Shown: positions 1 to 37,399 of the stretch, piece by piece
Position numbering within the stretch: the first letter of the stretch is position 1
Layout: each line of letters begins with the position of its first letter
NCBI GenBank assembly: GCA_964366355.1
Contig: CAYITO010000003.1
Location: 1-37,399 of the forward strand
Direction of reading: 5' to 3'
Source of the DNA: an uncultured archaeon
Lineage (GTDB): Archaea > Aenigmatarchaeota > Aenigmatarchaeia > CG10238-14 > SCSR01
Length of the DNA stretch: 37,399 nt
Notes under the pieces: generated by a model
Told to the model about the DNA's origin: nothing
Seen by the model: only the letters and a program-made list of their open reading frames with translations
Databases searched by the model: none
Program-made: the position numbers and the translations under genes

Positions 1-1130
1 ATTTCGTTTAATTTCAAAACTATCAAATTCTTCTTTTTCTTCAATAATTCCAAAGCCTTTTCATCATAATCTGGAGAAATAACTATATCGTAGAATTTCT
101 GTGAAATTTTTTGTGCGAGTTCCAAGTCAATCTTTTTGTTCGATCCCACAATGCCGCCGAATGCAGACTCGTTGTCCGAACCAAATGCCTTCTCATAGGC
201 CTGCAATAAAGTGTCTCCAGACGCTACACTGCAGGGATTGGTGTGTTTGATTATAGTCACAGTCGGCTTGTCAAATTCCCTAACTATCCTAAGTGCTGCA
301 TCGCTGTCCAAAACATTATTGTAAGAGAGCTCTTTGCCATTCAGCTTTTCGGCATTAACCAAGGACGATTGAGGCGAATGGAATTCTTTGTATAACGAAG
401 CCTTCTGATGGGGATTCTCACCGTATCTCAATTCCTGAACTTTCTTGAACTTCAAATTCAGTATATCTGGGAAATCGTGTTTAATTCTATTTTCCAAAAA
501 CTCGTGTATTATGCTGTCATATTCTGCCGTGTGTCTGAAGGCTTCCATGGCCAGTTCATGCCTTGTCTCATTGCCTACTTCACCCTTTATCTTCAATTCG
601 CCAATAATTTTAGGATATTGCAACGGATTGACAACAACTGTTACATATTCATAATTCTTGGCTGCAGACCTTATCAGCGCAGGGCCGCCTATGTCAATGT
701 TTTCTATGATTTCTTCCAGATTGTTCGGATCATTTCTGACAACATCCTCGAACGGGTAGAGATTTGAAACAACCATGTCTATTGGCATTATATCCATGTC
801 CTTCAGTTCTTTCATGTGCTGGTGGTCGGACCTTTCAGCCAGAATGCCGCTGTGAATGGCAGGATGAAGTGTCTTTACTCTCCCTCCAAGCATCTCAGGA
901 TATTTTGTTATGTCGCTTACAGCCTTTACCTTCAACCCAGCGTTAGACAGGACTTTGTATGTCCCACTGCTGGCAATTATATCAATACCGAATTTCTGCA
1001 GCTCGCGTGCAAAGTCTACTATGCCGTCTTTGTTAGAAACAGAAATCAAAGCACGCTTGATTGTTATCCCACAAATATGTTGTAATGATAGTATTTTAAA
1101 CTTTACTGCTCGACTATAATCTATATCCAT
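1..1130 (-). CDS. purH: Bifunctional AICAR transformylase / IMP cyclohydrolase PurH (N-terminal ~376 codons; 3' end lies beyond the window start)
   Basis: Own minus-strand translation; it is absent from the ORF track because there is no stop inside the window. Sequence: MDIDYSRAVKFKILSLQHICGITIKRALISVSNKDGIVDFARELQKFGIDIIASSGTYKVL..GGRVKTLHPAIHSGILA..VVSNLYPF..IDIGGPALIRSAAKNY..ELRYGENPHQKASLY..LSYNNVLDSDAA..IIKHTNPCSVA. These are the IMPCH (MGS-like) and AICARFT signature blocks. The in-frame ATG at 1130-1128 overlaps the upstream stop by 17 nt. The real start may be a non-ATG codon nearer 1076. Confidence 0.9.
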   Translation of the reverse strand, partial: MDIDYSRAVKFKILSLQHICGITIKRALISVSNKDGIVDFARELQKFGIDIIASSGTYKVLSNAGLKVKAVSDITKYPEMLGGRVKTLHPAIHSGILAERSDHQHMKELKDMDIMPIDMVVSNLYPFEDVVRNDPNNLEEIIENIDIGGPALIRSAAKNYEYVTVVVNPLQYPKIIGELKIKGEVGNETRHELAMEAFRHTAEYDSIIHEFLENRIKHDFPDILNLKFKKVQELRYGENPHQKASLYKEFHSPQSSLVNAEKLNGKELSYNNVLDSDAALRIVREFDKPTVTIIKHTNPCSVASGDTLLQAYEKAFGSDNESAFGGIVGSNKKIDLELAQKISQKFYDIVISPDYDEKALELLKKKKNLIVLKLNE

Positions 1131-1905
1131 CTCTTAGTCTATTCCTATCTAGATAAACATTACTACCATCTACGCCAAATCTTCCATCAGCAATCCAGTG
1201 TAATGTCAAGGGAAGTATCTGCCAATCGCCAATTTCCTTTAATTTATCTTGATGCTCTTTGGCGATGTGATCCAAAAGCCTTCCGTTAGTTCGTAACTCA
1301 TCCAAAAAAGTGCCGTTTGGCAATTCGACCTTCAATCCCTTTGAAATCATCAATACAGGCCCTGCATCCAAGTTCTCTGTTACAATGTGCGTGGACGAAT
1401 GCAGGACTTGCTCGCCTGCCAGTATAGCTTTCTTGGCTGGCACATGATGCAACCCAACATATTTCCTCTTCCCATCCTCAACAACAGACAAATCTCCAGG
1501 ATGCACATTAACAGCAAGGTAATTTTCAACAATTGGTTTGGTTATTATTCTCGCATATCCGCATAAGACGATTGTGTCAATATCGTAAGATTTTACCATC
1601 CAATAGGTCATCCTGTCGAACAATTTCCTTGATTCCCAGTCGCTTTTGGCTTTATCCTTAAAGAACTTTTCGAAATCACTTTCTAGATAAGGAATGTCAA
1701 ATTCCTCCGCTATTTTCTTGGCATTGCTTTGGGGATTGTCTGTAAAAATCAAAGCAACTTTAAACGGTGGGTGTTCATACAGTTGTTCAAGATTTTTCTG
1801 GTATTCTATCAGCTTTCTTGTATTGGTTCCAGTGCCGGACATGAAGCAGGCTACGCGCATTGGTTTATCATTCGGATTAAACAATGGTTTCATATTTTGA
1901 TGCAC
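1114..1905 (-). CDS. purN: Formyltransferase of the PurN (GAR transformylase) family with ~60-aa C-terminal extension
   Basis: MRVACFMSGTGTN N-terminus. Catalytic N-x-H in AVNVHPGDLS and Asp in VTENLDAGPVL. Lies between purD and purH on the same strand. The track start is GTG at 1905; the ATG at 1893 (MKPLFNPN) is equally possible. Confidence 0.65.
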   Translation of the reverse strand: MHQNMKPLFNPNDKPMRVACFMSGTGTNTRKLIEYQKNLEQLYEHPPFKVALIFTDNPQSNAKKIAEEFDIPYLESDFEKFFKDKAKSDWESRKLFDRMTYWMVKSYDIDTIVLCGYARIITKPIVENYLAVNVHPGDLSVVEDGKRKYVGLHHVPAKKAILAGEQVLHSSTHIVTENLDAGPVLMISKGLKVELPNGTFLDELRTNGRLLDHIAKEHQDKLKEIGDWQILPLTLHWIADGRFGVDGSNVYLDRNRLRDGYRL

Positions 1906-2012
1906 ATGATTTTAAGGATAAAAGCTTGATTTTTCTTAAGGTAGAAATGGTGCATTGCCTTAGGAACTTTGATGCACCTGTTTTAATAACTGGAAAATAA
2001 GTAATTATAAGC
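1906..2012 (-). promoter_or_regulatory. Putative promoter plus structured 5' leader of the purN-like/purH unit
   Basis: Read on the minus strand: TATA-like GCTTATAATTAC (2001-2012). Perfect 7-bp hairpin GGTGCAT/ATGCACC (1949-1978, 16-nt loop). Second stem TTAAG/CTTAA (1912-1916 with 1935-1939). The 10-mer GTGCATCAAA occurs both in the hairpin 5' arm (1968-1977) and across the GTG start (1896-1905), so the ATGCACC arm has two alternative partners. Confidence 0.3.
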
Positions 2013-2033
2013 TATAGTTCAGTTAAGATACGA

Positions 2034-2061
2034 TTTCGGCAGAGCATCTAAGGAGAAACCT
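2034..2061. repeat. 28-nt direct repeat, copy A (tttcggcagagcatctaaggAgaaacct)
   Basis: 27/28 identical to 3314-3341. The two copies bracket the 2113..3210 gene. Confidence 0.9.
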
Positions 2062-2112
2062 GATTACAAAAGTAAAGGAATCAAAAACAATAAATTAAAA
2101 GGGGAATAAACC

Positions 2113-3210
2113 ATGAATTCGTCTCTCGTGATATTAGTTTTAACAATTTGTTCTGTGGCTTTAGAGTTTATTTTGTGGCTTATCTCTACTAAATTAACTA
2201 CTCTACCAGTTCTGTTGGGCGTTTTAACTGGTTTAAGGTTTTTATTGGATATAGTATGGTTGGTAGGATCAATTTGGATTATCATAAAGATACGACAATA
2301 TAGAATACTGGGTATTATTTTACTGTTGCTTTTTGCAATCTGGTTCATTATAGGATTTGTTGCGGGTTTCCAATCCACATATCAGCCCCCTTCTTTCTAT
2401 GGGCAGTCGCCGACAAAGGAAACAGAGTTTGTTTCGGCTGACGCAATTTTACAATCTTTACAGGAAAACTTTGGGGATATATCGGCGTGCGAGGAAAGAG
2501 ACTACAAAGACTACGAATGTATTAAGAAGGTGGCAATCCTTACAGATAACTATGAGTTATGCGAAAAAATACCTGTTTCGGAAGTTTTTACGAAGATATT
2601 GAGAGAGAGGAATGATTGTTATCAAACGATCGCCATCCATACTAACAACATTGCATTGTGCGATAAAATAGAGGGGTCAGACCCAATATATTTTGATATA
2701 AATTATTGTAAGGCAATTGCCGCGAAAGATATTTCCTACTGTGAAAAGGTTTTAACCCCAGAAGACGCCTCGCTAAGAGGACTTAAGGTTCGATGCAAAG
2801 AGGATCTGCGAATGGATTTCGCTGCAAAAACAAATAATCCTCCTATTTGTAAAGAATTTGTTGAATTCATAGAGATCAAATTCGACTGTTATTCTAAAGT
2901 GGCGCTTTATTCTCAAGATACAGAAATATGCGATAGTATTCCTCGCTACGATACCAAAGAGATAAAATTTAGTTGGTATCATATTCCTTGTAAGGCAATG
3001 GCGAATAAAGATCCGTCAATCTGCGATACTCTTGAAGATGTGGTTCCAGTAGACAACTGCTATCATCAGGTTGCTGTTGTCAAGCAGGATGTTTCTATTT
3101 GTGATAAAATTGTAAGGAGTTGGATAAAACGAGACTGCGTAGAGGATATATTCTTTTCTAACCCATTCTATATTGGGGATTTTCGTATTGAAAACTACCG
3201 CCCTCAATAG
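2113..3210 (+). CDS. Membrane-anchored protein with at least 7 tandem Cys-pair repeats; function unknown
   Basis: 365-aa ORF. The N-terminus has 3-4 hydrophobic helices. It is followed by repeats of the form C-x2-[IV]A-x5-7-C-[DE]-[KS]-[IL]: CIKKVAILTDNYELCEKI, CYQTIAIHTNNIALCDKI, YCKAIAAKDISYCEKV, CYSKVALYSQDTEICDSI, PCKAMANKDPSICDTL, CYHQVAVVKQDVSICDKI. Confidence 0.75.
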   Translation: MNSSLVILVLTICSVALEFILWLISTKLTTLPVLLGVLTGLRFLLDIVWLVGSIWIIIKIRQYRILGIILLLLFAIWFIIGFVAGFQSTYQPPSFYGQSPTKETEFVSADAILQSLQENFGDISACEERDYKDYECIKKVAILTDNYELCEKIPVSEVFTKILRERNDCYQTIAIHTNNIALCDKIEGSDPIYFDINYCKAIAAKDISYCEKVLTPEDASLRGLKVRCKEDLRMDFAAKTNNPPICKEFVEFIEIKFDCYSKVALYSQDTEICDSIPRYDTKEIKFSWYHIPCKAMANKDPSICDTLEDVVPVDNCYHQVAVVKQDVSICDKIVRSWIKRDCVEDIFFSNPFYIGDFRIENYRPQ

Positions 3211-3313
3211 AAATCTATAATTAGCGGTCTTATTTATATCGGTTCGTATCTCCTGAAAACCGCCATACATGTCAGGTATTCCAAATTGATAAATTCACAG
3301 AGACTTTTCTAAG

Positions 3314-3341
3314 TTTCGGCAGAGCATCTAAGGGGAAACCT
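3314..3341. repeat. 28-nt direct repeat, copy B (tttcggcagagcatctaaggGgaaacct)
   Basis: Abuts the purD stop codon (3342-3344). 27/28 identical to 2034-2061. Confidence 0.9.
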
Positions 3342-4619
3342 TCAAATAAGTTTTAATGCTTTCTTACCTATATCTCTCCTATAATGCACTCCATTCCAAT
3401 TTACCTTAGAAACAGCACTGTAAGTATTATCAATAGCCTTCTTTATTGTATCTCCTAAAGCCGTTATTCCTAAAACTCTTCCGCCATTTGTAACGATACT
3501 ACCATTAACTCTTTTAGTCCCAGCATGAAAAACAAAAGCATCACCTAACTTAGAAATACTTTCTAGTCCGGTAATTATTTTACCTTTCTCATAATTTCCT
3601 GGATATCCCTTAGATACCATCACAACACAAACAGAAGCTCTATCATCCCACTCTGCATCAGGCATTTCTTCCAGGTTGCCGTTAACACATGTTTGTAAAT
3701 AAGGAAACAAATCAGATTTCATTCTAGTAACTATCGGTTGGCATTCTGGGTCACCCATTCTTACGTTGAATTCCAAAACATACGGTTTATTATCAACAAT
3801 CATCAACCCAGCATACAAAAATCCTTTGAAAACAATTCCTTCCCTTTTCATGCCAGCTATAGCTTTAGACATTATTTCTCGCATAATTTCATTGTGCAAT
3901 TCATCAGTTATCACTGGTGCTGGTGAATATGCACCCATCCCGCCCGTATTTGCGCCAATGTCATTATCAAAAACGCGCTTATGGTCTTGTGAACTAGCTA
4001 ACGGAATGATAGTTTTACCGTCTGTTATCGCAATAAACGATGCCTCCTCGCCAACCAAACAATCTTCAACCACAATTTTATTCCCAGCATCACCAAATTC
4101 TTTTTCAACCATTATACTATCTATGGCACCCAATGCTTCTTCCTGATTTTTGCAGACGATAACGCCTTTGCCTGCAGCCAAGCCATCCGCCTTGACAACT
4201 ACCGCAGATTTATTTTTCGCATATTCCTTTGCGTCTTCTGGGTTATCAAAAATTTGAAAATCTGCTGTTGGGATTTCATATTTCCTCATGAACTCCTTGG
4301 TCCAGCATTTGCTGTATTCTATTATCGCAGCCTCTTTAGAAGGTCCGAATACCTTCAGCCCGTTCTTTTCAAATTCATTCACAATGCCCTTTGATAGCGG
4401 ATCCTCCGGGCCTACGACAGTAAAGCAATTGTTGTCTTTTGCGAATTTTATCAGTTTACCAAACTCGTCAGCATTTACTGGAATGTTTTCAGACGTGCCG
4501 CCATTGCCAGGCGCATGAAAAATCTTTCCCACAAAAGGACTTTGCTTCAGCTTCCATCCCAGCGCATGCTCCCGTCCCCCAGAGCCAACAATCAAGACAG
4601 TTCGCTTCAATTCACCCAT
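3342..4619 (-). CDS. purD: Phosphoribosylamine-glycine ligase (GAR synthetase)
   Basis: 425 aa. VLIVGSGGREHALGWKL N-terminus, ATP-grasp core (VVVKADGLAAGKGV, EEASFIAITDG, HKRVFDNDIGANTGGMGAYSP, LEFNVRMGDPE). Confidence 0.95.
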   Translation of the reverse strand: MGELKRTVLIVGSGGREHALGWKLKQSPFVGKIFHAPGNGGTSENIPVNADEFGKLIKFAKDNNCFTVVGPEDPLSKGIVNEFEKNGLKVFGPSKEAAIIEYSKCWTKEFMRKYEIPTADFQIFDNPEDAKEYAKNKSAVVVKADGLAAGKGVIVCKNQEEALGAIDSIMVEKEFGDAGNKIVVEDCLVGEEASFIAITDGKTIIPLASSQDHKRVFDNDIGANTGGMGAYSPAPVITDELHNEIMREIMSKAIAGMKREGIVFKGFLYAGLMIVDNKPYVLEFNVRMGDPECQPIVTRMKSDLFPYLQTCVNGNLEEMPDAEWDDRASVCVVMVSKGYPGNYEKGKIITGLESISKLGDAFVFHAGTKRVNGSIVTNGGRVLGITALGDTIKKAIDNTYSAVSKVNWNGVHYRRDIGKKALKLI

Positions 4620-4680
4620 GATTATAATGAAAAATATACATTTTTAAACTACGAAAAGAAACTATACCTGAGGCTGACAA

Positions 4681-5334
4681 GTGTCGTTTTTTGAAATCCT
4701 CACTAAGATGGATGAAACAATATCCAAGAGAAAAAATGCTGAAACGCTGAGCAGCGGACTGAAGCGTCTAGGTAGTTTATTACTTGTTATTGGAATTGTG
4801 AGTGGTACAGTATTTCAACTTATTTTACCCTTAATTCCGCAATTCGGTCCATCGATTATAGGAGCTTCTCCAGCCCCACCGATTATTCTCATTCCTGTGA
4901 TTGTGGTAATTTTAGGGTTGATTTCGGGGTTATTTATGGCATTTTTAACCTGGATTGCTGCCAGAATTTTTGGCGGCAGGGGTAGCTTTGGTCAACAATT
5001 TGGAGTATCTACCTTAATTTTATGGCCCACTTTACTTTTTGTGCTCTTCATGTTTCTATTTTATTCGATGGCTTTCATCAGTCCGATTTTTGGGATAATT
5101 TTCCTAGTTCCACTTTACTTTTTGACTGGGGCTTTAGGTACACTATTTTCATATTTCAATGTGATATATCTGAAGCAAGTTCACAAACTTACGACTTTTA
5201 AAGCCGCAATGACAGTCGGATTGTCATTGGCATTTATGATTATTGTCATGCTCGTTCTAGCTGGAATATTTATATATCCACTCTATACCGTGTCCGGTAG
5301 AAGTGGTGTTGTATTACCATCCGTTACTGCTTAA
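4681..5334 (+). CDS. Multi-pass membrane protein, possibly Yip1-domain family; paralog of 29742..30758
   Basis: 217 aa with about 5 TM helices. The GTG start is supported because the similarity to the paralog extends to residue 2 (SFFEILTKMDETI vs GIFDIFTRMDQTI). Shared blocks: LKRLG, QFGP, IIGA, PPIILIPVIVVI, AxxFGGxGSFG. Confidence 0.75.
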   Translation: MSFFEILTKMDETISKRKNAETLSSGLKRLGSLLLVIGIVSGTVFQLILPLIPQFGPSIIGASPAPPIILIPVIVVILGLISGLFMAFLTWIAARIFGGRGSFGQQFGVSTLILWPTLLFVLFMFLFYSMAFISPIFGIIFLVPLYFLTGALGTLFSYFNVIYLKQVHKLTTFKAAMTVGLSLAFMIIVMLVLAGIFIYPLYTVSGRSGVVLPSVTA

Positions 5335-5352
5335 TAATTTAAATTACTTAGT

Positions 5353-6771
5353 TCATTTCCAGAATTTCTTCTTCATCAATCCGGTCTGTTCCCTCATTTT
5401 ATCCGCAAGCTTCTGCGCATCCTCTGTTGGATAAATCCCTGTCAAACAAGCCGTGCATAATCCATCTATATCTATCGCATCCTTCAATCCTTCAATCGTT
5501 TGGTAATTCAAGCTATCAGCCCCCATTAAATCCCTTATCTCTTCTACAGAATTGTTTGCCGCCACAAGCTCGCTATGGCTCTTCATATCTATGCCGTAAA
5601 AACACGGAGAAGTTATCGGCGGGCATGTTATCCAAACATCGACATTTCTGGCGCCGGCATTTTTCACAAGCTTCACAATCTTCTTTGTTGTAGTGCCTCT
5701 AACAACGCTGTCATCAACCAGAATTATGTTTTTATTGTTCAGCACTGTTTTTACAGGATTTAATTTCGTCTTGACAGCATCCTCCCTTGATTTTTGCTCG
5801 GGCATTATGAATGTTCTGCCTATATATCTATTTTTCATCAGCCCCTCTGCAACCGGTATGTCAGTTATCTCAGAAATGCCCTCGGCAGCAGGTCTTGAGG
5901 TGTCCGGAACAGGAACTATGACTTGAGCATTGGTATTGAATGCCTTGATCAAATTTTTGCCAAGTTTTATTCTGATATCATACACAGATTTGCCCTCTAA
6001 AATCGAATCAGGCCTGCTGAAGTAAACGAATTCGAACATGCAGTGAGCTCTTTTGCCGTCAACCAGTTTTTTGCTAATCCTTTCATTGCCTCTAATTATC
6101 TCGACGGATCCAGGCTCCACGTCTGAAATCAAATTCGCGCCAACAGCATCCAATGCAACACTTTCTGAAGCTACAACGTAATTTCCATCCTTCTCTCCTA
6201 TGCACAGAGGCCTCAGCCCAAACCTGTCCCTTATTGCCACAACATTACATTTTTCATTCAACTTGTCATGGACAATCATTACTATGCTATAAGCCGCAGG
6301 AACTGTTGTCAGCAAATGTCTGCTTGCTTCTATGAGATCATCTGTCTTATCCAATGTCTTCAGGAAAATTATTCCCAGGCCCTCTGCGTCGCAGGTTGTC
6401 TTCAACTGAGTGTCATTAGAAAGCATATCCATCAGCATTTGATAATTGGGAACATTGCCATTGAAGCCAAGCGCAATCTTGTATTTGTCAGATTCAAACT
6501 CCATGGGTTGGGCATTTTCTATTATGCTTGAGCCGGCTGTGGAATATCTGACATGGCCTACTCCCATGCTGCCTTTTAATTGCATCAATTTTCCCTCATT
6601 TAAAACTTCATTGAGCAATCCCATGCCTACATGCGTTTTTATGGAATCGCCCAATATCGATATGCCGCAGGATTCCTGCCCCCTGTGCTGCAAGGCTAGC
6701 AGCCCGTAGAATATGTCACGTGTAGCATCAGGAGACGCAGATATACCAAAGACACCGCAATACTCCCTCAT
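5353..6771 (-). CDS. purF: Amidophosphoribosyltransferase
   Basis: 472 aa. MREYCGVFGI (Ntn Cys after a short propeptide), LQHRGQESCGI, PRTase loop ILVDDSVVRGTT, C-terminal Cys residues. Confidence 0.95.
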   Translation of the reverse strand: MREYCGVFGISASPDATRDIFYGLLALQHRGQESCGISILGDSIKTHVGMGLLNEVLNEGKLMQLKGSMGVGHVRYSTAGSSIIENAQPMEFESDKYKIALGFNGNVPNYQMLMDMLSNDTQLKTTCDAEGLGIIFLKTLDKTDDLIEASRHLLTTVPAAYSIVMIVHDKLNEKCNVVAIRDRFGLRPLCIGEKDGNYVVASESVALDAVGANLISDVEPGSVEIIRGNERISKKLVDGKRAHCMFEFVYFSRPDSILEGKSVYDIRIKLGKNLIKAFNTNAQVIVPVPDTSRPAAEGISEITDIPVAEGLMKNRYIGRTFIMPEQKSREDAVKTKLNPVKTVLNNKNIILVDDSVVRGTTTKKIVKLVKNAGARNVDVWITCPPITSPCFYGIDMKSHSELVAANNSVEEIRDLMGADSLNYQTIEGLKDAIDIDGLCTACLTGIYPTEDAQKLADKMREQTGLMKKKFWK

Positions 6772-6885
6772 ACTGTTAACTAATAAATAAACTATTTATC
6801 TGTTTAATGGCTATCTAGGAAATAATTTGCCCTCTTGCGAATTTAATACAAAAATAATATTAGTAAGCAAATTAAAACCTATTAT

Positions 6886-8700
6886 ATGAATCAATGGCAT
6901 TTTCTGCCAATTTTTTTATTGGTTTTTATAACTGCATTAGCTCCATTTACCCTAGGAGCATCCGATCTTATAATTTCTGATATCACTGTAAACAATTCAA
7001 ATCCAATTGCAGGTGCCGCAATCAAAGTGACGACTACAATCAAAAACATCGGGGATGCCTCTCCAAACACAACTGTCTATCTTGACACTTATGCCAAAGA
7101 TTCTTCAGGAGCGCAAGTGTGGTCATCCGGTGGCGCTTCTATAAATAACATAGTGCTTGGACCCGGTCAATCTTATTCTGTCCCCCTTACCAATATTTTC
7201 ACACCGAATAAGGCCGATACTTTCACGTTGTACGGCGTTGCCGACTCCAATAGTTGGCATGCGGAAAGCGATGAAACTAATAACATTTTTACAAAGCAGC
7301 TAGTCGTTTCAGCACCTCCTCCAACAAGTACTGATTCCCCACCATCAATAACAGCTTCTGTTAAATCCGCATCAGAGCTTCATCCAACTTCCATATATGC
7401 CGGTCTTCGGGCATACATCTCGGTAACTATAACAGACGATAAAGGAATTAATTATGGAGGCTTTAATGCGCCGGGCATGAAGTATAGTTCGCCTGATGTG
7501 ACATTAAGCCAATGCGGCAATGGTGTAGTAAGTTGCTCTGAACCAGTCTATATAATCGTTCCAGATAAGCCTGGGGAGTATACAGTAACAGTTAAGGCAA
7601 CAGACACAGCTGGTCAGCAATCGACAAAACCCATTACATTTACTGCTTTAGGCTGCTCTTCTGATTCCGAATGCGGGGGGACATATTTCCCTTCCAGCGG
7701 AGCAACATTCTGCGGCCCTTCTGGAGCATCATTATACGATAAGAGGATGAAATACCAGGTAGTCTCAGTCTGTGTGTCAGGAAGCTGTAGCGAAAAAACA
7801 GAGCCTGGAGTATTGGAAGACTGCGCTGCCTCAGGAAAAATCTGTGGCTTCTCTCCGCTGCAGGGAGGGCAATTCCAATGCGTTGCTACTACTTCCAAAA
7901 CCTGTACAATTGGAGCAGCTATAACTTCCCAGTGCATTTGTGGCCCCTCAAGTTATGAAAGCTATGGATATTGTTGCCTGGATTCAAGTGGAAAGCCTTG
8001 GCACTCTACCTATGTATGTCCGCCTGTTCAAACTTGTCCAACATGCCCATCACCAACCGCATGGAGCACTTGTTCGACAAATAATACGCAATCAAGAACT
8101 ACCTACAAGTGCAATTCAACCACACTTTTTAACTGCGGGTCGTATATAGAAACGCAATCGTGCACACCGCCATCAAATCAAAGCCAAGCACCCCAATCAC
8201 CAGTAACACCATCCAATTTAACAACACCTGCCTCACCGATAACACCACCAAACATCACAGCACCGCCTACGGTAACTCCACCAACAAACGTGACTGCACC
8301 AATGTCAAATGTCACTCAAATAATTCCGGCTGAGAAAAAACCTGAAGTTAGACCATCTTCTGAAGAACCAACCAAATCTTTGCCTTCTATAGACAGATTA
8401 AGACTGGCTCAATCTATTCTTACAATAGAAAGCTTGAAAATTAAGTTTGAAAATTTCCAGTTAAAGTCACAGAGTGTGTTGAAGTACTATACGGTTAAAA
8501 ATGATATCGACAGCATTAACAAATGGGATAAAGTTGTTGGGTTGTTCAACGAAGCAATAGATGCATTGAACAATATAAAATTATTTATCAGCTCAGTAAG
8601 GGACACGGCAACAGAAGGAGATTTGGACGAGGTTGCCAACAGGATCGATAATGTTTTGCTTATTATAGACAAAATAATTGATGTGATGTTGAGTGGCTAG
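6886..8700 (+). CDS. Secreted surface protein: CARDB domain, Cys-rich region, Pro/Thr linker rich in N-x-S/T sequons, C-terminal helical tail
   Basis: 604 aa. Signal-like N-terminus. CARDB pattern DLIISDITVNNSNPIAGAAIKVTTTIKNIG...ESDETNN. More than 30 Cys between aa ~255 and 425. Linker with NQS, NLT, NIT, NVT, NVT sequons. No C-terminal TM helix. Confidence 0.8.
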   Translation: MNQWHFLPIFLLVFITALAPFTLGASDLIISDITVNNSNPIAGAAIKVTTTIKNIGDASPNTTVYLDTYAKDSSGAQVWSSGGASINNIVLGPGQSYSVPLTNIFTPNKADTFTLYGVADSNSWHAESDETNNIFTKQLVVSAPPPTSTDSPPSITASVKSASELHPTSIYAGLRAYISVTITDDKGINYGGFNAPGMKYSSPDVTLSQCGNGVVSCSEPVYIIVPDKPGEYTVTVKATDTAGQQSTKPITFTALGCSSDSECGGTYFPSSGATFCGPSGASLYDKRMKYQVVSVCVSGSCSEKTEPGVLEDCAASGKICGFSPLQGGQFQCVATTSKTCTIGAAITSQCICGPSSYESYGYCCLDSSGKPWHSTYVCPPVQTCPTCPSPTAWSTCSTNNTQSRTTYKCNSTTLFNCGSYIETQSCTPPSNQSQAPQSPVTPSNLTTPASPITPPNITAPPTVTPPTNVTAPMSNVTQIIPAEKKPEVRPSSEEPTKSLPSIDRLRLAQSILTIESLKIKFENFQLKSQSVLKYYTVKNDIDSINKWDKVVGLFNEAIDALNNIKLFISSVRDTATEGDLDEVANRIDNVLLIIDKIIDVMLSG

Positions 8701-8917
8701 AAAAAAAGCTGATATAAAATTATCATATTTATTGGCAGTGGTAATTATAATCTTGATTGCTGTAATTGCCTATCTTGTTTTTGTCAAGCCAGTTGAAATA
8801 GCACCCGTCATTGTTACAACAGAAGAAGAAGCAGTTCAAATACAGGAGGATTTAGGCAGTTCTATCTCAGATATCAAAGATGATTTAGAAGGGTTGAAGA
8901 AAAGTCTTGGGAAGTAA
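8693..8917 (+). CDS. Small single-pass membrane protein with acidic helical tail
   Basis: 74 aa. GTG start overlaps the upstream stop by 8 nt. KK-rich N-terminus, TM helix LLAVVIIILIAVIAYLVFV, then an EEEAVQIQEDL...DDLEGLKK tail. Confidence 0.4.
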   Translation: MARKKADIKLSYLLAVVIIILIAVIAYLVFVKPVEIAPVIVTTEEEAVQIQEDLGSSISDIKDDLEGLKKSLGK

Positions 8918-8980
8918 ATTTAGTTTGTGTATCATATCAAAAAATATATTTATAAGGCAAAAAAACAAATTTAAATTAAG

Positions 8981-11497
8981 ATGTATAGACGCCTAGTTAT
9001 CTTTTTAACAGTCTTGATGGTATTGAGTTTCTATTCTATAGCGCCAATAGCGCAAACCGCTACTACAACAAATGTAGACACAGTAATAATCGTTAATGGC
9101 GGTGATGTAAGCACTCTAGATGCTGCAATAGCTGCAGCGATTTCTGCTGATATTGGTGCGCATGTTTTATATACAGAACATGAAGAGGTTCCTGCAGACT
9201 TGCAAACTCAACTAAAGAATCTTGATGCAGAAAATGTTGTTATTTTAGGCGGGCAGTCTGTTGTGTCGGAAAATATCGAGACCTCGCTTCAGGATCTTGG
9301 ATATGATGTTACAAGGTTGCATGGAACTACTGCAACCGGAACCGCTGTTGAAGCGATAGAGTACTTCTACGGTCCTGGGACGTTAGACGAAGTTTCTTTG
9401 GTGAAGTATGAAGGTGATACAGTGCAGGATTATAGCACCATCTTAACTTTGGCAGCAGAATTAGGACAACCAATAATACCAATTCCATCCGACGTTGAAG
9501 GTTTGCCGGGAGAAGTGACTAATTTATTAGCCACTACAGACGTTGAGCAAGTAACTTTAGTTGGTGATTTTGACCAAGAAGCGGCAATAGAGGAAGACTT
9601 GCAGGAGGTTAGAGTTGACGTCGAGACTAAGATAGAAGGAAATATCGATGCAGTAGAAGACCAATTGCAAAACCAAGTGTTGGACACGCTTACTGAAGGC
9701 GATCAGATAGTTTTTGTTGAAGAGGGCGAAGTTGCGCCTGTTTTGCCCGATCACAAGACCTACTTCTACAAGGATGAAAACAATGATGGTCTAGATGATG
9801 AATCAGGAAGCGTACTGGATGGCATAGGATTGGGATTATATGACCAGTATCCTTTCCTCAATAAGGAGTGTAAGTTCGTTGGGGATAATGAAGATGTCCA
9901 AAAAAGATTTGAGGAGGCAATGGAAAGCGCAGGCATACAGGTTTCGGCTGGAAAAGTAGGTGACTCGATAGGGACTGCGTTTACATTCACGAATGAAGAG
10001 GCGGCAAAACTATCCGAACATTTTGCAAAAAAAGAAGAGGAGTTCAAGAATTTGTATGAAAGGAATAAGGGATTGTTTGAGAGTGAGACAACCAAAGCGG
10101 CAGACCAGGCCAAAGCATTCCTTGAGTTAAACAAAGACAAATTATCGCCAACAGAGATTGAACTTGGATACAAATTCTTAGAAGAGCTTGATAAGGGAGA
10201 TGTTCAAAGCGCATGGAAACTATTCCACAAATTTGAAAACCATGTCGAATTTAACGATTATAAGGAAGTCGTAACAGATTCTGCAGAAGTGGCTAGAAGG
10301 GTTGGATTGGAGAAGGCTGATTTGGACAAATTGATTGAAGAATTCGGGGGGAAGGATGTGGCGTTACAGGCAGCTAACCTTGATGCAGGCAAGAAGATTG
10401 GACTTTTGGGTTTGGTTCCACCAGGGCATGAAGAGGCATTCAGAGCTAAAATGCAAGAGTTTATTGCAAGTGGTGTGAAGCCGGAGGACTGGGGCAAGGA
10501 ATTCTCTGAAGAGTATAAAAAAGACGGATATGAACATTATTATGAAGAGGCGAAGGAAAGGCATGACTATTGTGTAACGGCAAAATGCGGATTTGCAGAT
10601 GATTACAAGGATCCGAGCAAGTGGGCAGAAGAGGAGAAAAAGAAATATTTTGAGGAAGGCATAAGACACGAGGGAGAGGCTGTCTTATCTAACCTAGTAA
10701 ACCCAGAAGACTTGAGTGACCCGACAAAAGTAGCGCAGGTAATAAACAGGGTGGATGCTGTAGATTATACATTGCAAAAAGCTGGTGTAACTGATACTCA
10801 TTATCTAAATCCGGAAGATTGGCAAAAGGCTTATCAGACATATGCTACTGAAGGGAAATTGTCTAGTGCCGACATAAAGCAATACGAAGCCACTGTTACT
10901 GCTTACAGGACTTACGAGGCTGCACATCAGGGAGACTTCCATGCCCCAGAGGCTGGAAACTATGATGCAGCCAAAGGGACATTTACTTATGTAGATCCTA
11001 CATCAGGACAAGCGGTTAGTGGAACTTATACTCAAGGGCAATATACTTATACAGATCCCACAACTGGAACTACATACACGGGAACAAACACTGGAGCTGT
11101 TTATGAGCATACTGAGACTGGCTACCACGCTCCGGAAGGTTATTCGCCGCCCACATCATATCCGACACCTCCTGATTATATTACTCCATCGGGAAGTACA
11201 GGAACCACCACACAAACAACAACTTCGACGACTTCAGGCGGCACGTCTACAAGTACTGGATCAGTATATTCATACCCAACACCACAGTCTTATTCCACAC
11301 CATACGGAACCCCCGACTCTTATTCCTCACCATATGGAACACCTGAATCATATTCCTATCCAACACCCCATTCAGGACACTTTGTACTAGTGGACATCCC
11401 AGACTATATAAGATCTGTATTAGAAAGGGCGGGATTTGTGTGCGAGAAAGACCCAACAACCCAGCGATTTACCTGCAGATATGGTCTTCCTGGATAA
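8981..11497 (+). CDS. Secreted acidic surface protein with two CWB2-like (cell-wall-binding-repeat-2-like) units and a Tyr/Thr/Ser/Pro-rich C-terminal region
   Basis: 838 aa with a signal-like N-terminus. VIIVNGGDVSTLDAAIAAAISADIGAHVLYT...VVILGGQSVVS...VTRLHGTTATGTAVEAI matches the CWB2 pattern, and a second degenerate unit follows. TATA-like atatatttataa lies ~30 nt upstream. Confidence 0.75.
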   Translation: MYRRLVIFLTVLMVLSFYSIAPIAQTATTTNVDTVIIVNGGDVSTLDAAIAAAISADIGAHVLYTEHEEVPADLQTQLKNLDAENVVILGGQSVVSENIETSLQDLGYDVTRLHGTTATGTAVEAIEYFYGPGTLDEVSLVKYEGDTVQDYSTILTLAAELGQPIIPIPSDVEGLPGEVTNLLATTDVEQVTLVGDFDQEAAIEEDLQEVRVDVETKIEGNIDAVEDQLQNQVLDTLTEGDQIVFVEEGEVAPVLPDHKTYFYKDENNDGLDDESGSVLDGIGLGLYDQYPFLNKECKFVGDNEDVQKRFEEAMESAGIQVSAGKVGDSIGTAFTFTNEEAAKLSEHFAKKEEEFKNLYERNKGLFESETTKAADQAKAFLELNKDKLSPTEIELGYKFLEELDKGDVQSAWKLFHKFENHVEFNDYKEVVTDSAEVARRVGLEKADLDKLIEEFGGKDVALQAANLDAGKKIGLLGLVPPGHEEAFRAKMQEFIASGVKPEDWGKEFSEEYKKDGYEHYYEEAKERHDYCVTAKCGFADDYKDPSKWAEEEKKKYFEEGIRHEGEAVLSNLVNPEDLSDPTKVAQVINRVDAVDYTLQKAGVTDTHYLNPEDWQKAYQTYATEGKLSSADIKQYEATVTAYRTYEAAHQGDFHAPEAGNYDAAKGTFTYVDPTSGQAVSGTYTQGQYTYTDPTTGTTYTGTNTGAVYEHTETGYHAPEGYSPPTSYPTPPDYITPSGSTGTTTQTTTSTTSGGTSTSTGSVYSYPTPQSYSTPYGTPDSYSSPYGTPESYSYPTPHSGHFVLVDIPDYIRSVLERAGFVCEKDPTTQRFTCRYGLPG
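11288..11368 (+). repeat. In-frame 30-bp tandem repeat, ~2.7 copies (SYSTPYGTPD / SYSSPYGTPE / SYSYPTP)
   Basis: tcttattccacaccatacggaacccccgac / tcttattcctcaccatatggaacacctgaa / tcatattcctatccaacaccc. Confidence 0.85.
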
Positions 11498-11577
11498 GTG
11501 ATAAGTTTTTTGTCAATCTCTAAAATAATTCTATCACTATTTAAAAAATAATTAACTAGATTAACTATAAGATAATT

Positions 11578-14010
11578 GTGCATCACTCTATGTCATTTCA
11601 AATATTTGTCATTGTAATAACATTTTCATTCTTTGGTGTAATTGTTTATGCACATGATTTGAGAGGAACTGTCGAGAAGACAATTGTTGTCACAGATGAC
11701 GGATTTTATCCGGATTTTATCAGTATCCATGCTGGAACAAATGTTACATGGATCAATAATGGTAATGCATTTCATTGGCCAGCCTCTGATGTTCATCCGA
11801 CACATAAAATTTATCCTAGTTCTGGGATTGAAAAATGTGGCATGAGTGAGGCAAAAAATATCCTTGATGCATGCCGTGGGTTGAAAAAAGGTGAGAAATT
11901 TACATTTACTTTTGATAAGATTGGCAGATGGGGCGTGCATGATCACTTATATCCGGGTACTGTAATGGCCATTGAAGTTACAGAAGAACAAAGTAACAGT
12001 TTGCAAAACTTTTTAAGCAGATTATTCAATTTTCTATTAGGTTTTTTCAAGAAGAAAGAAATTATTCAATTCCCATCCTCTGAATATTTCCTCAATCTCA
12101 CTTATTTAGAACAGCAAAAACTGGTTAAAGAACTAGGCAAAAGCAACGCTGAAGAGTCTTGGAAATACTTGAAAAAAACTTTTGCCAGCAATGGCATTAA
12201 ACAAAATCCCCATGAATTTACACATATAGTCGGAAACGAAATTTATCGGCAAAAGGGTTTTGATGGTGTTGTTATCTGCGATCCGACATTTGCTTTCGGT
12301 TGCTATCATGGCGTTACTGAAAAGATGTTGGTGGATTTGGGAATTAATGCGATTCCCAAAATTGAAAATAGCTGCCTTGATATATTTCCTAAACAACCAC
12401 AGTCAGCTGCAAGCTGCATTCACGGCATTGGACATGGCTTGCTTACTTGGAGGGGTTTGGATGTCGGAAGCGCTTTGAAGGATTGTGATTTGCTTACTGA
12501 GCAATATCGTATCTACTGCTATGACGGGGTTTTTATGGAATATAGCTTTAGCGCGCCTAATGGTGCTGTGAAATGGGAATTTTGTGCAAGCTTCGATGAA
12601 AAATACCATCCGCTTTGTGCGAAATACCAGACATCTATTCTATTCAAAAGCGGTTTGAATTTTTCACAATCTGCAAAAGTTTGTGAAGAAGCGCCGAATG
12701 GAATATTGAAAGACAATTGTATATTTGGACTTGGGTTTTCCGCAGCCAATACTGCACAGGGCAATGACAACGAAATAAAAAAACTTTGTAATCTTGTTTC
12801 AAGTAAAGAAGGGCGATACACTTGCATAATTTATGCCGCTAAAGAGGTGATATTTCAAGAATATGCAAACTGGTGGGAGGTTTATAAAAACTTGTGCCAA
12901 GGACTGCCGGAAGATTGGGACGAATTGTGCTTAAACAAAACCAGAGAAACCATTGAAGGGTATAACAAACAAATTCCCTCATCCGAAATACAGCCGATGG
13001 AAATACAACAGATTAAAGAGACGGCCAATTTAACCGAACAAACTAAATTTTATAAAAAACTTATCGAACGTGTGGGGGTAGAACAAGCCCAAGAACATCT
13101 TTATTTTTCTGGGTTGCCATTCACAGGACAAACGCATCTTCTGAATCATGTTTCAGGCGATTATCTCTATGAAACCTATGGCGCTGGCGGACTTGTCAAA
13201 TGCAAGGATTATTTCTTGTCTTCCTGCTATCATGGGTTTATTCTTCACGCCATAGGCAGTAATGGTATAGATAGTATGGACGAAATAATGAATGAATGCA
13301 AGAAATTTGGGGTAACGGTTGTCTCGCAATGCTCGCATGCATTGGGTCATGGACTTTTGGTTTGGGTTGGATATCCTAATCTTCTAAAAGCGCTTGAGTT
13401 ATGTGATAAGATGAATGAAAGAATAGATGATTTCCCAGTATTCAATTGCAGGGATGGTGTGTTTATGGAGAATGTATGGGGTGTCCATGAGGGAAAGCCT
13501 TCACCAGAAAGATGGGTTAAGTCTGATGACCATTTCTACCCTTGCAATGATCCTAGGATAAATCCCAAGCATTTGAACGGATGCTGGTCCAATCAACCAA
13601 CGCTTATGTATCAGATGTTCAAGGGTGATTTGAGGAAAGTTGGCGACGAATGTTTGAAAGTCAAAAATTCCGATCACCAAAAAACTTGTTTCAACGGATT
13701 ATCACGACAGATACATCCACTTACCAAAGGAGATGTCAATTCAACATTCGAACTGTGCAGTCTTCTGCCGCCAGAATGGGTGGACTATTGCACAACTACT
13801 ATAGCGTTATCAGATTTTTCTGTAGGTGGGCGTGATTTGTCATTTAAAATCTGCGCTAAAATCAACGAGTCTGGCAAAGAATCCTGCTACCACAGCCTGT
13901 ATGGTGTCATGTTGGTGTATAGTAACACGGATGAGGAGTATCAGAAATTCTGCAGTGACATTTTAGAAGAGGAATGGAAGAAAGGTTGCATTGCGAATAA
14001 AAGGGCATGA
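11578..14010 (+). CDS. Secreted protein: cupredoxin-like domain plus two copies of an unassigned Cys/His-rich module
   Basis: 810 aa with an N-terminal anchor or signal. Cupredoxin-like block (aa ~30-135): HAGTNVTWINNGNAFHWPASDVHPTH...FTFDKIGRWGVHDHLYPGTVMAIEV. Module copies at aa ~170-460 and ~485-810 share H-x3-H-x-[VS]-G, C-YHG, C-x-H-[GA]-[IL]-GHG and C-x-DGVFME. Confidence 0.8.
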   Translation: MHHSMSFQIFVIVITFSFFGVIVYAHDLRGTVEKTIVVTDDGFYPDFISIHAGTNVTWINNGNAFHWPASDVHPTHKIYPSSGIEKCGMSEAKNILDACRGLKKGEKFTFTFDKIGRWGVHDHLYPGTVMAIEVTEEQSNSLQNFLSRLFNFLLGFFKKKEIIQFPSSEYFLNLTYLEQQKLVKELGKSNAEESWKYLKKTFASNGIKQNPHEFTHIVGNEIYRQKGFDGVVICDPTFAFGCYHGVTEKMLVDLGINAIPKIENSCLDIFPKQPQSAASCIHGIGHGLLTWRGLDVGSALKDCDLLTEQYRIYCYDGVFMEYSFSAPNGAVKWEFCASFDEKYHPLCAKYQTSILFKSGLNFSQSAKVCEEAPNGILKDNCIFGLGFSAANTAQGNDNEIKKLCNLVSSKEGRYTCIIYAAKEVIFQEYANWWEVYKNLCQGLPEDWDELCLNKTRETIEGYNKQIPSSEIQPMEIQQIKETANLTEQTKFYKKLIERVGVEQAQEHLYFSGLPFTGQTHLLNHVSGDYLYETYGAGGLVKCKDYFLSSCYHGFILHAIGSNGIDSMDEIMNECKKFGVTVVSQCSHALGHGLLVWVGYPNLLKALELCDKMNERIDDFPVFNCRDGVFMENVWGVHEGKPSPERWVKSDDHFYPCNDPRINPKHLNGCWSNQPTLMYQMFKGDLRKVGDECLKVKNSDHQKTCFNGLSRQIHPLTKGDVNSTFELCSLLPPEWVDYCTTTIALSDFSVGGRDLSFKICAKINESGKESCYHSLYGVMLVYSNTDEEYQKFCSDILEEEWKKGCIANKRA

Positions 14011-14019
14011 AGCCCATTA

Positions 14020-15234
14020 ATGGTATTTCTAATGGCTCGCAAATCCAGAAACAACGCAGTAAACCTATGGAATTTCATTTTTGTTCTTATAATTATGCTG
14101 ATTGTATTTCTAGCTTTTCCAATGAACCAAAAAACTAATTCAAAGGAATCGGCTTCAAAGGATGGTATAAAAGAATTGACAGCATCGGGCGTCTTAGATA
14201 TATTTGAATGTGGAAGCAACGAAACCTGCATGGATAACGTCTCAGAATTGTTGCTAAAAACAAGAAATGCAAAAGAACTTTTGGCTGAACTGGATGAATC
14301 GGGAAAGAAAGACAGTAGAATATTGATACAATGCCATCCAATTACCCATTCTGTAGGAAGAACTTTATACAAAAAATTATTGGAAGAAAATAAACATATT
14401 GCAGATGTGTTCCAGCAATGCGACCACACATGCCACTCTGGTTGCTTTCATGGCGCGATGGAAAGGGTGTTTTTTTCTGATGGATCATCTGATGGAGAGG
14501 ATCATGTAACACCCCAGATACTTAGAGAAAAAGTGCCGAGTGTTTGCGAGGGTTTTGATCAGGGACTGTCTGGAAATTTAAGATTTCAATGCTTGCATGG
14601 TTTGGGCCATGCAGTTGTTTTCTTCAACGATTATAATCTGATAGATTCTTTGAAATTGTGCGACTTGCTTCCAACCGATTGGGACAGATCTTCATGCCAT
14701 GGTGGAGCTTTCATGGAAAATGTCGTTGCCTCAAACAAAAGCAAAAGATTAGTAAGTAATGATCCGCATTTTCCCTGCAATATGCTGGAAGAAAAATACA
14801 AGAATTCTTGTTACCTTATGCAGACCAGCAGGATGCTTGAATTGGGCTTATCATATGAAAAGATAGGAAAAGAGTGTGAAAATGTTGAGAGTTACAGAAG
14901 CACTTGTATGATTAGTTTGGGTAGGGATGCTAGCAATGATGTCAGAAAGGATCCTAAATCTGCAAAAATTTGCATTGGTTTGCCGACTGAAAATGATAAT
15001 AAAAATTGCATAAGTGGCTTGGTTTATGCTTTGTCTGATAACTCGTGGGATGGTAGATACGCATTCCCCTATTGTGATGATCTGCCGGCTGATTATATTG
15101 ACTACTGTTATAAAACTACAATAGCTTATCTTATGCATTCACTCTTCATAGATAAAACAGCTCTCATAAAAAGTTGCCAAGCTCATTCATCTTATTATGA
15201 TTGTATAAATACTGTAAATAACTGGGCAAGCTAG
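14020..15234 (+). CDS. Secreted or membrane-anchored protein with one copy of the same Cys/His-rich module
   Basis: 404 aa with an N-terminal TM helix. CHPITHSVG, CDHTCHSGCFHG, FQCLHGLGHAVV and SSCHGGAFME are collinear with the two modules of 11578..14010. Confidence 0.8.
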   Translation: MVFLMARKSRNNAVNLWNFIFVLIIMLIVFLAFPMNQKTNSKESASKDGIKELTASGVLDIFECGSNETCMDNVSELLLKTRNAKELLAELDESGKKDSRILIQCHPITHSVGRTLYKKLLEENKHIADVFQQCDHTCHSGCFHGAMERVFFSDGSSDGEDHVTPQILREKVPSVCEGFDQGLSGNLRFQCLHGLGHAVVFFNDYNLIDSLKLCDLLPTDWDRSSCHGGAFMENVVASNKSKRLVSNDPHFPCNMLEEKYKNSCYLMQTSRMLELGLSYEKIGKECENVESYRSTCMISLGRDASNDVRKDPKSAKICIGLPTENDNKNCISGLVYALSDNSWDGRYAFPYCDDLPADYIDYCYKTTIAYLMHSLFIDKTALIKSCQAHSSYYDCINTVNNWAS

Positions 15235-15414
15235 ATTAACAGCTATTTCCACAAAACTTTTAAGACTAAGTTCTTACTATAATTTGTGATTGTACGGGCT
15301 GGATAGGAAAAAGATAGCGAGTCTGCATTTTCTATATCAAATTTTATTCTTTTTGATAATCTACAGGTCTTTGAAAAAATCTTGTTGCGGTCAATGAAGT
15401 TTGATTTGAGAATT

Positions 15415-15672
15415 CTAATATTTCCTGTAAACAATACTTCTATGACCCAGTTCCAATACGAAAATTATCATTCTCCTCTTTTCAATGCTCAATATGACTC
15501 TATAATCTCCAATGCGAAGTTTATACAAATCTATGCCTTTGAGTTTTTCAACAAATAAAAATGGATCAATTTTTATCTTTTCAACCTTATCTATGATCCT
15601 TTTAACTACTTGCTTTTCTAATTTCTCTAACTGTTTAAGCGATGTTCCTGTCCAACTGACGTCATAAGTCAT
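15415..15672 (-). CDS. RelE/ParE-family type II toxin
   Basis: 85 aa. LYKLRIGDYRVILSIEKRRMIIFVLELGHRSIVYRKY is the typical RelE/ParE C-terminal pattern. 4-nt overlap with the upstream gene. Confidence 0.8.
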   Translation of the reverse strand: MTYDVSWTGTSLKQLEKLEKQVVKRIIDKVEKIKIDPFLFVEKLKGIDLYKLRIGDYRVILSIEKRRMIIFVLELGHRSIVYRKY

Positions 15673-15896
15673 CTAATATGCAACTTCTTTTTAACTTCAG
15701 TTGTAGAATAGGTCCTGTTCTTCTTAATGTCTCCCAATGCATGTTCTATATTTTTTACAGTTCTGGGGCTAAGCTCGTATTCTTCTACATCCATGATTAA
15801 TCTCTTGATTACTTTGTTATACGTTTCAGCAGGATTAGTCTTCATCTTCTCAAGCATATTCTTTACCCTTTCTTCCAATTGTATTGTAGTTACCAT
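15669..15896 (-). CDS. Cognate antitoxin (small, N-terminal RHH-like strand-helix)
   Basis: 75 aa, TTIQLEERVKNMLEKMK. Position and overlap fit a toxin-antitoxin pair. Confidence 0.6.
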   Translation of the reverse strand: MVTTIQLEERVKNMLEKMKTNPAETYNKVIKRLIMDVEEYELSPRTVKNIEHALGDIKKNRTYSTTEVKKKLHIR

Positions 15897-15944
15897 AGTT
15901 AACTATAGTGTTCTATAGAATATAAAGATTTCTGATTAGAATTC

Positions 15945-16652
15945 CTATTTCGAAGAACTATGTTTTTTTATGAACAGGTCCTTGAAAAATTCTTCCTGCT
16001 CAGTTGCAATCTTTTTGCTTTGCTCTAGATGCAAAAGCGGCACCAAATGAGCTACTATCTTGTCCCTCTTCCAATCCTTTACGATTTCTTTGAATTCCAG
16101 TTTATCCTTGTTCAATCTAACCATCAACTCATCTATATTCTTCATTAATTTTTCAATCCTTATCTCTATATCCTCCTCATGCGTTACCACTGCATTCTGC
16201 AATTTCTCCTGCCACAATTGTCTCCTTTCAGTCTTCTTCTTTTCAACTGTCAATGCCTTCCTCAACGCATCCATTAGTTCATCCAAGGTAATCTGCCTTT
16301 TTGGAATTCTTTTCATCGGATAGCCAAGCTGAATCAACTTCGGATCTATCCCAAGTTCTTCAAATGGCTTAGGCTCCTTTGACATCTCATCAACATCCTC
16401 TTCATTCTCTGTAAAAATTGACAAATAATCCGACTTCAATCTCAGCAAAATTGCAGCAACGAAAACTATCTTTGCAGGAATCCTGAAATCAAGATCCTTG
16501 ACTGCATTGATGAATTTCAGGAAACTTTCGCTTAGTTTTGTCAAATCAATATTCCAAGGGTCTATGTTCTGGACATTTACAATATAGTAGATTATCTCCT
16601 CCCAATTTTCCTTTTCAACAATCATCTTCAATATGTTTTCTTCTTCTGTCAT
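15945..16652 (-). CDS. scpA: Segregation and condensation protein A (kleisin)
   Basis: ILKMIVEKENWEEIIYYIVNVQNIDPWNIDLTKLSESFLKFI...RIPAKIVFVAAILLRLKS. I place the start at ATG 16652-16650, which forms an ATGA overlap with the smc stop, rather than at the track start 16706. Confidence 0.85.
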   Translation of the reverse strand: MTEEENILKMIVEKENWEEIIYYIVNVQNIDPWNIDLTKLSESFLKFINAVKDLDFRIPAKIVFVAAILLRLKSDYLSIFTENEEDVDEMSKEPKPFEELGIDPKLIQLGYPMKRIPKRQITLDELMDALRKALTVEKKKTERRQLWQEKLQNAVVTHEEDIEIRIEKLMKNIDELMVRLNKDKLEFKEIVKDWKRDKIVAHLVPLLHLEQSKKIATEQEEFFKDLFIKKHSSSK

Positions 16653-19153
16653 TTGGACGGCATCTCCAAGCCAATAATCTTTGTCTCCGCCCTGTCCATT
16701 GTGCATCCGTATACTCTGTCACCAGATTTTATTGTCTGGTCGTTGTGAGTGATCATAATAAATTGCTCAGACTTTGACAATGATTTCACCAGCTCCGCAA
16801 GCTTCAAGCTATTTTCCTTGTCCAATGCGGCGTCAACTTCATCGAACATGTAGAATGGTGCAGGCTTGAATTTTTGTATTGCGAACAGGAATGCCAATGC
16901 AGCCAGAGTTTTCTCCCCTCCAGACATCGAATCTATGTTCAACAGCTTTTTGCCGGCAGGATTGGCTTCGATGATAAGTCCTGATTCTATATCCGCTGGA
17001 TTCTCCATTTCAAGTCTTGCAGTACCATGGGTCATCTTCTGATAGATTTCGTTGAAATTATTTCCAACTTCTGTCAAACACTTGTTGAAGACTCCCATTC
17101 TCCTTTGCTCAATCTGCTCTATCATGTCGATGACGGCCTTTTTCTCAATTAGTATCTTCTCATATTTCTCCTTGTATTGGTCAAACTCGCCTTTGAACTT
17201 CTCATATTCGCTTATAGCTTTCATATTAACCAGGCCTATTTCTTCAAGCTCCCTCTGCGTTTTCTTGATGAAATTCTCCAAAATGTGCAATTTCTCATCC
17301 ACATATTCTATTTGGCCATATTGTTGCAATTCGTTCTTTGCATTCTGCAATTCAGCCTCCAGCTTCGCCTTCTCTATGTTCGCAGTATTCAATTCTATCT
17401 CGAGATTGACTTTTCTTTCATGAGCTTTCCTCCTCTTCTGTCTCAATTCATCTACATCCCTTTCAGACGACACCCTCAATTTATCCAAGTCTATAAGTTC
17501 TTTCGTAGTTTCAGAAACAGCGTATTCCTTCAATTTTTTCTCAAGTGCAAATATCTCCTGCCTGACTGATACGATTTCCTGCTCTAACTCCTTTCTTCGT
17601 GCAGTGTAAGTTTCTATTTCTTTGCCGGTAGTGGTTTCAACAAATTTAGGATGAGATTTAATATAATAACCGCCTATCATGGCCCCAGAGCGCTCCACCA
17701 AATCCCCGTCCAAAGTAACCATTCGAGCTTTGCCTATTCCTATAATTTTGGCAGATTCCAAGTTTTCTATTACAAGTGTATTCCCAAAAACAAATTCTAT
17801 TGCGGACATGAACTTGCTGTCATATTTTATTAATTTGCTTGCAACATTGACGACGCCATTCTTTCCCAGAAGCCCATTGTCTCTAAATAGCATTGGTCTT
17901 ATTTTGTTCAAAGGCAGGAAAGTAGCTCTTCCAATTCTTTCTCTCTTCAGGTAATCTATGCAATAGCTGGCAACATTCTCGTCCTCAACAACTATGTCAT
18001 GCAAATGGCGTCCTGCGGCAACTTCTATCGCAATCCTATAGTTCTCAGGGACAGAAATCAAATTCGCTACAGTTCCCACCACTCCCCTCAAATTTAATCT
18101 CAAGACAGCCTGCACAGATCTCGGCATTTCCCCCGACAATTCAACCTTTCTTGATTCCAAAGCTCCAAGCTTTTCTACAAGGTTGTTTATCCTGTCAATC
18201 TCTCTTGCATCGGAGTCCATCTTGTCTTTTGCTATCATCAATTTCGAGCGTATCTCAGAAACTTCCTTTTCGATTTTAACCTTTTTTGATATTTCTATAA
18301 GCTTCCCAGCGACCTCCCTTATGCTCGACTCCCTTTTGTCAAGTTCAACTTCAATTTGGGCAATCTCCTCGTTTAGCTTTTTGTTCAAGTCCTCTTTCTT
18401 AACCAGGCTTTCTTCAATCCTTTTGATCTGGTCTTCGTATGTTGTTACTTTTTTATGTGCAAATGATGCCTTTAAAACAGTCAATTGGTTCTGCAAATTC
18501 TGAAACTTTATAGCAGCATTTCTTTCATCTTCCAATTTCTTGAAAATGTCATATCTTTGGTTGATTATTATTTCGGCTTCTTTCAATTTCTGGTCTACTG
18601 CATCCAAATCTTTCTGGGCTTTTTCCTTCTTGTCATTATATTCTGCAATTCCAGAAATCTCGTCTATGTAATAGCGTCTTTCAATAGGATTCATTTCAAT
18701 TATTTGTGTAACATCGCCCTGCAAAATTATGTTGTGACCATCTGGGTGTATTCTAGCCGAAGATAACAGTTCAAGGATTTTTTCTCTAGTAGTGGTTTTG
18801 CTGTTGATCTTGTATACAGATAGCCCATTCTTGCTGATTTTTCTAGTTATTGCAATCTCATTATCCTCAAAAGGGAATAGCTTCTGTGAATTATCCAGAT
18901 AAAGCGTTACCGCGGCGTATTCGGCAGCCGACTTGCCTTCCCCGCCATTGAAAATCAATTCATACAATCTATCTGCTCTTAAAGATTTAGCAGAAGATCT
19001 ACCCAATACAAACGCAATGGCATCCAAGATGTTTGATTTGCCCGAGCCGTTGGGACCGGCTATTACATTAAATCCTGGCAAAAATGGGATGGATATCTTC
19101 TTGTTGAAGCTCTTGAACCCCTGCAAAGTCATCCTGGTTATAGATGTGTTCAT
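16649..19153 (-). CDS. smc: SMC chromosome segregation ATPase, short-armed (834 aa)
   Basis: Walker A: GPNGSGKSN. Hinge: LRGVVGTVANLISVPENYRIAIEVAAGRHLHDIVVEDE...RATFLPLNKI. Signature plus Walker B: MSGGEKTLAALAFLFAIQKFKPAPFYMFDEVDAALD. Confidence 0.9.
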   Translation of the reverse strand: MNTSITRMTLQGFKSFNKKISIPFLPGFNVIAGPNGSGKSNILDAIAFVLGRSSAKSLRADRLYELIFNGGEGKSAAEYAAVTLYLDNSQKLFPFEDNEIAITRKISKNGLSVYKINSKTTTREKILELLSSARIHPDGHNIILQGDVTQIIEMNPIERRYYIDEISGIAEYNDKKEKAQKDLDAVDQKLKEAEIIINQRYDIFKKLEDERNAAIKFQNLQNQLTVLKASFAHKKVTTYEDQIKRIEESLVKKEDLNKKLNEEIAQIEVELDKRESSIREVAGKLIEISKKVKIEKEVSEIRSKLMIAKDKMDSDAREIDRINNLVEKLGALESRKVELSGEMPRSVQAVLRLNLRGVVGTVANLISVPENYRIAIEVAAGRHLHDIVVEDENVASYCIDYLKRERIGRATFLPLNKIRPMLFRDNGLLGKNGVVNVASKLIKYDSKFMSAIEFVFGNTLVIENLESAKIIGIGKARMVTLDGDLVERSGAMIGGYYIKSHPKFVETTTGKEIETYTARRKELEQEIVSVRQEIFALEKKLKEYAVSETTKELIDLDKLRVSSERDVDELRQKRRKAHERKVNLEIELNTANIEKAKLEAELQNAKNELQQYGQIEYVDEKLHILENFIKKTQRELEEIGLVNMKAISEYEKFKGEFDQYKEKYEKILIEKKAVIDMIEQIEQRRMGVFNKCLTEVGNNFNEIYQKMTHGTARLEMENPADIESGLIIEANPAGKKLLNIDSMSGGEKTLAALAFLFAIQKFKPAPFYMFDEVDAALDKENSLKLAELVKSLSKSEQFIMITHNDQTIKSGDRVYGCTMDRAETKIIGLEMPSK

Positions 19154-19335
19154 CCTCTTCTCACCTTAGGATTGTTTTTATTATTTGTATGTATGATACC
19201 GTATTCTTTTGCAAGCTGCCTTATGGCATCGTAGAAGACGTCAGTCTTGTCCCTATATCGGCCTAGAGGAATCAGTGTTTCCATGTCCTTCAGAATCTGT
19301 TCTGTTGCTCTAAATGCAATTAGGCGTTTCTTCAT
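19150..19335 (-). CDS. Small ribbon-helix-helix-like protein, translationally coupled to smc
   Basis: 61 aa. KRLIAFRATEQILKDMETLI...DVFYDAIRQLAKEYG has a strand-helix-helix pattern. ATGA overlap with the smc start. Confidence 0.5.
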   Translation of the reverse strand: MKKRLIAFRATEQILKDMETLIPLGRYRDKTDVFYDAIRQLAKEYGIIHTNNKNNPKVRRG

Positions 19336-19372
19336 CTGTATCTACAATGTATGTATATTGTATTTTGACTAT

Positions 19373-19642
19373 TTAAACGGTAAATATCCGCTTAAGGCTA
19401 TCCGGCACTTCAAAAACTTTCAGATGCAATCCAGCATCTGCATATGTCCAGCACATCACGGCAGCTTCGAAGGCTTGGATAAATTGTTTTTTGTCGTAGA
19501 AGTATTTGGCGTCTTCGAAATAGGAATTTATCAGATTCATGATGTTCTTGCCTTTCGAGTCTGCCAATTTCAAGCTTTTCAAGATAACTTCCACTTTGTC
19601 AATTTCCTTTTTTGCTAAAGATTCAATTTCCATAAGCTTCAT
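19373..19642 (-). CDS. DUF357-like archaeal protein
   Basis: 89 aa. YFEDAKYFYDKKQFIQAFEAAVMCWTYADAGLHL resembles the DUF357 pattern Y-x2-DA-x-F...A...YA-x-G-x-LDAG, recalled from memory. Confidence 0.6.
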   Translation of the reverse strand: MKLMEIESLAKKEIDKVEVILKSLKLADSKGKNIMNLINSYFEDAKYFYDKKQFIQAFEAAVMCWTYADAGLHLKVFEVPDSLKRIFTV

Positions 19643-19687
19643 TAAATTTTATTATTTTTAAGTAATTAAGAAACTAAAAATGCCGAG

Positions 19688-19782
19688 TGGGCCCAGTGGG
19701 ATTTGAACCCACGACACACTGGTTAAGAGCCAGCTGCTCTGCCATCCTGAGCTTTACCCACAACTTTAGTTGTTATGGGCCC
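19688..19782 (-). tRNA. tRNA-Lys(CUU): tRNA-Lys (anticodon CUU) with a ~21-nt non-canonical intron between the acceptor stem and the D stem
   Basis: Minus strand: GGGCCCA-TA-[ACAACTAAAGTTGTGGGTAAA]-GCTC AGGATGGCA GAGC A GCTGG CTCTTAA CCAGT GTGTC GTGGG TTCAAAT CCCAC TGGGCCC A. All four stems pair once the insert is removed. No encoded CCA. Confidence 0.85.
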
Positions 19783-19907
19783 TGAGCCCTTATCAAATTC
19801 GATAGTACCGCTAAATTTTCCTCCTTAACTATCATTATATTTTTTACTTTATCTAACTTCTTCAATGCAATATTAAAATTCTTGGAAGGTACTTAAAGCA
19901 TTTATTT

Positions 19908-20180
19908 TTATTCCTTGAACTTGGATAGAACATAGGTAAAGACGACTGCCAATGCCGTCATGAACATTGCTATGAGGAATTTATAGAATAATGTATCTTG
20001 GGTAGTAAGCGTACTTATCCAAGAGGTCCAGAAGCTATTCCAGCTTAACGCCACAACCAAACCCATCGCAGAAATGACAAGCGTCAGAAAGTTGGTTCTA
20101 AATGATTTTGTGAATTTTGACAACTCTGTATTGACGACGAGATTCCTTCTCTGATTTCTCCAATCGTTTATTTTTTTCAA
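19908..20180 (-). CDS. Small two-helix membrane protein (DUF5654-like pattern)
   Basis: 90 aa. LVISAMGLVVALSWNSFW plus a second TM helix FLIAMFMTALAVVFTYVL. Confidence 0.55.
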   Translation of the reverse strand: MKKINDWRNQRRNLVVNTELSKFTKSFRTNFLTLVISAMGLVVALSWNSFWTSWISTLTTQDTLFYKFLIAMFMTALAVVFTYVLSKFKE

Positions 20181-20306
20181 TACTATAAAAATCGCCTAGG
20201 AAGATTATTTAGTAGTTTAAGTATTAAAATTTTCCTTTACGAAATAAGGAAACTAATTTTGCCGTGTCTTTCAATAATCTGCCGAATTAAACTTTAATGC
20301 AATAAA

Positions 20307-20439
20307 TGGGCCTGGAGGGATTTGAACCCTCGACCAACTGGTGTCTTCCTATCATCTTGGAATCAAAGCTTTTACTTTTGATAAAAGCCAGCTGCTCTGC
20401 CATGCTTCGCCGTGATTTTATCACTTGAGCTACAGGCCC
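20307..20439 (-). tRNA. tRNA-Lys(UUU): tRNA-Lys (anticodon UUU) with two introns (~20 nt in the D-loop; 39 nt at canonical 37/38)
   Basis: Minus strand: GGGCCTG TA GCTCAAG[TGATAAAATCACGGCGAAGC]ATGGCAGAGC A GCTGG CTTTTA[TCAAAAGTAAAAGCTTTGATTCCAAGATGATAGGAAGAC]A CCAGT TGGTC GAGGG TTCAAAT CCCTC CAGGCCC A. Exact D-loop splice points are not resolvable by eye. Confidence 0.85.
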
Positions 20440-20480
20440 CTATATTTAATTTGTAGAAATACAATTATCTTTAATTGCTT

Positions 20481-20666
20481 TTAATGTTTTCTCATTCGCT
20501 GATAGTTCTTCCTCAGCCACGTATAGCTTCTTATTGTTGATTCCCTTCCATATCCGCATGCCGCACAATATTTCTTGTCTATTCTGTAGGACGTTCTGCC
20601 GCATCGCCTGCAGCGTATATGCGTTACTTTGTTCTTCCTGCCCATCGAAGGGGTTCCCTTTACCAT
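20481..20666 (-). CDS. rpl37e: Ribosomal protein eL37 (L37e)
   Basis: MVKGTPSMGRKNKVTHIRCRRCGRTSYRIDKKYCAACGYG, the eL37 zinc ribbon. Confidence 0.95.
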   Translation of the reverse strand: MVKGTPSMGRKNKVTHIRCRRCGRTSYRIDKKYCAACGYGRESTIRSYTWLRKNYQRMRKH

Positions 20667-20670
20667 CTAA

Positions 20671-21321
20671 TCACCTTTTCAACTGAAGATAAGACTTAGT
20701 AAAGACTGCAACAAACCACGGGAAAAGAAATATGTTGTAGAAGAAATCTGTAGCAGTAGTACTAAACAAATCTGTAACAGCCATAATTCCCCATGAAACC
20801 AATACCAATAAGATAAATAATGCAAAAATTCTCCACCAATTGCCTCTTGTTATGTTCCAACTAATTTTCAAAGATTCTAAAATACCTTTATTATTAAGTA
20901 AAACAGCAGGTTCATAATAAGATAATTTAATAAAAACAAATATTCCAGGCAAAATAAGTGCTACTAAACCAAGAAAGGTTAGGGCAAAACCTAGAATGGT
21001 GGCTAATAGTAATATCAAATATCTAGATGCAACTAAATTTGTAGCTGATATAAGGGAAACTTTCTTGCCTTTAGCAGATAAAACTGTCATGACGCCAGAT
21101 GTAAAAATACCAATTAAACTGATGGTTATAATTTTTAGAATATTAAGGGGAGAAAAGATGTCAAAAAAACTTGCATTAGACCCATTCGATATTGAAGTAG
21201 GAATATCGGGTTTTAGCAGAAATGATGCTATAGCATAGATTAAACCAATTAAAATTATGATCGGGGTTTCTTTTAACGCATTAAATCCATCAACAATAGC
21301 TTTCTTTATTTTCAGCTTCAT
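20671..21321 (-). CDS. Multi-pass membrane protein; function unknown
   Basis: 216 aa with 5-6 hydrophobic helices. Ends 4 nt upstream of rpl37e. Confidence 0.65.
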   Translation of the reverse strand: MKLKIKKAIVDGFNALKETPIIILIGLIYAIASFLLKPDIPTSISNGSNASFFDIFSPLNILKIITISLIGIFTSGVMTVLSAKGKKVSLISATNLVASRYLILLLATILGFALTFLGLVALILPGIFVFIKLSYYEPAVLLNNKGILESLKISWNITRGNWWRIFALFILLVLVSWGIMAVTDLFSTTATDFFYNIFLFPWFVAVFTKSYLQLKR

Positions 21322-21442
21322 AACGACTACAACTTGCTAGACTTGGACAGGAGATGCATAAACAATCGCCGCCGATGAAACTTGGGAATGCATACACGTG
21401 ATTTATGAGGCTAACTATTTAAAAGTTGCCCAAGTGGTTTGA

Positions 21443-21743
21443 ATGGATCATGACATATTCAGATGGGAAGTGAAGATGAATGCTACTCTCAAAAATATAC
21501 GCGAGTCTAGGGAATTGTCTGAGAGGAACAAGGAAATACTTCTGAAATTTTATGACTTTTGCGTGAGGCAGGAAATTACTAAAGGGAGGATTACAAGGGA
21601 CCTCTACGACTTGACAAGGAAATTACGACAAAGATAGTTGAAAAGGATGTTGTGAGGAAGGAAGCCGACAGCATTCTAGACAAATTATTGGAAGATGCAG
21701 AATTCAAGAAAATTTTCGTTTCAAAAGTGAAGAGGATGATAAG
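21443..21743 (+). pseudogene. Remnant of an archaeal tyrosine-recombinase (integrase) gene: N-terminal SAM-like segment, then a frame-shifted short tail
   Basis: The 64-aa ORF reads IRESRELSERNKEILLKFYDFCVRQEITKGRITRDLYDLTRKL. This resembles the N-terminal arm domain of archaeal phage-type integrases (S-x2-NK-x-hh-x-F-x-D-x-h...G-h-s-x-x-R-h...Y-h-x-x-L). A stop at 21635 is followed, in the +2 frame, by VEKDVVRKEADSILDKLLEDAEFKKIFVSKVKRMIR*. No catalytic domain is present. Confidence 0.45.
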
Positions 21744-22157
21744 ATGAGAAAATTAACTAAGATAGAAATAATTGCCGTAATGGTGCCTGTGTTAATCTGG
21801 TCTGTTGCTCTATATATGCTGTACGAGAATTACAGGTGCGATTACTGCCCGAAATATCCTGACCCTGAGTTGTACAATCTTGATGGTGAATGTAAGTTTT
21901 ATTCTTATGACAGATGCATCGCTTTATGCGAATTTACAAACATGGGGAAAAGGAATTTGACTGATATCAATCTGGATATAATTTACGATGTAAACCAGAC
22001 TGCTAGGCATGCAGAAGAATTATTACAGCCTAATGAAACAATTAAAGCTGATTTGGAAGTTCCTTGTAGAGATGATTATTTTATTTTTATCGCTTCTAAA
22101 GAAGCGTGGATTTTATATAAGCAAAATGCAGAATTAATAGAGAATGTGAATGACTGA
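21744..22157 (+). CDS. Small membrane-anchored Cys-rich protein; function unknown
   Basis: 137 aa. TM helix IIAVMVPVLIWSVALYMLY, then CDYC..C..C..C. Overlaps the next gene by 8 nt. Confidence 0.55.
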   Translation: MRKLTKIEIIAVMVPVLIWSVALYMLYENYRCDYCPKYPDPELYNLDGECKFYSYDRCIALCEFTNMGKRNLTDINLDIIYDVNQTARHAEELLQPNETIKADLEVPCRDDYFIFIASKEAWILYKQNAELIENVND

Positions 22158-22656
22158 AATAACTAAAGAAAGAGTATATCTTGATATAAACATCTTCCGT
22201 GAATGGTTCGTTAGAACAATTAAAGGCGATGCCACGCCCGTTTTCTATGTGGAATTTCTTTCTGAGCATACTGAAATTGAAAAACGCATATCAATTTTCA
22301 GCATTGCCGAACTGGTAGAGACTTTATTGAAAGAACCGGAACTGCAGGGATGGAAACTGACGAAAGAATGGATTTCCAGTTTAATAGAAATTTTCAAAGA
22401 CACTGTCAGCGCTAAAATAATAGAGGAAGATGAAGCCTACAAAGGCAAGTACAGAGGTTTTTATGTGTCGCCCAAAATTGTTGAATTCACTTATCTTTGC
22501 GGTGATCTGAAGGATTCTATTCATGTGGATATAGCAAGAACTAGCGATTTACTGTTAATTACAAAAGACGATAAAGTCGGTAGGGTTAAAGTTGTATATC
22601 CAAAGGTTGAAGGAATAAGAAGTTTAATAAGACGGTATGAAAAGAAAGAGAGGTAA
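22150..22656 (+). CDS. PIN-domain-like protein (possible VapC-type nuclease)
   Basis: 168 aa. Acidic residues are in the PIN order: VYLDINIF (D), SIAELVETL (E), IHVDIARTS (D), LLITKDDK (D). Confidence 0.45.
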   Translation: MTEITKERVYLDINIFREWFVRTIKGDATPVFYVEFLSEHTEIEKRISIFSIAELVETLLKEPELQGWKLTKEWISSLIEIFKDTVSAKIIEEDEAYKGKYRGFYVSPKIVEFTYLCGDLKDSIHVDIARTSDLLLITKDDKVGRVKVVYPKVEGIRSLIRRYEKKER

Positions 22657-22803
22657 CTATTTCTTTACCTGCTTGAATAATTCTATAAGTCTTCTAGTAC
22701 CTTCCTCATAAGACAGTTTTTTACCAGGAAGAACAACAGTAACATAACGACCGTTAAGCTTCTCCGTCACCCTCCTACCTCTTATTAAAGAGCTTCTTGG
22801 CAT
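22657..22803 (-). CDS. Possible 48-aa basic protein (below the ORF-track cutoff)
   Basis: Own translation: MPRSSLIRGRRVTEKLNGRYVTVVLPGKKLSYEEGTRRLIELFKQVKK*. It is convergent with the PIN-like gene and abuts it exactly. No recognisable family. Confidence 0.3.
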   Translation of the reverse strand: MPRSSLIRGRRVTEKLNGRYVTVVLPGKKLSYEEGTRRLIELFKQVKK

Positions 22804-22856
22804 ATTACTCAGTAAAATAATAGAACTTTTTTATATTTAAGTATTGATAGATAAAC

Positions 22857-23040
22857 GAACCCACTATCGCTAGTGGGTGAGCTTTCAAACCCAACCTTAG
22901 GTTACGTCTCTTGGAGACGGTTCCACAGGCGGTACGGCTCTAATAGAATAAGGGATATTGCCAAGGATGAAGATTTGCCCGGCATTGCCCACAGACGAGC
23001 TGTAGTGCCATACCGGGGAGCATATAATAATGCTATGGTT
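22857..23040 (+). ncRNA. Candidate structured RNA of unknown class (alternative: 56-codon GTG-initiated small ORF)
   Basis: A locally GC-rich (~50%) segment with no ORF of 60 aa or more. Perfect hairpins: CCCACTA-TCGC-TAGTGGG (22860-22877), CGTCTC-TTG-GAGACG (22905-22919), AGCAT-ATAATA-ATGCT (23019-23034). TATA-like tttttatatttaa at 22827-22840 lies ~25 nt upstream. T-run gattttttag at 23061-23070 lies downstream. Confidence 0.35.
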
Positions 23041-23119
23041 TAGAAGGGTTTATATGTTTTGATTTTTTAGGGTGGAACAATGCCTTTATGCTTTTCTTGA
23101 TAAATACTGATTGTAGAAT

Positions 23120-24586
23120 ATGATAAAACTCTCTTTCTTCGGCGGGGTGAATGAGATAGGAGGCAACAAAATACTCCTTGAAGCCGACGGAACAAAAATC
23201 TTCCTAGACTTCGGCATGAGCTTCAACAAGCACACAAGCTACTGGGCGGAGTACATGACGCCTCGGAAGCTCAACGGCATAAATGATTTCATAGAGTTCG
23301 GAATGTTGCCGAAGATTGACGGCATCTACAGGAAAGACTACCTGCAGCATACAGGAATGAAATATGAAGATACTCCTGCGGTCGATGGTGTTCTTTTGAG
23401 CCACGGCCACATGGACCATGTGGGCTATGTCCATTTCCTCAGGGATGATATCCCGATATTCTGCAGCGAGGCAACTAAGATGATAATGAAAGCTATTCAG
23501 GATGTGGGTGCAGGGACGTTTAATGATTTGGTCCAGATAGCTACCAGCTTCCAGTTCAAACCAAAGAAGGACGGTAAAGGCCATTCAAGGGTATATGGTG
23601 AGGAGTCCTACAAGGACAGACCTGTCAACACTTTCACTTTCGGCAAGAGATTCAAGATAGGCAATCTTGAGATAGAGCCTGTTCATATTGACCATTCATT
23701 GCCTGGTGCTACCGCATTTATCATCCACACTTCAGAAGGTGCTGTCGTCTATACCGGGGATATAAGATTTCACGGCAGGAGGGCTGAACTGAGCGAGAAG
23801 TTTATTGAATCCGCAAGGAAGGCAGAGCCTGAGATACTGATCAGCGAAGGCACGAGGATAATGGAGAAGGACTGGGAGACTGAGGAGGATGTTGAAAGGA
23901 AGGCTGGCGAAGTGGTGAAGAAGACCAAGGAGCTTGCCATAGTCAATTTTCCCGGAAGGGATACGGACAGGCTGATTACTTTCCTTAATGTCGCCAAAGC
24001 CACGGGAAGGAAGCTTGCGATAGAGTCGAGGATAGCATATCTCCTGGAACTATTGAAAGGCACTGATTCAATACATGTGCCGTCTGTTGATGATGACAGT
24101 ATCAGAATTTACATGATGAGGAAGGGATGGGGGTTGATAGACAGGGTGGATTTCCCTGACGAGATAAGGAAGGGCGATTATGAAAAGTGGGAGCAGAAGT
24201 ACATGGGACATGATAATTTGGTCACGTGGAAAGACGTCAGGGACAGCCAGAAGGATTTCATATTCTACTGCAACTTCTTCCAGCTGAAGGAGCTCATAGA
24301 TGTCAGGCCCAAGGAAGGGAGCAACTACATAAGGTCTCTTGTGGAGCCTTTCAGCGAGGATATGGAGCTGGATGAGAAGAGGGTGAACAACTGGATGAAG
24401 CATTTCGGGCTGTATCCGATGCATCAGATACATGCTTCAGGACATGCTCCTGGGACTGAGATTAAGAGGATGATAGCTGAGATGAAGCCGAAGAAAGTTA
24501 TACCTGTACATACACAACATCCTAAGGAATTTAAGAAGATTGTTGGGAAAGAGACTAAGGTGGAATTTGCTAAGTTAAACGTATAA
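23120..24586 (+). CDS. rnj: Beta-CASP metallo-beta-lactamase ribonuclease, archaeal RNase J-like
   Basis: 488 aa. MIKLSFFGGVNEIGGNKILLEADG, DFGMSF, HxHxDH motif LLSHGHMDHVGY, IDHSLPGA, C-terminal HASGHA and VIPVHTQHP. Confidence 0.8.
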   Translation: MIKLSFFGGVNEIGGNKILLEADGTKIFLDFGMSFNKHTSYWAEYMTPRKLNGINDFIEFGMLPKIDGIYRKDYLQHTGMKYEDTPAVDGVLLSHGHMDHVGYVHFLRDDIPIFCSEATKMIMKAIQDVGAGTFNDLVQIATSFQFKPKKDGKGHSRVYGEESYKDRPVNTFTFGKRFKIGNLEIEPVHIDHSLPGATAFIIHTSEGAVVYTGDIRFHGRRAELSEKFIESARKAEPEILISEGTRIMEKDWETEEDVERKAGEVVKKTKELAIVNFPGRDTDRLITFLNVAKATGRKLAIESRIAYLLELLKGTDSIHVPSVDDDSIRIYMMRKGWGLIDRVDFPDEIRKGDYEKWEQKYMGHDNLVTWKDVRDSQKDFIFYCNFFQLKELIDVRPKEGSNYIRSLVEPFSEDMELDEKRVNNWMKHFGLYPMHQIHASGHAPGTEIKRMIAEMKPKKVIPVHTQHPKEFKKIVGKETKVEFAKLNV

Positions 24587-24615
24587 ATTGTTATTGATTG
24601 TAGCCGGACTTCAAT

Positions 24616-26478
24616 CTAGTTCATCCTACTTTTGAAATAATCTCTAGTCTCCTTGTCAACAAAATAAACGTAGCATCCTTTCATCCCACGGGTCATAAGA
24701 GTTCTGTAAGTGTTTTTTATTATTGCATCCGCTTTTTTATCTGCACCCTTTGGATGCTCTTTAAAGTCCTTCTTATATCCATGCAAAGATTTGTCTGTTT
24801 TTGCACGTTTATTCGGAGAAGTCACTATTTTTCCATTTCTTACTACTAAGTCTGGACCTATGATCACACCAACATAATCGACTTCAAGACCTTGACAAGT
24901 ATGAATACATCCTACTTCACTTACAGATTTCGGTGAAATTATCCAAACGTTTCCATCACTTGCGAGATTCCATCTCATCTCAAAGTCATATTCTGGAATT
25001 ATAATATCTTTTAGATTCTTATTCTTCTTACTAATCCAGTCCCAACAATACCCTGCGACTAGTCGAGCTTTATTATTGATTTCATTTTTCTTGAAAATTA
25101 AATCTCGTAAGTCGTTAGGCGATTCAATAATTGTGAAATCATATTTTATTCCTTCCAATGTCGTATTTGCCGTTTCTCTTATTTGGAGTGTGTTATCGAG
25201 CCATGCCAAATACCCATCTGAGCCATTACAACGAAATTGTGATTCTAGCTTTAGAGTCTGAACTTTTGCACCAATTTTATCAGCCCATTTCTCAATTTCT
25301 TCTTTTTCACCAATATCATCCCAGGTAACTTTTTGGTTTTCATCAATGAAAAATATCGAAGACTTTGATGCTTCAATTATTTCCTTTATCTGGTTTTCTC
25401 CTATATTCTTGAACATACCTGATTTTTCATTAAGTCTATGTGCTTCGTCTACTATAAGAGAATCAAAAGTATTAGTTTTACAATTTACAAAAGAGCCTGA
25501 GCTAGTAAACATGTTTGAAAACTGGGTTTTTCTAAGCGTACCAGTGAGTTTGCTTTCAAAGACTGCTCTAGGTGCAGAGTTTTTCGTAACATATCGGGTA
25601 TTTAATCCGAGTTTAGTAATTGCAACAAGCAAATTAATTGCTATTACTGATTTTCCAGTCCCGGGTCCTCCTTCTACAATTAAAACATTTTTATTGGTAT
25701 TACTAGATCTTTTTGCTAAAGCTAATGCAGTTTCATAGACTATTTTTTGATCGTCAATTAGAACAAACTCTTGATTTCCTTTAAGCATAGACGACAGACT
25801 ATCAGCAAGGTCTTTTGAAGGTCTTATTTCGCTGTTTTCAATTCTATAAAGAGTATTTCTCTTATCTCCAAATTTTACGTATTTAGCAATAAATTCTTGC
25901 AACTTTGATTTTTCACCTTTGCAGAAAACTGGTGCCTTTTGTAAATAATCGAAATAGAAAGTATTTCTAATGACATTGTTTTCAACATAATTGTGCAAAT
26001 ATGCACATGGTTCTAAACCTATTTTTCCTTCGTATACAATTACATTGAATCCTTGAAGTAGAGTTGAATAAGACCATGCTTGATATGATGGATGAAGTGC
26101 CTCGCTTGGTCCACGTTTAAAGTGAGTTAGAACCATTGCATCTTTTTCTGTGAGTTGAATGTCGGTCCATTGTTTTAGTTCGATAATTATAACTTTTTCT
26201 TGATGGTTTTCATCTTCTCCTGTAACGATAAAATCGATTCTGTTTTTTGTTCTTGCAATGGAATATTCAATAGCCACACCCGAATCGTCAGGTATCATAT
26301 TTGTATTCATTACATGATACATTGCATTACCAATAGAATTTGCCCAAGATTCATATTCAGAACTCCCAGGTTTCAAGTCTATATTTAATTTTTCTTTTAC
26401 ATATTCTCTAATTTTGTCTTCTATTCCGTTGGAAGCATCTTCTAGAAAACCAGTTTTTGTTGCTTTATAAACTATCAT
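24616..26478 (-). CDS. DUF2075-type P-loop helicase-like ATPase with N-terminal PD-(D/E)xK-like nuclease module
   Basis: Walker A: VLIVEGGPGTGKSVIAINLL. Walker B: SLIVDEAHRL. SF1 motif-VI-like CIHTCQGLEVDYVGVIIG. DUF2075-type tail YRTLMTRGMKGCYVYFVD. N-terminal D...E-x-K in RIDFIVTGEDENHQEKVIIIELKQW. I place the start at ATG 26478-26476 (MIVYKATK), 1 nt after the upstream stop; the track start is 26511. Confidence 0.8.
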   Translation of the reverse strand: MIVYKATKTGFLEDASNGIEDKIREYVKEKLNIDLKPGSSEYESWANSIGNAMYHVMNTNMIPDDSGVAIEYSIARTKNRIDFIVTGEDENHQEKVIIIELKQWTDIQLTEKDAMVLTHFKRGPSEALHPSYQAWSYSTLLQGFNVIVYEGKIGLEPCAYLHNYVENNVIRNTFYFDYLQKAPVFCKGEKSKLQEFIAKYVKFGDKRNTLYRIENSEIRPSKDLADSLSSMLKGNQEFVLIDDQKIVYETALALAKRSSNTNKNVLIVEGGPGTGKSVIAINLLVAITKLGLNTRYVTKNSAPRAVFESKLTGTLRKTQFSNMFTSSGSFVNCKTNTFDSLIVDEAHRLNEKSGMFKNIGENQIKEIIEASKSSIFFIDENQKVTWDDIGEKEEIEKWADKIGAKVQTLKLESQFRCNGSDGYLAWLDNTLQIRETANTTLEGIKYDFTIIESPNDLRDLIFKKNEINNKARLVAGYCWDWISKKNKNLKDIIIPEYDFEMRWNLASDGNVWIISPKSVSEVGCIHTCQGLEVDYVGVIIGPDLVVRNGKIVTSPNKRAKTDKSLHGYKKDFKEHPKGADKKADAIIKNTYRTLMTRGMKGCYVYFVDKETRDYFKSRMN

Positions 26479-26479
26479 T

Positions 26480-26842
26480 TTAAATCCCATTATACTTTTT
26501 GTTTGACCCACGTGTTTTACTAGCAGGATATTTTAAGTCGTTTTTCTTCATTTTTTTCTCAAATTCTATTGATAAGTCTATGTTATTCATTTGAGCCAAC
26601 CTCAATAGGAAATACAAAATATCTGCCATTTCTTCTGATATCTCCATTTTTTTATCAGGCTTTTCAAGCATTTCTTTAATTTGGTCCTGTGATTTGAACC
26701 TGAAATGTTCCAATAATTCAGATGATTCTGTTATTATGCCTATGGCCAAGTCCTTCGCATTGTGATACTGGTTCCAATCACGGTCTTCACAGAATTTCTT
26801 TACAGCATCCTTTAGTTCTTGTATAGTAGTTTGGGAGTCCAT
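26480..26842 (-). CDS. All-alpha NTP pyrophosphohydrolase, MazG / DCTPP1 (RS21-C6)-like
   Basis: 120 aa. FCEDRDWNQYHNAKDLAIGIITESSELLEHFRFKS follows the DCTPP1/MazG-like pattern F-x2-eRdW-x-qfH-x-p-x-nL...E-x-gEL-x-E-x-FqWk. Second metal-binding helix: EEMADILYFLLRLA. Confidence 0.75.
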   Translation of the reverse strand: MDSQTTIQELKDAVKKFCEDRDWNQYHNAKDLAIGIITESSELLEHFRFKSQDQIKEMLEKPDKKMEISEEMADILYFLLRLAQMNNIDLSIEFEKKMKKNDLKYPASKTRGSNKKYNGI

Positions 26843-26892
26843 ATTTCAAGTATAGTTCTTAACTTTAAATTATTTCAGAATCAGATATAAAA

Positions 26893-27105
26893 ATGACCCA
26901 AATGGCAGGCGAATTCAAGAGAGACTACCTCCCTATAAACTCCATCAGCCTTCTGGGAAGCTGCGAGACAAAATTCCTACAATCAGCTTTAGGGGAGCTG
27001 GAAGTCACTCCAGTGATGCAGATAGGCAAGGAAAAGCACGCAGAACTGACAGAAGGCCTGCCCACAATCTCAATGAAGGAAACCATAAAAGAAAACGGGA
27101 CTTAA
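26893..27105 (+). CDS. Short GC-rich ORF, possibly a gene fragment; function unknown
   Basis: 70 aa, ~50% GC. LLGSCETKFLQSALGE...QIGKEKHAEL is faintly reminiscent of Cas4/RecB-type PD-(D/E)xK N-termini but is far too short to be a complete domain. Confidence 0.3.
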   Translation: MTQMAGEFKRDYLPINSISLLGSCETKFLQSALGELEVTPVMQIGKEKHAELTEGLPTISMKETIKENGT

Positions 27106-27302
27106 GTTCTGTATATTTGCGAGCCGAAGTTGAATTAAAATCTTGAATTTAGATAGTTATCCTGTTTGTCCAGTTATTTTATGCTTTTCGCTTTTTGCAA
27201 ATCAGCATCAGAATATCTCTTATGCCAACTAAATTTTTGAATATCTCCTTCCCAATGCAGAAAACCCTATACCACCCTTTCCAGAAATTCATTTTATAGC
27301 TT

Positions 27303-27527
27303 TTGGTGGGCTTTATGCGACAAAAGGGGCGATTAAAATTAACCGAAGGGGACAAGGAGTTCGTAAAAGACCTGTCTCGGAAGATTATTCTCAGAACCTA
27401 CGTAATGAATTCTGCCAGCAGACCGAGAACATTGCTGGGCAAGCTGAAAAGCCTCTTCTTTAAGAAATCCTACAAAGCACCTGTGTTGGATATATTGGAT
27501 GCTGTGGTAAAGCATCAGGGGAAGTGA
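27303..27527 (+). CDS. Hypothetical small basic protein
   Basis: 74 aa with a TTG start (ATG at codon 5). No recognisable motif. Confidence 0.3.
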   Translation: MVGFMRQKGRLKLTEGDKEFVKDLSRKIILRTYVMNSASRPRTLLGKLKSLFFKKSYKAPVLDILDAVVKHQGK

Positions 27528-27540
27528 TACTCTTGGGGTT

Positions 27541-27816
27541 ATGTTCTGTCCATTATGTGCGACTGCAATGAACTATGACGGATTTGAAGACATGTACAGA
27601 TGTGCCAAGACCGACTTTCACCCAAAGAGGAAGGTGGCGATTGTTGCTGGCGTGACTAAGTTCCAAGGCAGTGTCCTCCGGGAGAATGAGGACATCCACA
27701 AGTCGTTGGTGCTGGTCATACTTAAAGAATCCAGCAGGGGAAGCCATGACGTGATCAGAAGTTCCGAGGTGACGGTACGCACAAGGGTGGTTGATTTGAA
27801 GCTTGATACCGTTTAG
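27541..27816 (+). CDS. Hypothetical small protein with N-terminal CxxC...C zinc-ribbon-like motif
   Basis: 91 aa. A sampled 60-nt line is 53% GC. MFCPLCATAMNYDGFEDMYRC. Confidence 0.35.
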   Translation: MFCPLCATAMNYDGFEDMYRCAKTDFHPKRKVAIVAGVTKFQGSVLRENEDIHKSLVLVILKESSRGSHDVIRSSEVTVRTRVVDLKLDTV

Positions 27817-28245
27817 GAGCCCTGAAGAGAATACTTCTTTTAAATAGTTTTGTTATACCTTGGCTTTGTGGAAATAGTTCCTTATCAGGGAGTGAAAATT
27901 AAACAGAAAAACTAGTTTCAGCAAAATTTCCAACAGTTACGCCGATGGCTAATGTAGTCTGGAAGGCAGTGAAATTCCATGCTGCAGCAATTTACGTAAA
28001 GCGATTTATTTGGAACAGATAATTTTGCCATTTTATCAAATTTCTTATTTTTATCAAGTTCGTTAAATTCCAGATTCTTCAGAGCATTAGTTGTGATTGT
28101 GGGAAAGGGGCATTCCATAGAAATTACTTGATTTTGGATAAAAATAAGGTTTTCAGCGTATTTTAGATTAAGTGAAAAGCTGGCAAATTCGATTAATCTT
28201 TAAATATCAGGAAAACTACATAAAATTATAAATTTCGTGTATGTG

Positions 28246-28476
28246 TCACACGGTTACAGGACTAGCATAGACTATCGTATCGCCACGTACCAGAAGAGTC
28301 CCGAGTTTCAGCTTGTTTTCGCCGTTCTTCTTCACTTCAGCTTCGTCAATCCAAAGATTCAGATGCAAGTCGAGAGCCTTCAAAATGCCAGTGACCTCCT
28401 CGCCGTTCTTCAGTTTTATGATTATCTTCTTGCCTTTGGCTCTGTCTAGCGCGTCTATCGGCCTGTCTGTCATCAA
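28246..28476 (-). CDS. Sm-like archaeal protein (SmAP/LSm)
   Basis: 76 aa. Sm1 motif KIIIKLKNGEEVTGILKALDLHLNLWIDEAE and Sm2 motif LGTLLVRGDTIVYASP. Confidence 0.9.
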   Translation of the reverse strand: MMTDRPIDALDRAKGKKIIIKLKNGEEVTGILKALDLHLNLWIDEAEVKKNGENKLKLGTLLVRGDTIVYASPVTV

Positions 28477-28566
28477 TTCACTTCAGTTTATATTAGAGTA
28501 TGGTATTTAAGTGTTTTTTAATTTTGGTTATAAGAATATAAATACGGGCGGGAGTAACAATTTACT

Positions 28567-28947
28567 ATGGCTGTATGGCATGGGGAACGCGGAAGGACAC
28601 CGACAGGCGGAAAGATAGTTTCTACTCGGAAGAAAAGGAAGTATGAGCTGGGTTCTTTGCCGTTGCTCACAAAATTGGGAAGCGAAAAGCGAATCACAGT
28701 TATGGGGAAAGGCGGAAATAGCAAGGTCAAGGCAGCAAATGCGGAATTTGTCAATGTTGTTGATAAGAAGAGCAATATTGTGAAAAAAGTTAAAATTCTG
28801 GGCATTTTGGAAAATCCAGCCAACCTGCACTATGTTAGAAGGAACATTATTACAAAAGGAACTGTGGTAAATACCGAGATGGGAAAGGCAAAAATTACAT
28901 CGCGCCCGAGTCAGCACGGCGTGGTTAGCGGAATCTTAGTCGAATAA
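28567..28947 (+). CDS. rps8e: Ribosomal protein eS8 (S8e)
   Basis: 126 aa. GERGRTPTGGKIVSTRKKRKYELG...ENPANLHYVRRNIITKG...AKITSRPSQHGVVSGILVE. TATA-like aagaatataaatac lies ~25 nt upstream. Confidence 0.9.
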   Translation: MAVWHGERGRTPTGGKIVSTRKKRKYELGSLPLLTKLGSEKRITVMGKGGNSKVKAANAEFVNVVDKKSNIVKKVKILGILENPANLHYVRRNIITKGTVVNTEMGKAKITSRPSQHGVVSGILVE

Positions 28948-28989
28948 ATAATTTGAAGGCCATCTCAATGATCTTCCCAAGTAATTGTT

Positions 28990-29745
28990 ATGATTGACAT
29001 TCATTGCCACTTGACATTTCCTGGATTGGACGAGATCAAAGATACAGTAATCCTAGAATCTAAAAAATCCATGCGTGCAGTCATAAATTGTGGCTTGACA
29101 GGTTTTTATGAAAAAACTTTAGATGTTCAAAAAAAATACGAAGGTTTTATTTTTACATCACTTGGAATACATCCGGATGATATAGTAAAAATGACAGATA
29201 AGGAAATAGAAAAAAATCTTGAATTCATACAAAGTCATACCGATGATGTTGTTGCATTGGGAGAAATAGGGTTGGATTATTATTGGGTGACTGTTCGCAA
29301 GCAAAATGAGCGATGCAAAGAAGTTTTTGTTAAATGCTTGGATATTGCCAAAGACGAAAACCTGCCGGTAATTTTGCATAGCAGAAGAGCTGAGGAAGAT
29401 GTGTTCAACATCATCAAGGAGAATGGGATCAAGCGCGCGGTGTTCCATCATTTCTCTGGAAACATGACGTTAGCCAAGCAGATAATAGAAAGCGGCTATT
29501 ATATTTCAATACCGACTATCATAAAAACTTCCAAAAATTTAAAGAAGATAGGAAAAACTTTTCCTTTGGATAGACTTATGACAGAAACAGATTCTCCATT
29601 CAACTCACCAACTAAGGATAAGACGAATTATCCTTATAATGTGAAATTGACTTTGATGGAAATTGCAGGATTAAGGAACGAGTCATTTGAAACTGTTGAT
29701 GTTGCTACAACTGATAATGCTTTGAAATTTTTTGATTTAATTTAA
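28990..29745 (+). CDS. TatD-family metal-dependent hydrolase
   Basis: 251 aa. MIDIHCHLTF, GEIGLDYYW, PVILHSRRAEED, VFHHFSG, ETDSPF. Confidence 0.9.
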   Translation: MIDIHCHLTFPGLDEIKDTVILESKKSMRAVINCGLTGFYEKTLDVQKKYEGFIFTSLGIHPDDIVKMTDKEIEKNLEFIQSHTDDVVALGEIGLDYYWVTVRKQNERCKEVFVKCLDIAKDENLPVILHSRRAEEDVFNIIKENGIKRAVFHHFSGNMTLAKQIIESGYYISIPTIIKTSKNLKKIGKTFPLDRLMTETDSPFNSPTKDKTNYPYNVKLTLMEIAGLRNESFETVDVATTDNALKFFDLI

Positions 29746-30758
29746 GTTACAGTTAATACTTCCCAGTCACTTTCACCAGGATCATACGTATCACCATCAT
29801 TGTTCGTGTCAATGCAAGCCCAATAGTAATAAGTTCCTGCAATATTAGGTGCAGCTAGTGTACTTGTACAAAATGAAGGAGATAGACAATCAAACAAGAA
29901 CTTTCCTGAGCATAACTCCCCTAAAGATGACCCGCTTTCGAAAATATTAACTTTATTATTACAATTGAATAACCCAGAAGCAGCCCAAGTTACTACATCA
30001 TTAGGTGAGACTGATGTAGGATTGAAGGAGAATATTAAGTTACCGGAACATTCTTGTGCCGTAGCAATCGGCGTTTGACCAGCTCGTTGTGCCTGTTCTA
30101 GTGCTCGCTGTTGTACTATTCCTGAACTCGTTAAAACTGTCTGTTGTATCCATACAAAACCAATAAAGGCTATAACTATTGCTATAATTATCCAAATCAT
30201 TACAGAAAGTCCAAGAGATAATGCTGCACGAAAAGTAGTAAGATTATGGACTTGTTTAGGGACTACAATGTTAAAATAGGTTAATAGAATACTTAAGACT
30301 GTAATCAAAAAATACAGTGGTATTAAAGCGATAATTGAAAATAAACTTCCGTATAATATCGCACCAACACCCGTATTGAGCAAAGCTATCAGAACTACAA
30401 AAACAAATGTAGGCCATATAATCAATGTATACACTCCAACCTGGCTACCGAAACTTCCAGTGCCACCGAAAAGTTTAGCGGAAATCCAAATTATCAAATT
30501 GCCCAACAAACCAAGAATTAACCCACCAATTACTACAATTACAGGAATGAGAATAATCGGCGGGATTGGAAAAGCTCCAATAATCAATGGACCGAATTGC
30601 GGATATAAGGGTAAGATAAATTGAACTACAACTCCCCCTATAATTCCAATGACAAGCAAGAAAATTCCCAATCTTTTAAGCCCGCTCTTAAGTGTTTCTT
30701 TATCTTTTTTCTCAAGAATAGTTTGATCCATCCGTGTAAAGATATCAAATATACCCAT
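29742..30758 (-). CDS. Multi-pass membrane protein (Yip1-like paralog of 4681..5334) with ~130-aa Cys-containing extracytoplasmic C-terminal domain
   Basis: 338 aa. The first ~205 aa are collinear with 4681..5334. The tail reads ECSGNLIFSFNPTSVSPNDVVTWAASGLFNCNN...YYYWACIDTNNDGDTYDPGESDWEVLTVT. Confidence 0.75.
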   Translation of the reverse strand: MGIFDIFTRMDQTILEKKDKETLKSGLKRLGIFLLVIGIIGGVVVQFILPLYPQFGPLIIGAFPIPPIILIPVIVVIGGLILGLLGNLIIWISAKLFGGTGSFGSQVGVYTLIIWPTFVFVVLIALLNTGVGAILYGSLFSIIALIPLYFLITVLSILLTYFNIVVPKQVHNLTTFRAALSLGLSVMIWIIIAIVIAFIGFVWIQQTVLTSSGIVQQRALEQAQRAGQTPIATAQECSGNLIFSFNPTSVSPNDVVTWAASGLFNCNNKVNIFESGSSLGELCSGKFLFDCLSPSFCTSTLAAPNIAGTYYYWACIDTNNDGDTYDPGESDWEVLTVT

Positions 30759-30771
30759 TATTTCACTTAAT

Positions 30772-33177
30772 TTAAGTTTCTATTTTATACCTTAAAAAGG
30801 CTCCTATACCACCCAACTCTTTGAATTGCTTTCCTTCAGCAGTATCTGTAGATATTATTTCAACCTTTGCCCCACTACTAACAGCTTTTTCCGAAACTGC
30901 ATCAACAAGCTCTTCCTGAGACTGGACTTCAAACTTTTTGCCGCAAGTTTCGCAAACCTGATTTCCTATGGCATTTTTGGGCAATTCCTTTTCAACATAA
31001 TGTCCATTTTGGCATCTCAGATTTACTTTGACCCAATCAAAAGCTTCTGAAACGAGCAATATATCAACTGCATTCAAATCCAAAGCTTTCATCGTTTCTG
31101 TATATCCATAAGAAACATTCCCCCCCTTCTGCAATTCCGTTAAAAACTTCTGCATCAAATCCCTTTCTTTCATTATTGCCGCCTTTTCCAGCAAATCTTC
31201 CGAACGTTTTACCAATTCCTCCAATCCATATTCGTCCGTATAACCAACATCCTTGATCCCCAAAATTTTATTTTTCAGCTGATAGTTCAAATAATCCTTT
31301 TCTGCAAATCTGTCCTTAACCGGACCTGGACCCCCAACAATAATTCCCTTCAAATTTTCTTCCTGAAGTAGGGTTTGGGAAGCTGTCTCGCCAACCTTTG
31401 TTAAAAATGCGTTTATAGCATCCTCTCTCAATCTATCATATCGACCTTGAGAATTATGAACAATTAGGCCATTGGCAACGAAAGTATTGGTGCCCGGAAC
31501 GTGCAAATCATAGAATTCTCCAATAGAATTTAACTCTTTCTTTTCCTTAAGAACAGTAGTTATAGTGTTGGATTTATGGATATTTTCCAAAAGTCTCAAA
31601 GTGTCTTTATTTTTCAATTTTCTTCTAATTTCTTTTAAAAAACGTCCAAAAGGAGGATAACCAATATTTCTTTTACCAGCTAGGAACATTCCATATTTCT
31701 TGAAATGCTCTTTCTTAAAACCTTCTTTCTCCAATAATTTTCTCAAAAATCTACCAGATATAGGAACTCTCGTAGACTTCCCACTTCTATATGACTTTAA
31801 TATCGATATTAGTTTTTTTTCCTTTTTTAGAGAAGAGAATCCTATGGCTTTCTTAAAACTTTGAATATACATTGGATTTGTTATGCGTAATTCATAGCGA
31901 TCAAACTTATCAGGACCTCTCATACTTGCAACTATCTCGAATCTAATCAAAAGCAATTGTAATTTTCGAATTATTTGTTCATTTGTCATTCTTAAGCCCA
32001 CTCCAGTTTTATCAACATATCCTTCGGCATCAAACAGACCTCTCAAAAATAATGCTAGTTTTCTTAATGGAAGCTTCAGTATCCTAGAATCTATATCCTT
32101 TAGCCTTCTATGTCGGCAAATTTTTCGAAAATCTGATAATAAGAAATCAACAAACGATTTTTTGTATAATCTCAGTTCATATGAGTTTCTTCTTTTACGG
32201 ATTATTGCTTCCTTGTCTATAAGCTTTTCTGCAATTTTTTTATAGACTTTCAGCAGTTGTATATCCTTATCGTAAAGTATAGTACTGTTTCCATCTATAG
32301 TACCATCTCCCGTCATATATCCTAAAAACTGTGCCAAACTTTTATCAATAAGCGGATCGTCACTATTGTTCGTTTCAAGATACGATGTTTGTAAAAGCAA
32401 GTCCCCAGGCCTTAGTTCCGCAACACTTTTTTCCTCTATGCCATTTATGCCTACTACAAAAACCTTATGCTCAGGCGTAACTACTATAGAGTTCGCGGGC
32501 TCCTGAAATGTTAATCTGTAAGATAATTTCGCCTTTCTTTTGAATAGTTCGAAAGAATTATTAAACACAGGCTTAAAATCTTTGAAAGAGTAGGATAATA
32601 TTTTTTTGTCGCTGGAAAGTTCTTTTATAGGTATGATATCACCACTTTCAAGCTGTAGTAGAGTGTTTTCATCCACACACATTCCTCCTTTAACTGTCTT
32701 GGATGGAACAGTAGATTCCAAATTCTTTAGTTGAATTATCCTCTTGCCTTTCAGCAATGCTATGTTTGCCTCGCGCGCATCCAATACAATCAATCCGTAA
32801 ACTTCCTTCTCCTTCACCATTTCCTCCAAGGGTTCTAGAACAAAGACCTGATCGCACCAATAAACCTTGGTTTCAAGTTTCTCGGCAGGTTCTAAGCTCC
32901 ATAATCTGATATCTTCCCTGCCTTCTACCGGCGATGCGTTCCCTGAAAAGACCACCAAACCATTTTTAGGCGTTGCCCTGAACAGTCTCAAGTGCTGAAT
33001 AATTTTATCCAATGCAGCAAGAACATTTTTCCTGGTACCTTTTGATTTTATGTTCGAAGCGGTTCCCTGCTCTTCCTTCAACTGACTTATTGAATCAATT
33101 AAGTTCCCGCCAGCAGGAACATAGACAGAAACAAGTTCGGTATGCTTCCCGCGGATGGATTTTAGTTCCTTTATCAA
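30772..33177 (-). CDS. prf1: Archaeal peptide chain release factor aRF1, interrupted by a 409-aa intein
   Basis: NIKS motif (TASNIKSKG). YxCxxxF motif (YWCDQVF). GGQ-loop context VPSKTVKGG-M|intein|SQGRYDRLR. C-terminal domain with a CxxxxH...CxxC mini-domain. Exteins are 166 + 226 = 392 aa. Confidence 0.9.
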   Translation of the reverse strand: MIKELKSIRGKHTELVSVYVPAGGNLIDSISQLKEEQGTASNIKSKGTRKNVLAALDKIIQHLRLFRATPKNGLVVFSGNASPVEGREDIRLWSLEPAEKLETKVYWCDQVFVLEPLEEMVKEKEVYGLIVLDAREANIALLKGKRIIQLKNLESTVPSKTVKGGMCVDENTLLQLESGDIIPIKELSSDKKILSYSFKDFKPVFNNSFELFKRKAKLSYRLTFQEPANSIVVTPEHKVFVVGINGIEEKSVAELRPGDLLLQTSYLETNNSDDPLIDKSLAQFLGYMTGDGTIDGNSTILYDKDIQLLKVYKKIAEKLIDKEAIIRKRRNSYELRLYKKSFVDFLLSDFRKICRHRRLKDIDSRILKLPLRKLALFLRGLFDAEGYVDKTGVGLRMTNEQIIRKLQLLLIRFEIVASMRGPDKFDRYELRITNPMYIQSFKKAIGFSSLKKEKKLISILKSYRSGKSTRVPISGRFLRKLLEKEGFKKEHFKKYGMFLAGKRNIGYPPFGRFLKEIRRKLKNKDTLRLLENIHKSNTITTVLKEKKELNSIGEFYDLHVPGTNTFVANGLIVHNSQGRYDRLREDAINAFLTKVGETASQTLLQEENLKGIIVGGPGPVKDRFAEKDYLNYQLKNKILGIKDVGYTDEYGLEELVKRSEDLLEKAAIMKERDLMQKFLTELQKGGNVSYGYTETMKALDLNAVDILLVSEAFDWVKVNLRCQNGHYVEKELPKNAIGNQVCETCGKKFEVQSQEELVDAVSEKAVSSGAKVEIISTDTAEGKQFKELGGIGAFLRYKIET
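31453..32679 (-). mobile_element. Intein with LAGLIDADG homing-endonuclease domain (aRF1 residues 167-575)
   Basis: Block A CVDENTLLQLESGDIIPIKEL. Block B VVTPEHKVFV. LAGLIDADG motifs LAQFLGYMTGDGTI and LALFLRGLFDAEGYV. Terminal FVANGLIVHN followed by +1 Ser. A sampled intein line is 27% GC, versus 42% for a sampled extein line. Confidence 0.9.
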
Positions 33178-33253
33178 TTTCTTTAGCTTTATAGCTTCCT
33201 CATCTTTAAATACAACACACCTTTTTTATTAACTTAAGTTTGATATTTAAATT

Positions 33254-33841
33254 ATGCACAAAGCTCTTAAAATTCTAATAATCTCGAGCATGTTTTACAG
33301 TTTCTCCGTGGGCTTGCTTGCCCCGATATTCGCAATATTTGTCCAGAGCATAGGCGGCGGAATACTCGAAGCCAGCAGGGCTTGGTTCCTTTATACGCTG
33401 TTAATAGGCATAACCATAGTAACTTTTGGAAGGATTGAAGACAAGGTCAGCAAAAGAGAAATGTTCCTGGTAGGTAGAATACTGTTTACATTGTCCGCTG
33501 CAGGATATTTTTTCGTGGAAAATATTGAGCACCTGTATTTCATTCAAATAATTCTCGCCATATCCGTGGCAATTATAGATCCTGCATTTACGGCTCTGTT
33601 TTCAAGTTCTTTGAGAAAAGGCAAGGAAAGTACAGAATGGGCAACCTGGGAGGGCGCTACATACATAGTAATGGCAGTGGGTGCGATTATAGGTGGGGTA
33701 GTAGCAGATACATTCGGATTCAAGCCGTTATTCGCAATGATGGCAATAAGCGGGGCATTGAGCACTTTAATTGCCACCATGTTAATAAGGAAAATCATGT
33801 GGAAAGCTATTGTGGCGAGATTTAGACACATCAAATTTTAA
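33254..33841 (+). CDS. Six-helix membrane protein resembling one half of an MFS transporter
   Basis: 195 aa with ~6 TM helices. MFS motif-A-like FGRIEDKVSKREMFL sits between helices 2 and 3. Confidence 0.6.
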   Translation: MHKALKILIISSMFYSFSVGLLAPIFAIFVQSIGGGILEASRAWFLYTLLIGITIVTFGRIEDKVSKREMFLVGRILFTLSAAGYFFVENIEHLYFIQIILAISVAIIDPAFTALFSSSLRKGKESTEWATWEGATYIVMAVGAIIGGVVADTFGFKPLFAMMAISGALSTLIATMLIRKIMWKAIVARFRHIKF

Positions 33842-33843
33842 GC

Positions 33844-36168
33844 TCAAGGTTTAATGTTGTGCATTGCCTTCAGATCTTTTTCAAAAATTTCCAGCTCTTT
33901 CGGAATTCCCATCTTAATTTCGTCCTTCAAAGATATCTTTAGATACTTTTTTTCATTCCAAACTTTCGAGTCGAAGTCCAGAATAGATTTTGTGAGTTTG
34001 TTCAATTTCTTGTCCCATTTTACCTCTGGGAATTCTTCTAGATGGATGGATTTCTTGCTGTACAGTTCCCTCCAGATATGATCTGTCATGAATGGTGTGA
34101 TCGGTGATAGAAGTTTCAGAATTGTATTCAGAACTAAATGCAGAGTAAATTGTACAGACTTTTGCTCGCTCTTGCTGAATCCTTGGCCATATGCCCTGGT
34201 TTTCACCATTTCTAAATAATGGTCTGCAAAAATATTCCAAGTGAATTCCCTGATTTTGTTTGAAGGTATGAAAAAGTTGAAATCCCGATAGCCCTCGTTA
34301 CAACTCTCTACAAGATTGCCCAATTCACCCAATATCCATTTATCTGAGTTGGTCAATTTTGCACTCTTGTGCTGAGGAAACATTGATATGAATCGTGCTA
34401 CATTCCAAAACTTTGTCAGGAATTTGCTTCCAGCTTCGATTCTTTGCTCCGAACATCTGAAGTCAGAGCCCAATGATACTTCCGTAGCATTCCAAAATCT
34501 GAAGTTATCCGCGCCGTATTTCTCGAGTATGGGATAAGGATCTATCACATTTCCCTTGCTCTTGCTCATTTTCTCCCCCCTTTCATCCACACCATATCCC
34601 ATTATCCATGCATGCCTCCATGCCATCTCACCAGTTAGTTGGTAGCATCTGAGCAATGTGTAGTACAGCCATGTACGGACGATGTCCTTGCTCTGCGGTC
34701 TTAGGGTATTCGGGTATGTTTTCTTGAAAAATTTGTCATCGGTTTTATATTTGGATATGAACAATGGAGATATGCTCGAATCTACCCAAGTGTCGAAAGT
34801 TCTCTCCTCACCAACAAATTCCTTGCCACCACAATTTTCACATGTGTTGAATGGAGCTTTTTCTTTCCAGGGCTGGTAGTATTTTCCCGGTTTTGGTATT
34901 TGGGGTCTTTTGCAGTCTTTGCAATACCAGACAGGTATCTCTGTCGCATAGACCCTTCTTCTCGATATGGGCCAATCGATGCTGACTGAATCAATCCAAT
35001 CTATCAGCAACTGCCTATGGACTTCGGGATGGAACTTCAAAGCTTCTGCAAACATTCTCATCTGTTTCACATAATCCAATTGCTTTAGATAAAATTCTGG
35101 CATGGCAATAATTTCTATTGGGTTTTTGCTTCTTTCGCATATCGGAGTCCTGTGCAAAATTTTTTCTTTCTTGACTACCAATCCACTTTTATCCAAATCC
35201 TCTATGATAGTCCTTCTTGCTTCATTCACGCGCATTCCAGAATATTTCCCAGAATTGTGAGTAAATCTTCCGTCGATGTTTATTGCAATAATTTCTTCCA
35301 GCTTTAATTCTCTGAAAAGCCTGACATCATGGAAATCACCATAGCTGCATATCATCACTGCGCCAGTTCCGAATTCGGCCTTGGCTTCTTTGTTTGGGAT
35401 TATAGGAATTGTGCGATTGTACATAGGCAATATTGCAGTTTTGCCATGCAATTTTTTGTATCTATTGTCATCAGGATGAACTATCACTGCCTGGCATGAG
35501 CACAAAAGTTCTGGCCTTGTGGTTGCAATAATCAAATCTTCACCAGTCTCCTTAACCTTGAATTTTACATAGACCAATTCTGTCGGCAATTCTTGATACA
35601 GAACCTCAGCATCAGCTATAGTAGTTCTGCACACTGTGCAGTAATTGTTGGGTCGTGTATCCTCGTAGATCAGTCCTCTATTCCACAATTCTATGAAAGT
35701 TGTTTGAGTCAGTCTTCTGTATTCTGTTGAATCTGTGCGATAGTAGTTTTCGAAATCCCCGGATAGGCCCATCGTTTTCATTATCTTTATCATTTCAGCC
35801 TCCAAATCATCCAACGCAGTCTTGCAATATTCTATAAATTTCTCTCTCGGCGTCAAGTTTATGGAAATATCAAATTTCTTTTCTGTGTAAATTTCTACAG
35901 GCAAACCATTCCTGTCAATGCCTATGGGGAATAGAGTTTCGTGCCCTAGCATCCTGGCAGTGCGGGCTATCATGTCTATTTGGGAATAATGGGCTGCAGC
36001 CCCAATATGCCAAGGGCGTCCCGAAGGATATGGTGGCGGCGTGTCTATTACAAAAATCTTTTTCTTGGATTTGGCATTAAATCTGTAAACACGCTCCTTT
36101 TCCCAGAGTTTCCTGACCTTCTCCTCCAATTCATGATTCCATATGGTTTCTTCAATCTGGGGTTTCAT
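33844..36168 (-). CDS. valS: Valyl-tRNA synthetase (archaeal type)
   Basis: IDTPPPYPSGRPWHIGAAAHY (HIGH region), DWPISRRRVYATEIPVWYC, KMSKSKGN. At ~774 aa the size fits ValRS, not IleRS or LeuRS. I place the start at ATG 36168-36166 (MKPQIEETIW) rather than the track start 36225. Confidence 0.85.
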   Translation of the reverse strand: MKPQIEETIWNHELEEKVRKLWEKERVYRFNAKSKKKIFVIDTPPPYPSGRPWHIGAAAHYSQIDMIARTARMLGHETLFPIGIDRNGLPVEIYTEKKFDISINLTPREKFIEYCKTALDDLEAEMIKIMKTMGLSGDFENYYRTDSTEYRRLTQTTFIELWNRGLIYEDTRPNNYCTVCRTTIADAEVLYQELPTELVYVKFKVKETGEDLIIATTRPELLCSCQAVIVHPDDNRYKKLHGKTAILPMYNRTIPIIPNKEAKAEFGTGAVMICSYGDFHDVRLFRELKLEEIIAINIDGRFTHNSGKYSGMRVNEARRTIIEDLDKSGLVVKKEKILHRTPICERSKNPIEIIAMPEFYLKQLDYVKQMRMFAEALKFHPEVHRQLLIDWIDSVSIDWPISRRRVYATEIPVWYCKDCKRPQIPKPGKYYQPWKEKAPFNTCENCGGKEFVGEERTFDTWVDSSISPLFISKYKTDDKFFKKTYPNTLRPQSKDIVRTWLYYTLLRCYQLTGEMAWRHAWIMGYGVDERGEKMSKSKGNVIDPYPILEKYGADNFRFWNATEVSLGSDFRCSEQRIEAGSKFLTKFWNVARFISMFPQHKSAKLTNSDKWILGELGNLVESCNEGYRDFNFFIPSNKIREFTWNIFADHYLEMVKTRAYGQGFSKSEQKSVQFTLHLVLNTILKLLSPITPFMTDHIWRELYSKKSIHLEEFPEVKWDKKLNKLTKSILDFDSKVWNEKKYLKISLKDEIKMGIPKELEIFEKDLKAMHNIKP

Positions 36169-36223
36169 AATCGAGCCTTTAATTTTAATAGTTGGTGATG
36201 AGAAATATAATAACTTGATAGGC

Positions 36224-37321
36224 ATGCGAAAATTTGAATACTATCCCCACATGATAAAGTTCTTTTCCGCATCAGCCATTTGGAGCATAGCCAATTACTT
36301 GCCCATATTCGCCAAGTCGCTTGGCATATCAGATATGGATATCGGGGTATTGGCTACTTTGTATGCAACAGCGATGTTCATCTCAACATACGCATTCGGA
36401 AGGCTTGCGGATATAATCGGAAGGAGGAAATTGATAATTTTTGGATTGTTGCTATCTTCAATTTCATTTTTACTTTATGCATATGCGAAAGATTTTGATA
36501 CGTTGCTTTCAATTAGAATTTTAAGCGGCATTGGAATAAGTATGCAGGCATCCGCAGTAGTAGCATATGCTCACGATGCAGGCCATAAGCTTGGGAAATT
36601 GACTTCCTTCGAATCTTTGGGCGTGGCTGTTGGCAGCATCTTGGTCGGAATAATTGCTTTGTATTTTGACATAATTTCAATATTTTTAATCAGTGCCGCT
36701 TTCTTCCTTTTCGCATTTTTAGTGTCGCTTAGGCTTGAGAAGGTCAATTACAAAAAAATCAATGGGCAGATGCCAGTTTTTCCACATCATATTTTAAAGA
36801 AAAATCTGCCCGTCTATATTTCATTTTTTATACGCCATGCAGCGGCCAATTCCATATGGGTTTTTTGGGGACTGTATTTGTTGCAGCTGGGCGCAGATCT
36901 GTTCTTGATAGGCTTGGCAATGGCTGTAAATACATTTACGCAATTTCTCGTGATGTTTTTTGTTGCAGATAAAATAAATGTGAAGAAATTGGTATCTGTG
37001 GGAACGCTTTTGACAGCGGTTACATTCTTCATTTTCGGGATATCAACAAGCTTCTGGCAAATTTTGGGAGCCCAGTTAATTCTTGGCATATCTTGGGGAT
37101 TCCTATATATAGGTTCTATTAGATGGGTAACTGATGACTCAAAAGAAAAGGCCACCAGCATAGGTTTGTTAAATTCGTTTATCAATTTGGCTCAGCTGAC
37201 CGGACCTTTGATAGCTACATTAGTTATAGGATTTGGTGGGTATAGGATGATTATGTATGCAGGGGCTGCAATGGCATTCTGCAGTTTCATCGCTTTCGAT
37301 ATACTTGCAAAAAGCAGATAA
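36224..37321 (+). CDS. MFS transporter
   Basis: ~365 aa with ~12 TM helices. Motif A: FGRLADIIGRRKLIIFG. I place the start at ATG 36224 (MRKFEYYP); the track start 36143 would overlap valS. Confidence 0.8.
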   Translation: MRKFEYYPHMIKFFSASAIWSIANYLPIFAKSLGISDMDIGVLATLYATAMFISTYAFGRLADIIGRRKLIIFGLLLSSISFLLYAYAKDFDTLLSIRILSGIGISMQASAVVAYAHDAGHKLGKLTSFESLGVAVGSILVGIIALYFDIISIFLISAAFFLFAFLVSLRLEKVNYKKINGQMPVFPHHILKKNLPVYISFFIRHAAANSIWVFWGLYLLQLGADLFLIGLAMAVNTFTQFLVMFFVADKINVKKLVSVGTLLTAVTFFIFGISTSFWQILGAQLILGISWGFLYIGSIRWVTDDSKEKATSIGLLNSFINLAQLTGPLIATLVIGFGGYRMIMYAGAAMAFCSFIAFDILAKSR

Positions 37322-37399
37322 GCACATAACTATAATTAATTATTGCCTTGCTTCAAAAGCCTCTGTCGAACAATGAGTCAAGCAAGTTATGAACCATGA

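Follow-up and report, generated by a model that had tools for sequence, protein, structure and literature searches.

A probable relic of an integrated element at the 3' end of the Sm gene separates Sm from L37e in a groundwater Aenigmatarchaeota archaeon

The genes for Sm and ribosomal protein L37e of a groundwater DPANN archaeon of the Aenigmatarchaeota are 7.6 kb apart, probably because a 6.9-kb element was inserted into the last ten codons of Sm. With a probability of about 0.8, segment 21322-28245 of the DNA analysed here (37,399 nt, referred to as the window) is the fixed relic of an element integrated at the last ~10 Sm codons by a tyrosine recombinase. An Sm gene immediately upstream of rpl37e in the same orientation constitutes a conserved pair (PMC3710371). 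In the window, L37e (20481-20666; Pfam PF01907, E 3.5e-22) and Sm (SmAP/Lsm, 28246-28473) are both located on the minus strand, so the orientation is kept, and the immediate neighbourhood is lost: the Sm stop and the L37e start are separated by 7,579 nt. The Pfam LSM/Sm match (E 4e-18) was obtained for 28246-28476; public gene calls start Sm at the ATG at 28473.

The undisturbed locus is found in the two closest relatives, L006 (SMC 87% identical) and L008 (aRF1 89% identical), whose L37e is 87% identical to that of the window. Both have the order S8e|Sm, 12 nt, DUF7847, L37e, tRNA, which represents an empty, uninterrupted target site, and lack the island genes. From this compact arrangement, the insert could be delimited to 21322-28245. 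The proposal of the preliminary description that inserted DNA splits Sm and L37e is borne out, and the synteny comparison it called for gave two compact close relatives and a third, L010, with part of the arrangement. The expected direct adjacency proved half right: strand and order agree, but in this clade Sm was ancestrally followed by DUF7847 and not directly by L37e. The DUF7847 membrane protein gene (20671-21321, minus strand; PF25231, E 1.9e-8), whose stop is 4 nt from the L37e start, is, judged by gene order, the ancestral gene between the two; it was missing from the earlier list of intervening features. Among 46 informative Aenigmatarchaeota loci, the Sm-L37e gap is at most 200 nt in 20 and 0.2-3.5 kb in 16; in the remaining 10, no L37e lies within 10 kb of Sm. 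In the host flank, directly downstream of L37e and outside the island, an intron-bearing tRNA gene (20304..20439, minus strand) was recognized by eye from its tRNA-like acceptor and T-arm and a weak tmRNA/tRNA-clan match. ARAGORN missed it in the window, and many relatives have kept it beside L37e.

Both borders of the insert carry an Sm 3' end. The proximal att-like repeat comprises the last ten codons of the present Sm gene (IVYASPVTV*, 28246-28275, minus strand), apparently a replacement copy. The distal one (IVYASPVQV*, 21337-21366, minus strand) is an orphan at the place expected for the ancestral Sm stop, 15 nt before the start codon of DUF7847. The window has no third copy of the heptapeptide IVYASPV with its stop. 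With its QV ending, the orphan represents the ancestral type: it matches the genuine Sm end of L038 at 26 of 28 nt, and the spacer downstream of it and the DUF7847 start resemble those of L008. By comparison, the PVTV* end is common to the window and L010; in near relatives, the end reads PVQV* or PVQI*. These target-derived direct repeats share 8 of 9 residues and the stop, but are imperfect at the nucleotide level (about 19-20 of 28-30 nt identical, ~68%), too few for an exact att core to be named. Most of the differences between them are synonymous, among them an AGT/TCT switch at a serine, which indicates that both copies were once functional Sm ends in different lineages. Att-like repeats had been expected in the intergenic zones; the actual repeat sits within the Sm coding sequence. 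An element arm, 'seq A' (21367..21442), links the orphan core to the start of the integrase; the same groundwater community contains copies of it, ~88-90% identical, in other surroundings. The Sm-proximal end of the insert, 'seq B' (28193..28245), is 86% identical to the sequence following the Sm stop in L010. L010 has in common with the window the PVTV* end, the 53 nt that follow it and an RNase J gene in convergent orientation, which means that the insertion should predate the split of these two lineages.

At the distal border, ~75 nt from the orphan core, an internally deleted tyrosine integrase gene (21443-21747, plus strand) was detected by HMMER and tblastn, in agreement with the integrase remnant described before. 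It consists of the N-terminal 57 codons (21443-21613), a frame change and ~33 C-terminal codons (21646-21747). When aligned by tblastn with a Phage_integrase protein of 398 aa, 21443-21613 corresponds to residues 1-57 and 21646-21741 to residues 364-395. The deletion has removed about 300 codons from the middle of the gene, the entire PF00589 region among them, and the resident integrase has no intact R-K-H-R-H/W-Y catalytic domain. Because of this deletion, the island is to be regarded as a relic and not as an autonomous element. An exhaustive HMMER search against 1.84 billion representatives matched the remnant to the N-termini of P0242 (398 aa, E 4e-11) and P0246 (425 aa), which both carry PF00589 and a Zn ribbon; Pfam, NCBIfam, PADLOC and PHROGs yielded zero matches. 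The integrase stop overlaps the ATG of orf137 (ATGA; 21744..22157, plus strand), encoding a Cys-rich protein with a predicted N-terminal membrane helix and without a family match in the same four collections. In turn, orf137 overlaps by 8 nt a PIN-like gene (22150-22656, plus strand), whose only match, PF01850 (E 7e-4), is below the Pfam cut-off and which is absent from every related locus compared. Joined by overlapping start and stop codons, integrase, orf137 and PIN would likely have formed an operon of the element. A provirus was considered and rejected: Pfam found no virus hallmark genes (capsid, terminase, portal) in the window, PHROGs matched only MazG-type pyrophosphatase families and, weakly, helicase/ATPase-type families for the DUF2075 protein, and no relatives of the integrase were found in IMG/VR.

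Two further Aenigmatarchaeota contigs, L073 and L074, combine orphan Sm ends with intact integrases of this family. In L073, L37e is followed by an orphan AIVYASPVA*, 75 nt, an intact integrase and over 10 kb of cargo with, among others, restriction-modification, Mrr and Cas4-like genes. The core-to-integrase spacing is ~75 nt in both L073 and the window. Precomputed Pfam assignments of the L073 cargo genes contain no virus hallmark genes; the available DNA ends short of the Sm side of this element. L074 has three Sm-end copies, two orphans and the real one, which differ from each other in their synonymous codons and separate three genes of ~144 aa that are unrelated to one another. The same scaffold encodes an integrase of this family, and the link between Sm and integrase crosses a gap of Ns. 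In ~1 Mb searched in six frames, the Sm-end motif occurred away from true Sm ends only in the window, L073 and L074, all of them integrase-bearing. The pattern of orphan end plus integrase rests on these three loci. Together with a variant junction from the same community (see below), they support the Sm 3' end as a recurrent insertion hotspot in the phylum; that the site is a hotspot had been suggested from the window. Successive insertions, also suggested, are directly visible in L074 alone; the window has a single Sm-end repeat pair, so that just one site-specific insertion is demonstrable there.

The content of the island is mixed and would comprise, besides the element operon, an RNA-like gene, the lineage's own RNase J and a bacterial MazG/DUF2075 pair. 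The gene at 23120-24586 (plus strand) encodes a beta-CASP protein of the archaeal RNase J type with 488 aa (Lactamase_B_2, PF12706; RMMBL, PF07521), ~50% identical to proteins named ribonuclease J in DPANN and other archaea; the NCBIfam RNase J match is partial and below the cut-off. On the basis of its metallo-beta-lactamase/beta-CASP/RMMBL domains and its orthology, it is a predicted RNase J. It had been taken as foreign due to its high GC content. This does not hold: orthologue identities (85/84/80/78/73%) track species divergence, and in each of the relatives the gene exceeds its surroundings by 4-9 GC points, which argues for vertical inheritance and an intrinsically high GC content. Its genomic position differs in every close relative examined; in the window and L010, it is located within the Sm-end insert. 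GC mosaicism is therefore poor evidence of insertions. The island as a whole has 38.3% GC compared to 38.9% outside, and of the earlier hand counts only the 30-38% for the DUF2075 gene was confirmed (33.4%). The values for the RNase J gene (53-55%) and 27541-27816 (53%) were too high (46.4%, with a peak of 48.4% in a 500-nt window, and 48.9%), and 38% for purD and purF was too low (40.1% and 43.2%).

Upstream of the RNase J gene, at ~22857-23060 (plus strand), lies a structured-RNA-like segment composed of two modules, preceded by an AT-rich TATA-like stretch and followed by a T-run. No Rfam family matched it. L038 has a conserved copy of the 5' module; that of the 3' module is found in L007, between Sm and L37e. 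In both relatives, the orientation relative to Sm is opposite to that in the window. Four compensatory pairs and two G-U changes favour the plus strand.

The cassette on the minus strand consists of a MazG-like gene (26480-26842, PF12643) and a gene for a DUF2075/SLFN-type helicase (24616-26511, PF09848, E 5e-108). Protein clusters with 74-82% identity number more than 120 and include Patescibacteria. The pair is also present in L068-L070. At the nucleotide level, 75% identity extends over 2.2 kb in L068/L069 and, for DUF2075 only, over 1.85 kb in L070; the matching contigs look bacterial (Patescibacteria-type). Its sequence thus marks the cassette as foreign, as the preliminary description had proposed, and as of bacterial type. 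It is a candidate defence module: the DUF2075 SF1 helicase core partially matches PADLOC models of Nhi/AbiO/PDC-S41 (E 1e-11 to 1e-15), and a D…ExK-like motif was read by eye in the N-terminal part. In many bacterial contigs, DUF2075 is likewise paired with a MazG-like pyrophosphatase. Many bacterial homologues are fused to a LexA-like Peptidase_S24, which the window protein lacks. To our knowledge, no defence phenotype is known for the DUF2075 (Schlafen group 3 helicase) family. The remaining part of the island (26893-28118) contains the small ORFs orf70, orf74 and orf91 (plus strand) and orf66 (minus strand). A 66%-identical homologue of orf74 is located near RNase J in L066; for the other three, homologues were absent among the 74 loci compared.

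The following history would account for these observations. A tyrosine recombinase would have acted site-specifically at a core within the last ~10 Sm codons. The element would have brought its own Sm C-terminal codons, so that after crossover the host Sm read into IVYASPVTV*, and the original end, IVYASPVQV*, was pushed to the far side, 15 nt before DUF7847-L37e. Later, the integrase, ~75 nt from the orphan end, would have lost its ~300 central codons, leaving an island no longer able to move itself. The junctions were presumably made by the recombination itself. RNase J and the bacterial cassette probably arrived by later rearrangement or insertion and not with the original element, and L37e would now be transcribed without Sm. 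Points against the integrated-element reading include the vertically inherited housekeeping RNase J, which is unusual as cargo and requires a second step, and the broken window integrase, whose role in making the junctions is deduced from sequence.

Assembly can be dealt with briefly. Contigs assembled independently (ENA, Logan) cover the whole island with both its junctions, and the depth across the island equals that of the flanks at a low coverage of ~3-7x: the arrangement is not an assembly artefact. That it is nonetheless ancestral and fixed, or a chimera of assembly or binning, might be argued from this low coverage and from the partial arrangement in L010, but is largely refuted and extremely improbable in view of the several tiling assemblies, the compact loci of L006 and L008 and the 20 of 46 loci with short gaps. 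Very improbable, too, is a chromosomal rearrangement without a mobile element, in which native DNA including RNase J came to lie between Sm and DUF7847, for example by a duplicative inversion or a translocation that broke within Sm and left a stub of it. It would fit the vertical inheritance of RNase J, the reversed orientation of the RNA-like modules compared to L007 and L038 and the various ordinary genes (e.g., purC, LemA, ABC-2) found in the Sm-L37e interval of other relatives. A local duplication, however, would not yield a stub and a working end that differ synonymously like alleles of different lineages, nor does it explain why the integrase remnant has the same ~75-nt distance to the stub as the intact integrase in L073 and why orphan Sm ends are confined to loci with this integrase family.

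Somewhat less unlikely, if still doubtful, is that the island or a close relative is mobile at present, with an integrase supplied in trans and circular or tandem forms coexisting with the integrated form in the groundwater population. A 347-nt contig from run X3 joins 28126-28249 (identical) to an Sm-end core and a copy of 21341-21477 with ~89% identity; the joint 28249>21341 is permuted to the order seqB-core-seqA, as in an attP-type or tandem arrangement, and run X1 contains the same variant continuation. Furthermore, the integrase-less single-gene units between the Sm-end repeats of L074 imply mobilisation in trans. Yet after 21477 the X3 contig ceases to match the window and runs on in unrelated DNA, where a stop follows within 6 codons; it hence represents another damaged copy, not a circle of the window island. 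In groundwater reads at ~5x depth, no empty-site or deletion joint was found, the island is as deep as its flanks, and the insertion is old, as it is common to L010, the flanks of which are ~75% identical in DNA. A fixed relic of an integrated element remains the preferred reading.

Such a relic belongs to a known kind, the archaeal elements integrated into the 3' end of protein genes. Of 68 thaumarchaeal integrated elements, 14 were reported to have entered protein-coding genes at their 3'-distal part (PMC6563490). Common features are a tyrosine integrase at one border, a short target duplication at both, restoration of the target 3' end by the element, relatives with an empty site and a cargo rich in restriction-modification and defence genes, the latter here in L073. 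In contrast, the target in the window is the Sm gene of the near-universal Sm-L37e pair, the host belongs to the DPANN archaea, the repeats retain only ~68% identity, the integrase is internally deleted, and a housekeeping RNase J and a bacterial-type cassette are found inside. The RNase J itself resembles other archaeal RNases J in domains, length and ~50% identity, but differs from that of close relatives in that the window and L010 genes sit inside an Sm-end insert. L074 is reminiscent of bacterial integrons, as unrelated single genes are each bounded by the same short site, with a family integrase beside the array, albeit across a scaffold gap. Integrons are defined by an IntI-type integrase next to attI, cassettes bounded by attC hairpins and a common (Pc-type) promoter; the likeness of L074 to them lies in its cassette-like layout. 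The repeated site in L074 is the end of a coding gene instead of a folded attC, and the window holds one large insert, not an array.

In nearly all archaea the Sm gene lies directly upstream of rpl37e, often with tRNA genes alongside, and the two form one of the most conserved archaeal gene pairs (PMC3710371). The split of this pair claimed in the preliminary description is real: Pfam confirms Sm (28246-28473) and L37e (20481-20666), both on the minus strand and separated by 7,579 nt. The L37e-side flank comprises purN-like, purD, purF, large surface proteins, ScpA/SMC, DUF357, DUF5654 and two intron-bearing tRNA genes. ORF 15945-16706 is a putative ScpA gene called by position alone: it overlaps the SMC start, and SMC_ScpA is found at the same place in L073, a 194-kb contig. 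The Sm-side flank carries S8e (divergent from Sm), TatD, a membrane protein, aRF1 with a LAGLIDADG intein and a class I tRNA synthetase. The window belongs to a DPANN archaeon of the phylum Aenigmatarchaeota, and its Sm protein is encoded identically on contigs of groundwater metagenome assemblies labelled Hain_H51_01um. Exact-protein look-ups with L37e and with Sm read from a TTG start returned no matches.

Synteny with relatives, a comparison suggested in the preliminary description, was surveyed by tblastn with the window proteins in 58 related loci from species-representative genomes, mostly labelled Aenigmatarchaeota. The two closest relatives, L006 (SMC 87% identical) and L008 (aRF1 89% identical), are both compact: the divergent S8e is followed by Sm, 12 nt, DUF7847, L37e, a tRNA gene, DUF5654 and, further on, SMC. 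None of the island genes was detected in these two loci with the same search. This means that the DUF7847 membrane gene is the ancestral Sm neighbour in the clade and that the inserted DNA spans 21322-28245, about 6.9 kb. Among 46 informative loci, the Sm-L37e gap amounts to at most 200 nt in 20, 201-1000 nt in 7 and 1-3.5 kb in 9, and in the remaining 10 L37e is absent within 10 kb of Sm. The larger gaps hold mutually unrelated genes (purC, GIDE and LemA, an ABC-2 permease, TFIIB-like, HAD-like). Genome JAWCME01 has two Sm genes on separate contigs (L019 and L026), only one of them linked to L37e, so that some loci without a nearby L37e may represent Sm paralogues. A third relative, the short contig L010, resembles the window but lacks MazG/DUF2075: Sm is followed by 53 conserved nt, an unrelated 232-aa gene and a convergent RNase J gene (88% identical). 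The reading of orf70, orf74 and orf91 as fragments of this 232-aa gene was ruled out, as they share no similarity with it.

When public contigs were mapped on the region, an odd joint, 28249>21341, was found, whose ends match the island limits defined by synteny. Its follow-up revealed a short similarity between the two island borders. On the minus strand, 21337-21366 translates as IVYASPVQV plus stop and is located 15 nt upstream of the DUF7847 ATG. The working Sm gene terminates with GDTIVYASPVTV and a stop. In near relatives the C-terminus of Sm reads PVQV or PVQI, the spacer and DUF7847 start in L008 resemble the sequence beside the orphan copy, and 26 of 28 nt of the orphan are identical to the true Sm end of the related locus L038. 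These three observations identify the orphan as the displaced ancestral Sm 3' end. The end of the working gene (PVTV plus stop) and the next 53 nt are common to the window and L010, and this terminus arrived with the insert. The Sm-end copies differ chiefly at synonymous positions (ATA/ATT, GTC/GTT, GCT/GCA, AGT/TCT, GTA/GTC, TGA/TAG), as expected if the copies served as genuine Sm ends in separate lineages. Duplication within the locus and subsequent decay would not be expected to leave this pattern. A third Sm-end copy was not found in the window. The att-like border repeats for which a search had been proposed came to light in one way only: a generic search of 19600-28700 yielded merely chance-level matches of 14-16 nt, but the contig joint together with translation revealed the duplicated Sm 3' end. 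A possible inverted repeat between 21367-21442, which reaches from the orphan to the integrase start, and the 3' flank of Sm in L007 and the window was dismissed because the similarity is too weak (E 0.1-0.35).

The 64-aa ORF at 21443-21637 found no match in Pfam, NCBIfam, PADLOC or PHROGs, and a different Aenigmatarchaeota integrase, from locus L066, did not match the remnant in tblastn. An exhaustive HMMER search against 1.84 billion representatives aligned the ORF to residues 1-58 of a 398-aa protein (E 4e-11) and to roughly the first 50 of a 425-aa protein. Both proteins contain a Phage_integrase domain and a C-terminal zinc ribbon. In another frame, 21646-21741 aligns in tblastn to residues 364-395 of the 398-aa integrase. 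As both integrase ends align, about 300 central codons, the catalytic domain included, have been lost. The integrase stop overlaps the start of orf137 (ATGA), and orf137 and the PIN-like gene share 8 nt; the three genes probably belonged to a single operon of the element. Neither the integrase alone nor the integrase alignment had a match in the viral collection. Locus L025, from another Aenigmatarchaeota genome, encodes two more distant integrase paralogues (11567-12571, plus strand; 13278-14480, minus strand; 32-36% identical) just downstream of its L37e-tRNA pair, and these may belong to elements targeting the tRNA gene.

The 398-aa integrase is located on L073, where SMC and L37e are followed by an orphan AIVYASPVA plus stop, 75 nt and the integrase gene. 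The cargo beyond it exceeds 10 kb and includes HTH, Mrr-like, MmeI-type restriction-modification and Cas4-like genes; this element is known from its L37e-side part, and its Sm end would lie outside the examined 21 kb. The 425-aa integrase is located on the 6.3-kb scaffold L074. Here, L37e shares one uninterrupted stretch with three unrelated genes, 143-145 aa in length. Copies of the Sm end reading IVYASPV plus stop flank each of the two genes nearer to Sm (143 and 144 aa); they are the orphans at 2871-2891 and 3450-3470 and the real end at 3995-4015. The third gene (145 aa) lies in the interval from the outer orphan to L37e. Synonymous codon usage differs among all three copies. The layout within 1467-5582 is reminiscent of an integron cassette array. 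The integrase is encoded on the same scaffold, across a run of Ns that makes the adjacency of Sm and integrase less certain. A six-frame search of about 1 Mb, allowing at most one substitution, located the heptapeptide IVYASPV at true Sm ends and otherwise only as orphans in the window, L073 and L074, which are precisely the loci with an integrase of this family.

Depth is even, at ~5x, over the island and both of its junctions, which are spanned by contigs from several runs. The joint 28249>21341 is present in a 347-nt contig (run X3; also X1), of which 124 nt are identical to 28126-28249. It continues with a third version of the core, a copy of 21341-21477 at ~89% identity and then unrelated sequence. 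Its order, with the Sm-proximal island end (28193-28245) followed by the core and the sequence next to the integrase, is of the attP or tandem type. A clean circle junction was considered for this joint and rejected after contigs had been mapped at 80% likeness. Its sequence indicates that the contig stems from another, likewise truncated copy, and it may represent a tandem or episomal form related to the island within this groundwater. Further contigs bear the segment 21338-21423 in other contexts. The variant joints and contexts show that the locus is polymorphic in the community, and excision of the window island was not observed. An empty-site joint was not seen in the public contigs at this depth.

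We assign a probability of roughly 80% to the reading that Sm and L37e were parted when an element integrated site-specifically into the Sm 3' end, with later inactivation of the integrase and turnover of the cargo. The element would have brought a replacement terminus, by which the ancestral end would be displaced to the DUF7847 side of the insert. The core of the earlier proposal, a mosaic island at an insertion hotspot, is upheld, unlike its reasoning from GC content. To our knowledge, mobile elements of DPANN archaea are almost undescribed. Integration of this kind is known in archaea: among 68 thaumarchaeal integrated elements, 14 occupy the 3'-distal part of a protein-coding gene (PMC6563490). 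The novelty lies in the target, the phylum of the host and the connection with the Sm-L37e pair; no mention of DPANN or Lsm was found in a review covering archaeal tyrosine recombinases (PMC8371274). The reading offers a concrete mechanism for a break in a highly conserved gene pair and identifies the Sm gene end as target of an integrase family in DPANN archaea. The orphan motif, with the degenerate core ATHGTNTAYGCNWSNCCNGT(N0-6)stop, provides a simple searchable marker for further such elements. A broader model is speculative and rather unlikely. According to it, the Aenigmatarchaeota Sm 3' end might be a dedicated capture site comparable to an integron attI, where one zinc-ribbon tyrosine integrase family repeatedly inserts large elements and single-gene cassettes. 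Each would bring a synonymous Sm C-terminus and push older inserts towards L37e, and RNase J-type housekeeping genes as well as defence cassettes shared with co-resident Patescibacteria would accumulate there.

The RNase J gene (23120-24586) had been regarded as foreign on account of its GC content. Its orthologues are 85, 84, 80, 78 and 73% identical, followed by ~50% across DPANN, and this ladder fits the divergence of other core proteins, which argues for a native gene. A metagenome scan with RNase J returned the same population and only one distant match. In 2-kb windows the gene deviates with z +2.4 for GC and z +3.8 for tetranucleotides. In every relative examined (L065, L066, L067, L071, L072), RNase J is 4-9 GC points above its surroundings, with a GC3 of 0.48-0.65; the deviation is therefore a property of the gene. 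Hand counts had also been too extreme, with 53-55% for RNase J (46.4%) and 53% for 27541-27816 (48.9%), and had put purD (40.1%) and purF (43.2%) at 38%; only the low GC of DUF2075 (33.4%) agreed. The most deviant gene is native and the island overall has the GC content of the genome, a caution for GC-based island-calling. RNase J has different neighbours in each relative examined, frequently restriction-modification, Fic, integrase or Cas4-like genes; in the L008 genome, it adjoins restriction-modification genes on another contig. In L066, a Cas4-like homologue and a 308-aa integrase gene are adjacent (1313-2941) and lie 6 kb upstream of RNase J, a hint that mobile DNA is close to this gene in L066 as well. 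The Cas4-like PD-(D/E)xK gene of the L073 element (17820-18479) is 55% identical to this homologue.

The MazG/DUF2075 pair is, by its sequence relationships, foreign. The DUF2075 protein matches >120 protein clusters at 74-82% identity, among them Kaiserbacteria, Parcubacteria, Minisyncoccota, Paceibacterota and Omnitrophica, many with a fused LexA-like peptidase domain. Many bacterial homologues (P0126, P0133-P0137 and others) comprise 765-803 aa with this added Peptidase_S24 domain, which the archaeal copy (24616-26511, minus strand) lacks. A D...ExK-like motif (IDFIV...IIIELKQW) in the N-terminal third of the window protein suggests a nuclease domain. The pair was also found on other contigs, including L070, which is marked as bacterial by its peptide deformylase gene. 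Nucleotide identity is 75% over 2.2 kb with L068/L069 and 75% over 1.85 kb with L070 (DUF2075 only), and the GC content of the cassette is the same (33.4% in the window versus 32.3%). The Nhi, AbiO and PDC-S41 helicase models of PADLOC were matched in part, which makes a role in defence plausible. In L066, the 80%-identical RNase J gene has a MazG gene (76% identical over 45 aa) on its opposite side and a homologue of orf74 in its vicinity, so that the cassette has probably been in the lineage for some time. Patescibacteria and DPANN archaea are ultra-small, episymbiotic lineages. The presence of a candidate defence cassette of Patescibacteria type in the genome of an archaeon of the same groundwater is relevant to gene flow between them.

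A GC-rich candidate for a structured RNA lies at 22857-23060 (plus strand), with a TATA-like stretch upstream and a T-run downstream. Rfam gave no match at gathering or relaxed thresholds, and no RNase P, SRP, C/D or H/ACA motifs were found by eye; the region did not turn up in any RNA-seq run. Its 5' half is kept only in L038 (11594-11719), 1.4 kb downstream of Sm, and its 3' half only in L007 (3253-3340), between Sm and L37e; relative to Sm, the window copy is inverted compared to both. Four compensatory pairs and two G-U changes favour the plus strand. The tRNA genes at 19688-19783 and 20304-20439 (both minus strand) have non-canonical or extra introns and are missed by ARAGORN. Rfam found the former and gave no more than a weak tRNA-clan match for the latter, which is kept directly downstream of L37e in many relatives. 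The aRF1 gene (30772-33177, minus strand) bears the intein with the LAGLIDADG domain. It aligns over its full length in L008, L028 and L051 and as two abutting pieces in most other relatives, which means that the intein is present in some lineages and absent in others.

Follow-up and report, generated by a model that had tools for sequence, protein, structure and literature searches.

Nhi, a protein of Staphylococcus epidermidis (SERP2475; Bari et al. 2022), acts against phages and needs both its nuclease and its helicase motifs to do so (bioRxiv 10.1101/776245). Nhi-like, from Bacillus cereus FSL H8-0482, is a proven single-gene anti-phage system (Millman et al. 2022), which phages escape by losing a DNA methylase (10.1101/2022.08.27.505566). 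The bacterial Schlafen defences that have recently been described concern the RNase domain, and not a DUF2075-type helicase (PMC13056530).

A two-gene combination was listed among 45 candidate systems in Table S2 of Millman et al. 2022 (10.1101/2022.05.11.491447). This candidate, 'Pyrophosphatase', consists of a pyrophosphatase and a DUF2075 protein, and was chosen through a defence-island pipeline; it was given neither a name nor a mechanism, and is absent from the main text. One representative, SG192 from Bacillus firmus LK28, was cloned under its native promoter, exposed to phages drawn from a panel of 26 (12 of E. coli and 14 of B. subtilis), and marked 'x' (not verified), meaning that no protection was seen, while the second, SG193 from B. 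thuringiensis Lr3/2, was marked 'Cloning failed'. The authors pointed out that a system left unverified might yet be protective in different conditions (10.1101/2022.05.11.491447). A literature search on DUF2075 or Schlafen proteins together with MazG, and on MazG together with defence, found no paper describing the pair, its sole appearance being in this supplementary table. The initial annotation of the archaeal locus studied here had taken the pairing for an unnamed system; unnamed it is, but it had already been noticed, as the candidate of Millman et al. 2022.

The gene pair and its two proteins

The gene pair lies in an archaeal groundwater genome, within a stretch of 37,399 nucleotides that was analysed as a whole (the window), and both open reading frames were recovered on its minus strand. 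The features of the locus are as follows.

26480..26842, minus strand: gene for a MazG-like/DCTPP1-type pyrophosphatase of 120 aa (PF12643, E 2.6e-10, and PDB sequence matches)
24616..26478, minus strand: gene for a DUF2075/SLFN group-3 SF1B helicase of 620 aa with an N-terminal nuclease-like domain (PF09848, E 4.5e-108)
26843..26892, minus strand: AT-rich 50-nt spacer 5′ of the pyrophosphatase gene, presumed operon promoter region (reading of the sequence alone)
26621..26728, minus strand: pyrophosphatase metal-binding core E39, E42, E45 ... E71, D74 (conservation and RS21-C6 alignment)
25774..26478, minus strand: N-terminal domain of the helicase protein, aa 1-235, candidate RecB-like PD-(D/E)xK nuclease (motifs and model topology)
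26068..26268, minus strand: putative nuclease motifs E71, D82, E100-x-K102, and Q133-x-x-x-Y137 (conservation)
24655..25692, minus strand: helicase/ATPase core, aa 263-608 (Pfam match boundaries)
25648-25671, minus strand: Walker A, GGPGTGKS (invariant columns G270-S277)
25438-25449, minus strand: Walker B, DEAH (invariant columns D344-H347)

The pyrophosphatase gene is located upstream of the helicase gene on the same strand, and its stop codon occupies positions 26480-26482. Because homologs begin with MIVY or MIIY, the helicase start was assigned to the ATG at 26478-26476, and the spacer between the two genes is therefore 1 nt, as the initial annotation had it. TATA-like runs can be read in the spacer 5′ of the pyrophosphatase gene. 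The two genes are best explained as one operon. Only 29 nt separate the helicase gene from the next gene. The cassette is also adjoined by 1.4 kb of small unassignable ORFs, which lie between it and an LSm gene and for which a family search returned no matches.

The GC content of the cassette is 33.4%, compared with 38.7% for the whole window. It falls within the lowest 0.9% when windows of its size are ranked, and is the AT-richest stretch of 2.2 kb in the window; GC3 of the DUF2075 gene is 0.243. The AT-richness that had been pointed out initially is thus real, whereas the flanks, at 46.4% (RNase J-like gene) and 39-48%, are GC-rich only in relative terms. In the window, no integrase, repeats, or tRNA were detected at the cassette borders within 4.8 kb; the sole tRNA lies at 19688-19759, and no flanking direct repeats were convincing. 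An imperfect inverted repeat of 19 nt has its arms on either side of the cassette, but was rejected as an insertion mark and judged to be a chance occurrence in AT-rich DNA. A search for a cassette-free relative using the exact LSm protein yielded no empty site; its matches were confined to short contigs of the same Hainich groundwater population, all with the identical arrangement.

The small protein matches the PF12643 MazG-like family with 40.8 bits (cutoff 27), and searches against PDB sequences retrieved an archaeal pyrophosphatase (4qgp, E 2.7e-17), mouse RS21-C6 (2a3q, E 6.6e-16), and human DCTPP1 (7mu5, E 1.1e-12). Residues E39, E42, E45, E71, and D74 are conserved to at least 90% in 71 partner pyrophosphatases, and align with E63, E66, E69, E95, and D98 of mouse RS21-C6. 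These findings place it among the all-alpha NTP pyrophosphatases related to DCTPP1/RS21-C6. DCTPP1 enzymes prefer 5-modified dCTP. The pyrophosphatase of the pair is a minimal catalytic domain of 98-120 aa without a regulatory extension, and a PADLOC search returned no match for the pyrophosphatase.

The large protein matches PF09848 (SLFN-g3_helicase/DUF2075) with 362.1 bits (cutoff 24) over residues 263-608, and covers the profile from end to end (positions 1-354 of 354). An AlphaFold model of the full protein (pLDDT 77) has its best Foldseek matches in RecD, SLFN11, RecD2, Dna2, Dda, and Upf1 (E 1e-10 to 1e-6), with SLFN14 also among the best structural matches. The profile and the modeled fold support an assignment as an SF1B DUF2075 helicase.

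The N-terminal domain was modeled with a pLDDT of 85 and a pTM of 0.84, and shows an alpha-beta-beta-beta-alpha-beta order. Across 47 diverse N-terminal domains, residues E71, D82, E100-L-K102, and Q133xxxY137 do not vary, and in 84 full-length homologs their conservation is 90% or higher. In the model, strand 81-88 has D82 at its start, strand 94-102 has E100-L-K102 at its end, and the helix that follows carries Q133xxxY137, such that the PD-(D/E)xK catalytic motif is found on core beta-strands. A fold search against the PDB and viral models gave no significant match, the best relevant ones being EndoMS/NucS (5gkj, E 0.056, probability 0.57) and Can2 (E ~1); no match was found in Pfam, nor by profile among PDB sequences, and an hhalign comparison with a PDDEXK_1 protein gave a probability of 2%. 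The nuclease assignment thus rests on motifs and topology, and the domain is a candidate RecB-like PD-(D/E)xK nuclease.

These results agree with the initial annotation in recognizing a DCTPP1/RS21-C6-like small protein and an SF1-like P-loop DUF2075 core akin to the Schlafen helicase, and the active-site conservation that it proposed to examine is seen across the homologs of both proteins. The restriction-endonuclease-like D...ExK module that it described has conserved motifs, but its nuclease fold lacks structural confirmation; the structure prediction and active-site alignment suggested for this domain produced a confident model with the motifs on strands, but no significant fold match.

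Recurrence, neighbourhoods, and origins

The linkage survey covered 80 species-level genomes in which the helicase is present, with 78 testable loci. The pyrophosphatase gene lies directly upstream of the helicase gene in 65 of the 80 species-level loci and directly downstream in two, so that it adjoins the helicase gene in 67 of the 78 testable ones, which rules out chance adjacency. Where it is upstream, the genes overlap by 4 nt in 24 loci and are separated by 1-5 nt in 25. A reciprocal look-up found a DUF2075 gene adjoining the pyrophosphatase gene in 4/4 DPANN relatives, and the same pair was present in 3/3 metagenome contexts. The pair occurs in both bacteria and archaea. Approximately 10 of the 78 helicase family members, mostly from Bacillaceae, have no pyrophosphatase. 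The identity matrices of the two proteins are correlated (Mantel r 0.49, which none of 1000 permutations reached). No third conserved gene was found across about 80 loci, the commonest neighbour family being present in eight. Among 10 unusually long or rearranged representatives, no pyrophosphatase-helicase fusion was found; these proteins instead showed S24 tails, one PIF1-helicase fusion, and one Sel1-repeat head. Taken together, the data support a recurrent, self-contained two-gene module, and the MazG/DCTPP1-like neighbour of DUF2075 homologs that the initial annotation proposed to look for does recur.

A C-terminal LexA/UmuD-like Peptidase_S24 domain is present in 15 of the 80 species-level helicase homologs, as well as in most of the closest protein matches to the helicase. 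These domains, whose presence in many homologs is a new observation of this analysis, retain the GxSM serine motif, the conserved lysine, and an AAxG-type cleavage site. The window helicase ends at residue 620 and has no S24 domain.

The neighbourhoods of the pair differ in almost every locus. At least 29 of 81 loci have defence-type genes no more than five genes away, as a raw count to be read without a background rate. They include SoFic (2e-112) and a type IV methyl-directed restriction enzyme (2.3e-177), in eight loci each, HNH proteins in five, C5 methyltransferases in four, and PDC-S41 (1.8e-288) in four, where it lies directly downstream in three and nearby on the opposite strand in the fourth. 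RhuM/PDC-S05, NUDIX/PDC-S07, DISARM DrmD (E 0), and a TmtA-like protein also occur, and further neighbours are Bro-N, FtsK, Y1 transposase, and RhuM. Repair and nucleotide-metabolism genes recur as well: RmuC and NUDIX are each found in five loci, NrdR, dCMP deaminase, and SHMT share one locus, RadA/Rad51 and RadC another, and exonuclease VII is present in a third. Many contexts in small CPR and DPANN genomes look housekeeping or repair-like.

More than 8000 helicase homologs were retrieved, the best 120 of which share 74-90% identity with the window protein, and identity across phyla and domains amounts to 52-78%. The window helicase is 75-78% identical to copies from CPR bacteria. Its partner is 63-81% identical to archaeal (DPANN) proteins, and only 38-39% identical to the pyrophosphatases beside those same CPR helicases. 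These identities point to a shuffling of partners, a new point of this analysis, in which the pyrophosphatase appears to track the DPANN lineage and the helicase to be of CPR-bacterial type. Partners that were shuffled rather than strictly co-inherited argue against a tight specific complex. The description of the cassette as a self-contained insert holds for the recurrent two-gene module, but simplifies too much, since the affinities of its two genes differ.

Copies of the pair were found on plasmids of Halalkalicoccus and Hymenobacter, and a Methanosphaera plasmid carries the helicase alone. The pair is also present in the record of Microcystis phage Mwe-JY31; of 50,697 phage records searched, this one alone gave a close match. 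In most cases the copy resides on a chromosome, and its borders show no integrase, repeats, or tRNA. Mobility is indicated by the identity across phyla and domains, the plasmid and phage copies, and the lowest GC content in the window, and the module is best explained as accessory and horizontally exchanged. The proposed link to defence and mobile genes is reflected in variable neighbourhoods with repeated known or candidate defence genes, in plasmid copies, and in one phage record.

Proposed function and alternatives

The best reading is that the pair is a two-gene version, as yet unvalidated, of the nuclease-helicase defences exemplified by Nhi-like. We tentatively propose, at somewhat less than even chances, a horizontally exchanged nucleic-acid defence module of this type, in which a helicase-nuclease effector is combined with a dNTP-hydrolysing pyrophosphatase. 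The gene arrangement and its recurrence, the intact catalytic motifs, the SF1B fold, the relationship to DCTPP1, and the defence-type neighbourhoods are computational results, whereas the nuclease activity, the substrates of the two enzymes, their cooperation, and the immune role are inferences. The large protein would be the effector: its SF1B DUF2075/Schlafen-type ATPase would load on and translocate along invader DNA, which the N-terminal RecB-like PD-(D/E)xK domain would cut. The pyrophosphatase would hydrolyse non-canonical dNTPs to the monophosphate, most likely 5-modified dCTP. This could have two effects, namely the starvation of viruses whose DNA is made of modified nucleotides, and the exclusion of modified nucleotides, including products of DNA breakdown, from host DNA, which would keep self and invader distinguishable. 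Removal of modified dNTPs coupled with nucleic-acid degradation is a plausible mechanism, and the link of the family to modified cytosine, also brought out by this analysis, is circumstantial: DCTPP1 enzymes favour 5-modified dCTP, type IV methyl-directed enzymes and C5 methyltransferases recur beside the pair, and loss of a DNA methylase lets phages escape Nhi-like, which has an equivalent architecture.

A defence role is supported by the operon structure, by the conserved catalytic residues, by the architecture shared with the proven single-gene defences Nhi and Nhi-like, by the defence-type neighbours, by the choice of the pair in the pipeline of Millman et al. 2022, and by the signs of mobility. 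Against it stands the only experimental test of the family, in which SG192 gave no protection. With 75-78% identity between CPR bacteria and a DPANN archaeon, the helicase is also better conserved than immune genes usually are, and the housekeeping or repair-like contexts, the missing PADLOC match of the pyrophosphatase, the unconfirmed nuclease fold, and the shuffled partners weigh in the same direction. The same conservation, the retention of the pair in reduced CPR and DPANN genomes, and the negative phage test would suit a genome-maintenance module, in which the pyrophosphatase would clean the dNTP pool and the nuclease-helicase would process stalled forks, damaged DNA, or misincorporated bases; we regard this as somewhat unlikely. 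Its S24-bearing versions would be switched on by RecA-stimulated self-cleavage in an SOS-type response, and the LexA/UmuD-like domains, together with the RmuC, NUDIX, RadA/Rad51, RadC, exonuclease VII, NrdR, and dCMP deaminase neighbours, are consistent with such a role, as are the mammalian relatives, whose work is genome surveillance, with SLFN11 acting at stressed forks and DCTPP1 in pool sanitation (PMC6765204). However, the patchy distribution, the cross-domain transfer, the plasmid and phage copies, and the ever-differing neighbourhoods are at odds with maintenance, the window copy lacks the S24 domain, and defence islands often contain RadC, NUDIX (PDC-S07), and RmuC as well. The RmuC loci, moreover, come mostly from syntenic Sediminibacterium relatives, and therefore represent few independent events.

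Two further explanations appear less probable. In an abortive-infection or dNTP-depletion scheme, the DUF2075 protein would sense viral DNA or replication intermediates, and the pyrophosphatase would drain canonical dNTPs, dCTP above all, halting viral replication like dCTP deaminase and dGTPase defences or SAMHD1. Nucleotide-depleting defences exist (10.1101/2022.08.27.505566), the catalytic set of the pyrophosphatase is complete, and the genes are tightly coupled; yet the enzyme is minimal and has no regulatory extension, partner exchange between lineages is ill-suited to a specific activating interaction, about 10 of 78 family members, mostly from Bacillaceae, do without it, and the conserved nuclease motifs of the large protein are left without explanation, which makes this scheme improbable. 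A function for a virus or mobile element, as a replication or recombination helper, in competitor exclusion, or in counter-defence, with the chromosomal copy as an element remnant, would accord with the Mwe-JY31 record, the copies on several plasmids, the Bro-N, FtsK, Y1 transposase, and RhuM neighbours, and the small unassignable ORFs adjoining the window cassette. MazG-type genes are common in phages. The single close match among the phage records, and the prevalence of chromosomal copies with plain borders, the window copy included, render this function very improbable.

A more far-reaching version of the defence reading is speculative, and in our estimate has little chance of being correct as a whole. 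It would make the pair a pan-prokaryotic immune module against modified DNA, in which the DCTPP1-like enzyme would remove viral or breakdown-derived modified dCTP, so that the host genome stays unmodified, and the Schlafen-type nuclease-helicase would then destroy modification-bearing DNA. The pyrophosphatase would be the fixed anchor in the host lineage, helicase-nuclease variants would be swapped horizontally, even between CPR and DPANN, and a LexA-like self-cleaving tail would arm some versions upon RecA activation. Eukaryotic DCTPP1 and the Schlafen helicase domain might then each descend from one half of a single ancient antiviral operon.

Should the pair prove to be a working defence, it would represent a new immunity logic, in which sanitation of the dNTP pool is coupled to a nuclease-helicase, and would offer an experimental handle on the human DCTPP1 and Schlafen helicase families, with their roles in the control of nucleotide pools, in replication stress, and in antiviral restriction. 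The pair is among the few defence-type modules common to ultra-small CPR bacteria and DPANN archaea at high identity, and is thereby relevant to gene flow and to the pressure from viruses in their communities. If it is a repair module, this would account for its retention in reduced genomes, and would caution against calling every DUF2075 gene a defence gene. Either way, a negative result that appears only in a supplementary table merits revisiting with phages that carry modified DNA.

Comparison with described systems

The window pyrophosphatase resembles DCTPP1/RS21-C6 and 4qgp in fold family, in the metal-binding glutamates and aspartate, and in the N-terminal RDW..H and C-terminal N..KYP motifs, whereas the mammalian enzymes have approximately 50 more residues and are stand-alone housekeeping enzymes. 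The group 3 Schlafen proteins (SLFN5/11/13/14) share the PF09848 helicase, with structural matches to SLFN11 and SLFN14; unlike them, the window helicase has no Schlafen tRNase core, and carries a different nuclease-like head instead.

PDC-S41, a candidate single-gene system in PADLOC, is a DUF2075 protein of about 658 aa whose N-terminal domain is homologous to that of the window helicase (hhalign probability 67%, E 5e-5, motifs lining up). Membership of the window helicase was rejected, as it matches with E 1.9e-15 in two partial stretches, compared with 1.8e-288 for true members; PDC-S41 is a distinct paralog without its own pyrophosphatase. Nhi and Nhi-like share the architecture of the window helicase, their nuclease domain lying at the N-terminus, ahead of a DUF2075 SF1B helicase, and alignment of the window N-terminus with that of the verified Nhi-like protein gave an hhalign probability of 17% (E 1.4e-3), with the motifs lining up. 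However, both are single-gene systems without a pyrophosphatase, and their similarity to the window helicase is confined to the P-loop region. The PADLOC match to Nhi (E 2.4e-11) covers residues 236-418 only, corresponding to profile positions 179-331 of 470, and BLASTP with Nhi-like gives 25% identity over 149 residues of the P-loop region (E 3e-4), so that membership in either was rejected. Judged by their sequences, the window helicase, Nhi, and Nhi-like are different families within the DUF2075 superfamily.

SG193, by its description in the table, has a 619-aa DUF2075 protein that looks different, and its pyrophosphatase is listed second. SG192 differs from the window pair in being bacterial (Bacillaceae), with a shorter pyrophosphatase (98 aa), whereas the window copy is archaeal with a CPR-type helicase. 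Its DUF2075 protein is nevertheless 52% identical to the window helicase (E 2e-139, over the 399 available residues), and its pyrophosphatase is 49% identical to the window enzyme (E 1e-25). Both genes are homologous, adjacent, and arranged with the pyrophosphatase first and DUF2075 second, which places SG192 and the window pair in the same family.

Layout and surroundings of the cassette

The gene set of the window is archaeal, and the cassette lies between the RNase J-like and LSm genes, with both of its open reading frames (ORFs) co-directional on the minus strand. Exact protein matches tie the window to Hainich groundwater metagenomes of the 0.1 um size fraction, which, combined with the DPANN affinities of the small protein, suggests that the host is a DPANN archaeon.

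Cassette and archaeal genes of the window
16649-19153: SMC homolog
23120-24586: RNase J/aCPSF-like metallo-beta-lactamase
24616-26478, minus strand: large ORF, 620 aa, starting at the ATG at 26478
26480-26842, minus strand: small ORF, 120 aa
28246-28476, minus strand: LSm protein
28567-28947: ribosomal protein S8e
within the window: TatD

The start of the large ORF was chosen because it matches the MIVY/MIIY start of its homologs, and leaves a 1-nt spacer between the two ORFs. The GC content of the cassette is 33.4%, compared with 38.7% for the window, which places it in the lowest 0.9% of same-size windows; the GC3 of the helicase gene is 0.243.

The SMC homolog, with only 834 aa, is shorter than the usual ~1100-1200 aa, which fits a reduced genome. 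A tRNA at 19688-19759 (minus strand) was detected with Rfam (45.7 bits) and was not reported by ARAGORN. About 2 kb from the cassette, overlapping plus-strand ORFs of 137 aa (21744-22157, no match) and 168 aa (22150-22656, weak PIN-domain match, E = 7e-4) form a possible toxin-antitoxin-type pair. Three small plus-strand ORFs of 70, 74, and 91 aa (26893-27816), none with a family match, take up much of the 1.4-kb gap that separates the cassette from the LSm gene. Gene calls on Hainich contigs L090 and L091 likewise include two of these ORFs, or a shorter version, which may be what is left of an earlier neighbour or small genes of an unknown kind. An imperfect 19-nt inverted repeat (24630-24648 and 26862-26880, 79% complementary) brackets the cassette almost exactly; its left arm falls within the 3' end of the helicase gene, and it is probably due to chance in AT-rich sequence.

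The two encoded proteins

Residues 263-608 of the large protein match PF09848 (SLFN group-3 helicase, formerly DUF2075; E = 4.5e-108), and the Walker A (GGPGTGKS) and Walker B (DEAH) motifs are invariant in its homologs, bearing out the DUF2075-type, SF1-like P-loop core proposed in the initial annotation. The solved folds closest to its AlphaFold model (pLDDT 77) are RecD, SLFN11, RecD2, Dna2, Dda, and Upf1, indicating that the protein, as modeled, is an SF1B helicase. The N-terminal 235 residues returned no Pfam, PDB-sequence, or significant fold match. The model of this domain is confident (pLDDT 85, pTM 0.84), and E71, D82, E100-x-K102, and Q133xxxY137, all invariant among 47 diverse homologs, sit on a predicted alpha-beta-beta-beta-alpha-beta scaffold; this motif set is the RecB-type PD-(D/E)xK pattern. 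In hhalign comparisons, the motifs were in register with those in the N-termini of PDC-S41, a PADLOC candidate single-gene DUF2075 system (probability 67%), and of the verified Nhi-like protein (17%). Sequence and model together make the domain a likely candidate nuclease: the restriction-endonuclease-like D...ExK module described initially is present in its motifs, but gave no significant fold match or PDB profile match to a known member. Two database proteins of the helicase family, P0187 and P0219, show other architectures: one is a 1068-aa fusion with a PIF1-like helicase, and the other has Sel1 repeats replacing the nuclease-like head.

The small protein matches PF12643 (MazG-like) above the curated cutoff, and its PDB sequence matches are pyrophosphatase 4qgp (E = 2.7e-17), mouse RS21-C6 (6.6e-16), and human DCTPP1 (1.1e-12). 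Its residues E39, E42, E45, E71, and D74 align with the metal-binding residues of RS21-C6 and show conservation of 90% or more across 71 partner proteins, in agreement with the DCTPP1/RS21-C6 type assigned initially. Active-site conservation thus extends to both members of the pair. DCTPP1 enzymes have a known preference for 5-modified dCTP. The nearest relatives of the window pyrophosphatase are DPANN archaeal proteins of 118-122 aa with 63-81% identity.

Recurrence of the pair and exchange of partners

The helicase has over 8000 database matches, and 749 representatives (50% clustering) reach E <= 1e-30; the best 120 matches are full-length, with 74-90% identity, and are mostly from Patescibacteria/CPR, Omnitrophica, and lineages similar to these. 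Scanning a single genome per GTDB species yielded 80 loci (52-77% helicase identity), with hosts that include Patescibacteria, DPANN archaea (Woesearchaeota, Micrarchaeota), Bacteroidota, Xanthomonadales, Clostridia, Bacillaceae, and Elusimicrobiota. Searching these loci with a pyrophosphatase profile located the gene directly upstream on the same strand in 65 of the 80 (overlapping by 4 nt in 24 and separated by 1-5 nt in 25), directly downstream in two, and 4.8 kb off in one; it was absent from ten, mostly Bacillaceae, and upstream sequence was missing in two. In the reverse look-up, a DUF2075 gene was found immediately downstream in 4/4 examined DPANN relatives of the window pyrophosphatase. 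The same pair occurs in three independent metagenome contexts, on a Halalkalicoccus plasmid (annotated 'nucleotide pyrophosphohydrolase' and 'DUF2075 domain-containing protein'), and in the Microcystis phage Mwe-JY31 record (L086, positions 3843-6049; helicase 60%, pyrophosphatase 42% identity). Recurrence in other genomes is thereby confirmed; the pairing is real and widespread.

The Mwe-JY31 record (22 kb, deposited as a complete phage genome, all genes annotated hypothetical) may be either a true phage or a captured island. On Marivirga plasmid p1 (L087, 6166-8604), the helicase aligns in four pieces, with only a fragment annotated, as a hypothetical protein, and is probably a decayed copy; the adjoining 'nucleotide pyrophosphohydrolase' is annotated with 204 aa, longer than usual. 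The DUF2075 gene of an Aenigmarchaeota contig (L097, 2464-4238) is split into ORFs of 181 and 419 aa, reflecting either a frameshift or a pseudogene, and upstream of the MazG-like gene, in divergent orientation, is another MazG gene, of the classical type (PF03819; 1582-1911).

The two cassette genes do not have a single shared history. CPR helicases 75-78% identical to that of the window have partner pyrophosphatases that share only 38-39% identity with the window copy (loci L001-L003), and DPANN pyrophosphatases ~70% identical to the window's pair with helicases only 55%, 36%, 33%, and ~28% identical (L094-L097). The identity matrices of both proteins still correlate over all pairs (Mantel r 0.49, 0/1000 permutations), which, taken with the low partner identities, indicates that the partnership is kept at the family level while individual partners are exchanged. 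The pyrophosphatase appears to track the host lineage, and the helicase to move horizontally. Such exchange argues against a highly specific protein-protein interface. Of the self-contained insert envisaged initially, the AT-rich, tightly linked two-gene unit stands, but the picture of one insert is too simple, the partners having differing affinities (DPANN versus CPR).

A C-terminal Peptidase_S24 (LexA/UmuD-like) domain is present in 15/80 species-level helicase homologs, and in most of the closest database matches; the window helicase lacks it. It was found at the C-termini of the DUF2075 genes of loci L002, L003, L006, L010, L011, L021, L041, L045, L048, L050, L053, L054, L058, L066, and L071, and in proteins P0121, P0183, and P0248. 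In the tails, a GxSM serine motif is accompanied by a conserved lysine and by a site of AAxG type that resembles the LexA cleavage site, and the pyrophosphatase is present in 14/14 S24-bearing loci with upstream sequence. The motifs suggest that some S24-bearing versions might be armed or released through RecA-stimulated self-cleavage.

Neighbourhood, function, and relation to known systems

No third conserved gene accompanies the pair, the commonest neighbour family occurring in 8 of ~80 loci. Genes of defence or restriction type make up most of the recurrent neighbours.

Neighbours of the pair
Fic proteins matching SoFic (2e-112): 8 loci
PLD-helicase-DUF3427 proteins matching type IV methyl-directed restriction enzymes (2.3e-177): 8 loci
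HNH: 5 loci
NUDIX/PDC-S07: 5 loci
second DUF2075 paralog, its representative matching PDC-S41 (E = 1.8e-288): 4 loci
C5 DNA methyltransferases: 4 loci
RhuM/PDC-S05: 3 loci
DISARM DrmD (E = 0): 1 locus
TmtA/MkoA-like giant: 1 locus

HepT, AbiEii-type ATPases, Mrr, and NgoFVII-type nucleases were also seen, and a defence-type gene lies within five genes in at least 29/81 loci, a raw count without a background rate. Other neighbourhoods are housekeeping- or repair-like (NrdR, dCMP deaminase, SHMT, RadA, RadC, exonuclease VII, RmuC). The second paralog, distantly related to the helicase of the pair, lies directly downstream of it in three loci (L003 8430-10406; L015 7878-9851; L021 4396-6372) and nearby on the opposite strand, non-adjacent, in one (L026 3935-5917); the two tandem helicase-nuclease genes may cooperate or serve as alternatives. 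DUF2075 NTPases have been noted beside DUF3427 enzymes (PMC6765204).

Nhi of Staphylococcus epidermidis combines a PD-(D/E)xK nuclease and a DUF2075 helicase in one protein and stops phage DNA accumulation, both activities being required (10.1101/776245). Nhi-like, verified by Millman et al. (2022), has the Nhi architecture and no sequence identity to Nhi (10.1101/2022.05.11.491447), and phages escape from it via an inactivated phage DNA methylase (Stokar-Avihail et al., 10.1101/2022.08.27.505566). A literature search found no mention of DUF2075 together with MazG. One candidate in Table S2 of Millman et al., 'Pyrophosphatase', consists of a pyrophosphatase and a DUF2075 protein, with SG192 (Bacillus firmus LK28) marked 'x' and SG193 (B. 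thuringiensis) marked 'Cloning failed'; the 'x' is read as tested but not verified, because the verified Nhi-like entry bears 'v' and 21/45 candidates protected according to the text. The same authors point out that a system left unverified may still be protective in different conditions (10.1101/2022.05.11.491447). The SG192 pair belongs to the same family as the window pair (52% identity across the 399 available helicase residues, E = 2e-139; pyrophosphatase 49%, E = 1e-25). The pairing is thus unnamed, as first stated, and uncharacterised, but had already been noticed and picked via a defence-island pipeline, and the one test made of it was negative.

The pair is tentatively read as a defence module, with slightly less than even confidence. 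By analogy with Nhi, the large protein would be a nuclease-helicase effector, and the DCTPP1-like enzyme would clear non-canonical dNTPs, most likely 5-modified dCTP. Modified cytosine is suggested by three independent, circumstantial lines: the substrates that DCTPP1 enzymes prefer, the recurrence of type IV methyl-directed restriction enzymes and of C5 methyltransferases next to the pair, and the methylase dependence of phage sensitivity to Nhi-like. The main rival, a role in genome maintenance, is rather unlikely but draws on the S24 tails of LexA type, the neighbours of repair type, the high sequence conservation, and the negative phage test of SG192. A variant in which dNTPs are depleted in an abortive manner is improbable, and a function serving mobile elements more improbable still. 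With its sole experimental test negative, the defence interpretation is reasonable but unproven.

The pair is noteworthy on several counts: its family is broad, partners are shuffled between CPR and DPANN, some members bear S24 fusions, and two human protein families are linked to it. Family-model and sequence comparisons ruled out membership of the window helicase in the Nhi, Nhi-like, or PDC-S41 families. Nhi joins a nuclease and a DUF2075 helicase, as the window protein probably does, but is a single protein of a differing family; the pair is best placed among nuclease-helicases of the known Nhi-like kind, as a variant with two genes that is uncharacterised.

Follow-up and report, generated by a model that had tools for sequence, protein, structure and literature searches.

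A putative aRF1 release factor with a GGM catalytic loop and a mobile intein in an Aenigmarchaeota archaeon

The stretch of DNA analyzed here (the window) comprises 37,399 nucleotides of an Aenigmarchaeota (DPANN) genome, and it carries on the reverse strand a gene for the archaeal class-I release factor aRF1 that is interrupted by an intein within the segment encoding the catalytic loop. The gene was delineated from the open reading frame listing and from the Pfam matches of the frame, namely eRF1_1, eRF1_2, eRF1_3, Intein_splicing, and LAGLIDADG_3, and it lies between conserved neighbors on both sides. The features are as follows, in precursor numbering unless stated otherwise.

30772..33177, (-): aRF1 precursor gene, 801 aa plus stop, with a TTG start as listed
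32680..33177, (-): N-extein, aa 1-166, with domain N (NIKS, YWCDQVF) and then the first half of domain M up to KGGM
33043-33054, (-): NIKS, aa 42-45
32842-32862, (-): YWCDQVF, aa 106-112, the YxCxxxF motif
32680..32682, (-): Met166 codon ATG, at the catalytic Gln position of GGQ and the -1 residue of the intein
31453..32679, (-): class-1 intein of 409 aa with Cys1, block B TPEH, and a C-terminal His-Asn
32677-32679, (-): Cys1 codon TGT, Cys167
32467-32478, (-): block B TPEH, residues 234-237
32299-32337, (-): LAGLIDADG motif 1, with GDG (FLGYMTGDG)
32017-32058, (-): LAGLIDADG motif 2, with AEG (FLRGLFDAEG)
31453-31455, (-): Asn409 codon, the His-Asn pair being residues 574-575
30772..31452, (-): C-extein, aa 576-801 plus stop, beginning with Ser+1 and Gln+2 and continuing with the remaining domain M and domain C
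31450-31452, (-): Ser+1 codon TCT, Ser576, the first C-extein residue
31447-31449, (-): Gln+2 codon CAA, Q168 in spliced numbering
33844..36225, (-): valyl-tRNA synthetase gene (valS), the conserved upstream neighbor (NF009687, 922 bits)
28567..29745, (+): ribosomal protein S8e and TatD genes, the conserved downstream neighbors

The predicted spliced product contains the three domains of aRF1/eRF1 proteins, scores 463.1 bits against the TIGR03676 aRF1_eRF1 equivalog model (cutoff 234.7), and matches the aRF1 structure 4af1 with an E value of 4e-80. The stop-codon decoding motifs NIKS and YxCxxxF are both intact at the positions given above, as an earlier note on this DNA had stated, and all three stop codons are in use in the window. 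In a gap-free alignment of the spliced product to 4af1 (KGGQSAQRFARLR) and to eRF1 4crn (RGGQSALRFARLR), Met falls on Gln, which bears out the earlier claim that methionine stands in the place of the catalytic glutamine; the catalytic tripeptide is therefore GGM instead of GGQ. As GGQ is replaced while the GG dipeptide is retained, the window protein is classified as a variant and not as a standard member: by descent it is an aRF1 orthologue, but it deviates from the catalytic signature of its family.

The precursor junctions read ...VPSKTVKGGM/CVDEN...LIVHN/SQGRYDRLR (slashes marking the intein boundaries), and the inserted segment has the N-terminal Cys, block B TxxH, His-Asn, and +1 Ser of a class-1 intein together with two LAGLIDADG motifs bearing acidic residues (Intein_splicing, 63 bits versus a cutoff of 35.8; LAGLIDADG_3, 65.9 bits); VMA inteins and PI-PfuI are homologous to it. 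The intein-free proteins P0121, P0122, P0123, and P0126 have the very junction predicted for the spliced product, STVPSKTVKGGM-SQGRYDRLREDAI, and excision would thus restore the uninterrupted host sequence at the level of the predicted junction. The boundaries proposed earlier hold on this evidence; the span of 31453-32685 given for the finding at the time contains all of the intein but also takes in the Met and Gly codons. Other boundaries that would restore GGQ were considered and rejected, as GG/QGRY shortens the loop by two residues and the intein-free orthologues read GGMSQ. The intein is more AT-rich than its host, with GC contents of 32.9% in the intein, 40.4% in the exteins, and 38.7% in the window, although the contrast of 27% versus 42% reported before was overstated. 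Genes of this kind are already named 'eRF1/intein/homing endonuclease' in JGI automatic annotations.

At the GGx site of aRF1, Cys1, HN, and Ser+1 are found in 159/159 inteins, and the residues tolerated by this family at the -1 position are Q, M, W, F, Y, and S, with Gln in 52 inteins. Between the window and the locus L008, the intein has a dS of 0.18 and approximately 95% nucleotide identity, whereas the exteins have a dS of about 2 and approximately 75% nucleotide identity; the intein dN/dS is 0.117. Moreover, intein-containing and intein-free alleles occur together in one sample (ERZ27245926), and the intein-free allele of the locus L010 reads ...AAGGGGGGAATG/AGTCAAGGTCGA... across the insertion site. 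On a simple neighbor-joining tree with no support values, built from 290 spliced exteins after masking of the motif columns, at least 50 changes are needed to explain intein presence and absence. The divergence contrast, the mixed alleles, and the tree changes all indicate homing, and they mark the intein as a separate and, by these comparisons, recently mobile element that has moved between diverged hosts.

A survey of relatives for the -1 residue and the intein allele, which the earlier note had proposed, finds GGM to be widespread. Among 328 proteins, a sample biased toward the window's relatives, motif residue 3 is Met in 196, Gln in 97, Trp in 25, Phe in 7, Ser in 2, and Tyr in 1, where the Met-bearing count refers to independent 90%-identity clusters from NCBI, JGI, ENA, and Logan. 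In Aenigmarchaeota, the replacements for Gln appear as GGM, GGW, GGF, and GGY, and GGF in Nanoarchaeia MAGs represents a separate origin outside this group. On the same tree, again to be read as one with no support values, a change between Q and non-Q is needed at least seven times. SQ is present in each of the separate non-Q lineages, namely P0287, P0340, P0336/P0118, P0311, and the main clade, and some of these are adjoined by GGQSQ sequences. Within the non-Gln clade, all 214 of 214 sequences keep GG, S, and R without exception, the catalytic loop ranks 24 of 383 windows in conservation (among the most conserved), and NIKS and YxCxxxF are kept, with an NVKD variant in 21/214. Contiguous GGMSQ is present in 110 intein-free relatives, with identities of up to 83-93%. 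Since these orthologues carry GGM, the motif is independent of the intein, and the loss of Gln presents itself as a lineage-wide trait of Aenigmarchaeota with independent origins elsewhere, not as the peculiarity of one intein-bearing gene for which it had been taken.

The gene order valS-aRF1-(NYN)-tatD-S8e is common to GGM, GGW, and GGQ loci, and by this synteny the window gene is orthologous with canonical aRF1 genes. It is under strong purifying selection, with extein dN/dS values of 0.078 (dS 0.46) and 0.054, and the distance of the non-Gln clade to outgroups is not above that of the GGQ sister clades, i.e., there is no rate acceleration. In the 80 assemblies of the best 80 loci listed, which are incomplete MAGs and include 26 with non-Gln loops, no second aRF1 was seen; a comparison of contig-length fingerprints between GGQ-type and non-Gln aRF1 genes, long contigs included, yielded no shared fingerprint, both tests being indirect, and neither Mtq2, Trm112, nor a second aRF1 is among the 26 open reading frames of the window. 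The window aRF1 is probably the only aRF1 of its host. At a GGW locus (L003), a methyltransferase gene beside tatD was considered as a candidate for Mtq2 and rejected, as the protein, which carries an NPPI motif, is an MJ0882 orthologue (1dus, E 2e-56) and falls short of the HemK/Mtq2 cutoffs.

A glutamine two residues downstream of the canonical position (Gln+2) is present in 218 of the 229 loops with M, W, F, or Y (95%) versus 17 of the 97 GGQ loops (approximately 18%). The 11 remaining loops are Gln-free (GGMSA in seven, GGMSS in two, and GGWSA in two), to which two GGS-SA loops are added; they are found in several sub-clades and in full-length, otherwise conserved proteins, for example P0149 on a 521-kb contig. 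Because these 11 non-Gln loops and the two GGS loops have no Gln+2, the residue is not strictly required. A precedent for Gln+2 is offered by aVLRF-1 and acVLRF-1, peptidyl-tRNA hydrolases of the aeRF-1 superfamily with a GGxSQ catalytic motif (PMC6514570), and the aeRF-1 fold is therefore able to present a Gln two residues past the di-glycine. The spliced product of the window likewise reads GGMSQ but has no VLRF-1 architecture (acVLRF1_NCBI, 34 bits versus a cutoff of 125); the likeness is confined to the motif, with no membership in the VLRF-1 families, and is convergent. In the AF2 model of P0121 (pLDDT 80), Q168 is the first residue of the post-loop helix. No residue is gained or lost between GG and R-[FY]-x-R, and the loop would therefore have to re-register for Gln+2 to reach the canonical spot. 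Compensation by the downstream glutamine, one of the possibilities raised in the earlier note, is thus favored by its frequency, its recurrence in independent lineages, and the GGxSQ precedent, and it is weakened by the existence of GGMSA, GGMSS, and GGWSA.

Taken together, we lean toward the view that the gene encodes a functional, orthologous, and probably sole aRF1 of an Aenigmarchaeota archaeon, in which Gln has been replaced and Gln+2 takes over its role. The 801-aa precursor would be made first, and the 409-aa intein would excise itself by means of Cys1, TxxH, His-Asn, and Ser+1, joining Met166 to Ser576 to give a 392-aa aRF1 with the loop KGGMSQGRYDR. The lineage has swapped the Gln of GGQ for a hydrophobic residue while both glycines, the next Ser, and the Arg have stayed invariant. 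Peptidyl-tRNA hydrolysis may still be carried out by the backbone of the two glycines together with the residue-3 main-chain NH, and Gln+2 may assume the side-chain role of the canonical Gln (water positioning or selection), as in the GGxSQ loop of VLRF-1. We infer that the precursor splices, that the product releases peptides, and that Gln+2 has this role. The intein, in turn, would be a selfish element whose LAGLIDADG endonuclease targets the highly conserved GGx site, in keeping with its recent moves between diverged hosts. More broadly, it seems fairly probable that in whole DPANN lineages (most sampled Aenigmarchaeota, with GGM, GGW, GGF, or GGY, and some Nanoarchaeia, with GGF) translation is terminated by one class-I release factor alone, in which the 'universal' Gln has given way to a hydrophobic residue and is usually relocated to +2 and sometimes absent altogether.

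Alternatively, the factor may be functional and need no Gln at all, an explanation that we consider possible though rather unlikely. The geometry of the GG backbone and the residue-3 main-chain amide would then suffice for hydrolysis, and Gln+2 would be a passenger, whether helpful or left over from history; the pocket of N5-methyl-Gln in the peptidyl-transferase center would be filled by Met, Trp, Phe, or Tyr, and Mtq2/Trm112 might become unnecessary. In bacterial release factors, mutants of the Gln side chain retain substantial activity, and no residue other than Pro is known to abolish it, which agrees with such a mechanism. The Gln-free loops of several sub-clades point in the same direction, as do the hydrophobic or aromatic nature of every replacement (M, W, F, Y) and the statement that the catalytic group in hydrolysis is the backbone amide of Gln (PMC6742477). 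However, a passenger residue is not expected to be enriched in non-Gln over GGQ loops to the extent described above, nor to recur in every independent Met, Trp, or Phe lineage found.

It is quite improbable that the window aRF1 recognizes stop codons yet hydrolyzes weakly or not at all, in the manner of Dom34, with release left to a second aRF1 or another peptidyl-tRNA hydrolase. The loss of Gln does serve as the criterion of inactivity for Dom34 and many baeRF-1 families (PMC6514570), and the visible part of the genome amounts to 37 kb. However, the gene occupies the locus common to GGQ genes, its dN/dS of 0.05-0.08 comes with no rate acceleration, and the invariance of GG, S, and R in a loop of rank 24 of 383 differs from the poorly conserved loops of inactive families (PMC6514570). 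Moreover, each assembly of the best 80 loci listed (26 non-Gln) gave one match, and no fingerprint was shared with the long contigs. The earlier suggestion of a second canonical aRF1 beside a decaying window copy finds no support in the same observations.

The position of Met exactly at the junction, together with the influence of the -1 residue on splicing rates, might suggest that Met was selected for splicing at a cost to release activity, as had been proposed; this explanation is refuted by the 110 intein-free GGM proteins and the 52 same-site inteins with Gln at -1, in a family that tolerates six residues there, and we give it practically no weight. An assembly or sequencing error, or a decaying pseudogene, is likewise refuted, as nothing except the unusual motif speaks for it while ATG is read in all four alleles examined at the DNA level (four independent assemblies), Met recurs in 196 clusters, and the intact frame is under strong purifying selection, in line with the earlier judgement that a single-base error was unlikely.

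To our knowledge, GGQ is the sole motif common to the unrelated bacterial and archaeo-eukaryotic release factors, and it is held to be invariant and essential. All three domains of life methylate its Gln, and the role of the side chain has been disputed for more than two decades, being assigned to catalysis, to water positioning, or to the exclusion of other nucleophiles. Natural GGM, GGW, and GGF aRF1s under purifying selection, with the intermediates GGQSQ, GGMSQ, and GGMSA, constitute a ready-made test of this role and bear on two questions, namely whether the active site can work with a Gln shifted by two residues and whether methyl-Gln can be replaced by a hydrophobic residue. If the proposed reading is true, termination in vivo could dispense with the side chain of the canonical Gln and with its N5-methylation, and the loop could be re-registered by evolution. 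For reduced DPANN genomes, this bears on the simplification of translation, such as a possible loss of Mtq2/Trm112; for annotation, motif-based rules would label such factors inactive. At the same time, the catalytic tip of this essential factor of translation harbors a widespread and currently mobile intein allele, and aRF1 would therefore be usable only after splicing. A literature search on aRF1 inteins, GGQ variants in Aenigmarchaeota/DPANN, and GGxSQ returned no description of either feature; the sole relevant match, Burroughs and Aravind 2019 (PMC6514570), has neither a Gln-less aRF1 nor an aRF1 intein.

In comparison with known archaeal LAGLIDADG inteins (VMA/A-ATPase, 7qsu and 7qss; PI-PfuI, 1dq3), the window intein has the same class-1 Cys1, TxxH, and HN followed by Ser+1, and likewise two LAGLIDADG motifs, insertion into an essential protein at its most conserved catalytic site, a patchy distribution, and signs of homing; the literature searched yielded no intein with aRF1 as host and an insertion site directly behind residue 3 of GGQ. 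The Vms1-like aVLRF-1 and acVLRF-1 have the catalytic loop pattern GG-x-S-Q in common with the window aRF1, but their loop is longer, and aVLRF-1 (with an N-terminal coiled coil) is without the eRF1_3/Pelota domain and acVLRF-1 without the stop-codon domain, whereas the window aRF1 has the full three domains. Dom34/Pelota and the Gln-less aeRF-1 paralogues resemble the window aRF1 in the missing Gln at the canonical position; Pelota, however, has neither NIKS nor GG, and its loop is poorly conserved, while the loop of the window aRF1 is among its best conserved segments, and the window protein scores 463 bits on the aRF1 model versus 85 bits on pelota. With canonical aRF1/eRF1 (TIGR03676; PDB 4af1, 3agk, and 1dt9), it shares the three-domain architecture, NIKS, YxCxxxF, the GG dipeptide, and the Ser and Arg-[FY]-x-Arg after GGx with spacing unchanged, its identity with canonical archaeal aRF1s is 40-50%, and its genomic locus is orthologous to the locus of GGQ aRF1s; it differs from them in having Met (Trp, Phe, or Tyr in sister clades) instead of Gln, with a Gln usually two residues downstream, and in the intein between motif residue 3 and Ser.

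The aRF1 gene of the window is flanked by valS on one side and by tatD and S8e on the other, and the following features are needed for the argument.

30772-33177, minus strand: aRF1 precursor ORF, 801 aa, with three eRF1 domains, an intein splicing domain and a LAGLIDADG domain
31453-32679, minus strand: intein, 409 aa, with Cys1 at 32677-32679 and Asn409 at 31453-31455
32680-32682, minus strand: ATG codon of Met166, at the position of the catalytic Gln
31450-31452, minus strand: codon of Ser+1
31447-31449, minus strand: codon of Gln+2, the Gln two residues downstream of the motif
33844-36225: valS (NF009687, 922 bits)
28567-29745: tatD and S8e

The precursor is divided at two junctions (...NLESTVPSKTVKGGM / CVDENTLL ... 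FVANGLIVHN / SQGRYDRLRED), and its conceptually spliced product of 392 aa scores 463 bits on the NCBIfam aRF1 equivalog model (cutoff 234.7). Alignments of this product to Halobacterium aRF1 (4af1, KGGQSAQRFARLR) and to eRF1 (4crn, RGGQSALRFARLR) contain no gap around the loop, which puts Met166 precisely at the position of the catalytic Gln. The earlier note had read the motif as GGM in place of GGQ, had placed an intein within the catalytic loop and had described NIKS and YxCxxxF as intact; the first claim is borne out by the gapless alignment, the second by Cys1, His-Asn and Ser+1 together with intein-free relatives that match the predicted junction, and the third by the decoding motifs NIKS and YWCDQVF, both read intact. 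All three kinds of stop codon close ORFs in the window. The aRF1 ORF itself starts with TTG (region 33175-33216, minus strand); ahead of it, 13 codons in the same frame (..FKDEEAIKLKK) look like the beginnings of ATG-starting homologues, e.g., at the related locus L001, but hold no ATG, GTG or TTG, as is also found at the related loci L008 and L010. Since a TTTAAA box precedes the TTG by 27 nt, a leaderless TTG or a non-canonical start is possible.

The GGM motif occurs independently of the intein. With the full precursor as the query, more than 100 intein-bearing aRF1s were retrieved, mostly labelled Aenigmarchaeota; the spliced sequence retrieved mostly intein-free aRF1s of 372–428 aa, up to 83% identical to it at full length and 93% over partial length, in which KGGMSQxRYDR is contiguous. 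The junction STVPSKTVKGGMSQGRYDRLREDAI of four such proteins (P0121, P0122, P0123 and P0126) is exactly that predicted for the window, which validates the intein boundaries and identifies Met as native to the mature factor. Among 328 proteins with a placeable motif, Met is the most frequent third residue (196 proteins, 110 of them intein-free), followed by Q (97), W (25), F (7), S (2) and Y (1). The Met codon is ATG in all four alleles read as DNA, in agreement with the earlier view that a single-base error is unlikely; with Met in so many proteins, sequencing error is excluded as the source of GGM. Selection of Met as the -1 residue for splicing, also proposed earlier, is excluded by the intein-free GGM proteins and by the recommended survey of relatives, in which Cys1, HN and Ser+1 occur in 159 of 159 inteins at the aRF1 site with Q, M, W, F, Y or S tolerated at -1. 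GGFSQ is found in the intein-free aRF1 of two 'Candidatus Nanoarchaeia' MAGs (L063, JAQUOT010000001.1, and L072, JBAZJB010000001.1; contigs of 536 and 766 kb), and loss of the Gln is thus not confined to Aenigmarchaeota. Two further proteins, P0316 and P0329, are aRF1-like with no Gln anywhere in their GGS-SA loops, one of them having an intein at the same site. NVKD replaces NIKS, the motif of the window, in 21 of 214 non-Gln aRF1s, including P0190; NVKS and NIKD also occur.

With the two motif columns masked, an NJ tree built from 290 spliced exteins nests a large M/W/F/Y clade (~206 sequences) within GGQ-bearing Aenigmarchaeota-like sequences and leaves isolated non-Gln lineages outside it, namely P0287 (W), P0340 (F), P0336/P0118 (F/W), P0311 (W) and P0329 (S); Fitch parsimony on this tree counts at least 7 Q/non-Q changes and at least 14 switches from one residue to another. 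Gln+2 is present in 218 of 229 M/W/F/Y loops versus 17 of 97 GGQ loops, and because SQ is found in every independent M/W/F lineage and GGQSQ sequences adjoin some of them, the path GGQSx -> GGQSQ -> GG[MWFY]SQ is suggested. When P0121, which has no intein, is modelled with AF2 (pLDDT 80), G164-G165-M166-S167 stand at the loop end and Q168 is the first residue of the helix after it. We lean towards a functional release factor: hydrolysis would be carried out by the GG backbone together with the main-chain amide at residue 3, and the relocated Gln+2 would take over most of the contribution of the canonical Gln side chain; the backbone amide of the Gln has been described as the catalytic group (PMC6742477). 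Compensation by the downstream Gln, as the earlier note had suggested, is favored by the frequency of Gln+2 in non-Gln loops, but loops without any Gln, i.e., GGMSA (7), GGMSS (2), GGWSA (2) and GGS-SA (2), count against a strict need for it. These same loops speak for the main rival, that no Gln is needed and a hydrophobic residue occupies the pocket where methyl-Gln normally sits, which, set against the prevalence of Gln+2, appears possible but rather unlikely; both mechanisms are inferred.

The order valS-aRF1-(NYN)-tatD-S8e is common to the GGM loci L001, L008 and intein-free L010, the GGW locus L003 (605-kb contig) and the GGQ loci L005, L006 and L007 of related MAGs; hence, the locus of the non-Gln genes is the ancestral one of aRF1. 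For the exteins, dN/dS is 0.078 in comparison with the related locus L009 (dS 0.46) and 0.054 with L008. GGM and GGW sequences are not more distant from eight canonical outgroup aRF1s (Kimura distances 1.06 and 1.12) than neighbouring GGQ clades (1.13). Across 214 non-Gln sequences, the loop K, G, G, S and R are invariant, and the 11-residue loop window is the 24th most conserved of 383. By these measures, the gene is an orthologous aRF1 under strong constraint. A hydrolytically dead aRF1 backed by another protein is highly improbable, the loop being among the most conserved windows, whereas the loops of Dom34 and other catalytically dead aeRF-1 relatives are poorly conserved (PMC6514570). In a profile search of genome contigs with the mixed alignment A1, the best 80 loci from the first 600 rows of matches come from 80 different assemblies, 26 with non-Gln loops; Aenigmatarchaeota-labelled MAGs among them comprise 15 GGW, 5 GGM and ~17 GGQ. 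No assembly had a second aRF1 match among these 80 loci, where a divergent copy could have been missed, and no contig-length fingerprint was common to the 120 best relatives of a GGQ-type Aenigmarchaeota aRF1 and 38 long non-Gln contigs (52–939 kb). From these two indirect tests, synteny and constraint, a hidden canonical copy seems unlikely, and the earlier idea that this gene decays beside one finds no support in the single matches, the orthologous locus or the dN/dS values. A methyltransferase beside tatD at the GGW locus (L003, 13829-14419, minus strand) is an MJ0882 orthologue (PDB 1dus, E 2e-56; NPPI motif) and was rejected as Mtq2, the release-factor Gln methyltransferase.

Cys1, block B TPEH, His-Asn and Ser+1 mark the intein as class 1; its two LAGLIDADG motifs retain the acidic residues, and among solved structures it is closest to archaeal VMA inteins and PI-PfuI. 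Its insertion divides the catalytic loop at the tip, so that the precursor presumably stays inactive before splicing. Its GC content is 32.9%, versus 40.4% in the exteins and 38.7% in the window; the earlier note had the direction right but overestimated the size of the difference. A comparison of the window with L008 gives 95% identity for the inteins (dS 0.18, dN/dS 0.12) and 82% protein identity, with dS ~2, for the exteins; nucleotide identity rises from ~75% outside to ~95% within the intein, with ~92% kept for roughly 60 nt on each side. One sample holds both alleles of the locus, L008 with the intein and L010 without, and Ser+1 is encoded by TCT where the intein is present versus AGC/AGT in empty alleles. 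Together, this pattern is what recent homing by an active endonuclease leaves behind. Intein presence changes at least 50 times on the 290-sequence tree (Fitch parsimony). Mini-inteins of <200 aa without an endonuclease make up 42 of the 159 at the site, and many of about 480–570 aa (including P0032, P0045-P0049, P0057, P0059, P0061 and P0062) carry an extra XRE-type HTH domain (PF01381) beside LAGLIDADG.

Elsewhere in the window, a tRNA at 19688-19759 (minus strand) has an Rfam match of 45.7 bits and no ARAGORN call. A Schlafen group-3-like helicase (631 aa, E 5e-108; 24616-26842, minus strand) overlaps a MazG-like gene, and the two may form a defence or nucleotide-surveillance module. A half-size MFS-like ORF of 195 aa between valS and aRF1 (33254-33841, plus strand) is kept at L008 (5265-5852) and L010 (1769-2356) and is therefore probably a real gene, not a fragment; a full MFS gene (36143-37321) shares 83 nt with the 5' end of valS. 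Four consecutive large ORFs at 6886-15234 (plus strand; 604, 838, 810 and 404 aa), in which Pfam matches are limited to CARDB or CWB2-type domains or are lacking altogether, probably encode surface proteins.

Full-text literature searches brought up no description of an intein in aRF1 or of a natural replacement of GGQ there; databases already list such sequences as 'peptide chain release factor aRF-1' or 'eRF1/intein/homing endonuclease'. GGxSQ is also the motif of the Vms1-like VLRF-1 hydrolases (PMC6514570), of which the window protein, with three aRF1 domains and a score far below the acVLRF1 cutoff, is not a member. The 2019 superfamily survey describes the di-glycine as absolutely conserved and takes a conserved Gln as the criterion for catalytic activity (PMC6514570); the intein is ordinary in kind, and it is the Gln-less catalytic loop that is unexpected.
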